Below are positions 1-64,000 of a stretch of 64,000 bases of DNA, piece after piece. Positions within the stretch are counted from its first letter, which is position 1. Every line of letters starts with the position of its first letter. The notes beneath the pieces are model-generated. The model was not told the origin of the DNA. It did not search any database and was given only the letters and a program-made list of their open reading frames with translations. This DNA is from Octopus sinensis (taxonomy: Eukaryota). The translations under genes were made by a program, and so were the position numbers. The stretch is taken from contig NC_043024.1 of NCBI RefSeq assembly GCF_006345805.1, positions 11,718,001 to 11,782,000 on the forward strand, in the 5' to 3' direction.

Positions 1-550
1 AATCACCCCAGAGGGCACTCACTAAACGAATTGAAGGCATGGCTGCTCTCGATTATTGGGACCGCCTTAAAGCCTTGAAAACTCTACTCCCTCCAGCGTC
101 GCCGTGAGCGGTACATCATTTGTACGATGTGGAGAATATACCGCCAACTTTGCCCGAATGACCTGAACATTAGCTTCAAGGTACATCCAAGACTGGGACC
201 ACGGGCTATACGTCCCCTGCCCAATTCAAGATCACAGCATACATGTACACTGTAACATAATTTATTTTCCTCAACAGGCCCTGCCCTATTTAACATTGTC
301 CCGAAAGAGATCAAAGAGGAAAAGGATCCCATCAACTTTAAACGGAGTCTGGATAGATTCCTTCAAGGAATACCAGATAAGCCACCCATAATTGGACTCA
401 ACTCACCAACAAAAACTCATTACTTGAATGGACCATAAACAAAACTTGACTTAAAGAGGATTCAGGTAATCCTATCAGGTGGTGCTATTAAGTTAGACAT
501 GCCATGGACCAATCTTTGGTCGAAACATATCTAAGTTTATCTAAGTTTAT
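1..550 (+). mobile_element. CR1-group LINE, 3' fragment (ORF2 C-terminus, 3' UTR, short tandem tail)
   Basis: Frameshifted translation gives ...DYWDRLKAL-LYSLQRRRERYII...GPALFNIVPKEIK...FKRSLDRFLQGIPDKP, typical of CR1-group ORF2 ends. Ends in (ATCTAAGTTT)2. Confidence 0.7.
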
Positions 551-565
551 ATATATATATATAGA

Positions 566-1098
566 AAATAGTAAAAAGTGAAAAAATTACAGAAGGCTTG
601 TTTTAAAAGGTTAAAGAATATATATTAAAGTCAATATGTCTGAAGAATATTATAAATTTTTTTCTTACAATGACATAGTTTAGAAGAAAGACCGGTTTCG
701 CGTTTAGCTTTTCAAATTTCTTACGTCGTTATGTTTATGTTGAGAAGAGTTATCGTTATGTTTATGTTGAAAAGAGTTCTAAATAAGGGGAGGTAATAAG
801 TGAAATTCACCCCAAAGGAAAGGAAAACATTTTGAGCGATTATCTCCCTTACATCGTAAGAAATCACTTATTACCTCTCCTTATTTAGAACTCTTTTCAA
901 CATAAACATAACGATAACTCTTCTCAACATAAACATAACGACGAAAGAAATTCGAAAAGCTAAACGCGAAACCGGTCTTTCTTCTAAACTATGTCATTGT
1001 AAGAAAAAAATTATAATATTCTTCAGACATATTGACTTAATATATATTCTTAACCTTTTAAACAAGCCTTCTGTAGTCTTTTCACTTTTTACTATTTT
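566..1098. repeat. Long inverted repeat (arms about 566-803 and 864-1098, 60-bp spacer), foldback or inverted Penelope-like termini
   Basis: The arms are near-perfect reverse complements. Each contains GC-TAAAC-GC-GAAACCGGTC, resembling a Penelope hammerhead relic. Confidence 0.85.
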
Positions 1099-1738
1099 AT
1101 ATATATTCAATCACGTGCTTTCACAAACCAAATTTCTTATCTATATATATAGATATATATTATATATATGTCAGGTGACTTTTGAGTGCTACTGGTAACA
1201 TGTAACCCAGTACAACCTGTTGCATGGTCGGGCCGTCGGAGACTAAACCGGCAACCCCACCAAGCTTGCTTGGTGAGGAGGGTGTTTATTGGACACCCTG
1301 CGGGATGAAAAACAAAACCCGTCAAAGGGCGGAGGAACTCTTGAGAGTCAACAGCCATTCAATAAATGCCTTAAGGCTGTATCATGCGCGGGGACATAGA
1401 AATAATCGGACTGAATACCCGATCGCGTGGTTAAACCATTGGGATTGAAGGACTCCTAGCCTTTGTTAGGGCATCCTTCTAGGAGAAGGTAACTCAGGTA
1501 ACTGGGATAACTCCGACATAAAACCTGCGGCTCAGTGGTTACCGATGATGTTGACTTGTTCTTCTTTTCGGATTATGGCTGCTGTTGCTTAGTGAGTGGG
1601 ATTGACTCAGTGCACAGCCTTTCTTCACTTTAAAAAAAGTCTTCTTGCACAGGCATTGCACGATAACAACATTGATTAAGCTTCGTGCAATGGCCATACA
1701 CGATAACGAGGGGGCAGCCACCATGTATACATACCGAC

Positions 1739-2183
1739 ACTTCCGGAAGTACCAGATACATTAAAAAAAGTGTTTTTTTATATATGGGAGGTTAGGGTTA
1801 GGGTTAGGGTTAGGATTAGGGTTAGGATTAGGGTTAGGATTAGGGTTAGGATTAGGGTTAGGGTTAGGGTTAGGGTTAGGATTAGGGTTAGGATGAGGGT
1901 TAGGGTTAGGATTAGGGTTAGGGTTAGGATTAGGGTTAGGATTAGGGTTAGGATTAGGATTAGGGTTAGGGTTTGTGTTAGGGTTGAGTTAGGGGTGGGA
2001 GAAAAGGGTTTCTGTTATCTTCAGAAATGTAAACAAAGTCACGTGTGTACATATACCGAAGCATCGCCACATACCCTAACCCTAACCCTAACAGAAACCC
2101 TAACCTTAACCCTAACCCTAACCCTAACCTCCGATATATAAAAAAAAACACTTTTTTGAAATGTATCTGGTACTTCCGGAAGT
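1739..2183. mobile_element. MITE/foldback element with TIRs and internal telomere-like (TTAGGG/TTAGGA)n
   Basis: acttccggaagtaccagatacatt...ggaggttaggg at the left is mirrored by ccctaacctcc...aatgtatctggtacttccggaagt at the right. TTAGGG-type array at about 1790-1975. Confidence 0.75.
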
Positions 2184-2214
2184 ACACCGGTACTTGTACC
2201 GTAACATCGCCCGA

Positions 2215-2301
<87 letters not shown>

Positions 2302-2604
2302 TCATCATGTGACCGACCAGACCATCAGATGTTGCTACACATCGCTGGTCACAATGCGTTCGCATTGTTTTAGCCTTCAAATGACGCCACCCCGCTGGCA
2401 AAGCGAGCAGGCAAACAGAAGAAAGAGTGAGAGGAAGTTGTGGCGAAAGAGTACAGCAGGGATCGCCACCACCCCCTGCCGGAGCCTCGTGGAGCTTTAG
2501 GTGTTTTTGCTCAATAAACACTCACAACGCCCAGTCTGGGAAACGAAACCGCGATCCTACAACCGCGAGTCCGCTGCCCTAACCACTGGGCCATTGCGCC
2601 TCCA
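2302..2604 (-). mobile_element. tRNA-derived SINE (family 1, tail type A)
   Basis: Minus strand starts tggaggcgcaatggcccagtggttagggcagcggactcgcgg, with A/B-box-like motifs. Second copy at 5551-5833. Confidence 0.8.
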
Positions 2605-2921
2605 TATATGTATATATATAGATCGATATAGATATGGATATGTGTGTGTATGCCTTTGTGTCTGTGTTTGTATCCCTACCACCCTTTGTCAACCGGTGTG
2701 CATAGGTCCCCTTAAATTATTCTACGTAATACGCTAGGGCACTCTTTCCTAAAGTTTAATTTCACTTGACAGCTAGACTACCGATTCATATTACATGCCA
2801 TAAGTTCCCTATTGATCTTAATGCTTTTCCATGTACTCTGCAACCCTTTCTGTTATTTCTTTTACTTAGTCCATTGTGCACACTCTATCGTACAAACTTT
2901 AAATAACAGCCTTAGTTTATA

Positions 2922-3700
2922 CTAGCAGTATCGCCCGGTGTTGCTCGGGTTTGTTTCGACCCTTTAGAATTGGAATTTTTGAAAAGTAAAAAGTTTGCAT
3001 TATGTAGCTTGTTATTCTCTTTAAGTGAACATTTTTTCTGGTTGAAATACACTGATAAATGGCGACACAGCAGTCAAAAAATCGTAAAAAATAGGTATTT
3101 TCATTAAAAATAGAACCTTTTTGATGTAAATAATTTTTGGTGTTAACATGGTCCGATTTGAATTTTATCTTCTACGGAAGGAAGAGCAAGCCTTCTTCTA
3201 TCATACTCTTATTTTGGTCAACTTGCACCGCAGGGTCTCGAATGAGATAGTGCTAGTTGAAGGCTACCAAACATGCCACACACAGACAACTTCAGCTTTA
3301 TATATATAGACTAGCCGTATCGCCCGGCATTGCTCGGGTTTGTTTCGACCCTGTAGAATTGGAATTTTTGAAAAGTAAAAGATTTGCATTATGTAGCTTG
3401 TTATTCTTTAAGTGAACATTTTTCTGGTTGAAATACACCGAAAAATGGCGACACAGCAGTAAAAAAATCGTAAAAAATAGGGATTTTCATAGAAAAAAAG
3501 CACCTTTTTGATGTGAATAATTTTTGGTGTTAACATGGTCTGATTTGAATTTTATCTTCTACTGAAGGAAGAGCAAGCCTTCTTCTATCATACTCTCAAT
3601 TTTGGTCAACTTGTGCCGCAGGGTCTCGGAGGAGATAGTGTTAATTGAAGGCTACCAAACCTGCCACATACAGACAACTTCAGCTTTATATATAGAGAGA
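2922..3700 (-). mobile_element. Two head-to-tail non-autonomous Helitron-like elements (2922-3310, 3311-3700)
   Basis: On the minus strand each starts TC and ends with the hairpin cccgagcaac..cggg plus CTAG. The pair is inserted between A and T, with no spacer between copies. Confidence 0.75.
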
Positions 3701-4011
3701 TTATACTGTGTAATACGATTATTGTCCTTGGCTACCAACTGCTATTTCCTATTTGCTTATCCCTAGATAGAAAAAAAAAGCACCTTTTTGATGTAAATGC
3801 ATGAACAATTGCATTCTGTAGAATATTTCTTCAAGGGTCTGCATAGCCTTTCCGTTCCATGTCACATTTTTGTCTCAAAATATTTGCAAAGAAGACCTTA
3901 GTTTCTGAACGTTCGGCATCAGTTTGTTAAACAACAACCAAGGGATGGCTATCGTCTGCTATATAACCATATTGCAGACGATAGTCATGCCTTGGTTGCA
4001 CTTTGTTTCCT

Positions 4012-4437
4012 TACTCTCTTTTACTCTTTTACTTGTTTCAGTCATTTGACTGCGGCCATGCTGGAGCACTATCTTTAGTCGAGCAAATCGACCCCGGGAC
4101 TTATTCTTTTGTAAGACTTATTCTTTTGTACTTATTCTATCGATTTCTCTTTTGCCGAATCGCTAAGTGACGGGGATGTAAACACACCAGCATCGGTTGT
4201 CAAGCAATGCTATGGGGACAAACACACAACACACACACACATACATATATACACATATATATATACATATATACGACAGGCTTCTTTCAGTTTCCGTCTA
4301 CCAAATCCACTCACAAGGCTTTGGTCGGCCCGGGGCTATAGCAGAAGACACTTGTCCAAGATGCCACGCAGTGGGACTGAACCCGGAACCATGTGGTTGG
4401 TAAACAAGCTACTTACCACACAGCCACTCCTGCGCCT
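4012..4437 (-). mobile_element. tRNA-derived SINE (family 2) with ggcggtgctccagcatggccgcag tail
   Basis: Head gcaggagtggctgtgtggtaag...ggttccgggttcagtcccact. Further full or partial copies at 7545-7850, 8459-8625, 9640-9845, 41974-42380, 43245-43587, 45655-45988, 48295-48625 and 55790-56122. Confidence 0.85.
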
Positions 4438-5047
4438 GTCTCTTTTTTTTTTTCAGTTTTAGGTAACATCTCTTAAGTTTCTTTCTCTTTTTGTAATCAT
4501 TGCTTTTCGATACCGATGTTATTATTTATGAATAGGCATTTTTATACCTGGTGGTGTTAAATCAGGTAAGCGAGCCGGCCACCCCATAGGCCCCCCGCTT
4601 CCCAGTCCAACGATCAGGGAAAATTTCGTTTAGCCAGTCACGGACAGCCAGTGAATAATGTGGAGGAACACCATTCTGCTGCTACCATAATTCTTTAAAG
4701 CCTTCTTGTTCCTTTAACTAAGGGAGAACTTGGTTTTGTAAAACTTTCAGACATGTGACCCCATTTATGCCACCTTTAATAAAGAATGGCCCCACGAGTC
4801 AGTTGTAACTCACTCCTGCACGCGTCTACAGTTAATCAAAGCCGGGTGGATTCATTATTTTTTTTCTCTTTACCTGCGTGAGTTGTTGAGTATGGCTGTC
4901 TGGGAGATTTTCTTATGGCAGTGAAATAGTTAGCTTTAACTGGTATTTCTAAATCTCGGTATGCAGTGAAGCAAATTTTTGCTGAAACCTAATTATAATT
5001 ATACTCATAATTATAGAATTTTTTTTGTTGTGTGTGTATATATATAT

Positions 5048-5115
<68 letters not shown>

Positions 5116-5370
5116 CGTTTAAATATTTGTTGTGCAAGATTATTTATGTGAAGTCGTGTGTTGAAACAGATATTGTTATATTTCGGAATGGTCATTTTGC
5201 CAGTTTAGCCAATAAAAACACACGCACTATATATTTGGTGTTACTTTGCTTCAGTGTTATTTATTTTTTACATTAATCTTAATCTTATTTCGGCCAGAGT
5301 TCTTACTCTTTAACTTGTTTCAGTCATTTGACTGTGGCCATGCTGGAGCACCGCCTTTAAAATTGATTGA

Positions 5371-5458
5371 CGCCCGCAGAGTGACTCGAACCCGTGACCC
5401 TCAGATTACTTCTAAGGTTGACTCATAAAAGTATGATGCTCTACCGACTGAGCTATGC
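5371..5458 (-). pseudogene. tRNA-Lys(TTT) pseudogene retaining a 19-nt intron (5407-5425), fused to a SINE 3' tail (5303-5358)
   Basis: Minus strand reads gca-tagctcagtcggtagagc-atcata-c-t-TTT-a-[tgagtcaaccttagaagta]-atctga-gggtcacgggttcgagtcactctgcgggcg. The first 4 nt of the acceptor stem are missing and the anticodon stem has one mismatch. Confidence 0.8.
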
Positions 5459-5550
5459 ATATATATATGTATATATTATGAGTATAATTATAATTATACT
5501 CATAATTATAGAATTTTTGCACGTATATATATATATATATATATATCACG

Positions 5551-5833
5551 TGATCACGTGACCGACCAGGCTATCAGATGTTGTTACACATCGCTGGTCA
5601 CAATGTGCTTCGCATTGTTTTAGCCTTCAAATGACGCCACCCCGCTGGCTAAGCGAGCAGGCCAACAGAAGAAAGAGTGAGAGAAAATTGTGGCGAAAGA
5701 GTACAGCAGAGATCGCCACCACCCTCTGCCGGAGCCTCGTGGAGCTTTAGGTGTTTTCGCTCAATAAACACTCACAACGCCCAGTCTAGGAATCAAAACC
5801 GCGATCCTCCGACTTCCCTAACCACTGGGCCAT
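5551..5833 (-). mobile_element. tRNA-derived SINE (family 1, tail type A)
   Basis: Near-identical to 2302-2604, with a slightly damaged head. Confidence 0.75.
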
Positions 5834-5932
5834 TTATAAAACTTATAAATTTATAAATTTAACCTTTAAAGGCATTTTTTAATATGCTGGCCATTGATAG
5901 AATTTTTTTCGAAAAATTTTATCCTATATTAG

Positions 5933-5993
<61 letters not shown>

Positions 5994-6584
5994 ATATAAT
6001 ATATATATATATAATATATTTATTTACCAATAGTACACATACACAAACACATACACACACAAACTAGTAAATATTTATACCTGTTCATAACTGCTTTAGT
6101 AAGTTATTTACCGAATAAAAATTATAATCCGATCGATAAATGGCCGAATAAAAAGAATACCGACTAAAATTGAAACGGTGGTTTATTTTTAATAAGAAAT
6201 TTCAATTGCTACGGTAATCATAAAATAATAAATCGAATAATAATCTTGAACAACAAAGAAAATATCAAAAGATATTTTCTGGTATTGTTGAAAAAAGCTA
6301 TGGTCGTCATCTTGCATAGACAGATGAAAGAATGTATGGGAGGCCAGAGATCGGTCAACCAGTTAATAATAAACGTAGATGTACTGGTTGTGGTAGGACA
6401 AGGCCACAGTGACCGAAGAGACTGGAATTTCAAGGACGATGTGAAAGAGAACCAACGCAAAAACAAATACAATAAAATCTATTAACAATAATATTAATTT
6501 TAGCAACAACAATGTATTGTTTAAAAGATGTTAATCCTATCTATAAGCTTAATCCTGGCCCTACAAATGTTAAGTGAATCTCAC

Positions 6585-6591
6585 TATAAAA
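6585..6591 (+). promoter_or_regulatory. TATA box of the modular Cys-rich gene
   Basis: TATAAAA lies 53 bp upstream of an ATG that opens a signal-peptide-like exon. Confidence 0.6.
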
Positions 6592-6637
6592 GGGATCCTC
6601 TTTCCTTCGTTGTCAGCTACAAGAAAACTACGAAACG

Positions 6638-6689
6638 ATGCTGAAGTATCTCTCGATCGTCTGCTTCTTTACTGCAGCCATCTTGACAG
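6638..6689 (+). CDS. Exon 1, signal peptide MLKYLSIVCFFTAAILT, of a secreted multi-module Cys-rich protein
   Basis: ATG, a basic residue, then a hydrophobic core. Phase-1 GT donor at 6690 is compatible with all downstream exons. Linkage to them is inferred. Confidence 0.6.
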
Positions 6690-7002
6690 GTTATTTCTCT
6701 ATTTCTTCTTTTGACAAATATCCTACTGTTTCTCTTTTTCTGAATTTAATTTTATCATCCACAGGAGTTTTATTTTAATAACTGAATCATTACCATTTCA
6801 GATTTATCTCTCAGTCGATCAATTCTGTGAATTCTAAATAGGTAAATGGGTAAATGATATAGTTGACGAGTGTGTGTGTGTCTGACATTGTTGTAAAATT
6901 GATATCATGTTCTCTTGTAGGTCGTGTGAAGTAAAAAGAAAACTAATTGAACATAAGCAATAATAAATCTCTGAACGAGGTATAAACAGTAACTGCACGA
7001 CA

Positions 7003-7234
7003 ATGTGAGGTATATTTGATATCTCAATATGGCTAACCACTAAGGGTGGGTGTTACTGTAGCTTGTAACCCCAGGAGAACATCTCCTCCAGCTGGCTATA
7101 GGCACACTTTCTGTGCCCTATCGGTATTTGCAAAGAGAGGTCATCCTTCCCTCGTCAACATAAGTGATACGCAAGGACTAGTAACACCCACCCTTAGTGG
7201 TTAGCCATATTGAGATGGCAAATATACCTCACAT
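7003..7234. mobile_element. MITE with about 55-bp TIRs
   Basis: atgtgaggtatatttg...gggtgggtgttact (7003-7057) is mirrored at 7180-7234. Confidence 0.75.
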
Positions 7235-7329
7235 AACTGAACATATTTATCCTTTAAAGGTTTATACATAGTAATCGCATTGAGGCCTCTAAATTAATAG
7301 CATCCCACTTAGTGACACCTTGGGCTTGA

Positions 7330-7530
7330 AAAACAGAAAGACGAAATTTGTAGAAAAACAAAAGACGAAGACAGGTGTATGAACAACAAGCAAATGTATT
7401 AGTTTGACACTGGGGAAAAATGAAAAAGTCTTTTATGTTTCAAGCCTATGCTCTTCAACAGAAAGGAATGAGAAAATAAACAGAGAGAGAATTAAAAAAA
7501 ACTTGTAAAGTTCAGCGGCCCAAAATGGCT
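7330..7530 (-). mobile_element. Penelope-like terminal fragment with degenerate minimal hammerhead
   Basis: Minus strand 7435-7461 reads CUUU-CUGUUGA-A-GAGC-AUAG-GCUU-GAAA-CAU-A-AAAG. Confidence 0.45.
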
Positions 7531-7898
7531 ACTATGGCCTCAGGCCAACCAAAGCCTTGCAAGTGGATTTGATAGACGTAAACCGAAAGAAGCCCGTCGT
7601 ATATATTATATATATATGTATTTATGTGTGTATATATCTATATGTGCGTGTCTGTATTTGTCCTTCTATCACCACTTGACAACCGGTGTTGGTGTGTTTT
7701 CCTCTCCATAATCTAGCGGTTCGGAAAAAGTGAGCGATAGAATAAATATTAGGCTTTAAAAAGTAAGTCCTGGGGTTGTTTTGTTCGGCTAAAATAATTC
7801 AAGTCGGTGCTCCAGCATGGCCACAGTCAAATGACTGAAACAAATAAAAGAACAAGAGAAATATAAATCTTTTCAGAATGAGGGATATTTAATATATC

Positions 7899-8195
7899 CC
7901 TCGGCCAAGTGGTTAGAGCAGCGGACTCGCGGTCGAGGGATCGCGGGTTCGAATCTCAGACCGGGCGATGTCTGTGTTTATGAGTGAAACACCTAAGCTC
8001 CGCATGGCTCCGTCAGAAGGTAATGGCGAACTTCTGCTGACTCTTTCGCCACAACTTTCTCTCCCTCTTTCCTCCTGCATCTTGTAGCTCACCTGCGACG
8101 GACCGGCGTCCCGTCCAGATGGGGAACCTATACGCCAAGGAAACCGGGAAACCGGCCCTTATGAGCCAGGCATGGCTCGAGAAGGAACAAACAAT
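7899..8195 (+). mobile_element. tRNA-derived SINE (family 1 head, tail type B)
   Basis: Same head and centre as 2302-2604, but a different 3' tail ending ggctcgagaaggaacaaacaa. Confidence 0.7.
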
Positions 8196-8620
8196 CTGTT
8201 AATATACATACGTAAGCCAAAACGATCAAATGGCAGAATTCTTAGCACACTGGGCAAGATGTTTAGCGGCGTTTCCTCTATCTCTCCATAGTGAGTTCAA
8301 ATGCTACCGAAATTGTTGCTTTTCGTCTTTTCGGGGTCGATAAAATGAGTACTAGTCAACCACCGAGGTCGACTTCGCCCCTTCCGCCAAAGCTGCTGGC
8401 CTTGGTCCTCGCCTGTTTGAAATCATTATATTGCCTCATCATTTTATATTGTTCCATTAGGCGCAGGAGTGGCTGTGTGGTAAGTAGCTTGCTTACCAAC
8501 CACATGGTTCTGGGTTCAGTCCCACTGCGTGGTACCTTGTGCAAGTGTTTTCTACTATAGCCTCGGGCCGACCAAATCTTGTGAGTGGATTTGGTAGACG
8601 CAGACTGAAAGAAGCCCGTC

Positions 8621-8648
<28 letters not shown>

Positions 8649-8654
<6 letters not shown>

Positions 8655-9475
8655 AACTAAAATCATTGAACAAGCAAATACAAAGTCAACCACATGTCAT
8701 TTCATAATTCGAACATTTAATTATAGAATAAACATATAACCCGCAAGATGGAACAAAATTCATATATACAGCACGTAATAATAATAATATGGTATGGTGC
8801 GAGAAAAATTCTTATCATTGAAACTTAGAATTAATATTCTAGCGATTCAAAGAGAATACATTTATAAAAGGATGTAGAAAGTAAAATATAATATAAGTAA
8901 TATATAAAAATATATAGGTATATAAAAATATAGGCATATAAAAATATATAAAACATATATAAATATATATACATATGCACCCTAGTGCTTTAAACATAAT
9001 ACACCCCTGAAATGGCCATAGGGATAAGTAAACATGATTTCCTTCTTATATATAAGGCTTATTTTACCTGATTAAGATTTCTAAACGATGAACCTTATTT
9101 TACTTCATTTACACGATATATATATATTATATCTTTTATATGCTCCTATATGTATATATATTTATATATGTTTTATATATTTTTATATGCCTATATTTTT
9201 ATATACCTATATATTTGTATATATTACTTATATTATATTTTACTTTCTACGTCCTTTTATAAATGTATTCTCTTTGAATCACTAGAATATTAATTCTAAG
9301 TTTCAATGATAAGAATTTTTCTCGCACCATACCATATTATTATTATTACGTGCTGTACATATGAATTTTGTTCCATCTTGCGGGTTATATGTTTATTCTA
9401 TAATTAAATGTTCGAATCATGAAATGACATGTGGTTGACTTTGTATTTGCTTGTTCAATGATTTTAGTTTGATAT
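8649..9475. repeat. Long inverted repeat / foldback element (arms about 8649-8976 and 9148-9475)
   Basis: About 325-bp arms are near-perfect reverse complements around a 170-bp spacer. Confidence 0.85.
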
Positions 9476-9553
9476 TTTTGTCTCTTCCAATAGAGCACTT
9501 CTATTGCAGTCCTATTAAACCTTTTTTTGTTCCTGACAAGAAACAATTATTGT

Positions 9554-9604
<51 letters not shown>

Positions 9605-10573
9605 TATATACATTACACACACACACATATATATATATGTTTGTGTGTCTGTTTGTCCCCCTAGCATTGATTGACAACCAATGCTGGTGTGTTTATGTCC
9701 CCGTCACTTAGTGGTTCGGCAAAAGAGCCCAATAGAATAAGTACTGGCTTCCAAAGAATAAGTCCCGGGGTTGATTTGGTCGACTAAAGGCGGTGCTCCA
9801 GCATGGCCGCAGTCAAATTATTGAAACAAGTAAAAGAGTAAAGATTGGTCAGCATTGTTGTTGGAGTTGATAGAGTTTGGAACATAGCCAGGTGATAGGT
9901 ATTTTATCTTCAAGAAACTTTTTCTCAGCTTTGACCCGAGTAACGGTAAATACAGGAGAACTAACAATTTAGCCAAAAAGAATGCGTGTCTTCGACCTTC
10001 GGCGATCTGGGGAAAATCTTTGGGAGGATTCATCGCTCTGTGATATGGTGACCCGTGCAAGAACTTGGGGGAAATGAAGAATGCATAATTCAGTAAAACA
10101 CACAAATACTCACGGATGATTATTTTGTGTTTTTAGTAAAAAAAAATGGCTTAGATGAGTGACTCAACATCACCGTTCTGTGTTCTCTTCGTGCCAGATC
10201 CAACTTTACCATTTATTCTCTTTGGTGTTTACTAAGACAAACAATAGCAAGACCTTGGTTTAGTTCTGTAATGTCAATCACCCTAAAAACTCTTTTTATT
10301 ATTCATAGTCTAAAGAAATATCATTCATTATGTAGATTGTGGGATGTTAACATGTTGAAATATTCCTGGATTTTGAGAATAGGGGGTTAGTCAATAACTA
10401 CCATGGCTCAGCTAGTAACTTATTTTACCAACCCCCAAAAGCACAGTCGACCTTCGTGGCATTTGAACTCAGAACATTACGACAGACGAAATGCTGCTAA
10501 GCTTTTCGCCTGGCGTGCTAACGTTTCTGCCAGAATGCTGCCTTAATTATGTTGAAATATTCATCAGAGAAAA

Positions 10574-10851
10574 GGCGGCGAGCTGGCAGAAACGTTAGGA
10601 CGCCTGGCGAAATGCTTAGCGGTATTTCGTCTGCCGCTACGTTCTGAGTTCAAATTCCGCCGAGGTCGACTTTGCCTTTCATCCTTTCGGGGTAGATTAA
10701 ATAAGTACCAGTTGTGCACTGGGGTCGATATAATCGACTTAATCCGTTTGTCTGTCCTTGTTTGTCCACTCTGTGTTTAGCCCCTTGTGGGTAGTAAAGA
10801 AATAGGTATTTCGTCTGCCGTTACGTTCTGAGTTCAAATTCCGCCGAGGTC
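10574..10851 (+). mobile_element. tRNA-derived SINE (family 3) with start of a second 184-bp internal-to-3' unit
   Basis: Head ggcggcgagctggcagaaacgttag with B box gagttcaaattcc. The 3' end aaagaaatag loops back to gtatttcgtc. Confidence 0.8.
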
Positions 10852-11215
10852 CACACAAACACACACGCACACACACACACACGCACAAACACACACATAT
10901 ACACACACACACACAAACATACACGCACACACACACACGCACAAACACACACATATACACACACACACGCACACACACACAAACACACACACAAATACAC
11001 AAACACACACACAGATACACACACACAAACACATACACACACGCACACACACACACAAACACACACACACATACACATACAAGCACACACACACAAGCAC
11101 ACACACAGATACCCACACGCACAAACACAGACACAGACCCGCACATACAAACACACCCATAAAAACACACACACACACGCACACACACAGAAATACACAC
11201 AAACACACACACACA
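10852..11215. repeat. Compound (CA)n microsatellite
   Basis: Degenerate CA repeats; source of the spurious Cys/Val ORFs in the track. Confidence 0.95.
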
Positions 11216-11309
11216 AGAATACGACGCCAGACATAGACATGCTACAGATCCTTCAATCAAATGTAATAACTTATTCAAGTGTTTGACTTTTAAAAAAATA
11301 TATTTCCAG

Positions 11310-11456
11310 GTGACTGTTCCAATGAAACCAATGTAACCTGCGAATCCGACGGGTTCAACTACTTACTCGGAGAAGTATTACAATTTCCGTGTACCACATG
11401 TGAATGTACGTTGATTGGAGTAAAGTGTAATCAGACATGTGACCAGAATGAAACAG
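11310..11456 (+). CDS. Exon 2, VWC/FN1-like module GDCSNETNVTCESDGFNYLLGEVLQFPCTTCECTLIGVKCNQTCDQNET
   Basis: tttccag acceptor, gtattt donor, 147 bp, phase 1-1, open frame, C..DG..Y..GE....C..C.C....V.C pattern, four N-glycosylation sequons. Confidence 0.8.
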
Positions 11457-11474
11457 GTATTTAAACTTTCATAT

Positions 11475-14400
11475 TATTTATTTTTATTTATTTATTTATT
11501 TAATCTAGTTTCAGCTCACGAGCTGTGGCCATGCTGGGGCACCGCCATTTGGTGTTGCTACATGATTTTACTTCACGAATGCTTTTTAGCAATTGCCATT
11601 TGGTGCATGAGAGAGTTCGACGCAGCTGCCCTCATCTGCACCTCCTGCCGTGAAGTTGGTTCATCAGCTCACGAGCTTTGGCCATGCTGGGCACCGCCAT
11701 TTGGTGTTGCTACATGATTTTACTTCACGAATGCTTTTTAGCAATTGCCATTTGGTGCATGAGAGAGTTCGACGCAGCTGCCCTCATCTTCACCTCCTGC
11801 CGTGAAGTTGGTTCATCAGCTCACGAGCTGTGGCCATGCTGGGGCACCGCCATTTGGTGTTGCTACATGATTTTACTTCACGAATGCTTTTTAGCAATTG
11901 CCATTTGGTGCATGAGAGAGTTCGACGCAGCTGCCCTCATCTGCACCTCCTGCCGTGAAGTTGGTTCATCAGCTCACGAGCTGTGGCCATGCTGGGGCAC
12001 CGCCATTTGGTGTTGCTACATGATTTTACTTCACGAATGCTTTTTAGCAATTGCCATTTGGTGCATGATGAGAGAGTTCGACGCAGCTGCCCTCATCTGC
12101 ACCTCCTGCCGTGAAGTTGGTTCATCAGCTCACGAGCTGTGGCCATGCTGGGGCACCGCCATTTGGTGTTGCTACATGATTTTACTTCACGAATGCTTTT
12201 TAGCAATTGCCATTTGGTGCATGAGAGAGTTCGACGCAGCTGCCCTCATCTTCACCTCCTGCCGTGAAGTTGGTTCATCAGCTCACGAGCTGTGGCCATG
12301 CTGGCACCGCCATTTGGTGTTGCTACATGATTTTACTTCACGAATGCTTTTTAGCAATTGCCATTTGGTGCATGAGAGAGTTCGACGCAGCTGCCCTCAT
12401 CTTCACCTCCTGCCGTGAAGTTGTTCGTTCATCAGCTCACGAGCTGTGGCCATGCTGGGGCACCGCCATTTGGTGTTGCTACATGATTTTAACTTCACGA
12501 ATGCTTTTTAGCAATTGCCATTTGGTGCATGAGAGAGTTCGACGCAGCTGCCCTCATCTGCACCTCCTGCCGTGAAGTTGGTTCATCAGCTCACGAGCTG
12601 TGGCCATGCTGGGGCACCGCCATTGGTGTTGCTACATGATTTACTTCACGAATGCTTTTAGCAATTGCCATTTGGTGCATGAGAGAGTTCGACGCAGCTG
12701 CCCTCATCTTCACCTCCTGCCGTGAAGTTGGTTCATCAGCTCACGAGCTGTGGCCATGCTGGGGCACCGCCATTTGGTGTTGCTACATGATTTTACTTCA
12801 CGAATGCTTTTTAGCAATTGCCATTTGGTGCATGAGAGAGTTCGACGCAGCTGCCCTCATCTTCACCTCCTGCCGTGAAGTTGGTTCATCAGCTCACGAG
12901 CTGTGGCCATGCTGGGGCACCGCCATTTGGTGTTGCTACATGATTTTACTTCACGAATGCTTTTTAGCAATGCCATTTGGTGCATGAGAGAGTTCGACGC
13001 AGCTGCCCTCATCTGCACCTCCTGCCGTGAAGTTGGTTCATCAGCTCACGAGCTGTGGCCATGCTGGGGCACCGCCATTTGGTGTTGCTACATGATTTTA
13101 CTTCACGAATGCTTTTTAGCAATTGCCATTTGGTGCATGAGAGAGTTCGACGCAGCTGCCCTCATCTTCACCTCCTGCCGTGAAGTTGGTTCATCAGCTC
13201 ACGAGCTGTGGCCATGCTGGGGCACCGCCATTTGGTGTTGCTACATGATTTTACTTCACGAATGCTTTTTAGCAATTGCCATTTGGTGCATGAGAGAGTT
13301 CGACGCAGCTGCCCTCATCTTCACCTCCTGCCTGCCGTGAAGTTGGTTCATCAGCTCACGAGCTGTGGCCATGCTGGGGCACCGCCATTTGGTGTTGCTA
13401 CATGATTTTACTTCACGAATGCTTTTTAGCAATTGCCATTTGGTGCATGAGAGAGTTCGACGCAGCTGCCCTCATCTTCACCTCCTGCCGTGAAGTTGGT
13501 TCATCAGCAGCTCACGAGCTGTGGCCATGCTGGGGCACCGCCATTTGGTGTTGCTACATGATTTTACTTCACGAATGCTTTTTAGCAATTGCCATTTGGT
13601 GCATGAGAGAGTTCGACGCAGCTGCCCTCATCTGCACCTCCTGCCGTGAAGTTGGTTCATCAGCTCACGAGCTGTGGCCATGCTGGGGCACCGCCATTTG
13701 GTGTTGCTACATGATTTTACTTCACGAATGCTTTTTAGCAAATGCCATTTGGTGCATGAGAGAGTTCGACGCAGCTGCCCTCATCTTCACCTCCTGCCGT
13801 GAAGTTGGTTCATCAGCTCACGAGCTGTGGCCATGCTGGGGCACCGCCATTTGGTGTTGCTACATGATTTTACTTCACGAATGCTTTTTAGCAATTGCCA
13901 TTTGGTGCATGAGAGAGTTCGACGCAGCTGCCCTCATCTTCACCTCCTGCCGTGAAGTTGGTTCATCAGCTCACGAGCTGTGGCCATGCTGGGGCACCGC
14001 CATTTGGTGTTGCTACATGATTTTACTTCACGAATGCTTTTTAGCAATTGCCATTTGGTGCATGAGAGAGTTCGACGCAGCTGCCCTCATCTCTCACCTC
14101 CTGCCGTGAAGTTGGTTCATCAGCTCACGAGCTGTGGCCATGCTGGGGCACCGCCATTTGGTGTTGCTACATGATTTTACTTCACGAATGCTTTTTAGCA
14201 ATTGCCATTTGGTGCATGAGAGAGTTCGACGCAGCTGCCCTCATCTTCACCTCCTGCCGTGAAGTTGGTTCATCAGCTCACGAGCTGTGGCCATGCTGGG
14301 GCACCGCCATTTGGTGTTGCTACATGATTTTACTTCACGAATGCTTTTTAGCAAATGCCATTTGGTGCATGAGAGAGTTCGACGCAGCTGCCCTCATCTT

Positions 14401-17400
14401 CACCTCCTGCCGTGAAGTTGGTTCATCAGCTCACGAGCTGTGGCCATGCTGGGGCACCGCCATTTGGTGTTGCTACATGATTTTACTTCACGAATGCTTT
14501 TTAGCAATTGCCATTTGGTGCATGAGAGAGTTCGACGCAGCTGCTCTCATCTTCACCTCCTGCCGTGAAGTTGGTTCATCAGCTCACGAGCTGTGGCCAT
14601 GCTGGGGCACCGCCATTTGGTGTTGCTACATGATTTTACTTCACGAATGCTTTTTAGCAATTGCCATTTGGTGCATGAGAGAGTTCGACGCAGCTGCCCT
14701 CATCTTCACCTCCTCCGTGAAGTTGGTTCATCAGCTCACGAGCTGTGGCCATGCTGGGGCACCGCCATTTGGTGTTGCTACATGATTTTACTTCACGAAT
14801 GCTTTTTAGCAATTGCCATTTGGTGCATGAGAGAGTTCGACGCAGCTGCCCTCATCTTCACCTCCTGCCGTGAAGTTGGTTGATCAGCTCACGAGCTGTG
14901 GCCATGCTGGGGCACCGCCATTTGGTGTTGCTACATGATTTTACTTCACGAATGCTTTTTAGCAATTGCCATTTGGTGCATGAGAGAGTTCGACGCAGCT
15001 GCCCTCATCTTCACCTCCTGCCGTGAAGTTGGTTCATCAGCTCACGAGCTGTGGCCATGCTGGGGCACCGCCATTTGGTGTGTGCTACATGATTTTACTT
15101 CACGAATGCTTTTTAGCAAATGCCATTTGGTGCATGAGAGAGTTCGACGCAGCTGCCCTCATCTTCACCTCCTGCCGTGAAGTTGGTTCATCAGCTCACG
15201 AGCTGTGGCCATGCTGGGGCACCGCCATTTGGTGTTGCTACATGATTTTACTTCACGAATGCTTTTTAGCAATTGCCATTTGGTGCATGAGAGAGTTCGA
15301 CGCAGCTGCCCTCATCTTCACCTCCTGCCGTGAAGTTGGTTCATCAGCTCACGAGCTGTGGCCATGCTGGGGCACCGCCATTTGGTGTTGCTACATGATT
15401 TTACTTCACGAATGCTTTTTAGCAATTGCCATTTGGTGCATGAGAGAGTTCGACGCAGCTGCCCTCATCTTCACCTCTACCTCCTGCCGTGAAGTTGGTT
15501 CATCAGCTCACGAGCTGTGGCCATGCTGGGGCACCGCCATTTGGTGTTGCTACACATGATTTTACTTCACGAATGCTTTTTAGCAAATGCCATTTGGTGC
15601 ATGAGAGAGTTCGACGCAGCTGTCCTCATCTGCACCTCCTGCCGTGAAGTTGGTTCATCAGCTCACGAGCTGTGGCCATGCTGGGGGCACCGCCATTTGG
15701 TGTTGCTACATGATTTTACTTCACGAATGCTTTTTAGCAAATGCCATTTGGTGCATGAGAGAGTTCGACGCAGCTGCCCTCATCTGCACCTCCTGCCGTG
15801 AAGTTGGTTCATCAGCTCACGAGCTGTGGCCATGCTGGGGCACCGCCATTTGGTGTTGCTACATGATTTTACTTCACGAATGCTTTTTAGCAATTGCCAT
15901 TTGGTGCATGAGAGAGTTCGACGCAGCTGCCCTCATCTTCACCTCCTGCCGTGAAGTTGGTTCATCAGCTCACGAGCTGTGGCCATGCTGGGGCACCGCC
16001 ATTTGGTGTTGCTACATGATTTTACTTCACGAATGCTTTTTAGCAATTGCCATTTGGTGCATGAGAGAGTTCGACGCAGCTGCCCTCATCTTCACCTCCT
16101 GCCGTGAAGTTAGTTCATCAGCTCACGAGCTGTGGCCATGCTGGGGCACCGCCATTTGGTTTGCTACATGATTTTACTTCACGAATGCTTTTTAGCAATT
16201 GCCATTTGGTGCATGAGAGAGTTCGACGCAGCTGCCCTCATCTGCACCTCCTGCCGTGAAGTTGGTTCATCAGCTCACGAGCTGTGGCCATGCTGGGGCA
16301 CCGCCATTTGGTGTTGCTACATGATTTTACTTCACGAATGCTTTTTAGCAAATGCCATTTTGGTGCATGAGAGAGTTCGACGCAGCTGCCCTCATCTGCA
16401 CCTCCTGCCGTGAAGTTGGTTCATCAGCTCACGAGCTGTGGCCATGCTGGGGCACCGCCATTTGGTGTTGCTACATGATTTTACTTCACGAATGCTTTTA
16501 GCAATTGCCATTTGGTGCATGAGAGAGTTCGACGCAGCTGCCCTCATCTTCACCTCCTGCCGTGAAGTTGGTTCATCAGCTCACGAGCTGTGGCCATGCT
16601 GGGCACCGCCATTTGGTGTTGCTACATGATTTTACTTCACGAATGCTTTTTAGCAATTGCCATTTGGTGCATGAGAGAGTTCGACGCAGCTGCCCTCATC
16701 TTCACCTCCTGCCGTGAAGTTGGTTCATCAGCTCACGAGCTGTGGCCATGCTGGGGCACCGCCATTTGGTGTTGCTACATGATTTTACTTCACGAATGCT
16801 TTTTAGCAATTGCCATTTGGTGCATGAGAGAGTTCGACGCAGCTGCCCTCATCTTCACCTCCTGCCGTGAAGTTGGTTCATCAGCTCACGAGCTGTGGCC
16901 ATGCTGGGGCACCGCCATTTGGTGTTGCTACACATGATTTTACTTCACGAATGCTTTTTAGCAATTGCCATTTGGTGCATGAGAGAGTTCGACGCAGCTG
17001 CCCTCATCTTCACCTCCTGCCGTGAAGTTGGTTCATCAGCTCACGAGCTGTGGCCATGCTGGGGCACCGCCATTTGGTGTTGCTACATGATTTTACTTCA
17101 CGAATGCTTTTTAGCAATTGCCATTTGGTGCATGAGAGAGTTCGACGCAGCTGCCCTCATCTTCACCTCCTGCCGTGAAGTTGGTTCATCAGCTCACGAG
17201 CTGTGGCCATGCTGGGGCACCGCCATTTGGTGTTGCTACATGATTTTACTTCACGAATGCTTTTAGCAATTGCCATTTGGTGCATGAGAGAGTTCGACGC
17301 AGCTGCCCTCATCTTCACCTCCTGCCGTGAAGTTGGTTCATCAGCTCACGAGCTGTGGCCATGCTGGGGCACCGCCATTTGGTGTTGCTACATGATTTTA

Positions 17401-20400
17401 CTTCACGAATGCTTTTTAGCAATTGCCATTTGGTGCATGAGAGAGTTCGACGCAGCTGCCCTCATCTGCACCTCCTGCCCTGCCGTGAAGTTGGTTCATC
17501 AGCTCACGAGCTGTGGCCATGCTGGGGCACCGCCATTTGGTGTTGCTACATGATTTTACTTCACGAATGCTTTTTAGCAATTGCCATTTGGTGCATGAGA
17601 GAGTTCGACGCAGCTGCCCTCATCTTCACCTCCTGCCGTGAAGTTGGTTCATCAGCTCACGAGCTGTGGCCATGCTGGGGCACCGCCATTTGGTGTTGCT
17701 ACATGATTTTACTTCACGAATGCTTTTTAGCAATTGCCATTTGGTGCATGAGAGAGTTCGACGCAGCTGCCCTCATCTGCACCTCCTGCCGTGAAGTTGG
17801 TTCATCAGCTCACGAGCTGTGGCCATGCTGGGGCACCGCCATTTGGTGTTGCTACATGATTTACTTCACGAATGCTTTTTAGCAATTGCCATTTGGTGCA
17901 TGAGAGAGTTCGACGCAGCTGCCCTCATCTTCACCTCCTGCCGTGAAGTTGGTTCATCAGCTCACGAGCTGTGGCCATGCTGGGGCACCGCCATTTGGTG
18001 TTGCTACATGATTTTACTTCACGAATGCTTTTTAGCAATTGCCATTTGGTGCATGAGAGAGTTCGACGCAGCTGCCCTCATCTTCACCTCCTGCCGTGAA
18101 GTTGGTTCATCAGCTCACGAGCTGTGGCCATGCTGGGGCACCGCCATTTGGTGTTGCTACATGATTTTACTTCACGAATGCTTTTTAGCAATTGCCATTT
18201 GGTGCATGAGAGAGTTCGACGCAGCTGCCCTCATCTTCACCTCCTGCCGTGAAGTTGGTTCATCAGCTCACGAGCTGTGGCCATGCTGGGGCACCGCCAT
18301 TTGGTGTTGCTACATGATTTTACTTCACGAATGCTTTTTAGCAATTGCCATTTGGTGCATGAGAGAGTTCGACGCAGCTGCCCTCATCTTCACCTCCTGC
18401 CGTGAAGTTGGTTCATCAGCTCACGAGCTGTGGCCATGATGGGGCACCGCCATTTGGTGTTGCTACATGATTTTACTTCACGAATGCTTTTTAGCAATTG
18501 CCATTTGGTGCATGAGAGAGTTCGACGCAGCTGCCCTCATCTTCACCTCCTGCCGTGAAGTTGGTTCATCAGCTCACGAGCTGTGGCCATGCTGGGGCAC
18601 CGCCATTTGGTGTTGCTACATGATTTTACTTCACGAATGCTTTTTAGCAATTGCCATTTGGTGCATGAGAGAGTTCGACGCAGCTGCCCTCATCTTCACC
18701 TCCTGCCGTGAAGTTGGTTCATCAGCTCACGAGCTGTGGCCATGCTGGGGCACCGCCATTTGGTGTTGCTACATGATTTTACTTCACGAATGCTTTTCAG
18801 CAATTGCCATTTGGTGCATGAGAGAGTTCGACGCAGCTGCCCTCATCTGCACCTCCTGCCGTGAAGTTGGTTCATCAGCTCACGAGCTGTGGCCATGCTG
18901 GGGCACCGCCATTTGGTGTTGCTACATGATTTTACTTCACGAATGCTTTTTAGCAAATGCCATTTGGTGCATGAGAGAGTTCGATGCAGCTGCCCTCATC
19001 TGCACCTCCTGCCGTGAAGTTGGTTCATCAGCTCACGAGCTGTGGCCATGCTGGGGCACCGCCATTTGGTGTTGCTACATGATTTTACTTCACGAATGCT
19101 TTTTAGCAATTGCCATTTGGTGCATGAGAGAGTTCGACGCAGCTGCCCTCATCTGCACCTCCTGCCGTGAAGTTGGTTCATCAGCTCACGAGCTGTGGCC
19201 ATGCTGGGGCACCGCCATTTGGTGTTGCTACATGATTTTACTTCACGAATGCTTTTTAGCAATTGCCATTTGGTGCATGAGAGAGTTCGACGCAACTGCC
19301 CTCATCTGCACCTCCTGCCGTGAAGTTGGTTCATCAGCTCACGAGCTGTGGCCATGCTGGGGCACCGCCATTTGGTGTTGCTACATGATTTTACTTCACG
19401 GATGCTTTTTAGCAATTGCCATTTGGTGCATGAGAGAGTTCGACGCAGCTGCCCTCATCTGCACCTCCTGCCGTGAAGTTGGTTCATCAGCTCACGAGCT
19501 GTGGCCATGCTGGGGCACCGCCATTTGGTGTTGCTACATGATTTTACTTCACGAATGCTTTTTAGCAATTGCCATTTGGTGCATGAGAGAGTTCGACGCA
19601 GCTGCCCTCATCTGCACCTCCTGCCGTGAAGTTGGTTCATCAGCTCTCACGAGCTGTGGCCATGCTGGGGCACCGCCATTTGGTGTTGCTACATGATTTT
19701 ACTTCACGAATGCTTTTTAGCAATTGCCATTTTGGTGCATGAGAGAGTTCGATGCAGCTGCCCTCATCTGCACCTCCTGCCGTGAAGTTGGTTCATCAGC
19801 TCACGAGCTGTGGCCATGCTGGGGCACCGCCATTTGGTGTTGCTACATGATTTTACTTCACGAATGCTTTTTAGCAATTGCCATTTGTGGCATGAGAGAG
19901 TTCGACGCAGCTGCCCTCATCTGCACCTCCTGCCGTGAAGTTGGTTCATCAGCTCACGAGCTGTGGCCATGCTGGGGCACCGCCATTTGGTGTTGCTACA
20001 TGATTTTACTTCACGAATGCTTTTTAGCAATTGCCATTTGGTGCATGAGAGAGTTCGACGCAGCTGCCCTCATCTTCACCTCCTGCCGTGAAGTTGGTTC
20101 ATCAGCTCACGAGCTGTGGCCATGCTGGGGCACCGCCATTTGGTGTTGCTACATGATTTTACTTCACGAATGCTTTTTAGCAATTGCCATTTGGTGCATG
20201 AGAGAGTTCGACGCAGCTGCCCTCATCTTCACCTCCTGCCGTGAAGTTGGTTCATCAGCTCACGAGCTGTGGCCATGCTGGGGCACCGCCATTTGGTGTT
20301 GCTACATGATTTTACTTCACGAAATGCTTTTTAGCAATTGCCATTTGGTGCATGAGAGAGTTCGACGCAGCTGCCCTCTTCTGCACCTCCTGCCGTGAAG

Positions 20401-23400
20401 TTGGTTCATCAGCTCACGAGCTGTGGCCATGCTGGGGCACCGCCATTTGGTGTTGCTACATGATTTTACTTCACGAAATGCTTTTTAGCAATTGCCATTT
20501 GGTGCATGAGAGAGTTCGACGCAGCTGCCCTCATCTGCACCTCCTGCCGTGAAGTTGGTTCATCAGCTCACGAGCTGTGGCCATGCTGGGGCACCGCCAT
20601 TTGGTGTTGCTACATGATTTTACTTCACGGATGCTTTTTAGAAAATGCCATTTGGTGCATGAGAGAGTTCGACGCAGCTGCCCTCATCTTCACCTCCTGC
20701 CGTGAAGTTGGTTCATCAGCTCACGAGCTGTGGCCATGCTGGGGCACCGCCATTTGGTGTTGCTACATGATTTTACTTCACGAATGCTTTTTAGCAATTG
20801 CCATTTGGTGCATGAGAGAGTTCGATGCAGCTGCCCTCATCTTCACCTCCTGCCGTGAAGTTGGTTCATCAGCTCACGAGCTGTGGCCATGCTGGGGCAC
20901 CGCCATTTGGTGTTGCTACATGATTTTACTTCACGAATGCTTTTTAGCAATTGCCATTTGGTGCATGAGAGAGTTCGATGCAGCTGCCCTCATCTGCACC
21001 TCCTGCCGTGAAGTTGGTTCATCAGCTCACGAGCTGTGGCCATGCTGGGGCACCGCCATTTGGTGTTGCTACATGATTTTACTTCACGAATGCTTTTTAG
21101 CAATTGCCATTTGGTGCATGAGAGAGTTCGATGCAGCTGCCCTCATCTTCACCTCCTGCCGTGAAGTTGGTTCATCAGCTCACGAGCTGTGGCCATGCTG
21201 GGGCACCGCCATTTGGTGTTGCTACATGATTTTACTTCACGAATGCTTTTTAGCAATTGCCATTTGGTGCATGAGAGAGTTCGACGCAGCTGCCCTCATC
21301 TGCACCTCCTGCCGTGAAGTTGGTTCATCAGCTCACGAGCTGTGGCCATGCTGGGGCACCGCCATTTGGTGTTGCTACATGATTTTACTTCACGAATGCT
21401 TTTTAGCAATTGCCATTTGGTGCATGAGAGAGTTCGACGCAGCTGCCCTCATCTGCACCTCCTGCCGTGAAGTTGGTTCATCAGCTCTCACGAGCTGTGG
21501 CCATGCTGGGGCACCGCCATTTGGTGTTGCTACATGATTTTACTTCACGAATGCTTTTTAGCAATTGCCATTTGGTGCATGAGAGAGTTCGACGCAGCTG
21601 CCCTCATCTGCACCTCCTGCCGTGAAGTTGGTTCATCAGCTCACGAGCTGTGGCCATGCTGGGGCACCGCCATTTGGTGTTGCTACATGATTTTACTTCA
21701 CGAATGCTTTTTAGCAATTGCCATTTGGTGCATGAGAGAGTTCGACGCAGCTGCCCTCATCTGCACCTCCTGCCGTGAAGTTGGTTCATCAGCTCACGAG
21801 CTGTGGCCATGCTGGGGCACCGCCATTTGGTGTTGCTACATGATTTTACTTCACGAATGCTTTTTAGCAATTGCCATTTGGTGCATGAGAGAGTTCGACG
21901 CAGCTGCCCTCATCTTCACCTCCTGCCGTGAAGTTGGTTCATCAGCTCACGAGCTGTGGCCATGCTGGGGCACCGCCATTTGGTGTTGCTACATGATTTT
22001 ACTTCACGGATGCTTTTTAGCAATTGCCATTTGGTGCATGAGAGAGTTCGACGCAGCTGCCCTCATCTTCACCTCCTGCCGTGAAGTTGGTTCATCAGCT
22101 CACGAGCTGTGGCCATGCTGGGGCACCGCCATTTGGTGTTGCTACATTTTTACTTCACGGATGCTTTTTAGAAAATGCCATTTGGTGCATGAGAGAGTTC
22201 GACGCAGCTGCCCTCATCTGCACCTCCTGCCGTGAAGTTGGTTCATCAGCTCACGAGCTGTGGCCATGCTGGGGCACCGCCATTTGGTGTTGCTACTGAT
22301 TTTACTTCATTACTTCACGGATGCTTTTTAGCAATTGCCATTTGTGCATGAGAGAGTTCGACGCAGCTGCCCTCATCTTCACCTCCTGCCGTGAAGTTGG
22401 TTCATCAGCTCACGAGCTGTGGCCATGCTGGGGCACCGCCATTTGGTGTTGCTACATGATTTTACTTCACGGATGCTTTTTAGCAATTGCCATTTGGTGC
22501 ATGAGAGAGTTCGACGCAGCTGCCCTCATCTTCACCTCCTGCCGTGAAGTTGGTTCATCAGCTCACGTGCTGTGGCCATGCTGGGGCACCGCCATTTGGT
22601 GTTGCTACATGATTTTACTTCACGGATGCTTTTTAGAAAATGCCATTTGGTGCATGAGAGAGTTCGACGCAGCTGCCCTCATCTGCACCTCCTGCCGTGA
22701 AGTTGGTTCATCAGCTCACGAGCTGTGGCCATGCTGGGGCACCGCCATTTGGTGTTGCTACATGATTTTACTTCACGGATGCTTTTTAGCAATTGCCATT
22801 TGGTGCATGAGAGAGTTCGACGCAGCTGCCCTCATCTTCACCTCCTGCCGTGAAGTTGGTTCATCAGCTCACGAGCTGTGGCCATGCTGGGGCACCGCCA
22901 TTTGGTGTTGCTACATGATTTTACTTCACGATGCTTTTTAGCAATTGCCATTTGGTGCATGAGAGAGTTCGACGCAGCTGCCCTCATCTGCACCTCCTGC
23001 CGTGAAGTTGGTTCATCAGCTCACGAGCTGTGGCCATGCTGGGGCACCGCCATTTGGTGTTGCTACATGATTTTACTTCACGGATGCTTTTTAGAAATGC
23101 CATTTGGTGCATGAGAGAGTTCGACGCAGCTGCCCTCATCTGCACCTCCTGCCGTGAAGTTGGTTCCAGCTCACGAGCTGTGGCCATGCTGGGGCACCGC
23201 CATTTGGTGTTGCTACATGATTTTACTTCACGGATGCTTTTTAGAAAATGCCATTTGGTGCATGAGAGAGTTCGACGCAGCTGCCCTCATCTGCACCTCC
23301 TGCCGTGAAGTTGGTTCATCAGCTCACGAGCTGTGGCCATGCTGGGGCACACCGCCATTTGGTGTTGCTACATGATTTTACTTACTTCACGAATGCTTTT

Positions 23401-26400
23401 TAGCAATTGCCATTTGGTGCATGAGAGAGTTCGACGCAGCTGCCCTCATCTGCACCTCCTGCCGTGAAGTTGGTTCATCAGCTCACGAGCTGTGGCCATG
23501 CTGGGGCACCGCCATTTGGTGTTGCTACATGATTTTACTTCACGAATGCTTTTTAGCAATTGCCATTTGGTGCATGAGAGAGTTCGACGCAGCTGCCCTC
23601 ATCTGCACCTCCTGCCGTGAAGTTGGTTCATCAGCTCACGAGCTGTGGCCATGCTGGGGCACCGCCATTTGGTGTTGCTACATGATTTTACTTCACGAAT
23701 GCTTTTTAGAAAATGCCATTTGGTGCATGAGAGAGTTCGACGCAGCTGCCCTCATCTGCACCTCCTGCCGTGAAGTTGGTTCATCAGCTCACGAGCTGTG
23801 GCCATGCTGGGGCACCGCCATTTGGTGTTGCTACATGATTTTACTTCACGAATGCTTTTTAGCAATTGCCATTTGGTGCATGAGAGAGTTCGACGCAGCT
23901 GCCCTCATCTGCACCTCCTGCCGTGAAGTTGGTTCATCAGCTCACGAGCTGTGGCCATGCTGGGGCACCGCCATTTGGTGTTGCTACATGATTTTACTTC
24001 ACGAAATGCTTTTTAGCAATTGCCATTTGGTGCATGAGAGAGTTCGACGCAGCTGCCCTCATCTGCACCTCCTGCCGTGAAGTTGGTTCATCAGCTCACG
24101 AGCTGTGGCCATGCTGGGGCACCGCCATTTGGTGTTGCTACATGATTTTACTTCACGAATGCTTTTTAGCAATTGCCATTTGGTGCATGAGAGAGTTCGA
24201 CGCAGCTGCCCTCATCTGCACCTCCTGCCGTGAAGTTGGTTCATCAGCTCACGAGCTGTGGCCATGCTGGGGCACCGCCATTTGTGTTGCTACATGATTT
24301 TACTTCACGAATGCTTTTTAGCAATTGCCATTTGGTGCATGAGAGAGTTCGACGCAGCTGCCCTCATCTTCACCTCCTGCCGTGAAGTTGGTTCATCAGC
24401 TCACGAGCTGTGGCCATGCTGGGGCACCGCCATTTGGTGTTGCTACATGATTTTACTTCACGAATGCTTTTTAGCAATTGCCATTTGGTGCATGAGAGAG
24501 TTCGACGCAGCTGCCCTCATCTGCACCTCCTGCCTTGAAGTTGGTTCATCAGCTCACGAGCTGTGGCCATGCTGGGGCACACCATTTGGTGTTGCTACAT
24601 GATTTTACTTCACGAATGCTTTTTAGCAATTGCCATTTGGTGCATGAGAGAGTTCGACGCAACTGCCCTCATCTGCACCTCCTGCCGTGAAGTTGGTTCA
24701 TCAGCTCACGAGCTGTGGCCATGCTGGGGCACCGCCATTTGGTGTTGCTACATGATTTTACTTCACGAATGCTTTTTAGAAAATGCCATTTGGTGCATGA
24801 GAGAGTTCGACGCAGCTGCCCCTCATCTTCACCTCCTGCCGTGAAGTTGGTTCATCAGCTCACGAGCTGTGGCCATGCTGGGGCACCGCCATTTGGTGTT
24901 GCTACATGATTTTACTTCACGAATGCTTTTTAGAAAATTGCCATTTGGTGCATGAGAGAGTTCGACGCAGCTGCCCTCATCTTCACCTCCTGCCGTGAAG
25001 TTGGTTCATCAGCTCACGAGCTGTGGCCATGCTGGGGCACCGCCATTTGGTGTTGCTACATGATTTTACTTCACGAATGCTTTTTAGCAATTGCCATTTG
25101 GTGCATGAGAGAGTTCGACGCAGCTGCCCTCATCTTCACCTCCTGCCGTGAAGTTGGTTCATCAGCTCACGAGCTGTGGCCATGCTGGGGCACCGCCATT
25201 TGGTGTTGCTACATGATTTTACTTCACGAATGCTTTTTAGCAATTGCCATTTGGTGCATGAGAGAGTTCGACGCAGCTGCCCTCATCTTCACCTCCTGCC
25301 GTGAAGTTGGTTCATCAGCTCACGAGCTGTGGCCATGCTGGGGCACCGCCATTTGGTGTTGCTACATGATTTTACTTCACGAATGCTTTTTAGCAATTGC
25401 CATTTGGTGCATGAGAGAGTTCGACGCAGCTGCCCTCATCTGCACCTCCTGCCGTGAAGTTGGTTCATCAGCTCACGAGCTGTGGCCATGCTGGGGCACC
25501 GCCATTTGGTGTTGCTACATGATTTTACTTCACGAATGCTTTTTAGCAATTGCCATTTGGTGCATGAGAGAGTTCGACGCAGCTGCCCTCATCTGCACCT
25601 CCTGCCGTGAAGTTGGTTCATCAGCTCACGAGCTGTGGCCATGCTGGGGCACCGCCATTTGGTGTTGCTACATGATTTTACTTCACGAATGCTTTTTAGC
25701 AATTGCCATTTGGTGCATGAGAGAGTTCGACGCAGCTGCCCTCATCTGCACCTCCTGCCGTGAAGTTGGTTCATCAGCTCACGAGCTGTGGCCATGCTGG
25801 GCACCGCCATTTGGTGTTGCTACATGATTTTACTTCACGAATGCTTTTTAGAAAATGCCATTTGGTGCATGAGAGAGTTCGACGCAGCTGCCCTCATCTG
25901 CACCTCCTGCCGTGAAGTTGGTTCATCAGCTCACGAGCTGTGGCCATGCTGGGGCACCGCCATTTGGTGTTGCTACATGATTTTACTTCACGAATGCTTT
26001 TTAGCAATTGCCATTTGGTGCATGAGAGAGTTCGACGCAGCTGCCCTCATCTTCACCTCCTGCCGTGAAGTTGGTTCATCAGCTCACGAGCTGTGGCCAT
26101 GCTGGGGCACCGCCATTTGGTGTTGCTACATGATTTTACTTCACGAATGCTTTTTAGCAATTGCCATTTGGTGCATGAGAGAGTTCGACGCAGCTGCCCT
26201 CATCTGCACCTCCTGCCGTGAAGTTGGTTCATCAGCTCACGAGCTGTGGCCATGCTGGGGCACCGCCATTTGGTGTTGCTACATGATTTTACTTCACGAA
26301 TGCTTTTTAGCAATTGCCATTTGGTGCATGAGAGAGTTCGACGCAGCTGCCCTCATCTCCACCTCCTGCCGTGAAGTTGGTTCATCAGCTCACGAGCTGT

Positions 26401-29400
26401 GGCCATGCTGGGGCACCGCCATTTGGTGTTGCTACATGATTTTACTTCACGAATGCTTTTTAGCAATTGCCATTTGGTGCATGAGAGAGTTCGACGCAGC
26501 TGCCCTCATCTTCACCTCCTGCCGTGAAGTTGGTTCATCAGCTCACGAGCTGTGGCCATGCTGGGGCACCGCCATTTGGTGTTGCTACATGATTTTACTT
26601 CACGAATGCTTTTTAGCAATTGCCATTTGGTGCATGAGAGAGTTCGACGCAGCTGCCCTCATCTTCACCTCCTGCCGTGAAGTTGGTTCATCAGCTCACG
26701 AGCTGTGGCCATGATGGGGCACCGCCATTTGGTGTTGCTACATGATTTTACTTCACGAATGCTTTTTAGCAATTGCCATTTGGTGCATGAGAGAGTTCGA
26801 CGCAGCTGCCCTCATCTTCACCTCCTGCCGTGAAGTTGGTTCATCAGCTCACGAGCTGTGGCCATGCTGGGGCACCGCCATTTGGTGTTGCTACATGATT
26901 TTACTTCACGAATGCTTTTTAGCAATTGCCATTTGGTGCATGAGAGAGTTCGATGCAGCTGCCCTCATCTGCACCTCCTCCTGCCGTGAAGTTGGTTCAT
27001 CAGCTCACGAGCTGTGGCCATGCTGGGGCACCGCCATTTGGTGTTGCTACATGATTTTACTTCACGAATGCTTTTTAGCAATTGCCATTTGGTGCATGAG
27101 AGAGTTCGACGCAGCTGCCCTCATCTCACCTCCTGCCGTGAAGTTGGTTCATCAGCTCACGAGCTGTGGCCATGCTGGGGCACCGCCATTTGGTGTTGCT
27201 ACATGATTTTACTTCACGAATGCTTTTTAGCAATTGCCATTTGGTGCATGAGAGAGTTCGATGCAGCTGCCCTCATCTTCACCTCCTGCCGTGAAGTTGG
27301 TTCATCAGCTCACGAGCTGTGGCCATGCTGGGGCACCGCCATTTGGTGTTGCTACATGATTTTACTTCACGAATGCTTTTTAGCAATTGCCATTTGGTGC
27401 ATGAGAGAGTTCGACGCAGCTGCCCTCATCTGCACCTCCTGCCGTGAAGTTGGTTCATCAGCTCACGAGCTGTGGCCATGCTGGGGCACCGCCATTTGGT
27501 GTTGCTACATGATTTTACTTCACGAATGCTTTTTAGCAATTGCCATTTGGTGCATGAGAGAGTTCGACGCAGCTGCCCTCATCTGCACCTCCTGCCGTGA
27601 AGTTGGTTCATCAGCTCACGAGCTGTGGCCATGCTGGGGCACCGCCATTTGGTGTTGCTACATGATTTTACTTCACGAATGCTTTTTAGCAATTGCCATT
27701 TGGTGCATGAGAGAGTTCGATGCAGCTGCCCTCATCTGCACCTCCTGCCGTGAAGTTGGTTCATCAGCTCACGAGCTGTGGCCATGCTGGGGCACCGCCA
27801 TTTGGTGTTGCTACATGATTTTACTTCACGGATGCTTTTTAGCAATTGCCATTTGGTGCATGAGAGAGTTCGACGCAGCTGCCCTCATCTTCACCTCCTG
27901 CCGTGAAGTTGGTTCATCAGCTCACGAGCTGTGGCCATGCTGGGGCACCGCCATTTGGTGTTGCTACATGATTTTACTTCACGAATGCTTTTTAGCAATT
28001 GCCATTTGGTGCATGAGAGAGTTCGACGCAGCTGCCCTCATCTTCACCTCCTGCCGTGAAGTTGGTTCATCAGCTCACGAGCTGTGGCCATGCTGGGGCA
28101 CCGCCATTTGGTGTTGCTACATGATTTTACTTCACGAATGCTTTTTAGCAATTGCCATTTGGTGCATGAGAGAGTTCGACGCAGCTGCCCTCATCTTCAC
28201 CTCCTGCCGTGAAGTTGGTTCATCAGCTCACGAGCTGTGGCCATGCTGGGGCACCGCCATTTGGTGTTGCTACATGATTTTACTTCACGAATGCTTTTTA
28301 GCAATTGCCATTTGGTGCATGAGAGAGTTCGACGCAGCTGCCCTCATCTTCACCTCCTGCCGTGAAGTTGGTTCATCAGCTCACGAGCTGTGGCCATGCT
28401 GGGGCACCGCCATTTGGTGTTGCTACATGATTTTACTTCACGAATGCTTTTTAGCAATTGCCATTTGGTGCATGAGAGAGTTCGACGCAGCTGCCCTCAT
28501 CTTCACCTCCTGCCGTGAAGTTGGTTCATCAGCTCACGAGCTGTGGCCATGCTGGGGCACCGCCATTTGGTGTTGCTACATGATTTTACTTCACGAATGC
28601 TTTTAGCAATTGCCATTTGGTGCATGAGAGAGTTCGACGCAGCTGCCCTCATCTTCACCTCCTGCCGTGAAGTTGGTTCATCAGCTCACGAGCTGTGGCC
28701 ATGCTGGGGCACCGCCATTTGGTGTTGCTACATGATTTTACTTCACGAATGCTTTTTAGCAATTGCCATTTGGTGCATGAGAGAGTTCGACGCAGCTGCC
28801 CTCATCTGCACCTCCTGCCGTGAAGTTGGTTCATCAGCTCACGAGCTGTGGCCATGCTGGGCACCGCCATTTGGTGTTGCTACATGATTTTACTTCACGA
28901 ATGCTTTTTAGCAATTGCCATTTGGTGCATGAGAGAGTTCGACGCAGCTGCCCTCATCTGCACCTCCTGCCGTGAAGTTGGTTCATCAGCTCACGAGCTG
29001 TGGCCATGCTGGGGCACCGCCATTTGGTGTTGCTACATGATTTTACTTCACGAATGCTTTTTAGCAATTGCCATTTGGTGCATGAGAGAGTTCGACGCAG
29101 CTGCCCTCATCTGCACCTCCTGCCGTGAAGTTGGTTCATCAGCTCACGAGCTGTGGCCATGCTGGGGCACCGCCATTTGGTGTTGCTACATGATTTTACT
29201 TCACGAATGCTTTTAGCAATTGCCATTTGGTGCATGAGAGAGTTCGATGCAGCTGCCCTCATCTGCACCTCCTGCCGTGAAGTTGGTTCATCAGCTCACG
29301 AGCTGTGGCCATGCTGGGGCACCGCCATTTGGTGTTGCTACTATGATTTTACTTCACGGATGCTTTTTAGCAATTGCCATTTGGTGCATGAGAGAGTTCG

Positions 29401-30896
29401 ACGCAGCTGCCCTCATCTTCACCTCCTGCCGTGAAGTTGGTTCATCAGCTCACGAGCTGTGGCCATGCTGGGGCACCGCCATTTGGTGTTGCTACATGAT
29501 TTTACTTCACGAATGCTTTTAGCAATTGCCATTTGGTGCATGAGAGAGTTCGACGCAGCTGCTGCCCTCATCTTCACCTCCTGCCGTGAAGTTGGTTCAT
29601 CAGCTCACGAGCTGTGGCCATGCTGGGGCACCCGCCATTTGGTGTTGCTACATGATTTTACTTCACGAATGCTTTTTAGCAATTGCCATTTGGTGCATGA
29701 GAGAGTTCGACGCAGCTGCCCTCATCTTCACCTCCTGCCGTGAAGTTGGTTCATCAGCTCACGAGCTGTGGCCATGATGGGGCACCGCCATTTGGTGTTG
29801 CTACATGATTTTACTTCACGAATGCTTTTTAGCAATTGCCATTTGGTGCATGAGAGAGTTCGACGCAGCTGCCCTCATCTTCACCTCCTGCCGTGAAGTT
29901 GGTTCATCAGCTCACGAGCTGTGGCCATGCTGGGGCACCGCCATTTGGTGTTGCTACATGATTTTACTTCACGAATGCTTTTTAGCAATTGCCATTTGGT
30001 GCATGAGAGAGTTCGACGTAGCTGCCCTCATCTGCACCTCCTGCCGTGAAGTTGGTTCATCAGCTCACGAGCTGTGGCCATGCTGGGGCACCGCCATTTG
30101 GTGTTGCTACATGATTTTACTTCACGAATGCTTTTTAGCAATTGCCATTTGGTGCATGAGAGAGTTCGACGCAGCTGCCCTCATCTTCACCTCCTGCCGT
30201 GAAGTTGGTTCATCAGCTCACGAGCTGTGGCCATGCTGGGGCACCGCCATTTGGTGTTGCTACATGATTTTACTTCACGAATGCTTTTTAGCAATTGCCA
30301 TTTGGTGCATGAGAGAGTTCGACGCAGCTGCCCTCATCTTCACCCTCCTGCCGTGAAGTTGGTTCATCAGCTCACGAGCTGTGGCCATGCTGGGGCACCG
30401 CCATTTGGTGTTGCTACATGATTTTACTTCACGAATGCTTTTTAGCAATTGCCATTTGGTGCATGAGAGAGTTCGACGCAGCTGCCCTCATCTTCACCTC
30501 CTGCCGTGAAGTTGGTTCATCAGCTCACGAGCTGTGGCCATGCTGGGGCACCGCCATTTGGTGTTGCTACATGATTTTACTTCACGAATGCTTTTTAGCA
30601 ATTGCCATTTGGTGCATGAGAGAGTTCGACGCAGCTGCCCTCATCTGCACCTCCTGCCGTGAAGTTGGTTCATCAGCTCACGAGCTGTGGCCATGCTGGG
30701 GCACCGCCATTTGGTGTTGCTACATGATTTTACTTCACGGATGCTTTTTAGCAATTGCCATTTGGTGCATGAGAGAGTTCGATGCAGCTGCCCTCATCTG
30801 CACCTCCTGCCGTGAAGTTGGTTCATCCGGGACACCGGACAGGAAGAGATCCAGTTTCATTTTCAAGACATCTGCATCCACCCCATGCAGGTCTCT

Positions 30897-30897
<1 letters not shown>
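11475..30897 (-). mobile_element. 5'-truncated CR1-group LINE whose last 153 bp are amplified into an array of about 126 tandem copies (11511-30825)
   Basis: Minus strand: unique 5' part [24 protein letters not shown] (30826-30897), then repeats of [29 protein letters not shown] plus 3' UTR, then the true terminus ctgaaactaga and an (AAAT)n tail at 11475-11503. 19315/153 = 126.2 units. Confidence 0.9.
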
Positions 30898-30928
<31 letters not shown>

Positions 30929-31276
30929 AATATATATACATATATACACAAATACATATATACACATATACATAAATATATACATATATTTATACATACA
31001 TACATATATATATATATACATATACATACATATATATATATACATATATATATATACATATATACATACATACACACACACATATATATACATAAATACA
31101 CAAATAAATATACATAAATATATACATATATATACACATACATACATATATATATATACATATACATACACATACATATATATATATATATACATATATA
31201 CATACATATATATATATACATACATACATACACACACACACATATATATACATAAATAGACACATAAATATACATA
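30898..31276. repeat. Compound (TA)n/(TACA)n microsatellite
   Basis: Direct inspection. Confidence 0.95.
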
Positions 31277-31448
31277 AATTTCCAGCAAGATATTATTAGT
31301 ATGGTTGTATGGATGTAGTCAGTTTTTTTTAATGAAAATTCCAGATGTTTTGAACGAATACAAAAGAAATTTAAAAAGCAAGACCTTGAAATGTAATTAT
31401 AATTTTTTACTGGAAAGAATCACAAACAACAATTAAAAACCTAAAACC

Positions 31449-32151
31449 GGATCTTTTCGGTTTGACCGGCAGTTTTAACATAATTTCTAGGTAACTAAAT
31501 AAACACTTTTAAACTTCGTATACTGGTAGAATGTGTTTATAAAACATCTTTTTCTCTTGGCTTTATTGAGAAAATCCTATAGTTTGTAAGATATTTGGTT
31601 CTTTTATTCTTGCATTTCGGCAATTTCAACCAATCAATGACCGTCTATTGAGGTGAAAACATTCTGTGCCGTATGAATATGTCTCTCATTTAAGAAACAG
31701 ATTGGGTTTATTTACATTTTTGAAGAAAAAAAGATACCCTTCCCTCACCCCTAACCCTAACTAACCCTAAATCTAGAATAGATTGAAATGCAATAGATCG
31801 ATACTAGGGTCATAATTATGGTGACAATTTTAGGGTTAGGGTCAGGGGTTAGGGGTGGGGGGAAGGGTATCTTTTTTTCTTCACAAATGTAAATAAACCC
31901 AATCTGTTTCTTAAACGAGGTACATATTCATACGGCACAAAATGTTTTCACCTCAATAGACGCCATTGATTGTTTGAAAATGCCGAAATGCAAGAAATTA
32001 AAGACCAAATATCTTACAAAACATATAATTTTCTCAATAAAGCCAAGAGAAAAAGATGTCTTATAAACACATTCTACCAGTATACGAAGTTTAAAAGTGT
32101 TTAGTTACCTAGAAATTATGTTAAAAACTGCCGTTCAAACCGAAAAGATCC
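31449..32151. mobile_element. Foldback/MITE with about 320-bp inverted arms ending internally in CCCTAA/TTAGGG
   Basis: ggatcttttcggtttg...ccctaaccctaa (31449-31770) is mirrored at 31829-32151. Partial related arm at 33708-33920. Confidence 0.85.
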
Positions 32152-32189
32152 CTAAAAGCTTGACCCCTTGAATACAGTATGTAACTATG

Positions 32190-32365
32190 TGCATGCATCT
32201 GTGTATTTTGATTTCATTCTCCTATGTTTTCGACGAAGAGCTCCGCTCGAAACGTTAAACCCTCCTTCTTCCCTTCCTTCCTGAGCGTCCAATAATACTA
32301 TATTTGTTCCCCGTCCTCGCGTTGTTGTGTTTTCTCTTTGTGTTTTCATGTTTGGATTAACTTTA
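32190..32365 (+). mobile_element. Penelope-like terminal fragment with degenerate minimal hammerhead
   Basis: 32231-32256 reads GUUU-UCGACGA-A-GAGC-UCC-GCUC-GAAA-CGU-U-AAAC, with palindromic ACGU. Confidence 0.5.
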
Positions 32366-32479
32366 TTTAGACTGTCTAATATGGTGTTATACTGTTGTAA
32401 AATATTTATGTAATACAGTTTAAAAAATTTTATTTTAATGTGTTAATTGAATTATATTACGTATATAATTATTTACAAT

Positions 32480-32915
32480 AATATACATCTGGAAGATCCT
32501 AGAAGGACTTGTCCCAAACTTTGGCATCGAGAGTTACACAAATGTTAGACCTGGGCGCCACTGCATGGTGGCAAGGACTCCAAATTTGCCATCAAGATGT
32601 AGGACAAGATACTGTGATAGCCTGGGCTCCAGAGGCCCACAGCTCTTCAATATTCTCCCAAAGAACCTAAGAGACCTGCATGGGGTGGATGCAGATGTCT
32701 TTAAAATAAAACTGGATCTCTTCCTGTCAGGTGTCCCAACTTCACGGCAGGAGGTGCAGATGAGGGCAGCTGCGTCGAACTCTCTCATGCACCAAATGGC
32801 ATTTGCTAAAAAGCATTCGTGGAGTAAAATCATGTAGCAACACCAAATGGCGGTGCCCCAGCATGGCCACAGCTCGTGAGCTTAAACGAGATAAAATAAA
32901 AAATAAAATAAATAA
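32480..32915 (+). mobile_element. 5'-truncated CR1-group LINE, same family as the array, single 3' end
   Basis: ...[39 protein letters not shown](del)[27 protein letters not shown], then 3' UTR and TAAAA tail. Confidence 0.85.
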
Positions 32916-33096
32916 AATGGGTATTTTGATTCCACCCTTCAATTTCAAGTTTTCTTCGATTTTGTAATTGGATGAATTTATATTGAATTCATTTATTTTG
33001 TTTATTGCATGCTTAAGACCGTTAATTGAAGGGACAAATCCATTTTAAAGGTGAATCCTTCAACTAGCTTTGATCATATAATTATGTTCTATTTTG

Positions 33097-33484
33097 TGGA
33101 GGCGCAATGGCCTAGTGGTTAGGGCAGCGGACTCGCGGTCATAGGATCGCGGTTTCGATTCCCAGACCGGGCGTTGTGAGTGTTTATTGAGCGAAAACAC
33201 CTAAAGCTCCACGAGGCTCCGGCAGGGGTGGTGGCAATCCCTGCTGTACTCTTTCACCACAACTTTCCCTCACTCTTACTTCCTGTTTCTGTTGTACCTG
33301 TATTTCAAAGGGCCGGCCTTGTCACTCTCTGTGTCACGCTGAATCTCCCCGAGAACTACGTTTAGGGTGCACGTGCTTGTGGAGTGCTCAGACACTTACA
33401 CGTTAATTTCACGAGCAGGCTGTTCCGTTGATTCGGATCAACCGGAACCCTCATCGTCGTAACCGACGGAGTGCTTCCATCCAT
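33097..33484 (+). mobile_element. tRNA-derived SINE (family 1 head, tail type C) with target-site duplication
   Basis: Same head as 2302-2604 with a third tail type. Flanked on both sides by atgttctatttt. Confidence 0.85.
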
Positions 33485-33562
33485 GTTCTATTTTAACAAC
33501 AACTTTTGTTACATTTCTGCTGCTTTTAAATAATTCAGGTGAATTATTATTAAATTATTCAG

Positions 33563-33677
33563 GTGAAACATGTCACCATAACTACTTTGTATAATGTCGG
33601 CGAACAGTTCCAGAAAGGACCATTTCGGTATTGCGAATGCGTAGGGAAAGAATCTCTTAATTGCTTTCTGAACTCGT
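33563..33677 (+). CDS. Exon 3, 4-Cys module GETCHHN/TLYNVGEQFQKGPFRYCECVGKESLNCFLNS with an apparent frameshift
   Basis: ttattcag acceptor and gtatgt donor. It is 115 bp (not a multiple of 3) and the frame breaks near 33583. Cys spacing matches the other modules. Confidence 0.6.
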
Positions 33678-34213
33678 GTATGTTATTTTTCTTTCTATTA
33701 AATCTGTTGGATCTTTTCCGGATCTTTTCCTTTTGAACGGCAGTTTTCAACACAATTTCTAGTTAACTAAACACTTTCAAACTTCGTATACTGGTAGAAT
33801 GTGTCAAAATAAAACATTTATTTCTCTTGGCTTTCTTGAGAAAATTGTAATTTGTAAGTTTAGCATAGTTTAATTTTTCGAATTTTAACCAATCGATGGC
33901 CTCTATTTAGCTAAAATCATTTGCTTCTATACTACCTGAGATGTTTTAGACTATAACTGTTGTCACTTCCGTGTTATACGGTGGATTATACCAAGTAATA
34001 TACGTAGATCTATTCGTCTTTACCGGATACTGTAGATTATATATCACAATTCCTCTTTCAAGCAACTATAAGCTAAAGCCTTGTTATTTTAAGTTGAATG
34101 ATCCTTAAATATCTGTACATTCAATTACGCCTTAGATTAATCTTAACGTTACATTTGTATCAGCTACTTATTTCTGATCTGTCTAATCTATAAATTATTT
34201 TCACATTATTCAG

Positions 34214-34327
34214 TTACAAACTGTTCGATTTTGAATGAGCAGTTGGGAGGGGTCATTCCGCTCGGAGAACCATTAACGGAGTGCGAATGCTACACGAACG
34301 GGTCCTTCATATGCATTTATCAACGAG
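34214..34327 (+). CDS. Exon 4, 4-Cys module xTNCSILNEQLGGVIPLGEPLTECECYTNGSFICIYQR
   Basis: ttattcag / gtaagt, 114 bp, phase 1-1, open. The upstream intron is homologous to that of exon 9. Confidence 0.8.
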
Positions 34328-34575
34328 GTAAGTTTGTTTATTAAATCTGAATCTCTTATTATAAAAGGCAGATTTTATCTGCCTCCCTTTGTCTCTTATA
34401 GAAATCTACAATATAGGATTTCTTCAATTACAATTTACCTAGCATTTTTAAGAGTAGAATAAATCGGGTCGTGCCAGGTCCAGTTTTTAAAATTTCAACC
34501 CCAATTAAGCAAAATTTAGAGAAAACTCACATTGTGGTGTGTAAGTCAAGTGCTTTTCTTAGTGTGGGCTCTAGC

Positions 34576-34629
<54 letters not shown>

Positions 34630-35513
34630 AGTGATCTGCTTCACTCACGCTATCACTCTAATTTCTACTCCTTTCTCTTTGCAAGTGTGCAACGATTAAA
34701 GTGAAACTGTTTCTATAAAATGAGAGAAGTGTACCTTAAACCACTACTAAAAAAAACACAGCAAACAGAAACAAATAAATACATAACGATTTACTCCTCA
34801 CACAATTTCTTCAATTAGAGTTTACCCATGATTTTTCAAAGTACTTTCATTGGGTCATGCCATACAAAATTTCTTTCAATTTTACCCCCAATTAAGACAA
34901 AATTCGAGAAAACTCAATATTTTAACATTTCACTCCGAAAGCATTGATGTACATGTGTGCGTGCGTGAGTGTGTGTGTGTCATTCCTCACACACACGCAT
35001 ACACATACATATATGACAGTGACAAACACAAACGTTTCAAACAACTACATACAAACACGTGTGTGTTTGTTATTAGTAAAAAAGGCGCCAAACACAACTC
35101 ACTTCTCATTCCAACACATTTGCAAAGACACACGGACGGTCGAATTGCTATAACAATACAGAAAAGGTAAATTGGTTTTTGATTTACTTTCTGTCGTTAA
35201 ATTTTGGTAGTATTAATTGGCGAGCCGAGCTTCTTTCAGTATATATTTATACATACATAAATATATACACATATTCTGTATATATTTTATTATATAATAT
35301 TATATATAGATATATGTATATATAATTGCAGTATGAAACAGTGTTTATGTATAAACAGACGACACTTATATATAGTTATTACTAAATGTATGCATCCGTT
35401 TAAAAGAAAAGCCAAAAAATATTTTATTCTTTATAAATGTTGTGTTCAAAATAACATTTTCTTTTAAGAATGTGTATATAACAAAGTATGTGTATATAAC
35501 TACGTGGCTTATA

Positions 35514-35910
35514 TCTTTATATATAAAAGTGAAGTTGTGTGTCTGTCTCCTACGATTTAGATTCCTAAATACTCCCACATTTTGCAGTGCAGTTTAACCA
35601 AAAGCGGGTATTTTATAGTCGTGATTCATATCGAGCCCTTCTGGGTATTAGCGCGCGTCTACGATGAGTCTACGATTAAAAAAAATTTACCATCATATTT
35701 TTCCATTTTAATGCATTTTTTTCGCTATTATATAAGGGAAGTAACTCTCTAAAAATATCTACGATGTGTCAACGATTTAAAAAAAAATTTACCTTAATTT
35801 CTTTTCCATTTTTAATGCATATTTTTGCTATGTTTTGGCTATAACTCTCTAAAAATGCTTATATAGTTATTTCCCTTACAAACCCGAGCAACGCCGGGCG
35901 ATACTGCTAG
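35514..35910 (+). mobile_element. Non-autonomous Helitron-like element
   Basis: A|TC start and cccgagcaacgccggg hairpin plus CTAG|T end. Termini resemble 2922-3700. Confidence 0.75.
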
Positions 35911-36407
35911 TTTCTTATATAAACGAAGCCATGATTATTTTGTTCTGTTTAGCATAATTGACTTATAATCTCTGCTATTTATATACGGGCTTCTGCACAT
36001 TTTCCATCTATCAAAGTCGACTCTCCAAACTTTGGACGATTCAGATTTTGAGCTTCTTAATGTCGTTGTGCACCATATTTATGATAGTCCACTCCGTTAC
36101 CTGACGATCTTTCTCTATGGCCGTCATTAATTTCCCAGGATTATCATAGATAATGATTTGAACACCTATGATGAACTGTGGTGTCCTTTTTCAGTTCCAG
36201 CATTTAGAATGATTTTTTTCTCTTGATAGAATTAAAATATTCTTGCCAGAAGCGTTCCAATTTCATACGAATTACGTGTTTCTTGGGTAACAAAGAATGC
36301 TTTTGGCTATTACCGTTAAGACACCCGTATTGTATGGTAATATACGTGGGTCTATTCCTCTTAACCCGACGCTTGTTAATATACATCACAATTCCTCCTT
36401 CAAACCA

Positions 36408-37485
36408 ATCTATCTATCCGCTCAGTCGAAGTCGACTCTCGGTTACTCGTTGGATCAGTGTCCTCCAGTCAGTTCTATCCTGGGCCGTTTCTTTCAGATT
36501 GGCCATGGCCATTCCCGTGTCACTCTTGATGGTGTCAAGCCAGTGGGTACTTGGTCGGCCTCTTCCTCTCTTGCCACTGATGTCCGAGCATGATGTCCTT
36601 CTCCAGGGATTTTCTCCACATAATATGACCGAAATATGCCAATCTATGCTTGGTGATCCTAGCTTCTAGCGACATTTTCGGCCTGATCTGCTTAAGAACT
36701 TTTCTATTGGTCAGCCTCTTCCTCTCTTGCCACTGACCATTCCGAGTATGATGTCCTTCTCCAGGGATTTTCTCCCCATAATATGACCGAAATATGCCAA
36801 TCTATGCTTGGTGATCCTAGCTTCTAGCGACATTTTCGGCCTGATCTGCTTAAGAACTTTTCTATTGGTCAGCCTCTTCCTCTCTTGCCACTGACCATTC
36901 CGAGCATGATGTCCTTCTCCTGATATTTTCTCCCCATAATCTGACTGAAATATGCCAATCTATGCTTGGTGATCCTAGCTTCTAGCGACATTTTCGGCCT
37001 GATCTGCTTAAGAACTTTTCTATTGGTCAGCCTCTTCCTCTCTTGCCACTGACCATTCCGAGCATGATGTCCTTCTCCAGATATTTTCTCCCCATAATCT
37101 GACTGAAATATGCCAATCTATGCTTGGTGATCCTAGCTTCTAGCGACATTTTCGGCCTGATCTGCTTAAGAACTTTTCTATTGGTCAGCCTCTTCCTCTC
37201 TTGCCATTGACCATTCCGAGCATGATGTCCTTCTCCAGATATTTTCTCCCCATAATCTGACTGAAATATGCCAATCTATGCTTGGTGATCCTAGCTTCTA
37301 GCGACATTTTCGGCCTGATCTGCTTAAGAACTTTTCTATTGGTCAGCCTCTTCCTCTCTTGCCATTGACCATTCCGAGCATGATGTCCTTCTCCTGATAT
37401 TTTCTCCCCATAATCGGACTGAAATATGCCAATCTATGCTTGGTGATCCTAGCTTCTAGCGACATTTTCGGCCTGATCTGCTTAA
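36408..37485 (-). mobile_element. 5'-truncated RTE-clade LINE with about six tandem 158-bp units, flanked by a 142-bp direct repeat (36232-36373, 37482-37623)
   Basis: Minus strand reads KQIRPKMSLEARITKHRLAYF...KDIMLG..SGKRGRGRPSTHWLDTIKSD...DRTDWRTLIQRVTESRLRLSG*, BovB/RTE-like, with a (GATA) tail. Units start at 36553, 36709, 36867, 37025, 37183 and 37341. Confidence 0.85.
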
Positions 37486-37907
37486 AATATTCTGGCCAGA
37501 AGCGTTCCAATTTCATACGAATTACGTGTTTCTTGAGTAACAAAGAATGCTTTTGGCTATAACCGTTAAGACACCCGTATGGTATGGTAATATACGTGGG
37601 TCTATTCCTCTTAACCCGACGCTAATGCTTTGTTATATTAAGTTGAGTGATCTTTAACTATCTGCATGTTCACGCACTACCTATAAATTTCTGGAGATGT
37701 ACTTGCATAGCGAGTGAATTGATCTGAGATCGTGTGCTGGAACGAAAACAATTGCAGCGTGGAAGGTGTTTATAAGCCATTTAAGAAACACACCAAAACC
37801 GTTAGATTCACTTCAACATTTAAATTTAATTTTAATTTTAATTTTATATATATTTAATTTTGTATATATATATATATATTATATATATATATTATATATA
37901 TATATAT

Positions 37908-37937
<30 letters not shown>

Positions 37938-37939
<2 letters not shown>

Positions 37940-38204
37940 CAAATAAATGAAAGAATGGAGTTGAACGACGAATTAATATTTTAAAGAAACACTCATTATC
38001 GATATGGGCTCCGTGTGGGCAGTCATCTAAAAGTTTTTGTGCATCTTGATGCTGACACAAGGTCCTTGTTTTTCCTGATGAGAAGGCGGCATAATGCACC
38101 CCTTATTCCTTCGAAATTAGGAATATGCAGCCTTCGAAACATATGTCGACATTAAAGGAATTTTGTTAATTCGTCGTTCAACTCCATTCTTTCATTTATT
38201 TGTA
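37938..38204. mobile_element. MITE with about 40-bp TIRs, TA-flanked
   Basis: tacaaataaatgaaagaatggagttgaacgacgaattaa is mirrored at 38166-38204. Confidence 0.7.
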
Positions 38205-38393
38205 TTAAAAAACCACACAAATTTCCACACGAAAGCACGTGATCTCTGCCCTAGGCATGTAGCTTCAACCGTGTTTTTCTGACGTGAATTTGCTACCCAG
38301 GTACCGGTTAACCGAATTATCCATAATAAGATAATTCATTCAACTACTCAAATACTTATATATATATATGTATATATATATATGTATATAATT

Positions 38394-38585
38394 ATGGAGA
38401 TGTACTTGCATAGCAAGTGACCTGATCTGAGATCGTGTGCTGGAACGAAAACAATTGCAGCGTGGAAGGTGTTTATAAGCCATTTAAGAAACACACAAAA
38501 ACCGTTAAATTCACTTCAACATTTAAATTTAATTTGTCAAAGTATTTTCGTCGCTTTGAGACAGCGACCTGTTCACTGACGAAAC
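38394..38585 (-). mobile_element. Interspersed repeat (Penelope-like terminus) carrying a minimal hammerhead-like motif at about 38534-38581
   Basis: Minus strand reads GUCA-GUGAACA-G-GUCGC-UGUCUCAAA-GCGAC-GAAA-AUAC-UU-UGAC. A truncated second copy at 37693-37830 lacks the motif. Confidence 0.55.
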
Positions 38586-38866
38586 TTAAATTTATGATTT
38601 CTCTAAATCCAATAAATTTCAATATTATTCAACTGAGAAAGCTAGCTGAGACCTAGCAGAATTCTAAGCGCACCAGACAAGATGCTTAGCGGTATTCCAT
38701 CCGTCTTTACGCTCTAAGTTCAAATTCCGCCAAGTTCGACCAAGCTTTTCATCCTTTCAGGATGCTAAAATAAGAACAAGGTAACGATTAGGTTGATAGA
38801 ATCAACTAAACCCCGTCCCCTGAACTTACTTGACTTACACCAAAATTTCAAATCAATATTTTTCAG

Positions 38867-38977
38867 GTCGGAAATGTGTTTATGAAAATTTTCTCTTGGA
38901 GATTGGACAAACGTTTGAAGAGAGCGGTCGCCAATGCGAATGCCAAGAGAACGGAAATATTATCTGCTATCCTAAGC
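38867..38977 (+). CDS. Exon 5, module GRKCVYENFLLEIGQTFEESGRQCECQENGNIICYPK
   Basis: tttttcag / gtaagt, 111 bp, phase 1-1, open. Confidence 0.85.
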
Positions 38978-39177
38978 GTAAGTTTGTTTATTCAATCCGT
39001 ATTTCTTATATAAACGAGGCTACGATTATTCTATTTTGTGTTCAGGCGGCAAGCTGGTAGAAACGTTAGCACGCCGGGCGAAATGCGCAAGATAACGATT
39101 GGGTTGATAGAATCAACTAAACCCCGTCCCCTGAACTTACTTGACTTACACCAAAATTTCAAATCAATATTTTTCAG

Positions 39178-39288
39178 GTCGGAAATGTGTTTATAAAAAT
39201 CTTCTCTTGGAGACTGGACAAACGTTTGAAAAGGACGGTCACCAATGCGAATGTCAAGAGAACGGAAATATTATCTGCTATCCTATGC
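39178..39288 (+). CDS. Exon 6, module RRKCVYKNLLLETGQTFEKDGHQCECQENGNIICYPM
   Basis: tttttcag / gtaagt, 111 bp, phase 1-1, paralog of exon 5. Confidence 0.85.
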
Positions 39289-39439
39289 GTAAGTTTGTTT
39301 ATTCAATCCGTATTTCTTATATAAACGAGGCTACGATTATTCTATTTTGTGTGACATAATGGATTCCTTATCACTGCTACGGAGTTTTATTAATTGCTAT
39401 TTATATAAACAAAGCTATGATTATTTTGTTTTGTGTTCA

Positions 39440-40640
39440 GGCGGCAAGCTGGCAGAGACGTTAACACGCCGGGCGAAATGCATAGCCGTATTTCGTCTGT
39501 CGCTACGTTCTGAGTTCAAATTCCACCGAGGTCGACTTTGCCTTTCATCCTTTCGGGGTCGATAAATTAAGTACCATTGCGCACGGGAGTCGATATAATC
39601 GACTTAATCCGTTTGTCTGTCCTTGTTTGTCCTCTCTGTGTGTAGCCCCTTGTGGGTAGTAAAGAAATAGGTATTTCGTCTGCCGCTACGTTCTGAGTTC
39701 AAATTCCGCCGAGGTCGACTTTGCCTTTCATCATTTCGGGGTCGATAAATTAAGTACCATTGCGCACTGGAGTCGATATAATCGACTTAATCCGTTTGTC
39801 TGTCCTTGTTTGTCCACTCTGTGTTTAGCCCCTTGTTGGTAGTAAAGAAATAGGTATTTCGCCTGCCGCTACGTTCTGAGTTCAAATTCCGCCGAGGTCG
39901 ACTTTGCCTTTCATCCTTTCGGGGTCGATAAATTAAGTAGCAGTTACGCACTGGGGTCGATATAATCGATTTAATCCGTTTGTCTGTCCTTGTTTGTCCT
40001 CTCTGTGTTTAGCCCCTTGTTGGTAGTAAAGAAATAGGTATTTCGTCTGCCGCTACGTTCTGAGTTCAAATTCCGCCGAGGTCGACTTTGCCTTTCATCC
40101 TTTCGAGGTTGATAAATTAAGTACCAGTTGCGCACTGGGATCGATATAATCGACTTAATCCGTTTGTCTGTCCTTGTTTGTCCTCTCTGTGTTTAGCCCC
40201 TTGTGGGTAGTAAAGAAACAGGTATTTCGTCTGTCGCTACGTTCTGAGTTCAAATTCCGCCGAGTTCGACTAAACTTTTTATCCTTTCGAGGTCGATAAA
40301 TTAAGTATCAGTTACGCACTGGGGTCGATATAATCGACTTAATCCGTTTGTCTGTCCTTGTTTGTCCACTCTGTGTTTAGCCCCTTGTTGGTAGTAAAGA
40401 AATAGGTATTTCGTCTGTCGCTACGTTCTGAGTTCAAATCCCGCCGAGTTCGACTAAACTTTTCATCCTTTCGAGGTCGATAAATTAAGTATCAGTTACG
40501 CACTGGGGTCGATATAATCGACTTAATCCCTTTGTCTGTCCTTGTTTGTCCTCTCTGTGTTTAGCCCTTTGTGGGTAGTAAAGAAATAGGTATTTCGTCT
40601 GTCGCTACGTTCTGAGTTCAAATTCCGCCAAGTTCGACTA
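39440..40640 (+). repeat. Family-3 SINE head followed by six full 183-184-bp tandem units plus a partial unit
   Basis: gtatttcg(t/c)c recurs at 39488, 39671, 39854, 40038, 40222, 40406 and 40590. Confidence 0.9.
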
Positions 40641-40764
40641 AGCTTTTCATCCTTTCAGGATGCTAAAATAAGAACGAGATAACGATTGGGTTGATAGAAT
40701 CAACTAAACCCCGTCCCCTGAACTTACTTGACTTACACCAAAATTTCAAATCAATATTTTTCAG

Positions 40765-40875
40765 TTCGGAAGTGTGTTTATAAAAATATTGTCTTGGAGA
40801 CTGGACAAACGTTTGAAAAGGACGGTAGCCAATGCGAATGCCAAGAGGACGGAAATATTATCTGCTATCCTAAGC
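40765..40875 (+). CDS. Exon 7, module LRKCVYKNIVLETGQTFEKDGSQCECQEDGNIICYPK
   Basis: tttttcag / gtaagt, 111 bp, phase 1-1, paralog of exons 5-6. Confidence 0.85.
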
Positions 40876-41026
40876 GTAAGTTTGTTTATTCAATCCGTAT
40901 TTCTTATATAAACGAGGCTACGATTATTCTATTTTGTGTGACATAATGGATTCCTTATCACTGCTACGGAGTTTTATTAATTGCTATTTATATAAACGAA
41001 GCTACGATTATTTTGTTTTGTGTTCA

Positions 41027-41628
41027 GGCGGCAAGCTGGCAGAGACGTTAACACGCCGGGCGAAATGCGTAGCCGTATTTCGTCTGTCGCTACGTTCTGA
41101 GTTCAAATTCCACCGAGGTCGACTTTGCCTTTCATCCTTTCGGGGTGGATAAATTAAGTACCAGTTGCGCACTGGAGTCGATATAATCGACTTAATCCGT
41201 TTGTCTGTCCTTGTTTGTCCTCTCTGTGTTTAGCCCTTGTGGGTAGTAAAGAAATAGGTATTTCGTCTGCCGCTACGTTCTGAGTTCAAATTCCGCCGAG
41301 GTCGACTTTGCCTTTTATCATTTCGGGGTCGATAAATTAAGTACCAGTTACGCACTGAGGTCGATATAATCGACTTAATCCGTTTGTCTGTCCTTGTTTG
41401 TCCACTCTGTGTTTAGCCCCTTGTGGGTAGTAAAGAAATATGTATTTCGTCTGCCGCTACGTTCTGAGTTCAAATTCCGCCGAGGTCGACTTTGCCTTTC
41501 ATCCTTTCGGGGTCGATAAATTAAGTAGCAGTTACGCACTGGAGTCCATATAATCGACTTAATACCTATGTCTATCCTTGTTTGCCCCCTCTGTGTGTAG
41601 CCCCTTGTGGGCAGTAAAGAAATAAGAA
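41027..41628 (+). repeat. Family-3 SINE head plus three 183-bp tandem units ending in the true terminus aaagaaataagaa
   Basis: Units at 41075, 41258 and 41441. Confidence 0.9.
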
Positions 41629-41812
41629 TCATTAGCTGGTAGAATCGTCTAGTGCCATTTCGTACATCTTTGCATTTTGAGTTAAATTTTTCCGCCACGG
41701 TCGACTTAATCTTCAATCCTATCGGATCACTTAGGTCGATGTAATCAACTAGACTCCCCCCCACCCCCAACTTACTGGACTTACATCAAAATTTGAAATT
41801 AATATTTTTCAG

Positions 41813-41923
41813 CTCAGAAGTGTTACTACAAAAATGACGTGTTCGCTGTCGGAGAATTGATTGAGTTTGAAACTTGTAGCTGTGCATGCACTGAATTTGG
41901 AACTCTCTCTTGTCAGCTTCCAC
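41813..41923 (+). CDS. Exon 8, module PQKCYYKNDVFAVGELIEFETCSCACTEFGTLSCQLP
   Basis: tttttcag / gtaagt, 111 bp, phase 1-1, open. The upstream intron is homologous to that of exons 5-7. Confidence 0.85.
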
Positions 41924-42393
41924 GTAAGTTTGTTTATTAAATCTGGTTTTCTTATATACGAAGTGTAGTGGCTGCAGGAGTGGCTGTGTAGTAAGTAGCT
42001 TGCTTACCAACCACATGGTTCCGGGTTCAGTCCCACTGTGTGGCATCTTGGGCAAGTGTCTTCTGCTATAGCCCCGGGCCGACCAATGCCTTGTGAGTGG
42101 ATTTGGTAGACGGAAACTGAAAGAAGCCTGTCGTATATATGTATATATATATATATATATGTATGTGTGCGTCTGTGTCTGCGTTTGTCCCCCTAGCATT
42201 GCTTGACAACCGATGCTGTTGTGTTTATGTCCCCGTCACTTAGCGGTTCGGCAAAAGGGACCGATAGAATAAGTACTGGGCTTACAAAAGAATAAGTCCC
42301 GGGGTCGATTTGCTCGACTAAAGGCGGTGCTCCAGCATGGCCGCAGTCAAATGACTGAAACAAGTAAAAGAGAGAAAAAGAGAATAGTCAAAA

Positions 42394-42870
42394 TGTATGC
42401 GACCTCTGGCCAAAAAACAAGTAATATTAAAAAACTCACCGTTTTGATTTAGTCTCTTTCAAAGTCTTCGCCTCGAGAGTCTACACACTTCTGCCAGCGT
42501 TCCTGTCACTGCTGGAAGCATTTCTGGGAATCACTTTTTGGGATGCCGTAGAGCTGTGCCTTAGAATTTTGTTTAGTGTCCTCTGTTCTCTCAAATCTTC
42601 TCCCATTATTTTATTTTATTTATTTAATTTTATGTTTTGAGCTTTGGAAACATCCAAAAGTCTCACGGAGTCAAGTACGGGGATCAAGATTCCTGACGAA
42701 CGATTGGTGTGTTTTGCTTGACTAGGAATGCTTGGACGATGTGGGGGTGGGGGTGGAATGAGCGGGTGTATTGTCATGGTGGATTTGCCAGTTCTTTGCT
42801 GCCCAAAGGTCGGGTCGTTTTCGCCGCTCAGCTTCACGAAGGCAACAAAAATCCCCAGGTAGCATTATTT
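42394..42870 (-). pseudogene. Degenerate mariner-type transposase C-terminus and terminal remnant
   Basis: Minus strand reads HIVQAFLVKQNTPIVRQE..SP.LTP.DFWMFPKLK...GRRFE...KCFQQ*QERWQKCVDSRGEDFE, matching the mariner YSPDLAPCDF..FPKLK / W.KCV...G.YFEGD pattern. Confidence 0.7.
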
Positions 42871-43124
42871 ATTATTTATCTAGCCACAACGTGACTCAAT
42901 GTCCACTGAGGTGCCGCAATTTTTGAACCTTTATTTGTGTGTTTCCCATAGCATCATAACAAATAATATATATTTTTTATAAAACATATAACTTATAACA
43001 TTTTTATCACTGTTTGAGTTGCATAATAGTAGTTTTATCTCTAATTTATATTCTATATATTTATACTATGAAATTTGATTTAATACTAAATTGAATTTTT
43101 CCCTGTAAGTTTGGAGTTATACTA

Positions 43125-43183
<59 letters not shown>

Positions 43184-43200
43184 CATCATCATCATCATCA

Positions 43201-43246
<46 letters not shown>

Positions 43247-43591
43247 CTCTTTTACTCTTTTACTTGTAGCACCGTCTTTGCACGAGCAAATCGATTCCAG
43301 GACTTATTCTTTGTAAGCCTAGTACTTATTCTATCGGTCTCTTTTGCCGAGCCTCTATGTTACGGGAACGTAACACACTACCATCGGTTGGGGGGGGGGA
43401 CAAACACAGACACACATATATACCACAAGCTTCTTTCAGTTTCCGTCTACCAAATCCACCCACAAGGCTTTGGTCGGCCCGAGGCTATAGTAGAAGACAC
43501 TTGCCCAAGGTGCCACGCAGTGGGACTGAACCCAGGACCTCGTGGTTCGTAAGCAAGCTACTTACCACAGAGCCACTCCTGCGCCTATACA

Positions 43592-43630
<39 letters not shown>

Positions 43631-44178
43631 GTTACAGGCTGCGAGCACATTTCTAAACGTAGACATGCATACAAAATAATTTTAATATACCACGATTCCT
43701 TCTTCAAACCCAAATGAGTCACTGATTTGTTATAATAAGTTGAAAGAAGATCTTTCAATATATATTTGTTGTGCAAGATTTTTTATGTGAAATCGTGTGT
43801 TGAAACAGATATTGTTGTATTTAGGAATGGTCATTTTGCCAGTTTAGTCAATAAAAACACACGCACTATATATATTTAGTGTTACTTTGCTCCAGTGTTA
43901 TTTATTTTTTACATTAATCTTAATCTTATTTCGGCCAGAGTTCTTTCGTCACACTCCTGTGACCGCATCAGTGGTGCTTTGCTTTCTTCTTTCTTATTTG
44001 TGTGTCTCTCTTTACTAACCGTCGGCTGACCATTCCGGAATACAACAATATCTTTAAATATAATAATCCTTAAATATCTCCACGTTCACTAACGTCTTAG
44101 ATTAAGCTCAACGATTCATTTGTATCAGCTACTAATTTCTGATCTATCTAATCGATATATTATTTTGATGTTATTCAG

Positions 44179-44295
44179 CTGAGGGATGTGTCTATGACGG
44201 TCGTTCCTACGATGTCGGAGCAATGGTGAGTGACGATGCCGTTTCGAGATGCTTTTGTGCAGGGAACCAATTTCTAAAATGCGAGAGCAATACAG
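44179..44295 (+). CDS. Exon 9, module PEGCVYDGRSYDVGAMVSDDAVSRCFCAGNQFLKCESNT
   Basis: ttattcag / gtaagt, 117 bp, phase 1-1, open. Confidence 0.85.
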
Positions 44296-45379
44296 GTAAG
44301 TTTGTTTACTAAATCTGTATTTCTTATATAAACGAAGCTTTTATACACAACGGATTCATTATCACTGTTATACAACTTTATTAACTGCTATTTATATGTG
44401 GGCTTCTGTACATTCTCCGTCTATGAAAATCAACAAATATAACTTCGGTCAACTGGAGTCACTTGAAGAATATATTTGTTCAAGTTAGCGAGCAAAACCA
44501 TCGAACAGAGAATCATGTGGTGGAAAGTGGAATTCTTAACCAATGTCCATATCTACACACACACCACACACACACCACACGCACACGCACAACGCACACA
44601 CACACACGCACACACGCACACACACCACACACGCACACACCACACACACAGACGCACACACACGCTTTACTTTTCCCTTTTCTAGTTTCAGCTCGGGAGC
44701 TGTGGCCATGCTGGAGCATTGCTGTTTGTTTTGCTACACTTTCACTAAACCTCCATGCCTACACACACACAACACACACACACACACACACTCACACATT
44801 CACTCACACACACATACACAAACACACACACACACACACACATATAAGTTCAGCAAAATTTGGATTCAAATGAATATGGTACTTAAGTTAGATGCACCAG
44901 AATTTTGTATGGTGTTATCCATATAAATCCATGGGGTGACTATAATCAAAATAAGCAACAAGAATAACTTCGGTAATTTACTACGATCGTTTCGTACTAC
45001 ATCATTTTATTAAATGTTCTAAGTATTACAGCAGTTTTAAAACGCTGAGCACTCATCAGCCATTAATAGAGGTTTTCCATTAATACATAATTAATTTTCA
45101 TATCAATAGATAACATTTTAGAGAAGGTAGATATATATATATAATATTAATTGGAGATAACACCACTATTATGCAACTCAAACAGTGATAGACATAAACC
45201 AAATCATAAATAACAAATAATATATATTTTTTATAAAACATATAACTTATAACATTTTTATCACTGTTTGAGTTGCATAATAGTAGTTTTAACTCTAATT
45301 TATATTCTATATATTTATACTATGAAATTTGATTTAATACTAAATTGAATTTTTCCCTGTAAGTTTGGAGTTATACTCC

Positions 45380-45446
<67 letters not shown>

Positions 45447-45595
45447 CATTATTATCATTATTATCATTATTATTATTATTATTATTATCATTATTGTCAT
45501 TATTATTATTATTATCATTATTATCATTATTATTATTATTATTATCATTATTATCATTATTATCATTATTATTATTATCATTATCATCATTATTA

Positions 45596-45644
<49 letters not shown>

Positions 45645-46560
45645 GATATACTCTTTTACTCTTTTACTTGTAGCACCACCTATGCGCGAGCAAATCGACC
45701 CCAGGACTTATTCTTTGTAAGCCTAGTACTTATTCTATCGGTTCTTTTGCGAGCTGCTATGTTACGGGGACGTAAACACACTACCATCGGTTGGGGGGGG
45801 GGACAAACACAGACACACATATATACCACAAGCTTCTTTCAGTTTCCGTCTACCAAATCCACTCACAAGGCTTTGTCGGCCCGAGGCTATAGTAGAAGAC
45901 ACTTGCCCAAGGTGCCACGCAGGGGACTGAACCCAGGACCTCGTGGTTCATAAGCAAGCTATTACCACAGAGCCACTCCTGCGCCTATACAACACACACA
46001 CACACACACACACAAATTTACAGGCTGCGAGCACATTTCTAACGTAGACATGCATACAAAATAATTTTAATATACACGATTCCTTCTTCAAACCCAAATG
46101 AGTCACTGATTTGTTATAATAAGTTGAAAGAATATCTTTAAATATATTTGTTGTGTGCAAGATTTTTTATGTGAAATCGTGTGTTGAAACAGATATTGTT
46201 GTATTTAGGAATGGTCATTTTGCCAGTTTGTCAATAAAAACACACGCACTATATATATTTAGTGTTACTTTGCTCCAGTGTTATTTAATTTTTACATTAA
46301 TCTTAATCTTATTTCGCCAGGGTTCTTTCGTCACACTCCTGTGACCGCATCAGTGGTGCTTTGCTTTCTTCTTTCTTATTCGTGTGTCTCTCTTTACTAA
46401 CCGTCGGCTGACCATTCCGGAATACAAGAATATCTTTAAATATAATAATCCTTAAATATCTCCACGTTCACTAACGTCTTAGATTAAGCTCAACGATTCA
46501 TTTGTATCAGCTACTAATTTCTGATCTATCTAATCGATATATTATTTTGATGTTATTCAG

Positions 46561-46677
46561 CTGAGGGATGTGTCTATGACGGTCGTTCCTACGATGTCGG
46601 AGCAATGGTGAGTGACGATGCCGTTTCGAGATGCTTTTGTGTAGGGAACCAACTTCTAAAATGCGAGAGCAATACAG
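46561..46677 (+). CDS. Exon 10, module AEGCVYDGRSYDVGAMVSDDAVSRCFCVGNQLLKCESNT
   Basis: Same splice sites and phase as exon 9. Confidence 0.8.
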
Positions 46678-46705
46678 GTAAGTTTGTTTACTAAATCTGT
46701 ATTAC

Positions 46706-46808
46706 TATGACGGTCGTTTCTACGTTGCCGGAGAAATGACGAGTGACGATGCCTTTACGAGATGCTTTTGTGCAGGGAAAGAACTTATAAAATGCGAGAG
46801 GAAAATAA
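46706..46808 (+). pseudogene. Acceptor-less partial module (YDGRFYVAGEMTSDDAFTRCFCAGKELIKCERKI); copies at 49338-49441 and 56839-56940
   Basis: Starts mid-exon about 28 bp after the preceding donor, lacks the first Cys and any acceptor. Absent from unit A. Confidence 0.7.
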
Positions 46809-47462
46809 ATAAGTTTGTTTACTAAATCTGTATTTCTTATATAAACGAAGCTTTTATTATGTGACACAACAGATTCATTATCACTGTTATACAACTTTAT
46901 TAACTGCTATTTATATGTGGGCTTCTGTACATTCTCCGTCTATGAAAATCAACAAATATAACTTCGGTCAACTGGAGTCACTTGAAGAATATATTTGTTC
47001 AAGTCAGCGAGCAAAACCATCGAACAGAGAATCATGTGGTGGAAAGTGGAATTCTTAACCAAATGTCCATATCTACACACACACACACGCACACACACAC
47101 ACACACGCACACGCACACGCACACAACACACACGCAACACACACACACAGACGCACACACACGCTTTACTTTTCCCTTTTCTAGTTTCAGCTCGGGAGCT
47201 GTGGCCATGCTGGAGCATTGGTGTTTGTTTTGCTACACTTTCAACTAAACCTCCATGATCACACACACACACACACACACACTCACACACGCACTCACAC
47301 ACACTATAAACACAACACACACACACACCACACACCCACACGCACACACACACACAGACGCACACACACGCTTTACTTTTCCCTTTTCTAGTTTCAGCTC
47401 GGAGCTGTGGCCATGCTGGAGCATTGCTGTTGGTTTGCTACACTTTCACTAAACCTCCATGC

Positions 47463-47499
<37 letters not shown>

Positions 47500-48086
47500 A
47501 CAAACACCAAACACAACACAACACACACACACACAACACACACACACATATAAGTTCAGCAAAATTTGGATTCAAATGAATATGGTACTTAAGTTAGATG
47601 CACCAGAATTTTGTATGGTGTTATCCATATAAATCCATGGGTGACTATAATCAAAATAAGCAACAAGAATAACTTCGGTAATTTACTACGATCGTTTCGT
47701 ACTACATCATTTTATTAAATGTTGTAAGTATTACAGCAGTTTTAAAACGCTGAGCACTCATCAGCCATTAATAGAGGTTTTCCATTAATACATAATTAAT
47801 TTTCATATCAATAGATAACATTTTAGAGAAGGTAGATATATATATATATAATATTAATTAGAGATAACACCACTATTAGGCAACTCAAACAGTGATAGAC
47901 ATAAACCAAAACATAAAAAACAAATAATATATATTTTTTATAAAACATATAACTTATAACATTTTTATCACTGTTTGAGTTGCATAATAGTAGTTTTATC
48001 TCTAATTTATATTTTATATATTTATACTATGAAATTTGATTTAATACTAAATTGAATTTTTCCCTGTAAGTTTGGAGTTATACTCC

Positions 48087-48176
<90 letters not shown>

Positions 48177-48184
48177 CATTATTA

Positions 48185-48230
<46 letters not shown>

Positions 48231-48238
48231 CATTATTA

Positions 48239-48293
<55 letters not shown>

Positions 48294-49194
48294 CTCTTTT
48301 ACTCTTTTACTTGTAGCACCGCCTTTGCGCGAGCAAATCGACCCCAGGACTTATTCTTTGTAAGCCTAGTACTTATTCTATCGGTCTCTTTGCCGGTTAC
48401 GGGGACGTAAACACACTACCATCGGTTGGGGGGGGGGACAAACACAGACACACATATATACCACGGGCTTCTTTCAGTTTCCGTCTACCAAATCCACTCA
48501 CAAGGCTTTGGTCGGCCCGAGGCTATAGTAGAAGACACTTGCCCAAGGTGCCACGCAGTGGGACTGAACCCAGAACCTCGTGGTTCGTAAGCAAGCTACT
48601 TACCACAGAGCCACTCCTGCGCCTATACACACACACACACACACACTCAAATTTACAGGCTGCGAGCACATTTCTAAACGTAGACATGCATACAAAATAA
48701 TTTTAATATACCACGATTCCTTCTTCAAACCCAAATGAGTCACTGATTTGTTATAATAAGTTGAAAGATCTTTAAATATATATTTGTTGTGCAAGATTTT
48801 TTATGTGAAATCGTGTGTTGAAACAGATATTGTTGTATTTAGGAATGGTCATTTTGCCAGTTTAGCCAATAAAAACACACGCACTATATATTTAGTGTTA
48901 CTTTGCTCCAGTGTTATTTATTCTTTACATTAATCTTAATCTTATTTCGGCCAGAGTTCTTTCGCCACACTCCTGTGACCGCATCAGTGGTGCTTTGCTT
49001 TCTTCTTTCTTATTTGTGTGTCTCTCCTTACTAACCGTCGGCTGACCATTCCGGAATACAACAATATCTTTAAATATAATAATCCTTAAATATCTCCACG
49101 TTCACTAACGTCTTAGATTAAGCTCAACGATTCATTTGTATCAGCTACTAATTTCTGATCTATCTAATCGATATATTATTTTTATGTTATTCAG

Positions 49195-49311
49195 CTGAGA
49201 GATGTGTCTATGACGGTGTTTCCTACGATGCCGGAGCACTGGTGAGTGACGATGCCACTGGGAGATGCTTTTGTGCAGGGAACCAACTTCTAAAATGCGA
49301 GAGCAATACAG
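49195..49311 (+). CDS. Exon 11, module AERCVYDGVSYDAGALVSDDATGRCFCAGNQLLKCESNT
   Basis: ttattcag / gtaagt, 117 bp, phase 1-1, open. Confidence 0.8.
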
Positions 49312-49741
49312 GTAAGTTTGTTTACTAAATCTGTATTTCTATGACGGTCGTTTCTACGTTGCCGGAGAAATGACGAGTGACGATGCCTTTACGAGATGCT
49401 TTTGTGCAGGGAAAGAACTTATAAAATGCGAGAGGAAAATAAGTAAGTTTGTTTACTAAATCTGTATTTCTTATATAAACGAAGCTTTTATTATGTGACA
49501 CAACGGATTCATTATCACTGTTATACAACTTTATTAACTGCTATTTATATGTGGGCTTCTGTACATTCTCCGTCTATGAAAATCAACAAATATAACTTCG
49601 GTCAACTGGAGTCACTTGAAGAATATATTTGTTCAAGTTAGCGAGCAAAACCATCGAACAGAGAATCATGTGGTGGAAAGTGGAATTCTTAACCAAATGT
49701 CCATATCTACACACACACACACGCACACACACACACCACGC

Positions 49742-49781
<40 letters not shown>

Positions 49782-50028
49782 GCACACACACGCTTTACTT
49801 TTCCCTTTTCTAGTTTCAGCTCGGGAGCTGTGGCCATGCTGGAGCATTGGTGTTTGTTTTGCTACACTTTCACTAAACCTCCATGCCTACACCACACACA
49901 CACACACACACACACGCACACACACACACACGCGCTTTACTTTTCCCTTTTCTAGTTTCAGCTCGGGAGCTGTGGCCATGCTGGAGCATTGGTGTTTGTT
50001 TTGCTACACTTTCACTAAACCTCCATGC

Positions 50029-50082
<54 letters not shown>

Positions 50083-50744
50083 ACACACTCACACACACAT
50101 ATAAACACAAACACACACACCACACACACACACTCACACACGCACTCACACACACATACAAACACAAACACACACACACACACACACATATAAGTTCAGC
50201 AAAATTTAGATTCAAATGAATATGGTACTTAAGTTAGATGCACCAGAATTTTTTATGGTGTTATCCATATAAATCCATGGGGTGACTATAATCAAAATAA
50301 GCAACAAGAATATCTTCGGTAATTTACTACGATCGTTTCGTACTACATCATTTTATTAAATGTTGTAAGTTTTACAGCAGTTTTAAAACGCTGAGCACTC
50401 ATCAGCCATTAATAGAGGTTTTCCATTAATACATAATTAATTTTCATATCAATAGATAACATTTTAGAGAAGGTAGATATATATATATATAATATTAATT
50501 GGAGATAATACCACTATTATGCAACTCAAACAGTGATAGACATAAACCAAAACATAAATAACAAATAATATATATTTTTTATAAAACATATAACTTCTAA
50601 CGTTTTTATCACTGTTTGAGTTGCATAATAGTAGTTTTATCTCTAATTTATATTCTATATATTTATACTATGAAATTTGATTTAATACTAAATTGAATTT
50701 TTCCCTGTAAGTTTGGAGTTATACTCATTATTAATATTATTATT

Positions 50745-53700
50745 CTATGTTTGACTTTTGCTTTATATTTGTACAAGTTGGCTCCAAGTCTCACCCAGAG
50801 ACCTCAAGAGACAACAGGGTTGGAAGTTCATGTTGTTGTTATGCCTAGTGTGCCATATATTTGGGGGGTGGGGATGTTGTACTAATGAATGTCTAAAAAA
50901 AAAGTTTTTTTTTTTTTTTTTTTTTAAAACCGAAAATTATGTTTGTTTTAAACCTTGAGATTACATAGAGAGTATTTTGCGTAGGATATGAGCAGTTCCC
51001 ATGAGCACTATCTTTTGAACTTCTGCCATTTTGGGGTTTCCTGGTATCTGAGTTAGGTAGCTATCAGCCCCTTTTGCTATCATTCCCAGGGCACCTATGA
51101 CAACAGGTATTGTTTTAGTCTTCAGCTTCCACATTTTGCTGATTTCTATTTCAAGATCTTTATATTTGCTCAGTTTTTGGTAGGTCTTGACAGATACGTT
51201 TATATCGATTGGGACAGTCATATCAATGAGAAGGCATGTTCTTTGTTTGAAGTTTTCAATATGATGTCTGGCCTATTTGCATCTATCTTCCTGTCAGTTT
51301 GAATGGTGAAGTTCCAGAGGAGTGAGATGTGGTCATTTTCAAGCACTGGGGGTGGTTGTGTTCCCACCAGTTTTTTTCATGGGGCAAATCCAGGTTTTTA
51401 CAGATTACCCAGTGAATATATTGTGCAGCTCTATCGTGCCTGTTGAGATACTCTGTAGGCGCTAGAAGACTGCACTTGGAGACCACATGGTCAATGGTTT
51501 CATTTTGTTGCTTGCATACACGACACGTTGGACTGCTTCTGATCTTTAATATGTTGGCCTGGTAGTTTCTTGTTGGTAGGCATTGATCTTGAGCTGCTAT
51601 GATAAACCCCTCTGTTTCAGATTTTAAGCCAGAGGCCATTAGCCATTGATGGGTCAGGGCTTTGTCGATATCTGCATTATTCGCTCTCTTTGGGTATTTG
51701 CCATAGAGAGGTTTTTCTTGCCATTTATTATTCAGAATATCTAAGGCCGCAGTTTTGGCACGGGTTTTCATGCGCCTAGCTTTTTCTGTGCTTGTTTCTT
51801 GTATGTCTATCTCTAATTCCGAAATTGGTTGTATTCGGAATTCACTTAGATATTCCTTTGCCTGTTTTGTGACTGAGTATGATGCTTTCTTGTTTTCATG
51901 TTTTGAGACAAGTTTTAACATCCAGTCCTCAGAGTTTTTCAGGTAGGTGTCTAGGCCAATTGTAGCAATCTTCATTGTTATTGCCAGTTGCAAAAGACCA
52001 CGGCCTCCCTCTTTCTTGGCAGATAGAGTCGTTCTGTATCTGCCTTAGGGTGGTGCATTCTATGCATTGTCAACAGTTTCCTTATTTTTCTGTCGAGCTG
52101 ACATATTTCAGTAATTGACCAGTTAACAATATTGAAACTGTAAGTCACGACTGGTATAGCTAATGCATTGATTGCTTCGATCCTGTTTCTTGCATTCAGC
52201 TCTGTCTTGAGTATTGCTCTCACTCTTCGATAGCATTCTCTCCTGATCCTTTCCTTCATCTCTGAATGCCTTATTCCGTTCCCTTCAATTATCCCTAGGT
52301 ACTTGTAGCTCTCCGCTGGGTCTAGTTCTTTTATGACATTCTGTTGGTCAAGGTTAACGTTAGATGTTTCTGTCATTTTTCCTTTGATAAAGGTAGCCTT
52401 TGCACATTTATCGAGGCCGAATTGCATTCTGATGTCGTCACTGAATTGTTTGACTATCGCTAGTAAGCCCTTGAGTTGTTGATCATTTTTTGCAAAAAGC
52501 TTTAAATCATCCATGTAAACGAGATGATTTATATTTTTATCAAACATTTTATACCCGTACTGCGCGTCATTGAGCAGCTTTGAGAGAGGTATTAAGGATA
52601 AACAAAAGAGGAGTGGTGACAGTGAGTCACCCTGGAAAATGCCACACGAAATTTTTACATCACCAGCATTTAGGGATTCACTGTCACTGTTCAGAGTTAG
52701 TGTGGTTCTCCATGATCTCATACTTACAGTCAAGAAGTTTCGCAGAGTTGGTGCTATCTTATACATTTCAAGGCATTTCCTAATCCAGCTATGTGGTAGG
52801 CTATCAAAAGCCTTTTTATAGTCTATCCAGGCTATTGATAAGTTTTTGTGTCGTTTGTGACAATCTTCTAAGATCATCTTATTGATGAGTAGTTGGTCTT
52901 TACAGCCGTAGGATCCACGTTTACATCCTTTCTGTTCATTAGGAAATATGCTGCTGTCTGTTAAAAAACTATAGGTATATTCCGTCAGGACAGATGTTAG
53001 TGTTTTGTACATAGTTGTTAAGCAGGTTATGGGTCTATAGTTTTTGGTTCATTTGTTTCTTCACTTTTTGGAAGCAGGAATGTTAACCCATTAACTAGCC
53101 AAGGAGGCATCCTACTAGGGTGTTGCAAAACATCATTGTACAGTTCTGTTAGCAGTTCATGGCTCTCTGGGAAGGCATTCAGCCAGAAGTTAGGAATTTT
53201 ATCCTTTCCTGGAGACTTCCATTTGCTTGACCTCCTGAGAGCAGATCTTATATCTTCTACCTTGACACCCTCCCACTTTTGCTCTTCTAAGGGGTCCAGT
53301 TCTGTAGATATTCTGTCAATCCAGGGGGCCTTTTCGTTGTGTGTTTTTTCTTCTGCCCAGATTTTATTCCAAAATCTCTGCACTTCTTCTTTTGATGGTA
53401 CAGACCCTGCAGTAAACGCTGTTTTTCCTATCTTCCTGTAAAAATTCTTGGTGTTATTTTTGAACATGTTGTTGTCCTTGAAAAATCTAACACGCTTTTC
53501 ATACCTCGCTATGCGGGCAGCTTTGGCAGATACCTTTTGTTTGATGGTTTCTATGGTGGCATCAATATCAAGTATAGTTTTCATATTGTATTTTTTCAGT
53601 AATTTTTGGGTTTTTGTAGGTTTGGTAGTCTTGTGAGCCTTAAGGTTTTTCAAATATTCAATGTCAGATCTAAATATTTTAATTTGTTGTTGCAGACGCT

Positions 53701-55702
53701 CTTGCCAAGAAGGCTTTTTGTGGGACTGTTGCCGTTTTCTAATCTTTACACCACATAGGATCGTTGAGATTTTCGCGGATGCATAGTATAGGTGGTTGAG
53801 GTTTGTGATATCAACATCATTAACTGAAATTATATCCTTAAGTGCAAGCCGGATTTTACCAATTATTTTCATGTTTTGGTTAGAGTTGCGGATTTTAGGA
53901 AGTGTATCACGCTCATCCATGCTGGTTTCTTTAATTTTCAGCCATTCAATCATGATTTGATTTTTTAGCTCATGTAGTTCTGTTGGGTCAATATTTGTGT
54001 GACTTTCTTTATCTATTTGATGCTCATCTGTCTTAGTGTTTATGATTGGTTCAGGGCGTATTTCACTTTGCCTATCACTTATACTAACTCTTTCAATCCT
54101 CTCTTCGTTTTTATCCGCCCTGGGCTGGTCTATAATCATTCCTCTGTATTATCTTCTCTAGCTGCAGCTTCGTTCATTTTATCCGATATTGCTTGTCTAA
54201 CCTGATCAATCTCTACTTCAGTCAGTAATTTCTTTTTTATAATGTTTCTTCTAACATTGGCAAGCTTGTTACTGTCTATGTAGGGTCTTACTTCAGGGTG
54301 TTTCTGTCTCCAGTTTAAGTATGCTTGTACAGTGCTAGACTTATCTGTGGGGAAATATATGGCATGGTAGAAGGCCTCAAGAACTTCTTTATTATCTTCC
54401 CTAGACCATTTTTCCTTCTTTTTCTTTTGATTATTTGGTGATGAGCATGGATGGCCATCTGTTGGAATATTCCGGTTGTGGGGTTCGTCCAGCTCCTGTG
54501 TGTTGGGAAGATTTGATCCAGTAACTGATTTTTCAATCAGGATTTGGTTCAATTTTCGGGTACGTGGTCTTTTGTAATCCGCGCAATGACCAATGCGGTT
54601 TATTGTTTGATTTGTTGACCTTGAAGCATGACGAGCATCCATTCTTATATTAGGAGATGGATCTGTCAGTTTAGGGTTCACTACATGTAAGCATTGCTCA
54701 TAGCGCCGCTTCTTAAGACTAGCAGATCTATATTCGTCTGTATTTTTTTTGTTGATAGTTTTATCTCCGGACATTTTTTTTTTTTTTCCTTTCCTCAAGG
54801 CTTACTGTGTCTGTATTAGTTCGAAATAATGAGAATAAAATACGGAGAAGGAAACGAAAAGAAAGGGAAAAGACGGGATCTGTCAGTTATTATTGTTATT
54901 ACTATCATCTTCACCACCATCACCATCATCAGCAACATCACCATCACCATCATCATCTTCAATGTGTAGCCACAGCCACCATCAACACTCCATTGTGTTG
55001 GAGAATGGGTGGTTAAAGAATTCATGTTCTTTGGGTCTATAAATAGCCACGGTAGATGGTGGAGACAAAGGACGTTAATGGTCAGTAAAAGGTCAAACCT
55101 GTTTACGTTTATTTATTTATTTATTTATTTTTTTTTTTCCTTTCTCTTTTCTTCTTCACCACATGCATATGTATATGTATATATATGTATATTCACTCAC
55201 ACATATTATCTGATGTTTTCGTCGAAGATTTTTTTTTTTTTTTTTTAATAACTTTCTGAGCTCAATGTTATGATTGATTGATTGATTGATTCTAGTTTCA
55301 GCTTATGAGCTGTGGCCATATTTTTAAATTTCTGAATTCAGTTGTATGTATATAGTAGTAGGTGCTTAATTCCATAACTTTTTATCGTGCATTTAATTGT
55401 GTTGTTACAATAAAAGGTAATTTAAAGGCATTTTACACATTCTTATAGTCATGAGAGACGACTAGATGTAAATGTTCGCACAGAATTGGAGATATTATGT
55501 TTCTAATTTTTTCTTGTTAGGTGTACGTTTGTATGAGCTGTAGATATGTAAGTTTTTTTTTTTTACTTATTTTGAGGGTAATTCAAATTACTTACAGTAA
55601 ACAGTAGATCTTCCAGTTTTCTACAGTTGACCTGCTGGGTTCGCTGTTGCCAGTTCAGAGCATCGTAAAAATACGTCCATCCTCTGTCACGTCCAGCCGC
55701 CC

Positions 55703-55703
<1 letters not shown>
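50745..55703 (-). mobile_element. Apparently full-length R4/Dong-type non-LTR retrotransposon (about 4.96 kb) inserted in (TAA)n
   Basis: (ATT)n on both sides, and the same site is uninterrupted in units A-C. A single frameshifted ORF carries RT and a restriction-like endonuclease. Confidence 0.85.
50961..54798 (-). CDS. Dong/R4 polyprotein (N-terminal domain, RT, CCHC finger, RLE), broken by several frameshifts
   Basis: Track ORFs 54136-54798 (KWSREDNKEVLEAFY..NKLANVRRNII), 53027-54139 (KSPGKDKIPNFWL), 51978-53012 (QGDSLSPLLF, YMDDLKL), 51283-51993 (CRVCKQQNETIDHVVSKC, RHD) and 50961-51221 (KYKDLEIEISKMW..IPVVIGALG). Confidence 0.85.
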
Positions 55704-55740
<37 letters not shown>

Positions 55741-55754
55741 TATTATTATTATTA

Positions 55755-55791
<37 letters not shown>

Positions 55792-56695
55792 CTCTTTTAC
55801 TTGTAGCACCGCCTATGCGCGAGCATATCGACCCCAGGACTTATTCTTTGTAAGCCTAGTACTTATTCTATCGGTCTCTTTTGCCGAGCTGCTATGTTAC
55901 GGGGACGTAAACACACTACCATCGGTTGGGGGGGGACAAACACAGACACACATATATACCACGGGCTTCTTTCAGTTTCCGTCTACCAAATCCACTCACA
56001 AGGCTTTGGTCGGCCCGAGGCTATAGTAGAAGACACTTGCCCAAGGTACCACGCAGTGGGACTGAACCCAGGACCTCGTGGTTCGTAAGCAAGCTACTTA
56101 CCACAGAGCCACTCCTGCGCCTATGCACACACACACACACACACAAATTTACAGGCTGCGAGCACATTTCTAATCGTAGACATGCATACAAAATAATTTT
56201 AATATACCACGATTCCTTCTTCAAACCCAAATGAGTCACTGATTTGTTATAATAAGTTGAAAGAAGATCTTTAAATATATATTTGTTGTGCAAGATTTTT
56301 TATGTGAAATCGTGTGTTGAAACAGATATTGTTGTATTTAGGAATGGTCATTTTGCCAGTTTAGTCAATAAAAACACACGCACTATATATATTTAGTGTT
56401 ACTTTGCTCCAGTGTTATTTAATTTTTACATTAATCTTAATCTTATTTCGGCCAGGGTTCTTTCGTCACACTCCTGTGACCGCATCAGTGGTGCTTTGCT
56501 TTCTTCTTTCTTATTTGTGTGTCTCTCTTTACTAACCGTCGGCTGACCATTCCGGAATAACAACAAATATCTTAAATATAATAATCCTTAAATATCTCCA
56601 CGTTCACTAACGTCTTAGATTAGCTCAACGATTCATTTGTATCAGCTACTAATTTCTGATCTATCTAATCGATATATTATTTTGATGTTATTCAG

Positions 56696-56812
56696 CTGAG
56701 GGATGTGTCTATGACGGTCGTTCCTACGATGTCGGAGCAATGGTGAGTGACGATGCCACTGGGAGATGCTTTTGTGCAGGGAACCAACTTCTAAAATGCG
56801 AGAGCAATACAG
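56696..56812 (+). CDS. Exon 12, module AEGCVYDGRSYDVGAMVSDDATGRCFCAGNQLLKCESNT
   Basis: ttattcag / gtaagt, 117 bp, phase 1-1, open. Confidence 0.8.
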
Positions 56813-57249
56813 GTAAGTTTGTTTACTAAATCTGTATTTCTATGACGGTCGTTTCTACGTTGCCGGAGAAGACGAGTGACGATGCCTTTACGAGATGCTT
56901 TTGTGCAGGGAAAGAACTTATAAAATGCGAGAGGAAATAAGTAAGTTTGTTTACTAAATCTGTATTTCTTATATAAACGAAGCTTTTATTATGTGACACA
57001 ACGGATTCATTATCACTGTTATACAACTTTATTAACTGCTATTTATATGTGGGCTTCTGTACATTCTCCGTCTATGAAAATCAACAAATATAACTTCGGT
57101 CAACTGGAGTCACTTGAAGAATATATTTGTTCAAGTCAGCGAGCAAAACCATCGAACAGAGAATCATGTGGTGGAAAGTGGAATTCTTAACCAAATGTCC
57201 ATATCTACACACACACACACACACACGCACACACACACAGACGCACACA

Positions 57250-57347
57250 CACGCTTTACTTTTCCCCTTTCTAGTTTCAGCTCGGGAGCTGTGGCCATGC
57301 TGGAGCATTGGTGTTTGTTTTGCTACACTTTCACTAAACCTCCATGC

Positions 57348-57405
<58 letters not shown>

Positions 57406-57801
57406 GCACACACACACACACACACACACGCTTTACTTTTCCCTTTTCTAGTTTCAGCTAGGGAGCTGTGGCCATGCTGGAGCATTGCCGTTTGCTTTGC
57501 TACACTTTCACTAAACCTCCATGCCTACACACACACACACACACACGCTTTACTTTTCCCTTTTCTAGTTTCAGCTCGGGAGCTGTGGCCATGCTGGAGC
57601 ATTGCCGTTTGCTTTGCTACACTTTCACTAAACCTCCATGCCTACACACAACACACACCACACACACACACACGCACACACACACACACACACACACAAC
57701 GCTTTACTTTTCCTTTTCTAGTTCAGCTAGGGAGCTGTGGCCATGCTGGAGCATTGCCGTTTGCTTTGCTACACTTTCACTAAACCTCCATGCCTACACA
57801 C

Positions 57802-57846
<45 letters not shown>

Positions 57847-59454
57847 TTACTTTTCCCTTTTCTAGTTTCAGCTCGGGAGCTGTGGCCATGCTGGAGCATT
57901 GCCGTTTGCTTTGCTACACTTTCACTAAACCTCCTCTGATGTGTGGAATTTGGTGAATGTGGGAGTTTGACGTCGTTGCCCTCATTTGCGTTTCTTGCCT
58001 CGAGGTTGGTTCACCCGGAACTCTTGACAGGAGGAGATACAGTTTAGTTTTGAAGACGCCTACCTCCTCCACCCCATGTAGGTCTCTCCGGCTTTCCGAG
58101 ACGATATTGAAGAGCCGTGGACCCTTGATACTGCTGTCGGGCCCAAGAAACGGCTGTTGCAATATCTGGTCCTCTATCCTGATGGCAATGTTAGGATTTT
58201 TAGTTCTAGGCAGTGGCACCCCGTTCTACTGTTAATGCAACTGACAGTGCTAAATTCTGGTACAAGCTCTAGGATTTTCCAGATGTATATCACTGCGTAT
58301 CTTTCTTGCCTTCGTTCTAAGAATTAGTGTCTTAACTTTTTCAGTCTTTCCCAGTGGCTGACATGTCGCCTTGAGATGGTACTTTTGTGTAGCTTGGCTG
58401 GTATGCTTCGAGTCCCGTCGTTAATTTTTCATTGTGCGGTGACCACAGTTGGACGCAGTAATCCAAACGAATGTATGTTCTCCAGAGGTCTATCACGATT
58501 ATTTGTTCTCTCGTTCTGAAAAATCGACCGTTTGCGTTTAGTTGGCATCGAGAGTTACACAAATGCTAGACCTGGGCGCCACTGCATGGTGCCAAGGATT
58601 CCAAATTTGCCATCAAGATGTAGGACAAGATACTGTGATAGCCTGGGCTCCAGAGGCCCACAGCTCTTCAATATCCTCCCGAAGAACTTGAGAGACCTGC
58701 ATGGGGTGGATGCAGATATCTTTAAAATAAAACTGGATCTCTTCCTGTCAGGTGTCCCAGATGAACCAACTTCACGGCAGGAGGTGCAGATGAGGGCAGC
58801 TGCATCGAACTCTCTCATGCACCAAATGGCAATTGCTAAAAAGCATTCGTGAAGTAAAATCATGTAGCAACACCAAATGGCGGTGCCCCAGCATGGCCAC
58901 AGCTCGTGAGCTGATGAACCAACTTCACGGCAGGAGGTGCAGATGAGGGCAGCTGCGTCGAACTCTCTCATGCACCAAATGGCAATTGCTAAAAAGCATT
59001 TGTGAAGTAAAATCATGTAGCAACACCAAATGGCGGTGCCCCAGCATGGCCACAGCTCGTGAGCTGAAACTAGATAAAATAAAATAAAATGAATAGTAAA
59101 ATACACATAGAAAGATGCCTTATTACTCGAGTCATTGACCAGGTTGTGCACTCCTTTTGATTCAGAGATTGCAATCCCTCCTGGGCCAGTGTATCCTGTC
59201 TGCTTTTCATTGAACTTCATGTGTTGGTAGCGCAAGGCTTCGAATTTTCCAACCATAAACTGCATTTTACTTTCCTTAGCACACCTACATATTGCGTTCA
59301 ACATCCATTTCAGATGCACTACGCCCCCAAGGTTCTGTGTCTTCTGAGAGAATTTTGTGTCGTCTGTGCAGCTAGCAAGGGTGCCTATCTGAACAGCTGA
59401 GGGCATGTCTGAGAGAGAGCCACTATGAATAGCAGTTGCCCTAAGGCAGTGCAC
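57250..59454 (-). mobile_element. Older, degenerate CR1-group LINE (RT region to 3' end) with six tandem tail+(CA)n units at about 57250-57935, interrupted by a younger copy
   Basis: Minus strand: ..DMPSAVQIGTLASCTDDTK (YADD relic), RLDYCVQLWSPH, GPRLFNI..RDLHGV..FKTKLYLLLSRVPGEPTSRQETQMRA, and tail gctcccgagctgaaactaga. Confidence 0.8.
58542..59092 (+). mobile_element. Young 5'-truncated CR1-group LINE with two tandem 153-bp 3' units (58762-58914, 58915-59067)
   Basis: Same family and same gagctga|tgaacc junction as the 19-kb array, in opposite orientation and with a different 5' truncation. Confidence 0.9.
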
Positions 59455-59538
59455 TGTGGAACACCATTAACGGTTTTGCCAACACGCCAACTTAACAAGA
59501 ACAACAACAACAAAAACAACAACAACAACAACAACAAC

Positions 59539-59606
<68 letters not shown>

Positions 59607-59608
<2 letters not shown>

Positions 59609-60162
59609 GCCCTGATGCAGTACCAGGCAGTGGCTCTCATGGCTTCTGATCTTAACTGATTGGAAGTGTTATCATGTACATTGTTTTGTCTTGGTTTAAA
59701 AGATGGGCTACAGCAAATATTCTGCTCAATACCACAGATTTGCTTGTCAGTTGTTTCACCTTAACCAGTTGAGCATGTCCCTTAGTGGCTGACGATATGT
59801 GCATCTCTGATCACGAGCAGAAGTAGTGGGGGAGCATCATAGCCATGTGTTGAGAAGGATTCTTTGGGGTTTGAATAATTCACCTCTGGAAACATGGGTG
59901 TTTCGTTCAACGTCCTTAAACAACCCTTATTCAGGACCTTTTGAGCGGGATGGGTTACTCGATCTGAAGAAAATTCTAACTGGGCTCCACCTGCAAGGTC
60001 ATGTGCTGTTTATCTTGATATGAGATCACCATGTCGCGCACATATGGTTGTGATGCATGTGCCTGGTGTACCCTTATCAGACGGGTAGTCATGAGGGGTA
60101 TACTGGGCTTCGTATATTTTACCCCAGTGTCACTTTGATGACATGAGCTGCTCTCATCACTC
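59607..60162 (+). mobile_element. About 555-bp non-coding element flanked by (TAA)n; second copy at 62908-63454
   Basis: Both copies start at ccctgatgcagtaccaggc and end at ...cactc. No convincing ORF. Confidence 0.75.
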
Positions 60163-60189
60163 AATAATAATAATAATAATAATAATAAT

Positions 60190-60593
60190 AAACTGAACAA
60201 ATATAAAGATCTTGAAATAGAAATCAGCAAAATGTGGAACCTGAAAACTAAAACAATACCTGTTGTCATAGGTGCCCTGGGAATGATAGCAAAAGGGGCT
60301 GATTGCTACCTAACTCAATACCAGGAAACCCAAAATGGCAGAAATTCAACGATAGTGCTCATGGGAACTGCTCATATCCTACGCAAATACTTTCTTTGTA
60401 ATCTCAAGTTTTAAAACAAACATAATTTTGTATGTTTTTTTTTAGACATTCACTAGTACAACCTAAATACAAAACCAAATATATGGCACACTAGGCATAA
60501 CACCAACATGAACTCCCAACCTGTTGTCTCTTGAGGTTGTCTCTGGTGAGACTTGGAGCCAACTTGTACAAATATAAAGCAAAAGTCAAACAT
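60190..60593 (+). mobile_element. 3' fragment of the same Dong family as 50745-55703, in (TAA)n
   Basis: KYKDLEIEISKMWNLKTKTIPVVIGALG and a matching 3' UTR ending caaaagtcaaacat. Confidence 0.85.
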
Positions 60594-60651
60594 AATAATA
60601 TAATAATAATATAATAATAATAATAATAATAATAATATAATAATAATAATA

Positions 60652-62642
60652 AGATCAACTAATGATTAATAAAGCCAAACTGAAGACAGCCACAGAAAGA
60701 AGAAAGGCCTCAGTATGGCCTGGATTGACTACAAAAAGGTGTTTGATAGCATCCCCCACACATGGATCCTCGAAACACTAGCCATTAACAAAGTAGCACC
60801 AACAATCATAAAATTCATAGAGCACTCTATGAATAAATGGCAAACAGTCCTACACCTCCAACAAAAGAGGGACTCATGAAAACCAAAGACATCCCCATTA
60901 GAAGAGGAAATTCCAGGAGACACGCTCTCTCCACTCTTTTCTGCTTGGCACTGTCACCTCTATCTGATATCTAAATAGAACTGGATGCGGATATAAATGT
61001 TACGGCAAAACGATCAGCCACCTTTTATATATGGATGACCTAACTATACGCTGCAAATGACAAACAGCTGGAACACTATTAAAGACAGTTCATGATTTCC
61101 CAAAGAAATAGATATGAAATTTGGATTAGAAAAATGCGCCAAAGTAACCATGAAAAGAGGAAAACTAGTTAAGAGTAGCACACACAACTAGATAAAACCA
61201 ATGAAAAAAGATTAGACCAAGCCAAACTTACAAATACTTAGGAATCCATGAACTAGATAAGACACAACCACACACAAATGAAAGAGAAAATAAAAAAGAA
61301 TATTATGACGAGTTAGATCAATACTAAACACAGAGCTCAATGCTAAAAACAGATAATAGGTATCAACACTTTAGCTGTCCAGTTATAAGTTACAGCTACA
61401 ATATCCTTACTGACACGAAATGAACTGACCAAAATAGATAGGAAAACAAGAAAAATAATGATAGAATCTAGGATGCATCAACCCAAAATCGACATAGAAA
61501 GACTATATATACAACGTATAGAAGGTGGTAGAGGCCTTATACAACTGGAAAACTACTATAAAATAACCACCATAGGACTGCAAAAATATCTACTTCAGAA
61601 GGAAGGAAAACTGATACGAATAGCGGCAAAACACGAGCAAACAAAAAACTGTTCTCAGTATTTAAGGAAGCTGACAAATACAAACAGAAATCATACCACC
61701 TAATAAATATGAAGAAGAAGAAGAAGAAGAAGATGAAGAAACAACAAAAGCTATTAAACAAATGAAATCCAAACTAAAAATAGAACAGCAACGAACCATG
61801 ATAAAACGATGGCAAGAAAAAGCCCTTCATGGTAAATACTGGACTAAACTAAACGCAAAAGAAATAGACAAAGAAAAATCCAGCAATGGTCGAGAAGCTC
61901 AGGACTCAAAGCAGAAACAGAAGGATTTTTAATTCAGCACAAGACCAAAGCCTCCCCACCAGAAATTACCAAAACATGTAATGAAAAGAAATATTACAAG
62001 TAACTGGACAAGAAACAATAAATCATTTATCTCTAGCTGCCAGTCCTGGCTAAGAAGGAATATATTCACAGACATGACAGAGTTGAACCTACATACATTG
62101 GAAGCTATGCCAACATTATGGAATAACAACAGAAAAAAGATGGTATAGGCACACACCAGAAAAGGTCACAGAAAACGAGAAGCAACCATACTCTGGGATA
62201 TGCCGATACACACAGATAGAGAAATTAAGGCCAACAGGCCGATATAGTTGTCAGAGATCATGAAGAAAAAATTCTTTCTAATTGATGTATCAATACCGGC
62301 AGATGACAACGTGTCTCTAAGAGAAATGGAGACACTCACAAAATACAAAGACCTGGAAATAGAGGTAACCAGATGTGGAATCTGAAAAAGAAACAATTCT
62401 ATCATAGTAGGTGCATTAGGCATGATAAAAAAATATTCAGACAAATACATAACAAAAACACCAGGACTTACAACACATATAACATACAGAAAATTTCACT
62501 ACTAGCACTGCACACATCCTACGCAGAACACTTTCCATACAATAACCATCAGAGCATCACAACAAATCACAACACATACCCCAGGCACACAGAGCTGCGC
62601 TCGGTAGTGAAGTGAAAGCACGCTATAAAAATAAAACTACTG
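60652..62642 (+). mobile_element. 5'-truncated second Dong/R4 subfamily (RT to RLE), many indels, in (TAA)n
   Basis: DQLMINKA, WIDYKKVFDSIPH, YMDDL, MHQPKIDIERLYIQRIEGGRGLIQL, HRHD, KYKDLEIEVTR.W. Confidence 0.8.
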
Positions 62643-62855
62643 AATAATAATAATAATATATAATAATAATAATAAAAAATAATAATAATAATAATCAGAA
62701 CGTAACGGCAGACGAAATACCGCTAGGCATTTCGCCCGGCGTGCTAACGATTCTGCCAGCTCGCCGCCTTCCTTTCTACTAAAGGCAAAGGGCCTGAAAT
62801 TTTGGAGGAGGGGCAAACCGATTACATCAACCCCAGTAGTCGTCTTAATAATAAC

Positions 62856-62892
<37 letters not shown>

Positions 62893-62907
62893 TAATAATA
62901 TAATAAC

Positions 62908-63454
62908 TACCCTGATGCAGTACCAGGCAGTGGCTCTCATGGCTTCTGATCTTAACTGATTGGAAGTGTTATCATGTACATTGTTTTTGTCTTGGTATAA
63001 AAGATGGGCTACAGCAAATATTCTGCTCAATACCACAGATTTGCTTGTCAGTTGTTGACCTTAACCAGTTGAGCATGTCCTTAGTGGCTGACGATATGTG
63101 CATCTCTGATCACGAGCAGATAGTGGGGGAGCATCATAGCCATGTGTTGAGAGGGATTCTTTAGGGTTTAATAGTTCACCTCTGGAAACATGGGTGGTTC
63201 TTTCAACATCCTAACACCCTTATTCAGGGACCGTTTGAGCGGGATGGGCTACTCAACCTGAAGAAAATTCTAACTGGCCCCACCTGCAAGGTCATGTGCT
63301 GTTTATCTTGATATGAGATCACCATGTCGCGCACATATGGTTGTGATGCATGTGCCTGGTGTACCTTTATCAGACGGGTAGTCATGATGGGTATATTGGG
63401 CTTCGTATATTTTACCCCAGTGTCACTTTGATGGCATGAACTGCTCTCTCACTC
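62908..63454 (+). mobile_element. Second copy of the TAA-flanked 555-bp element
   Basis: Co-terminal with 59607-60162. Confidence 0.75.
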
Positions 63455-64000
63455 AATAATAATAATAATAATAAAAATAAAAATAATAGTAATGATGATT
63501 TCTTTTACTACGAAGAGGGGCATGGATGAGGTGGGGACATAAGAGCAACGGTGATTACAATAATAATGATTACAATAAAAGGCTTGGTAATGTGCCCTCA
63601 GTGGGTCTTACGCTAAGGGGCAACAAAAAACCCGTTAGTACATACAACATACAGGAAAAGTGCACTTTGTGCATAGATGGTGTGGTATATGGCAAGTAGG
63701 AGAAGGATTCCAAGCAAAGGTGGTGGTGGTGGTCGTGGTTTGGAAACTACCCTGAATAGAAAATACGTAAGAACTTCAGGCAGTGTTTATAACTAATCGG
63801 CGGTTAATTGCGTTTGTTGAGGAGGGAATTTGTCACCAGTTGTGATTATGGCGTTGGTGTTGCGCAAGCGAAGTCTGCGCCACCGTGCAGGAGGTTGGTG
63901 GAAGGTGCCGCGTCGATGATCCATGGTTGATTATAAGTTTGACTCCCTCGTAACAGTGTCTATGTATGCATCTATGCATACGTATGTATGTATGTATGTA

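Follow-up and report, generated by a model that had tools for sequence, protein, structure and literature searches.

The question raised by this locus is how 19 kb of nearly identical repeats, all copies of the last 153 bp of a LINE, came to occupy what is probably an intron of an Octopus sinensis gene. The window analyzed here is a stretch of 64,000 nucleotides (assembly GCF_006345805.1, contig NC_043024.1, positions 11,718,001 to 11,782,000 of the forward strand), and positions are counted from its first letter. The reading we favor, at a probability of about 0.6, is that a dimer of the LINE end already existed in the source lineage of the element, and that the copy in the putative intron then grew in place to about 126 units. 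The array and the parent element that flanks it (copy A) comprise the following features.

11511–30825, minus strand: the array itself, about 126 units of 153 bp in which the end of ORF2 is followed by 69 nt of 3' UTR; two hairpins are predicted in each unit.
11479–11510, minus strand: true 3' terminus of copy A, with AACTAGAT (11503–11510) and then a (TAAA)n-type microsatellite tail.
30826–30897, minus strand: 72-bp ORF2 remnant upstream of the unit, marking the 5'-truncation point of copy A (alignment to copy B, introduced below).
30898–31279, unstranded: (TA)n/(TACA)n microsatellite adjoining the 5'-truncation point of copy A (TRF and right-edge sequence).

In the assembled sequence, TRF returned 11511–30827 as a single array with a period of 153, 126.0 copies, 98% matches, 0% indels and a score of 36999. 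Anchor-based splitting also gave 126 units, 75 of them exactly 153 bp long and the remaining 51 between 150 and 159 bp. There are 70 distinct unit sequences, with a mean pairwise substitution distance of 1.08%, a divergence from the unit consensus of 0.67% and singletons at 0.11%, and the longest exact repeat inside the array is 620 bp. The G+C content is 51%, versus 38% in the remainder of the window. TE-derived satellites are recognized by head-to-tail monomers of more than 100 bp that occur in many copies at high identity, and by homology of the monomer to a defined TE segment; the array displays both.

Each unit is drawn from a non-LTR retrotransposon on the minus strand: it holds the final 27 codons of ORF2 with their stop codon, continues into the 3' UTR for 69 nt, and ends 1 nt beyond the palindrome CAGCTCGTGAGCTG. 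With a slash marking each join, the tandem junction reads GTGAGCTGA/TGAACCAAC, the true end of the element GTGAGCTGA/AACTAGAT and the internal site CCAGA/TGAACC. When the unit-to-unit junction GAGCTGA/TGAACC is compared with ...CCCGGA/TGAACC and ...GAGCTGA/AACTAG, 2 nt (GA) of microhomology are seen. All 125 junctions of the array share one 5' truncation point, and every one of these internal junctions is missing both the terminal AACTAGAT (the last 8 nt of the element) and the microsatellite tail. At the left edge the plus strand reads ...(tttatttat)n ttaATCTAGTT/TCAGCTCACGAG, which on the minus strand is GAGCTGA/AACTAGAT(TAAA)n, and this terminus recurs in the two other copies in the window, B and C, as well as in one copy from Octopus bimaculoides. 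At the right edge, copy A is 98% identical to copy B across 377 bp, two units included, and its 72-bp remnant carries four substitutions private to copy A.

The initial annotation had described about 126 head-to-tail units of 153 bp made from the ORF2 C-terminus and 3' UTR of an antisense LINE, joined through 2 nt of microhomology and flanked by the element's own tail at the left edge and by 72 bp of upstream ORF2 at the right. This description is borne out by TRF and anchor-based splitting, by the sense-frame translation and C-terminal profile matches, by the junction as read from the array edges and copy B, and by the edge sequences together with the termini of copies B and C. The accompanying view that the parent insertion is very young fares less well. 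Since four private changes in the 72-bp remnant exceed what the 0.67% per site seen in the units would lead one to expect (Poisson P ~0.0015), the parent insertion appears to be older than the present array, or else derived from a slightly different source. The four changes could represent source-subfamily differences instead of age.

What kind of element supplied the unit, tentatively labeled CR1-group in the initial annotation, can be judged from its relatives. A profile of the unit's C-terminal segment had 1431 protein matches; in the long ones (973–1017 aa), which have Exo_endo_phos_2 and RVT_1 domains, the match falls at the very C-terminus. The closest full-length relative, P0003, is 67% identical over 94 aa, and the best solved relatives are L1 ORF2p and R2. 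The proteins of these relatives indirectly identify the element as a LINE with an APE and RT ORF2, the copies in the window being themselves 5'-truncated. The P0003 contig shares the 3' UTR box GGTGCCCCAGCATGGCC..CAGC..GCTGAAAC and a microsatellite tail. In both the LINE family of the array and the P0003 contig, the 3' end is without poly(A) and is formed by two adjacent predicted hairpins followed by AAAC..(AAAT)n or (AAATT)n. Hairpin 1 has one compensatory change (U-A to C-G) among relatives, and the predicted hairpin adjoining the junction has sequence conservation only, with no compensatory changes among them. A structured 3' UTR with a microsatellite end is common to L2 and other "stringent" LINEs and does not single out CR1. 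Metagenome and viral contigs scanned for the exact pattern of the 3' UTR box had 0 matches. The open antisense frame of the unit, used as a protein-level proxy for other arrays, revealed none; its one weak match was to a protein of O. bimaculoides that overlaps a single-unit copy, itself 86–87% identical.

Comparison within the LINE family covers the three copies A, B and C, all from this one 64-kb window, plus the O. bimaculoides copy. Besides copy A, the window holds the following.

58542–59092, plus strand: LINE copy B, 5'-truncated, with exactly two 153-bp units and 220 bp of ORF2 upstream (TRF, blastn and alignment).
32488–32918, plus strand: LINE copy C, 5'-truncated, with a single unit and its own (AAAAT)n tail (alignment).

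The two units of copy B (58762–58914 and 58915–59067) meet at a GAGCTGA/TGAACC junction identical to that of the array and are followed by AACTAGAT and an (AAAAT)n tail. Each of them agrees with the array consensus at all but 2 of 153 sites, and the array-edge units are 98–99% identical to copy B by blastn. Because copy B has more ORF2 upstream of the unit than copy A (220 bp versus 72 bp), it is not derivable from the array copy. It is also free of the array's derived variants, both of its units retaining the ancestral C at unit position 25. Copy C, which like the O. bimaculoides copy has a single unit, is ~95% identical to the array unit and has a 9-bp deletion (GATGAACCA) that begins 2 nt from the duplication breakpoint; this independent deletion hints that the site may be fragile or a hot spot. 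A G/A CpG difference common to the 5'-most units of A and B was considered as evidence of a common dimer and dropped, being a recurrent CpG transition at which O. bimaculoides also has A.

The setting of the array is given by a plus-strand series of paralogous exon-like segments, three of which lie around it.

11310–11456, plus strand: putative host exon of 147 nt, phase 1-1, cysteine-rich (DCSNETNVTCESDGFNYLLGEVLQFPCTTCECTLIGVKCNQTCDQNET), with acceptor AG at 11308–11309 and donor GT at 11457–11458.
33563–33677, plus strand: following exon-like segment of 115 nt, frameshifted, 1 nt over the phase 1-1 length (from the sequence).
34214–34327, plus strand: the next exon-like segment that is intact, again cysteine-rich and phase 1-1, whose donor is GTAAGTTTGTTTA (from the sequence).

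The array starts 54 nt past the putative donor GT of the first of these segments, so that the spacing of 54 bp from a splice donor that had been proposed earlier holds for a plausible donor at 11457–11458. Donor GTAAGTTTGTTTA is common to 11 further exon-like segments, and AG/GT signals are present on both sides of the array. Recent duplicates of the exon segments have an excess of exon change, mostly nonsynonymous, which argues that the exon-like segments are coding. A search of protein databases with the concatenated exon peptides gave no homolog at E ≤ 0.001, and Pfam gave only weak, sub-threshold matches of the putative exons to Fn1_2 and VWC2L. The array is probably intronic, in a gene composed of repeated cysteine-rich exons. 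It accounts for ~19.4 kb of the ~22-kb interval between the exon-like segments (11456 to 33563, 22,106 nt), and would thus have enlarged the putative intron about eight-fold.

Copy B bears most directly on where the array began. It is an independent insertion with two units, the identical junction and more upstream ORF2, and for this reason the founding duplication most likely predates the intronic insertion; the suggestion in the initial annotation that the satellite was caught at birth at the array locus is not supported. In the account we favor, a single head-to-tail duplication of the last 153 bp would have taken place in the source LINE lineage through a 2-nt microhomology join, produced either by microhomology-mediated replication slippage or template switching, or by a second TPRT primed on an existing AACTAGAT(AAAT)n tail. 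Dimer-bearing copies would then have retrotransposed, as the junction common to two independent insertions suggests; one, at 58.5 kb, remained a dimer, and the other would have landed 22 nt downstream of the putative splice donor at 11.5 kb. Recurrent unequal (out-of-register) exchange or replication slippage may then have built it up at that site to about 126 units. Shared unit variants occur in runs along the array, and units 70–77 hold a local 3-unit higher-order pattern (GAACG/GCTCT/GCTCT). At alignment column 159, 68 units have a derived T and 56, both edge units among them, have the ancestral G. These clustered variants, the 3-unit pattern and the ancestral alleles at both edges indicate that the array probably grew in place by unequal exchange. 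Neighboring units are 0.88% apart versus the array mean of 1.08%, in a trend with distance that is not monotonic.

An alternative account has a single-unit LINE entering the intron and undergoing its first duplication at that locus by microhomology-mediated slippage; copy B would owe its second unit to gene conversion from the array or to the same event occurring independently. The parent attached at both ends and the 2-nt microhomology at the junction would suit such a local origin, as would the rearrangement of copy C 2 nt from the breakpoint if the site is prone to slippage. We nonetheless consider a local origin unlikely, as the junction is base-identical in copy B, a separate insertion 28 kb away in the opposite orientation and free of array-derived variants (ancestral C at position 25 in both units), and an independent identical event at 2 nt of microhomology is improbable. 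It is also conceivable that most of the array came from reverse transcription, whether by copying of a long 3' array in the source, by repeated template switching or by repeated TPRT on the AACTAGAT(AAAT)n tail. A simple double insertion was rejected as the origin, the junction being without AACTAGAT and the tail; a tail-primed second TPRT, by contrast, would yield exactly this kind of junction, with microhomology on the 5' side and no tail. Every unit contains the element's predicted 3' hairpins, a related LINE family at 57.2–58.2 kb likewise has tandem 3' ends, and Drosophila provides documented cases of tail-to-internal LINE tandems that arose by transposition (PMC5932611). Against these points, independent events should differ in their 5' truncation points, whereas all 125 junctions are identical, and the block-shared variants and local higher-order patterns call for duplication of multi-unit segments at the DNA level. 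A 19-kb cDNA that truncates 72 bp further would also be surprising for an element whose other copies in the window are <0.6 kb. Reverse transcription as the main source of the array is therefore doubtful.

The array could instead be a genuine but much shorter tandem repeat that was inflated by the assembler. Long arrays of 98–99% identity are difficult to assemble, the length changes of 1–6 bp in 51 units fall in several cases in homopolymer runs (GGGG, TTTTT), as long-read errors do, and a nearby exon-like segment has a 1-nt frameshift (33563). An inflated repeat is hard to reconcile with 70 distinct unit sequences, the absence of any exact repeat longer than 620 bp, variants that lie in structured local clusters and not in duplicated multi-kb blocks, and flanks that are both unique and in the correct orientation, and we give this explanation a low probability. 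Finally, the array might be a selected functional element of the host gene, for instance by giving rise to small RNAs or by regulating splicing or chromatin. Its start is 54 nt from the putative donor, its G+C content is 51% versus 38% in the rest of the window, and one plus-strand frame stays open across the unit. Chance alone would be expected to leave one of six frames open over 51 codons, however, and the several other TE-derived tandem arrays in the same window suggest a general mutational tendency. Scanning the window against Rfam and for tRNAs gave no matches. Selected function is very improbable, and the array is most likely neutral DNA.

The window holds three different LINE-end tandem arrays, of 153 bp × 126, ~95 bp plus (GT)n × 5 and 158 bp × 6. 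One of them belongs to the related LINE family.

57207–58228, minus strand: LINE family ~69% identical to that of the array, with the ORF2 end and 3' UTR, then four more tandem copies.

In this relative the tandem piece is the last ~95 bp, and every copy has its own (GT)n. A bolder proposal is that an active octopod LINE lineage spreads a duplicated 3' module (the ORF2 end plus RT-recognition hairpins) that seeds and enlarges arrays at many loci, the seeding agent being either the element's own TPRT, starting from tails already in place, or the palindrome where units meet. If true, such a LINE would provide a retrotransposition-coupled route from LINE tail to satellite and would explain the three LINE-end arrays in the window. 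We hold the proposal to be unlikely.

Satellites derived from LINE tails are already known, and the octopus array is a good specimen of a known process and not a new process. According to a table in PMC9659126, which cites Li and Leung 2006, the monomer of the chicken HinfI (SCR1) satellite contains the CR1 3' UTR and part of ORF2, and the two cases are alike in having a LINE 3' UTR and partial ORF2 in the monomer. They differ in that the octopus monomer is only the last 153 bp and occupies a single, probably intronic locus with the parent tail and upstream ORF2 attached. The octopus case is also set apart by a same-junction dimer in a separate insertion and by its octopod host, and its LINE is identified, through relatives, as an APE and RT element. 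The common cetacean satellite, PROsat and Pvc20 have monomers from the 3'-terminal part or ORF2 of LINE L1 (PMC9659126); those satellites are old, abundant, multi-locus and heterochromatic with no attached parents, whereas the octopus array is young, ~99% homogeneous, 19 kb long, euchromatic and probably intronic.

The Drosophila R1 and Bari1 arrays (McGurk and Barbash 2018) began as a small TE tandem that unequal exchange then expanded, and non-LTR tandems are typically "tail-to-internal", with a 3' end joined to a 5'-truncated neighbor (PMC5932611). The octopus array shares this two-stage path. The double-insertion model for Drosophila predicts that the 3' end is intact and in many cases accompanied by a target-site duplication, in contrast to the octopus junctions without the last 8 nt and tail, and unlike the Drosophila TE dimers, the octopus dimer appears to have moved as such to two sites by retrotransposition. 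Tandem repeats within mobile elements also disperse and occasionally expand in Helitrons/Helentrons of oysters and Drosophila and in the Ogre 3' UTR of plants (PMC12628747; PMC7004042). The likeness lies in a carried short tandem that is dispersed with its element and occasionally expands to a long array, and the difference in a carrier that is a LINE 3' end, whose repeat includes coding sequence and terminal hairpins.

Intermediates between TE and satellite are rarely preserved, and this window has a monomer, a same-junction dimer and a 126-mer with its parent at both ends. Such a natural series is useful for studying the conversion of a LINE tail to a satellite and the rate of array turnover. 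The locus also provides a concrete case of a probable intron that grew about eight-fold through one array adjoining a putative splice donor. Cephalopod genomes are very repeat-rich, and if the dimer-bearing LINE is common and has repeatedly seeded arrays, it would constitute a retrotransposon-borne route of satellite dispersal in these genomes.

The array at 11511-30827 was reported by Tandem Repeats Finder as one array (period 153, 126.0 copies, 98% matches, score 36999), and splitting on a fuzzy anchor delimited 126 units, 75 of them exactly 153 bp and the remainder 150-159 bp, which bears out the roughly 126 head-to-tail units of the initial annotation. The units comprise 70 different sequences, of which the two most frequent occur 29 and 17 times. 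As assembled, the array occupies 30% of the window and has a G+C content of 51% versus 38% in the remainder, and a chance origin of the repeat signal is not an issue. Nothing suggests that an assembler loop lies behind it, since exact repeats within the array do not exceed 620 bp and no multi-kilobase duplicated blocks were found there. Small length changes, partly in homopolymers, affect 51 units, and a nearby exon-like segment also has a 1-nt frameshift; some consensus errors in the assembly are likely.

In minus-strand orientation the unit runs TGAACC...GAGCTGA, and its frame, continuous with that of the flank, comprises the end of ORF2, a stop codon and 69 untranslated nt. BLAST of the window against itself located two copies of the same LINE besides the minus-strand one that carries the array:

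58542-59092, + strand: copy B
about 32488-32918, + strand: copy C

Translation of copy B showed that the open frame continues upstream of the unit's coding segment. A word-index search with the LINE C-terminal segment returned two relatives, one from Octopus vulgaris, and a three-sequence profile of the segment, run exhaustively with HMMER, matched 1431 proteins. In the long matches (973-1017 aa) the aligned part is the very end of the C-terminus, and these proteins contain Exo_endo_phos_2/Exo_endo_phos and RVT_1; the unit therefore represents the C-terminus of the ORF2 of an APE+RT LINE together with the LINE 3' UTR, as had been proposed from the sequence. P0003 (984 aa), the closest full-length relative, shares 67% identity across residues 880-973; among solved structures, L1 ORF2p and R2 proteins are the nearest to it. 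A 3' UTR box, GGTGCCCCAGCATGGCC..CAGC..GCTGAAAC, is common to the LINE unit and the P0003 contig, where an (AAATT)n tail follows. In each of the two sequences a pair of adjacent hairpins is predicted by folding, and the first hairpin shows one compensatory pair between the sequences. A structured 3' UTR of this predicted kind, with a microsatellite behind it, would be compatible with a LINE of CR1/L2 type.

Both ends of the parent element described in the initial annotation are still attached. At the left edge the first unit, in element orientation, leads into AACTAGAT with a (TAAA)n tract (11479-11510), a terminus shared by copy B, copy C and an Octopus bimaculoides copy. At the right edge the last unit runs on into 72 bp of ORF2 (30826-30897) that can be aligned with copies B and C and adjoins a (TA)n/(TACA)n microsatellite. 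Comparison of the internal junction GAGCTGA/TGAACC with CCCGGA/TGAACC and GAGCTGA/AACTAG also recovers the 2-nt microhomology (GA) claimed earlier. The O. bimaculoides copy (LGKD02012541.1, 11334-11678) belongs to the same LINE family at 86-87% identity and has TA/TACA microsatellite on either side; since the array copy adjoins the same kind of sequence, the family may have a target preference for TA-rich microsatellites. A gene model annotated as 'small heat shock protein hspM-like' overlaps this O. bimaculoides LINE fragment.

The simplest reading of these copies is that the dimer formed once, in the source LINE lineage, and that the dimer-bearing LINE then retrotransposed at least two times as 5'-truncated copies, so that the repeat would not have been born in the focal intron. 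Copy B has exactly two units (58762-58914 and 58915-59067), joined by a junction identical to that of the array; next come AACTAGAT and an (AAAAT)n tail that belongs to this copy. A single unit is present in copy C, and likewise in the O. bimaculoides copy. Copy B retains 220 bp of ORF2 upstream of its units versus 72 bp in the array copy, and therefore cannot be descended from the array locus. Its dimer, the identical junction and the longer ORF2 segment speak against the view of the initial annotation that the satellite had been caught at birth in this intron. The array consensus differs from each copy B unit at only two sites, at one of which 56 array units retain the copy B allele.

Copy B could instead have acquired its second unit by gene conversion from the array, but the array's derived variants are absent from copy B, and, judged from this one window, the explanation is less parsimonious. 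Also less parsimonious is an independent, identical event in copy B, even though fragility of the site would accord with an independent 9-bp deletion in copy C whose start lies 2 nt away from the breakpoint of the 153-bp duplication. This deletion (GATGAACCA, region 32737-32745) lies between two CCA repeats; one site has thus been rearranged twice independently, by duplication and by deletion, among three LINE copies. Plain double insertion of the type described by McGurk and Barbash (PMC5932611) predicts an intact tail inside the junction, and none is there. The dimer may have formed by microhomology-mediated slippage or template switching beside a 14-nt palindrome (CAGCTCGTGAGCTG), or by a second TPRT in which the resident AACTAGAT(AAAT)n tail acted as primer and the 5' end was joined through microhomology; we infer that either route would yield the observed junction.

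In the standard two-stage model a small tandem forms first and unequal exchange enlarges it later (PMC5932611; PMC12628747). At column 159 of the unit alignment 68 units have T and 56 have G, the ancestral state found in copies B and C and both edge units. Four further variants, each present in 8-15 units, are clustered locally, and units 70-77 have a three-unit pattern (GAACG, GCTCT, GCTCT). Adjacent units diverge by 0.88% versus an array mean of 1.08%, similarity is non-monotonic with distance (units 80-100 positions apart resemble each other as closely as neighbours do), and singleton substitutions amount to 0.11% per site. The unit variants are not random singletons, and their pattern matches repeated unequal exchange or slippage of blocks of one to several units, by which the array would have been enlarged. 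The shared, locally clustered variants and the three-unit pattern speak against one-step synthesis. Four substitutions in the 72-bp ORF2 remnant are private to the array copy, which exceeds the 0.67% unit-to-consensus rate (Poisson P ~0.0015); either the LINE inserted clearly before the present array formed, or it came from a slightly different source. The array is young; the parent insertion is not obviously so.

On the plus strand the host region contains successive exon-like segments that carry AG/GT signals, have lengths in phase 1-1 and share a cysteine pattern (...C.Y..G....G......C.C...G...C...), including:

11310-11456, + strand: exon-like segment directly before the array
33563-33677, + strand: exon-like segment of 115 nt, frameshifted
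34214-34327, + strand: exon-like segment with donor GTAAGTTTGTTTA

Ten further segments downstream share the donor of the last. The segment at 33563-33677 is homologous to its neighbours, has 115 rather than 114 nt, and reads ETCHHNYFV* in one frame and ..LYNVGEQFQKGPFRYCECVGKESLNC in a second, so that the cysteine-rich frame is broken; the cause is either decay of the exon or a 1-nt consensus error. The LINE and array make up 19,419 bp of the 22,106-nt interval between exon-like segments. Recently duplicated cysteine-rich exons end at 44295, 46677, 49311 and 56812, and differ by 2-8% (up to 10/125 nt) versus 0-2% in the 250 bp of intron on each side. Because the exons diverge more than their flanking introns and nearly all changes alter amino acids, the pattern argues for real coding sequence, and suggests possible diversifying selection or conversion restricted to introns. 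Homology searches found no protein homolog of the exon peptides and Pfam gave only sub-threshold matches (Fn1_2, VWC2L), so that an intronic location of the array is probable only.

Other tandem arrays derived from mobile-element ends lie in the window:

57207-58228, - strand: ORF2 end, 3' UTR and tandem tails of a related LINE family (~69% identical to the focal one)
36551-37485, - strand: 158 bp x 5.9, 97% identity, RTE-like LINE ORF2 C-terminal region (..ITKHRLAYFGHIMGRKSLEKDIMLGMVSGKRGRG..)
39488-40656: 184 bp x 6.4, SINE-like unit
41075-41624: 184 bp x 3.0, SINE-like unit

In the related LINE the parent ORF2 end is followed by four extra copies of the last ~95 bp, each with (GT)n; tail units also occur at 44555-44842, 47075-47547 and 49747-50188, and ~2.6-kb segmental duplications bear host exons together with such units. 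The 158-bp array is still joined to its parent's downstream coding end (~36420-36540), and the structure is bounded by a ~140-bp direct repeat (36240-36380 and 37500-37640). The two 184-bp arrays have identities of 93-95% among their repeats, with the unit ..GTTCTGAGTTCAAATTCCGCCGAGGTCGAC.., which is also dispersed in the window (e.g., 10400-10720). Foldback or inverted-repeat-like elements at 1790-2129 and 31400-32160 have short telomere-like TTAGGG/CCCTAA runs at their centres, and a related arm fragment lies at 33700-33880.

Satellites from LINE 3' ends and ORF2 are already documented, and the focal array adds one such case. The chicken HinfI/SCR1 repeat (CR1 3' UTR and part of its ORF2), the common cetacean satellite (an L1 3' end) and the HeT-A-derived 18HT satellite (PMC9659126) are LINE-derived, as is the octopus array; in the literature searched, no LINE-derived satellite of an octopus was described. 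The attraction of the focal case is that monomer, dimer and 126-mer are all preserved, as a series with a single junction. Because other such arrays lie in the window, tandem amplification of mobile-element ends seems common in this genome, which makes the focal array less singular and the general tendency noteworthy.

What the first reader, a model, noticed from the sequence alone, without database searches (positions are those of the whole stretch)
58542..59092. Same 153-bp loop-back junction in an independent insertion: candidate reiterative or rolling-circle reverse transcription
Seen: this copy is on the opposite strand, has a different 5' truncation and carries exactly two units with the identical gagctga|tgaacc junction. 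A third copy (32480-32915) has one unit. Knowledge: non-LTR RTs such as R2 can jump from the end of one template to the 3' end of another, and circular RNA templates give concatemers with invariant junctions. Inference: either a master element with a duplicated 3' end is transposing and seeding satellites, or the RT repeatedly re-copies a defined 153-nt 3' fragment or circle. The second option would be a retrotransposon-driven satellite-seeding mechanism.
Basis: partly seen in the sequence, partly recalled or inferred. Interest (0 to 1): 0.75.

Follow-up and report, generated by a model that had tools for sequence, protein, structure and literature searches.

The report
LINE 3' end duplication seeding a satellite
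The last 153 bases of an octopus-type LINE retrotransposon are duplicated head to tail, and truncated copies carry this duplication to new sites, where one grew into a 126-unit satellite by ordinary DNA duplication; this is a clean example of a known route from transposon to satellite, with no sign of an unusual reverse-transcription mechanism.

Summary
Copy C (58542-59092, + strand) has 218 nt of LINE ORF2 C-terminus, two 153-bp units (98.7% identical) and an A-rich tail. Its junction GAGCT|GATGAACC is the one found in the 126-unit array on the opposite strand (copy A, 11473-30896). Copy A is itself a single 5'-truncated insertion: a 68-nt ORF stub, the array, then the tail. Copy B (32480-32918) has one unit.

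The unit is the last 31 ORF2 codons plus the 3' UTR. It ends 1-2 nt after a conserved hairpin that octopus SINEs share.

The evidence favours an inherited duplication in the source element, followed by DNA-level growth:
- The first unit of both A and C carries the same G>A change; the last units do not. Other CpG changes are almost absent from the array.
- Array variants are shared and clustered, with a 10-unit higher-order block.
- A SINE array in a duplicated segment of the same window has 6.4 versus 3.0 units.
- No ribozyme is present.

Reiterative or rolling-circle reverse transcription is not supported, but three copies cannot exclude it. This is a new member of a known kind, of modest interest.

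The parts
58542..58759 (+). Copy C: 5'-truncated ORF2 C-terminal fragment. The reading frame continues into unit 1 and stops at 58850-58852.
   Evidence: ORF 58532-58852. It is 42% identical (E 1e-21) to the C-terminal region of P0101, which lies about 150 aa after an RVT_1 match.
58760..58912 (+). Copy C unit 1 (153 bp): the last 31 ORF2 codons plus the 3' UTR through the terminal hairpin. It carries A at unit position 45.
58913..59065 (+). Copy C unit 2 (153 bp): G at position 45 and a C>T CpG change at position 89.
58908..58920 (+). Unit-unit junction GAGCT|GATGAACC. The crossover lies within a shared GA.
   Evidence: The parental contexts are GTCCCAGATGAACC (58754) and GAGCTGAAACTAGA (59061).
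59053..59066 (+). Terminal hairpin CAGCTCGTGAGCTG, followed by the invariant GAAAC. It is the presumed recognition element for the reverse transcriptase.
   Evidence: pairs are kept through compensatory changes across 9 LINE and SINE 3' ends.
59066..59092 (+). Copy C tail GAAACTAGAT(AAAAT)3
30829..30896 (-). Copy A: 68-nt ORF2 stub directly upstream of the first array unit, in the native context GTCCCGGATGAACC.
11513..30828 (-). Copy A: 126 tandem 153-bp units.
11473..11512 (-). Copy A tail GAAACTAGAT(TAAA)n. It ends about 15 nt from an exon-like ORF border.
32480..32918 (+). Copy B: ORF2 fragment, one unit lacking GATGAACCA (32736-32882), then the tail.
57870..58541 (-). Sister-family LINE D, 3' part. 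Copy C is inserted into D. D continues at 59093 to about 59454.
57207..57869 (-). Five 95-nt 3'-end units of family D, each with its own (GT)n tail. This is a tandem array of a different type, with the tail included in each unit.

Best explanation
A, B and C are 5'-truncated insertions of one young family of a CR1/L2-like LINE. This LINE type is recognised by its reverse transcriptase through a conserved 3' double hairpin, followed by GAAAC and a short-repeat tail.

In the source lineage of A and C, the last 153 nt were duplicated once, head to tail, across a 2-nt GA microhomology. These 153 nt are 31 codons plus the 3' UTR up to the hairpin. The duplication leaves ORF2 unchanged, because the stop codon lies in unit 1, and it keeps the terminal hairpin and tail. 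Such an element can therefore still transpose.

Ordinary target-primed reverse transcription then carried the two-unit 3' end to new sites. Copy C is one such insertion. At site A the two-unit seed grew to 126 units by DNA-level unequal exchange or replication slippage, partly in 10-unit blocks.

Shown: the anatomy, the identical junction, the shared unit-1 marker, and the DNA-level footprints in the array. Inferred: that a two-unit master exists, and that growth happened after insertion.
For: 1. Both multi-unit copies are bounded by the native ORF side and the native tail. The junction itself contains no tail.
2. Position 45 is A in the first unit of both A and C, and G in their last units and in B. 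Across the 126 units and 12 possible CpG transitions, the only other change is a single unit with a C>T change at the CpG at unit positions 122-123. An independent identical hit in both first units is therefore unlikely.
3. The array carries 11 shared variants against 26 singletons. One site is split 67/56 and clustered (runs test P = 0.004).
4. Units 1, 11 and 21 share one haplotype, and pairwise distance is lowest at a lag of 10 units.
5. DNA-level change of unit number is directly visible nearby. A SINE-derived 184-bp array sits at the same insertion site in two 96%-identical segmental duplicates, with 6.4 units in one and 3.0 in the other. Other tandem duplications of 158 bp to 2.7 kb occur in the window.
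6. No ribozyme family matches the region, even at E up to 10.
7. Counts of 1, 2 and 126 units need two processes in any case.
8. Satellites that grow from tandem repeats carried by transposons are documented (PMC7004042, PMC9659126).
Against: - Only three copies could be examined, and no full-length or two-unit master was seen.
- The unit-1 marker lies at a CpG site, and the O. bimaculoides copy also has A there, so the site is prone to repeated change.
- B (one unit) is nearly identical in sequence to A and C, so one-unit and two-unit forms were active at about the same time.
- The 3' edge of the unit falls 1-2 nt after the conserved hairpin. This coincidence would be expected if the reverse transcriptase made the first duplication.
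- B's 9-nt deletion lies at the same 5' edge.
Confidence: 0.65

Rival explanations
1. Recurrent reiterative reverse transcription. During each insertion the LINE reverse transcriptase copies the 3' unit and reaches GAUGAACC. It then switches back to the GA just 3' of the recognition hairpin, on the same or another RNA. It does this a variable number of times before reading on into ORF2.
For: - The 3' edge of the unit lies 1-2 nt after a hairpin conserved by compensatory changes across LINE and SINE families, and the tail is excluded.
- The crossover uses a 2-nt microhomology.
- B has a 9-nt deletion at the same 5' edge.
- The unit RNA folds so that its 5' end closes a roughly 100-nt domain (z-scores -2.5 and -3.5).
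- End-to-end template jumping is established for R2 reverse transcriptase (my knowledge, not tested here).
Against: - Unit 1 differs from the last unit in the same way in both A and C. Copies made from a single template would start identical.
- Counts of 0, 1 and 125 jumps do not fit a single jump probability.
- The array has shared clustered variants and a 10-unit block structure.
- A jump to an RNA 3' end should include the tail, as in the D-family arrays. Here it does not.
- A literature search for the combination of template switching, target-primed reverse transcription and satellites returned four papers; the three listed were general reviews or unrelated to this idea.
Confidence: 0.15
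2. Rolling-circle reverse transcription of a 153-nt circular RNA, giving concatemers with an invariant junction.
For: The junction is invariant. The junction also creates the heptamer CUGAUGA, which is part of the hammerhead ribozyme core (read directly from the sequence).
Against: - No hammerhead, HDV-like, twister, pistol or other ribozyme family matches at E up to 10.
- The unit contains no GAAA to complete a hammerhead core (read directly from the unit sequence).
- Both arrays begin in the native ORF context and end in the native tail. A circle would therefore need two extra, precisely placed template switches per event.
- Array variants are not those of a single template.
Confidence: 0.03
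3. The junction spreads only at the DNA level. Either the same duplication arose independently in A and C, or copy C gained its second unit by ectopic gene conversion from an array locus.
For: Tandem duplication at many scales is common in this window. Arrays would offer many donor sequences for conversion.
Against: An identical breakpoint at a 2-nt microhomology is unlikely to arise twice. Conversion from A-type arrays would often bring in the array-specific A at position 29 (67 of 126 units), but C has the ancestral C in both units.
Confidence: 0.07
4. Serial insertion: a second truncated copy lands in the tail of the first (the double-insertion model).
For: This pattern is seen in the sister family, where the 95-nt units each have their own (GT)n tail. 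The model is described in PMC5932611.
Against: The A and C junctions contain no tail and no target sequence. All 125 array junctions and the C junction share one breakpoint.
Confidence: 0.01

Closest known systems
Satellites that grow from tandem repeats in the 3' UTR of Ogre LTR retrotransposons (Lathyrus; PMC7004042)
   Same: A short tandem repeat in the 3' region of a retrotransposon is spread by transposition and then expands into long arrays at some sites.
   Different: Ogre is an LTR element of plants. Here the carrier is a non-LTR LINE of a cephalopod. The unit also includes the end of ORF2 and the hairpin recognised by the reverse transcriptase.
LINE 3'-end-derived satellites: the chicken HinfI repeat (CR1 3' UTR plus partial ORF2), the common cetacean satellite (L1 3' end) and Drosophila 18HT (HeT-A 3' region), all as listed in PMC9659126
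   Same: The satellite monomer is homologous to the 3' terminal part of a LINE. In the chicken case this is partial ORF2 plus 3' UTR of a CR1 element.
   Different: Those cases are old arrays inferred from similarity alone. Here the array still sits inside one recognisable truncated insertion, with its ORF stub and tail. A two-unit seed and a one-unit copy lie in the same 64 kb.
Double insertion of transposons as a substrate for satellites (PMC5932611)
   Same: Transposon dimers act as seeds for expansion by unequal exchange.
   Different: Double insertion leaves whole element ends or tails at the junction. That is not the case for A and C, but it is the pattern of the D-family (GT)n arrays.
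Variable tandem monomers within retrotransposons: mouse L1 5' monomers and the SVA VNTR (my knowledge)
   Same: Internal tandem units are inherited through retrotransposition and vary in number between copies.
   Different: Those units lie at the 5' end or in the middle of the element, not at the 3' recognition end.
Retrozymes and hammerhead-bearing satellites; partial tandems of Penelope-like elements (my knowledge)
   Same: Tandem units of 150-400 nt with invariant junctions, for which RNA circles or reverse-transcriptase jumps have been proposed.
   Different: A ribozyme is a defining feature of these, and none is found here. The protein here is a LINE ORF2 C-terminus, not a Penelope-like element.
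Stringent SINE/LINE 3'-end partnership, as in eel UnaL2/UnaSINE1 (my knowledge)
   Same: A conserved 3' stem-loop plus short tail repeats is shared between a LINE and SINEs.
   Different: That system explains recognition of the RNA, not tandem duplication.

Membership tests
CR1/L2-like (stringent 3' end) non-LTR retrotransposon | The ORF2 C-terminal region is joined to a reverse transcriptase domain | tested here: met
   The C-terminal 110 aa align with P0101 residues 223-332 (42% identity, E 1e-21). P0101 has an RVT_1 match at residues 3-79 (28.7 bits, just under the 29.6 cut-off because the protein is truncated).
CR1/L2-like (stringent 3' end) non-LTR retrotransposon | A conserved 3' stem-loop followed by a short-repeat tail, shared with partner SINEs | tested here: met
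   Two hairpins are present, and 4 of 13 pairs are kept through changes on both sides across 9 LINE and SINE 3' ends. An invariant GAAAC follows. Tails are (AAAAT)n, (TAAA)n and (GT)n.
CR1/L2-like (stringent 3' end) non-LTR retrotransposon | Endonuclease and reverse transcriptase domains in the same element, and placement in the CR1 or L2 clade by RT phylogeny | not testable with these tools
   All copies in the window are truncated to 260 nt of ORF or less. No full-length relative could be fetched, because the source genome is absent from the searchable collections. Assignment to CR1/L2 rests on my knowledge of the C-terminal motif pattern.
CR1/L2-like (stringent 3' end) non-LTR retrotransposon | Variable 5' truncation of the copies | tested here: met
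   The ORF part before the units is 68 nt in A, about 250 nt in B and 218 nt in C.
Transposon-derived satellite DNA | A long head-to-tail array whose monomer is homologous to a segment of a transposon | tested here: met
   126 units of 153 bp at 98% matches. The monomer equals the 3' end of copies B and C and of an O. bimaculoides copy.
Transposon-derived satellite DNA | Array evolution by DNA-level amplification (shared variants, higher-order blocks) | tested here: met
   Runs test P = 0.004, 11 shared variants, and a 10-unit periodicity in units 1-30.
Transposon-derived satellite DNA | Long arrays at many loci or high genomic abundance | not testable with these tools
   Only one long array is visible, and the genome is not available.
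Ribozyme-bearing circular-RNA repeats (retrozymes, hammerhead satellites) | A self-cleaving ribozyme within or across the unit | tested here: not met
   No ribozyme family matches at E up to 10 on either strand of 58400-59200. Nothing reaches the gathering score in the whole window. The junction has CUGAUGA, but the unit has no GAAA.
Ribozyme-bearing circular-RNA repeats (retrozymes, hammerhead satellites) | A unit-length circular RNA | not testable with these tools
   This needs RNA data.
Tandem arrays made by serial insertion into the element's own tail | Each junction contains the tail repeat of the upstream unit | tested here: not met
   The A and C junctions are GAGCT|GATGAACC without any tail. 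The feature is met only by the D-family 95-nt arrays.

The most novel reading that the evidence does not exclude
The reverse transcriptase of this LINE clade can re-engage its own recognition hairpin. On this reading it restarts copying 1-2 nt downstream of the hairpin after finishing the 153-nt 3' domain. The first duplication, and perhaps part of the variation in unit number among new insertions, would then be made during target-primed reverse transcription. A LINE enzyme would in that case seed satellites directly.
Probability: 0.15. Interest if true: 0.7.

Novelty: new member of a known kind. Interest (0 to 1): 0.3.

Why it matters
One window holds all the stages of a transposon-to-satellite transition for a non-LTR element. 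There is a one-unit copy, a two-unit seed, and a 19-kb array still framed by its ORF stub and tail. The array lies inside an intron-like region, next to an exon-like sequence. This makes the locus a useful teaching and test case for how dispersed satellite seeds arise in cephalopod genomes, which are very rich in repeats. It does not, on present evidence, reveal a new mechanism.

Tried and rejected
- Rfam scans of the region at E up to 10, and of the whole window at gathering score, gave no ribozyme or other RNA family match.
- I checked by eye for a hammerhead around the junction heptamer CUGAUGA. The unit has no GAAA and no helix II, so I rejected it.
- I checked back-splicing signals. There is a GTGAGC donor-like site and a CCCAG acceptor-like site, but they would give CAGCTC|ATGAACC, which is not the observed junction.
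- Exact-pattern scans of the metagenome and prokaryote genome collections for the unit gave nothing. A scan for the clade motif gave only one chance bacterial match.
- A protein search with the open antisense frame of the unit, meant to find other arrays, gave a single O. bimaculoides hit, from a one-unit copy.
- Exact look-ups of two ORFs from the window found nothing on record. The proposed genome-wide census of unit numbers could therefore not be done.
- Target-site duplications could not be defined for A, B or C. The flanks are A/T-rich or microsatellite sequence that merges with the tails.
- No derived substitution groups A with C against B, apart from the junction and the unit-1 marker.

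Full report
**What is there**

The window is eukaryotic and from a cephalopod. It carries TTAGGG-type repeats, many microsatellites and SINEs. An O. bimaculoides contig holds a 90%-identical one-unit copy of the element studied here.

At the given coordinates, copy C reads on the + strand as follows:
- 218 nt of an open reading frame (58542-58759);
- two 153-bp units (58760-58912 and 58913-59065) that differ at two CpG positions;
- the tail GAAACTAGAT(AAAAT)3 (59066-59092).

The reading frame runs 31 codons into unit 1 and stops at 58850-58852. The unit is therefore the end of ORF2 plus the 3' UTR.

The protein fragment aligns with the C-terminal region of many fragmentary proteins. One of them, P0101, has a reverse transcriptase match about 150 residues upstream (E 1e-21). 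This is the 3' end of a non-LTR retrotransposon. By its C-terminal motif pattern and its 3' architecture it is CR1/L2-like. The clade assignment rests on my own knowledge, because no full-length copy was available.

**The three copies**

Copy A is the 126-unit array on the minus strand. It is not a free-standing satellite.
- Its upstream end is a 68-nt ORF2 stub (30829-30896) that runs into the first unit in the native context.
- Its downstream end is the native tail GAAACTAGAT(TAAA)n (11473-11512).

A is therefore one 5'-truncated insertion with 126 units.

Copy B (32480-32918) has one unit and lacks GATGAACCA at the start of the unit. The sister family D and the O. bimaculoides copy both keep these bases, so B carries a deletion, which lies between two CCA repeats.

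Copy C is nested, in the opposite orientation, in a decayed LINE of the sister family D.

The junction GAGCT|GATGAACC is the same in C and in 120 of the 125 array junctions, or 124 allowing up to two mismatches. The two parental contexts share only GA at the crossover.

C is an independent insertion, with a different strand, truncation point and flanks.

**Where the unit ends**

I aligned the 3' ends of A/C, the O. bimaculoides copy, D, two related LINE fragments from other assemblies and four SINEs from the window. The alignment shows two hairpins kept through compensatory changes, followed by an invariant GAAAC and then variable short repeats. This is the usual recognition end of a stringent LINE that is shared with its SINEs.

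The unit ends 1-2 nt after the second hairpin and excludes the tail. This coincidence is the strongest point in favour of an origin of the duplication through the reverse transcriptase.

**Inherited duplication or repeated re-copying**

- Position 45 is A in the first unit of both A and C. It is G in the last unit of both, and in B.
- The site is a CpG. However, across 126 array units and 12 possible CpG transitions per unit, the only other change is a single unit with a C>T change at the CpG at unit positions 122-123.
- An independent identical hit in both first units is therefore unlikely. Inheritance from a source with a marked unit 1 and an unmarked unit 2 is the simpler reading.
- The ten array units with A at this position would descend from unit 1.

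This rests on two copies and on one site that is prone to repeated change, since the O. bimaculoides copy also has A there. It is good evidence, not proof.

**How the array grew**

- The array has 11 shared variants against 26 singletons.
- One site is split 67/56 and is clustered along the array (runs test P = 0.004).
- The array-specific base at that site is absent from B, C and the O. bimaculoides copy, so it arose and spread in place.
- Units 1, 11 and 21 share one haplotype, units 10 and 20 share another, and distance between units is lowest at a lag of 10 in units 1-40.

These are footprints of unequal exchange or block duplication of DNA. They are not those of many passes over one RNA template.

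Unit counts of 1, 2 and 126 also cannot come from one jump probability. A probability high enough to give 125 jumps makes 0 and 1 jumps rare, and the reverse holds too.

**Context in the same window**

DNA-level change of unit number can be seen directly.
- A SINE-derived 184-bp array lies at the same insertion site in two 96%-identical copies of a segmental duplication. It has 6.4 units in one copy and 3.0 in the other.
- There is also a 158-bp array and a three-fold 2.7-kb tandem duplication.

The sister family D shows a different kind of array. Five 95-nt 3'-end units, each starting at the same base and each with its own (GT)n tail, follow D's own 3' end. This is what serial insertion into a tail, or end-to-end template jumps, should look like. 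The contrast shows that the A and C junction, which has no tail, is not of that type.

**Circle and ribozyme models**

No ribozyme family matches the region at E up to 10, and nothing in the whole window reaches a gathering score. The junction creates CUGAUGA, but the unit has no GAAA to complete a hammerhead core. Candidate splice signals would give a different junction.

A circle would also need two extra, precisely placed switches per event to give arrays framed by the native ORF and tail.

The unit RNA folds somewhat better than shuffled sequences, with its 5' end closing a roughly 100-nt domain. This is compatible with a template switch but weak as evidence.

**Verdict**

The best explanation (confidence about 0.65) is a single duplication of the 3' terminal 153 nt in a source element. 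It leaves ORF2 and the terminal recognition end intact. Ordinary truncated retrotransposition spread it, and DNA-level events expanded it at site A.

The enzyme may have made the first duplication, and I cannot decide that. Recurrent reiteration at each insertion is at about 0.15, and rolling-circle copying at about 0.03.

Satellites derived from transposon-borne tandem repeats, and from LINE 3' ends in particular, are documented (PMC7004042, PMC9659126, PMC5932611). This is a clear new example of a known kind.

The decisive test is a genome-wide census of unit numbers and unit-1 markers. It could not be run because the source genome is not in any searchable collection here.

Noticed in passing
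57207-57869 (- strand); also about 44690, 47189, 47402, 49818 and 49960: About 95-nt copies of the 3' end of sister LINE family D. Nearly all start at the same base (AGGCATGGAGG...; the copy near 47189 begins GATCATGGAGG), and each carries its own (GT)n tail. They are arranged in tandem; five lie directly after D's own 3' end. They look like serial insertion into (GT)n tails or end-to-end template jumps of a very short non-autonomous element.
   Followed up: partly
39440-40656 and 41028-41624: A SINE-like insertion whose 184-bp 3' part is tandemly repeated. The two arrays occupy the same insertion site in 96%-identical segmental duplicates but have 6.4 and 3.0 units. Unit number therefore changed at the DNA level after insertion.
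   Followed up: yes
36551-37485: A 158-bp x 5.9 tandem array (97% matches), flanked on both sides by a direct repeat of about 140 bp (36230-36375 and 37486-37625). The origin of the unit was not classified.
   Followed up: no
4064(-), 5346(-), 7812(+), 9798(+), 42332(+): SINE copies ending in GGCGGTGCTCCAGCATGGCCRCAGTCAAATGACTGAAAC plus an A-rich repeat. This is the same double-hairpin 3' domain as in the LINE families, with compensatory stem changes, and it suggests a SINE/LINE partnership.
   Followed up: partly
44000-50750: A roughly 2.7-kb segment is present three times in tandem (92-96% identity). It contains (TTA)n, (AC)n and the 95-nt arrays, with 1, 2 and 2 units.
   Followed up: partly
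1790-1994 and 2073-2129: An interstitial telomere-type repeat (GGTTAG)n, followed about 80 bp later by its complement (ACCCTA)n. Together they form an inverted pair.
   Followed up: no
51283-54798 (- strand): A different LINE, with four consecutive ORFs that include RVT_1 (E 4e-23) and zf-RVT matches. It is unrelated to the family studied here.
   Followed up: partly
11311-11456; also about 40780-40868 and 41830-41925: Exon-like cysteine-rich reading frames with AG/GT borders. The tail of the 19-kb array ends about 15 nt from the first one. The window seems to lie in a gene with tandemly repeated exons, and the arrays would lie in its introns.
   Followed up: no
11678-30975 (+ strand): The antisense frame of the 153-bp unit is open (51 codons). 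The array therefore reads as a series of long spurious ORFs of up to 530 aa. One O. bimaculoides protein annotated as 'small heat shock protein hspM-like' includes such a stretch.
   Followed up: partly
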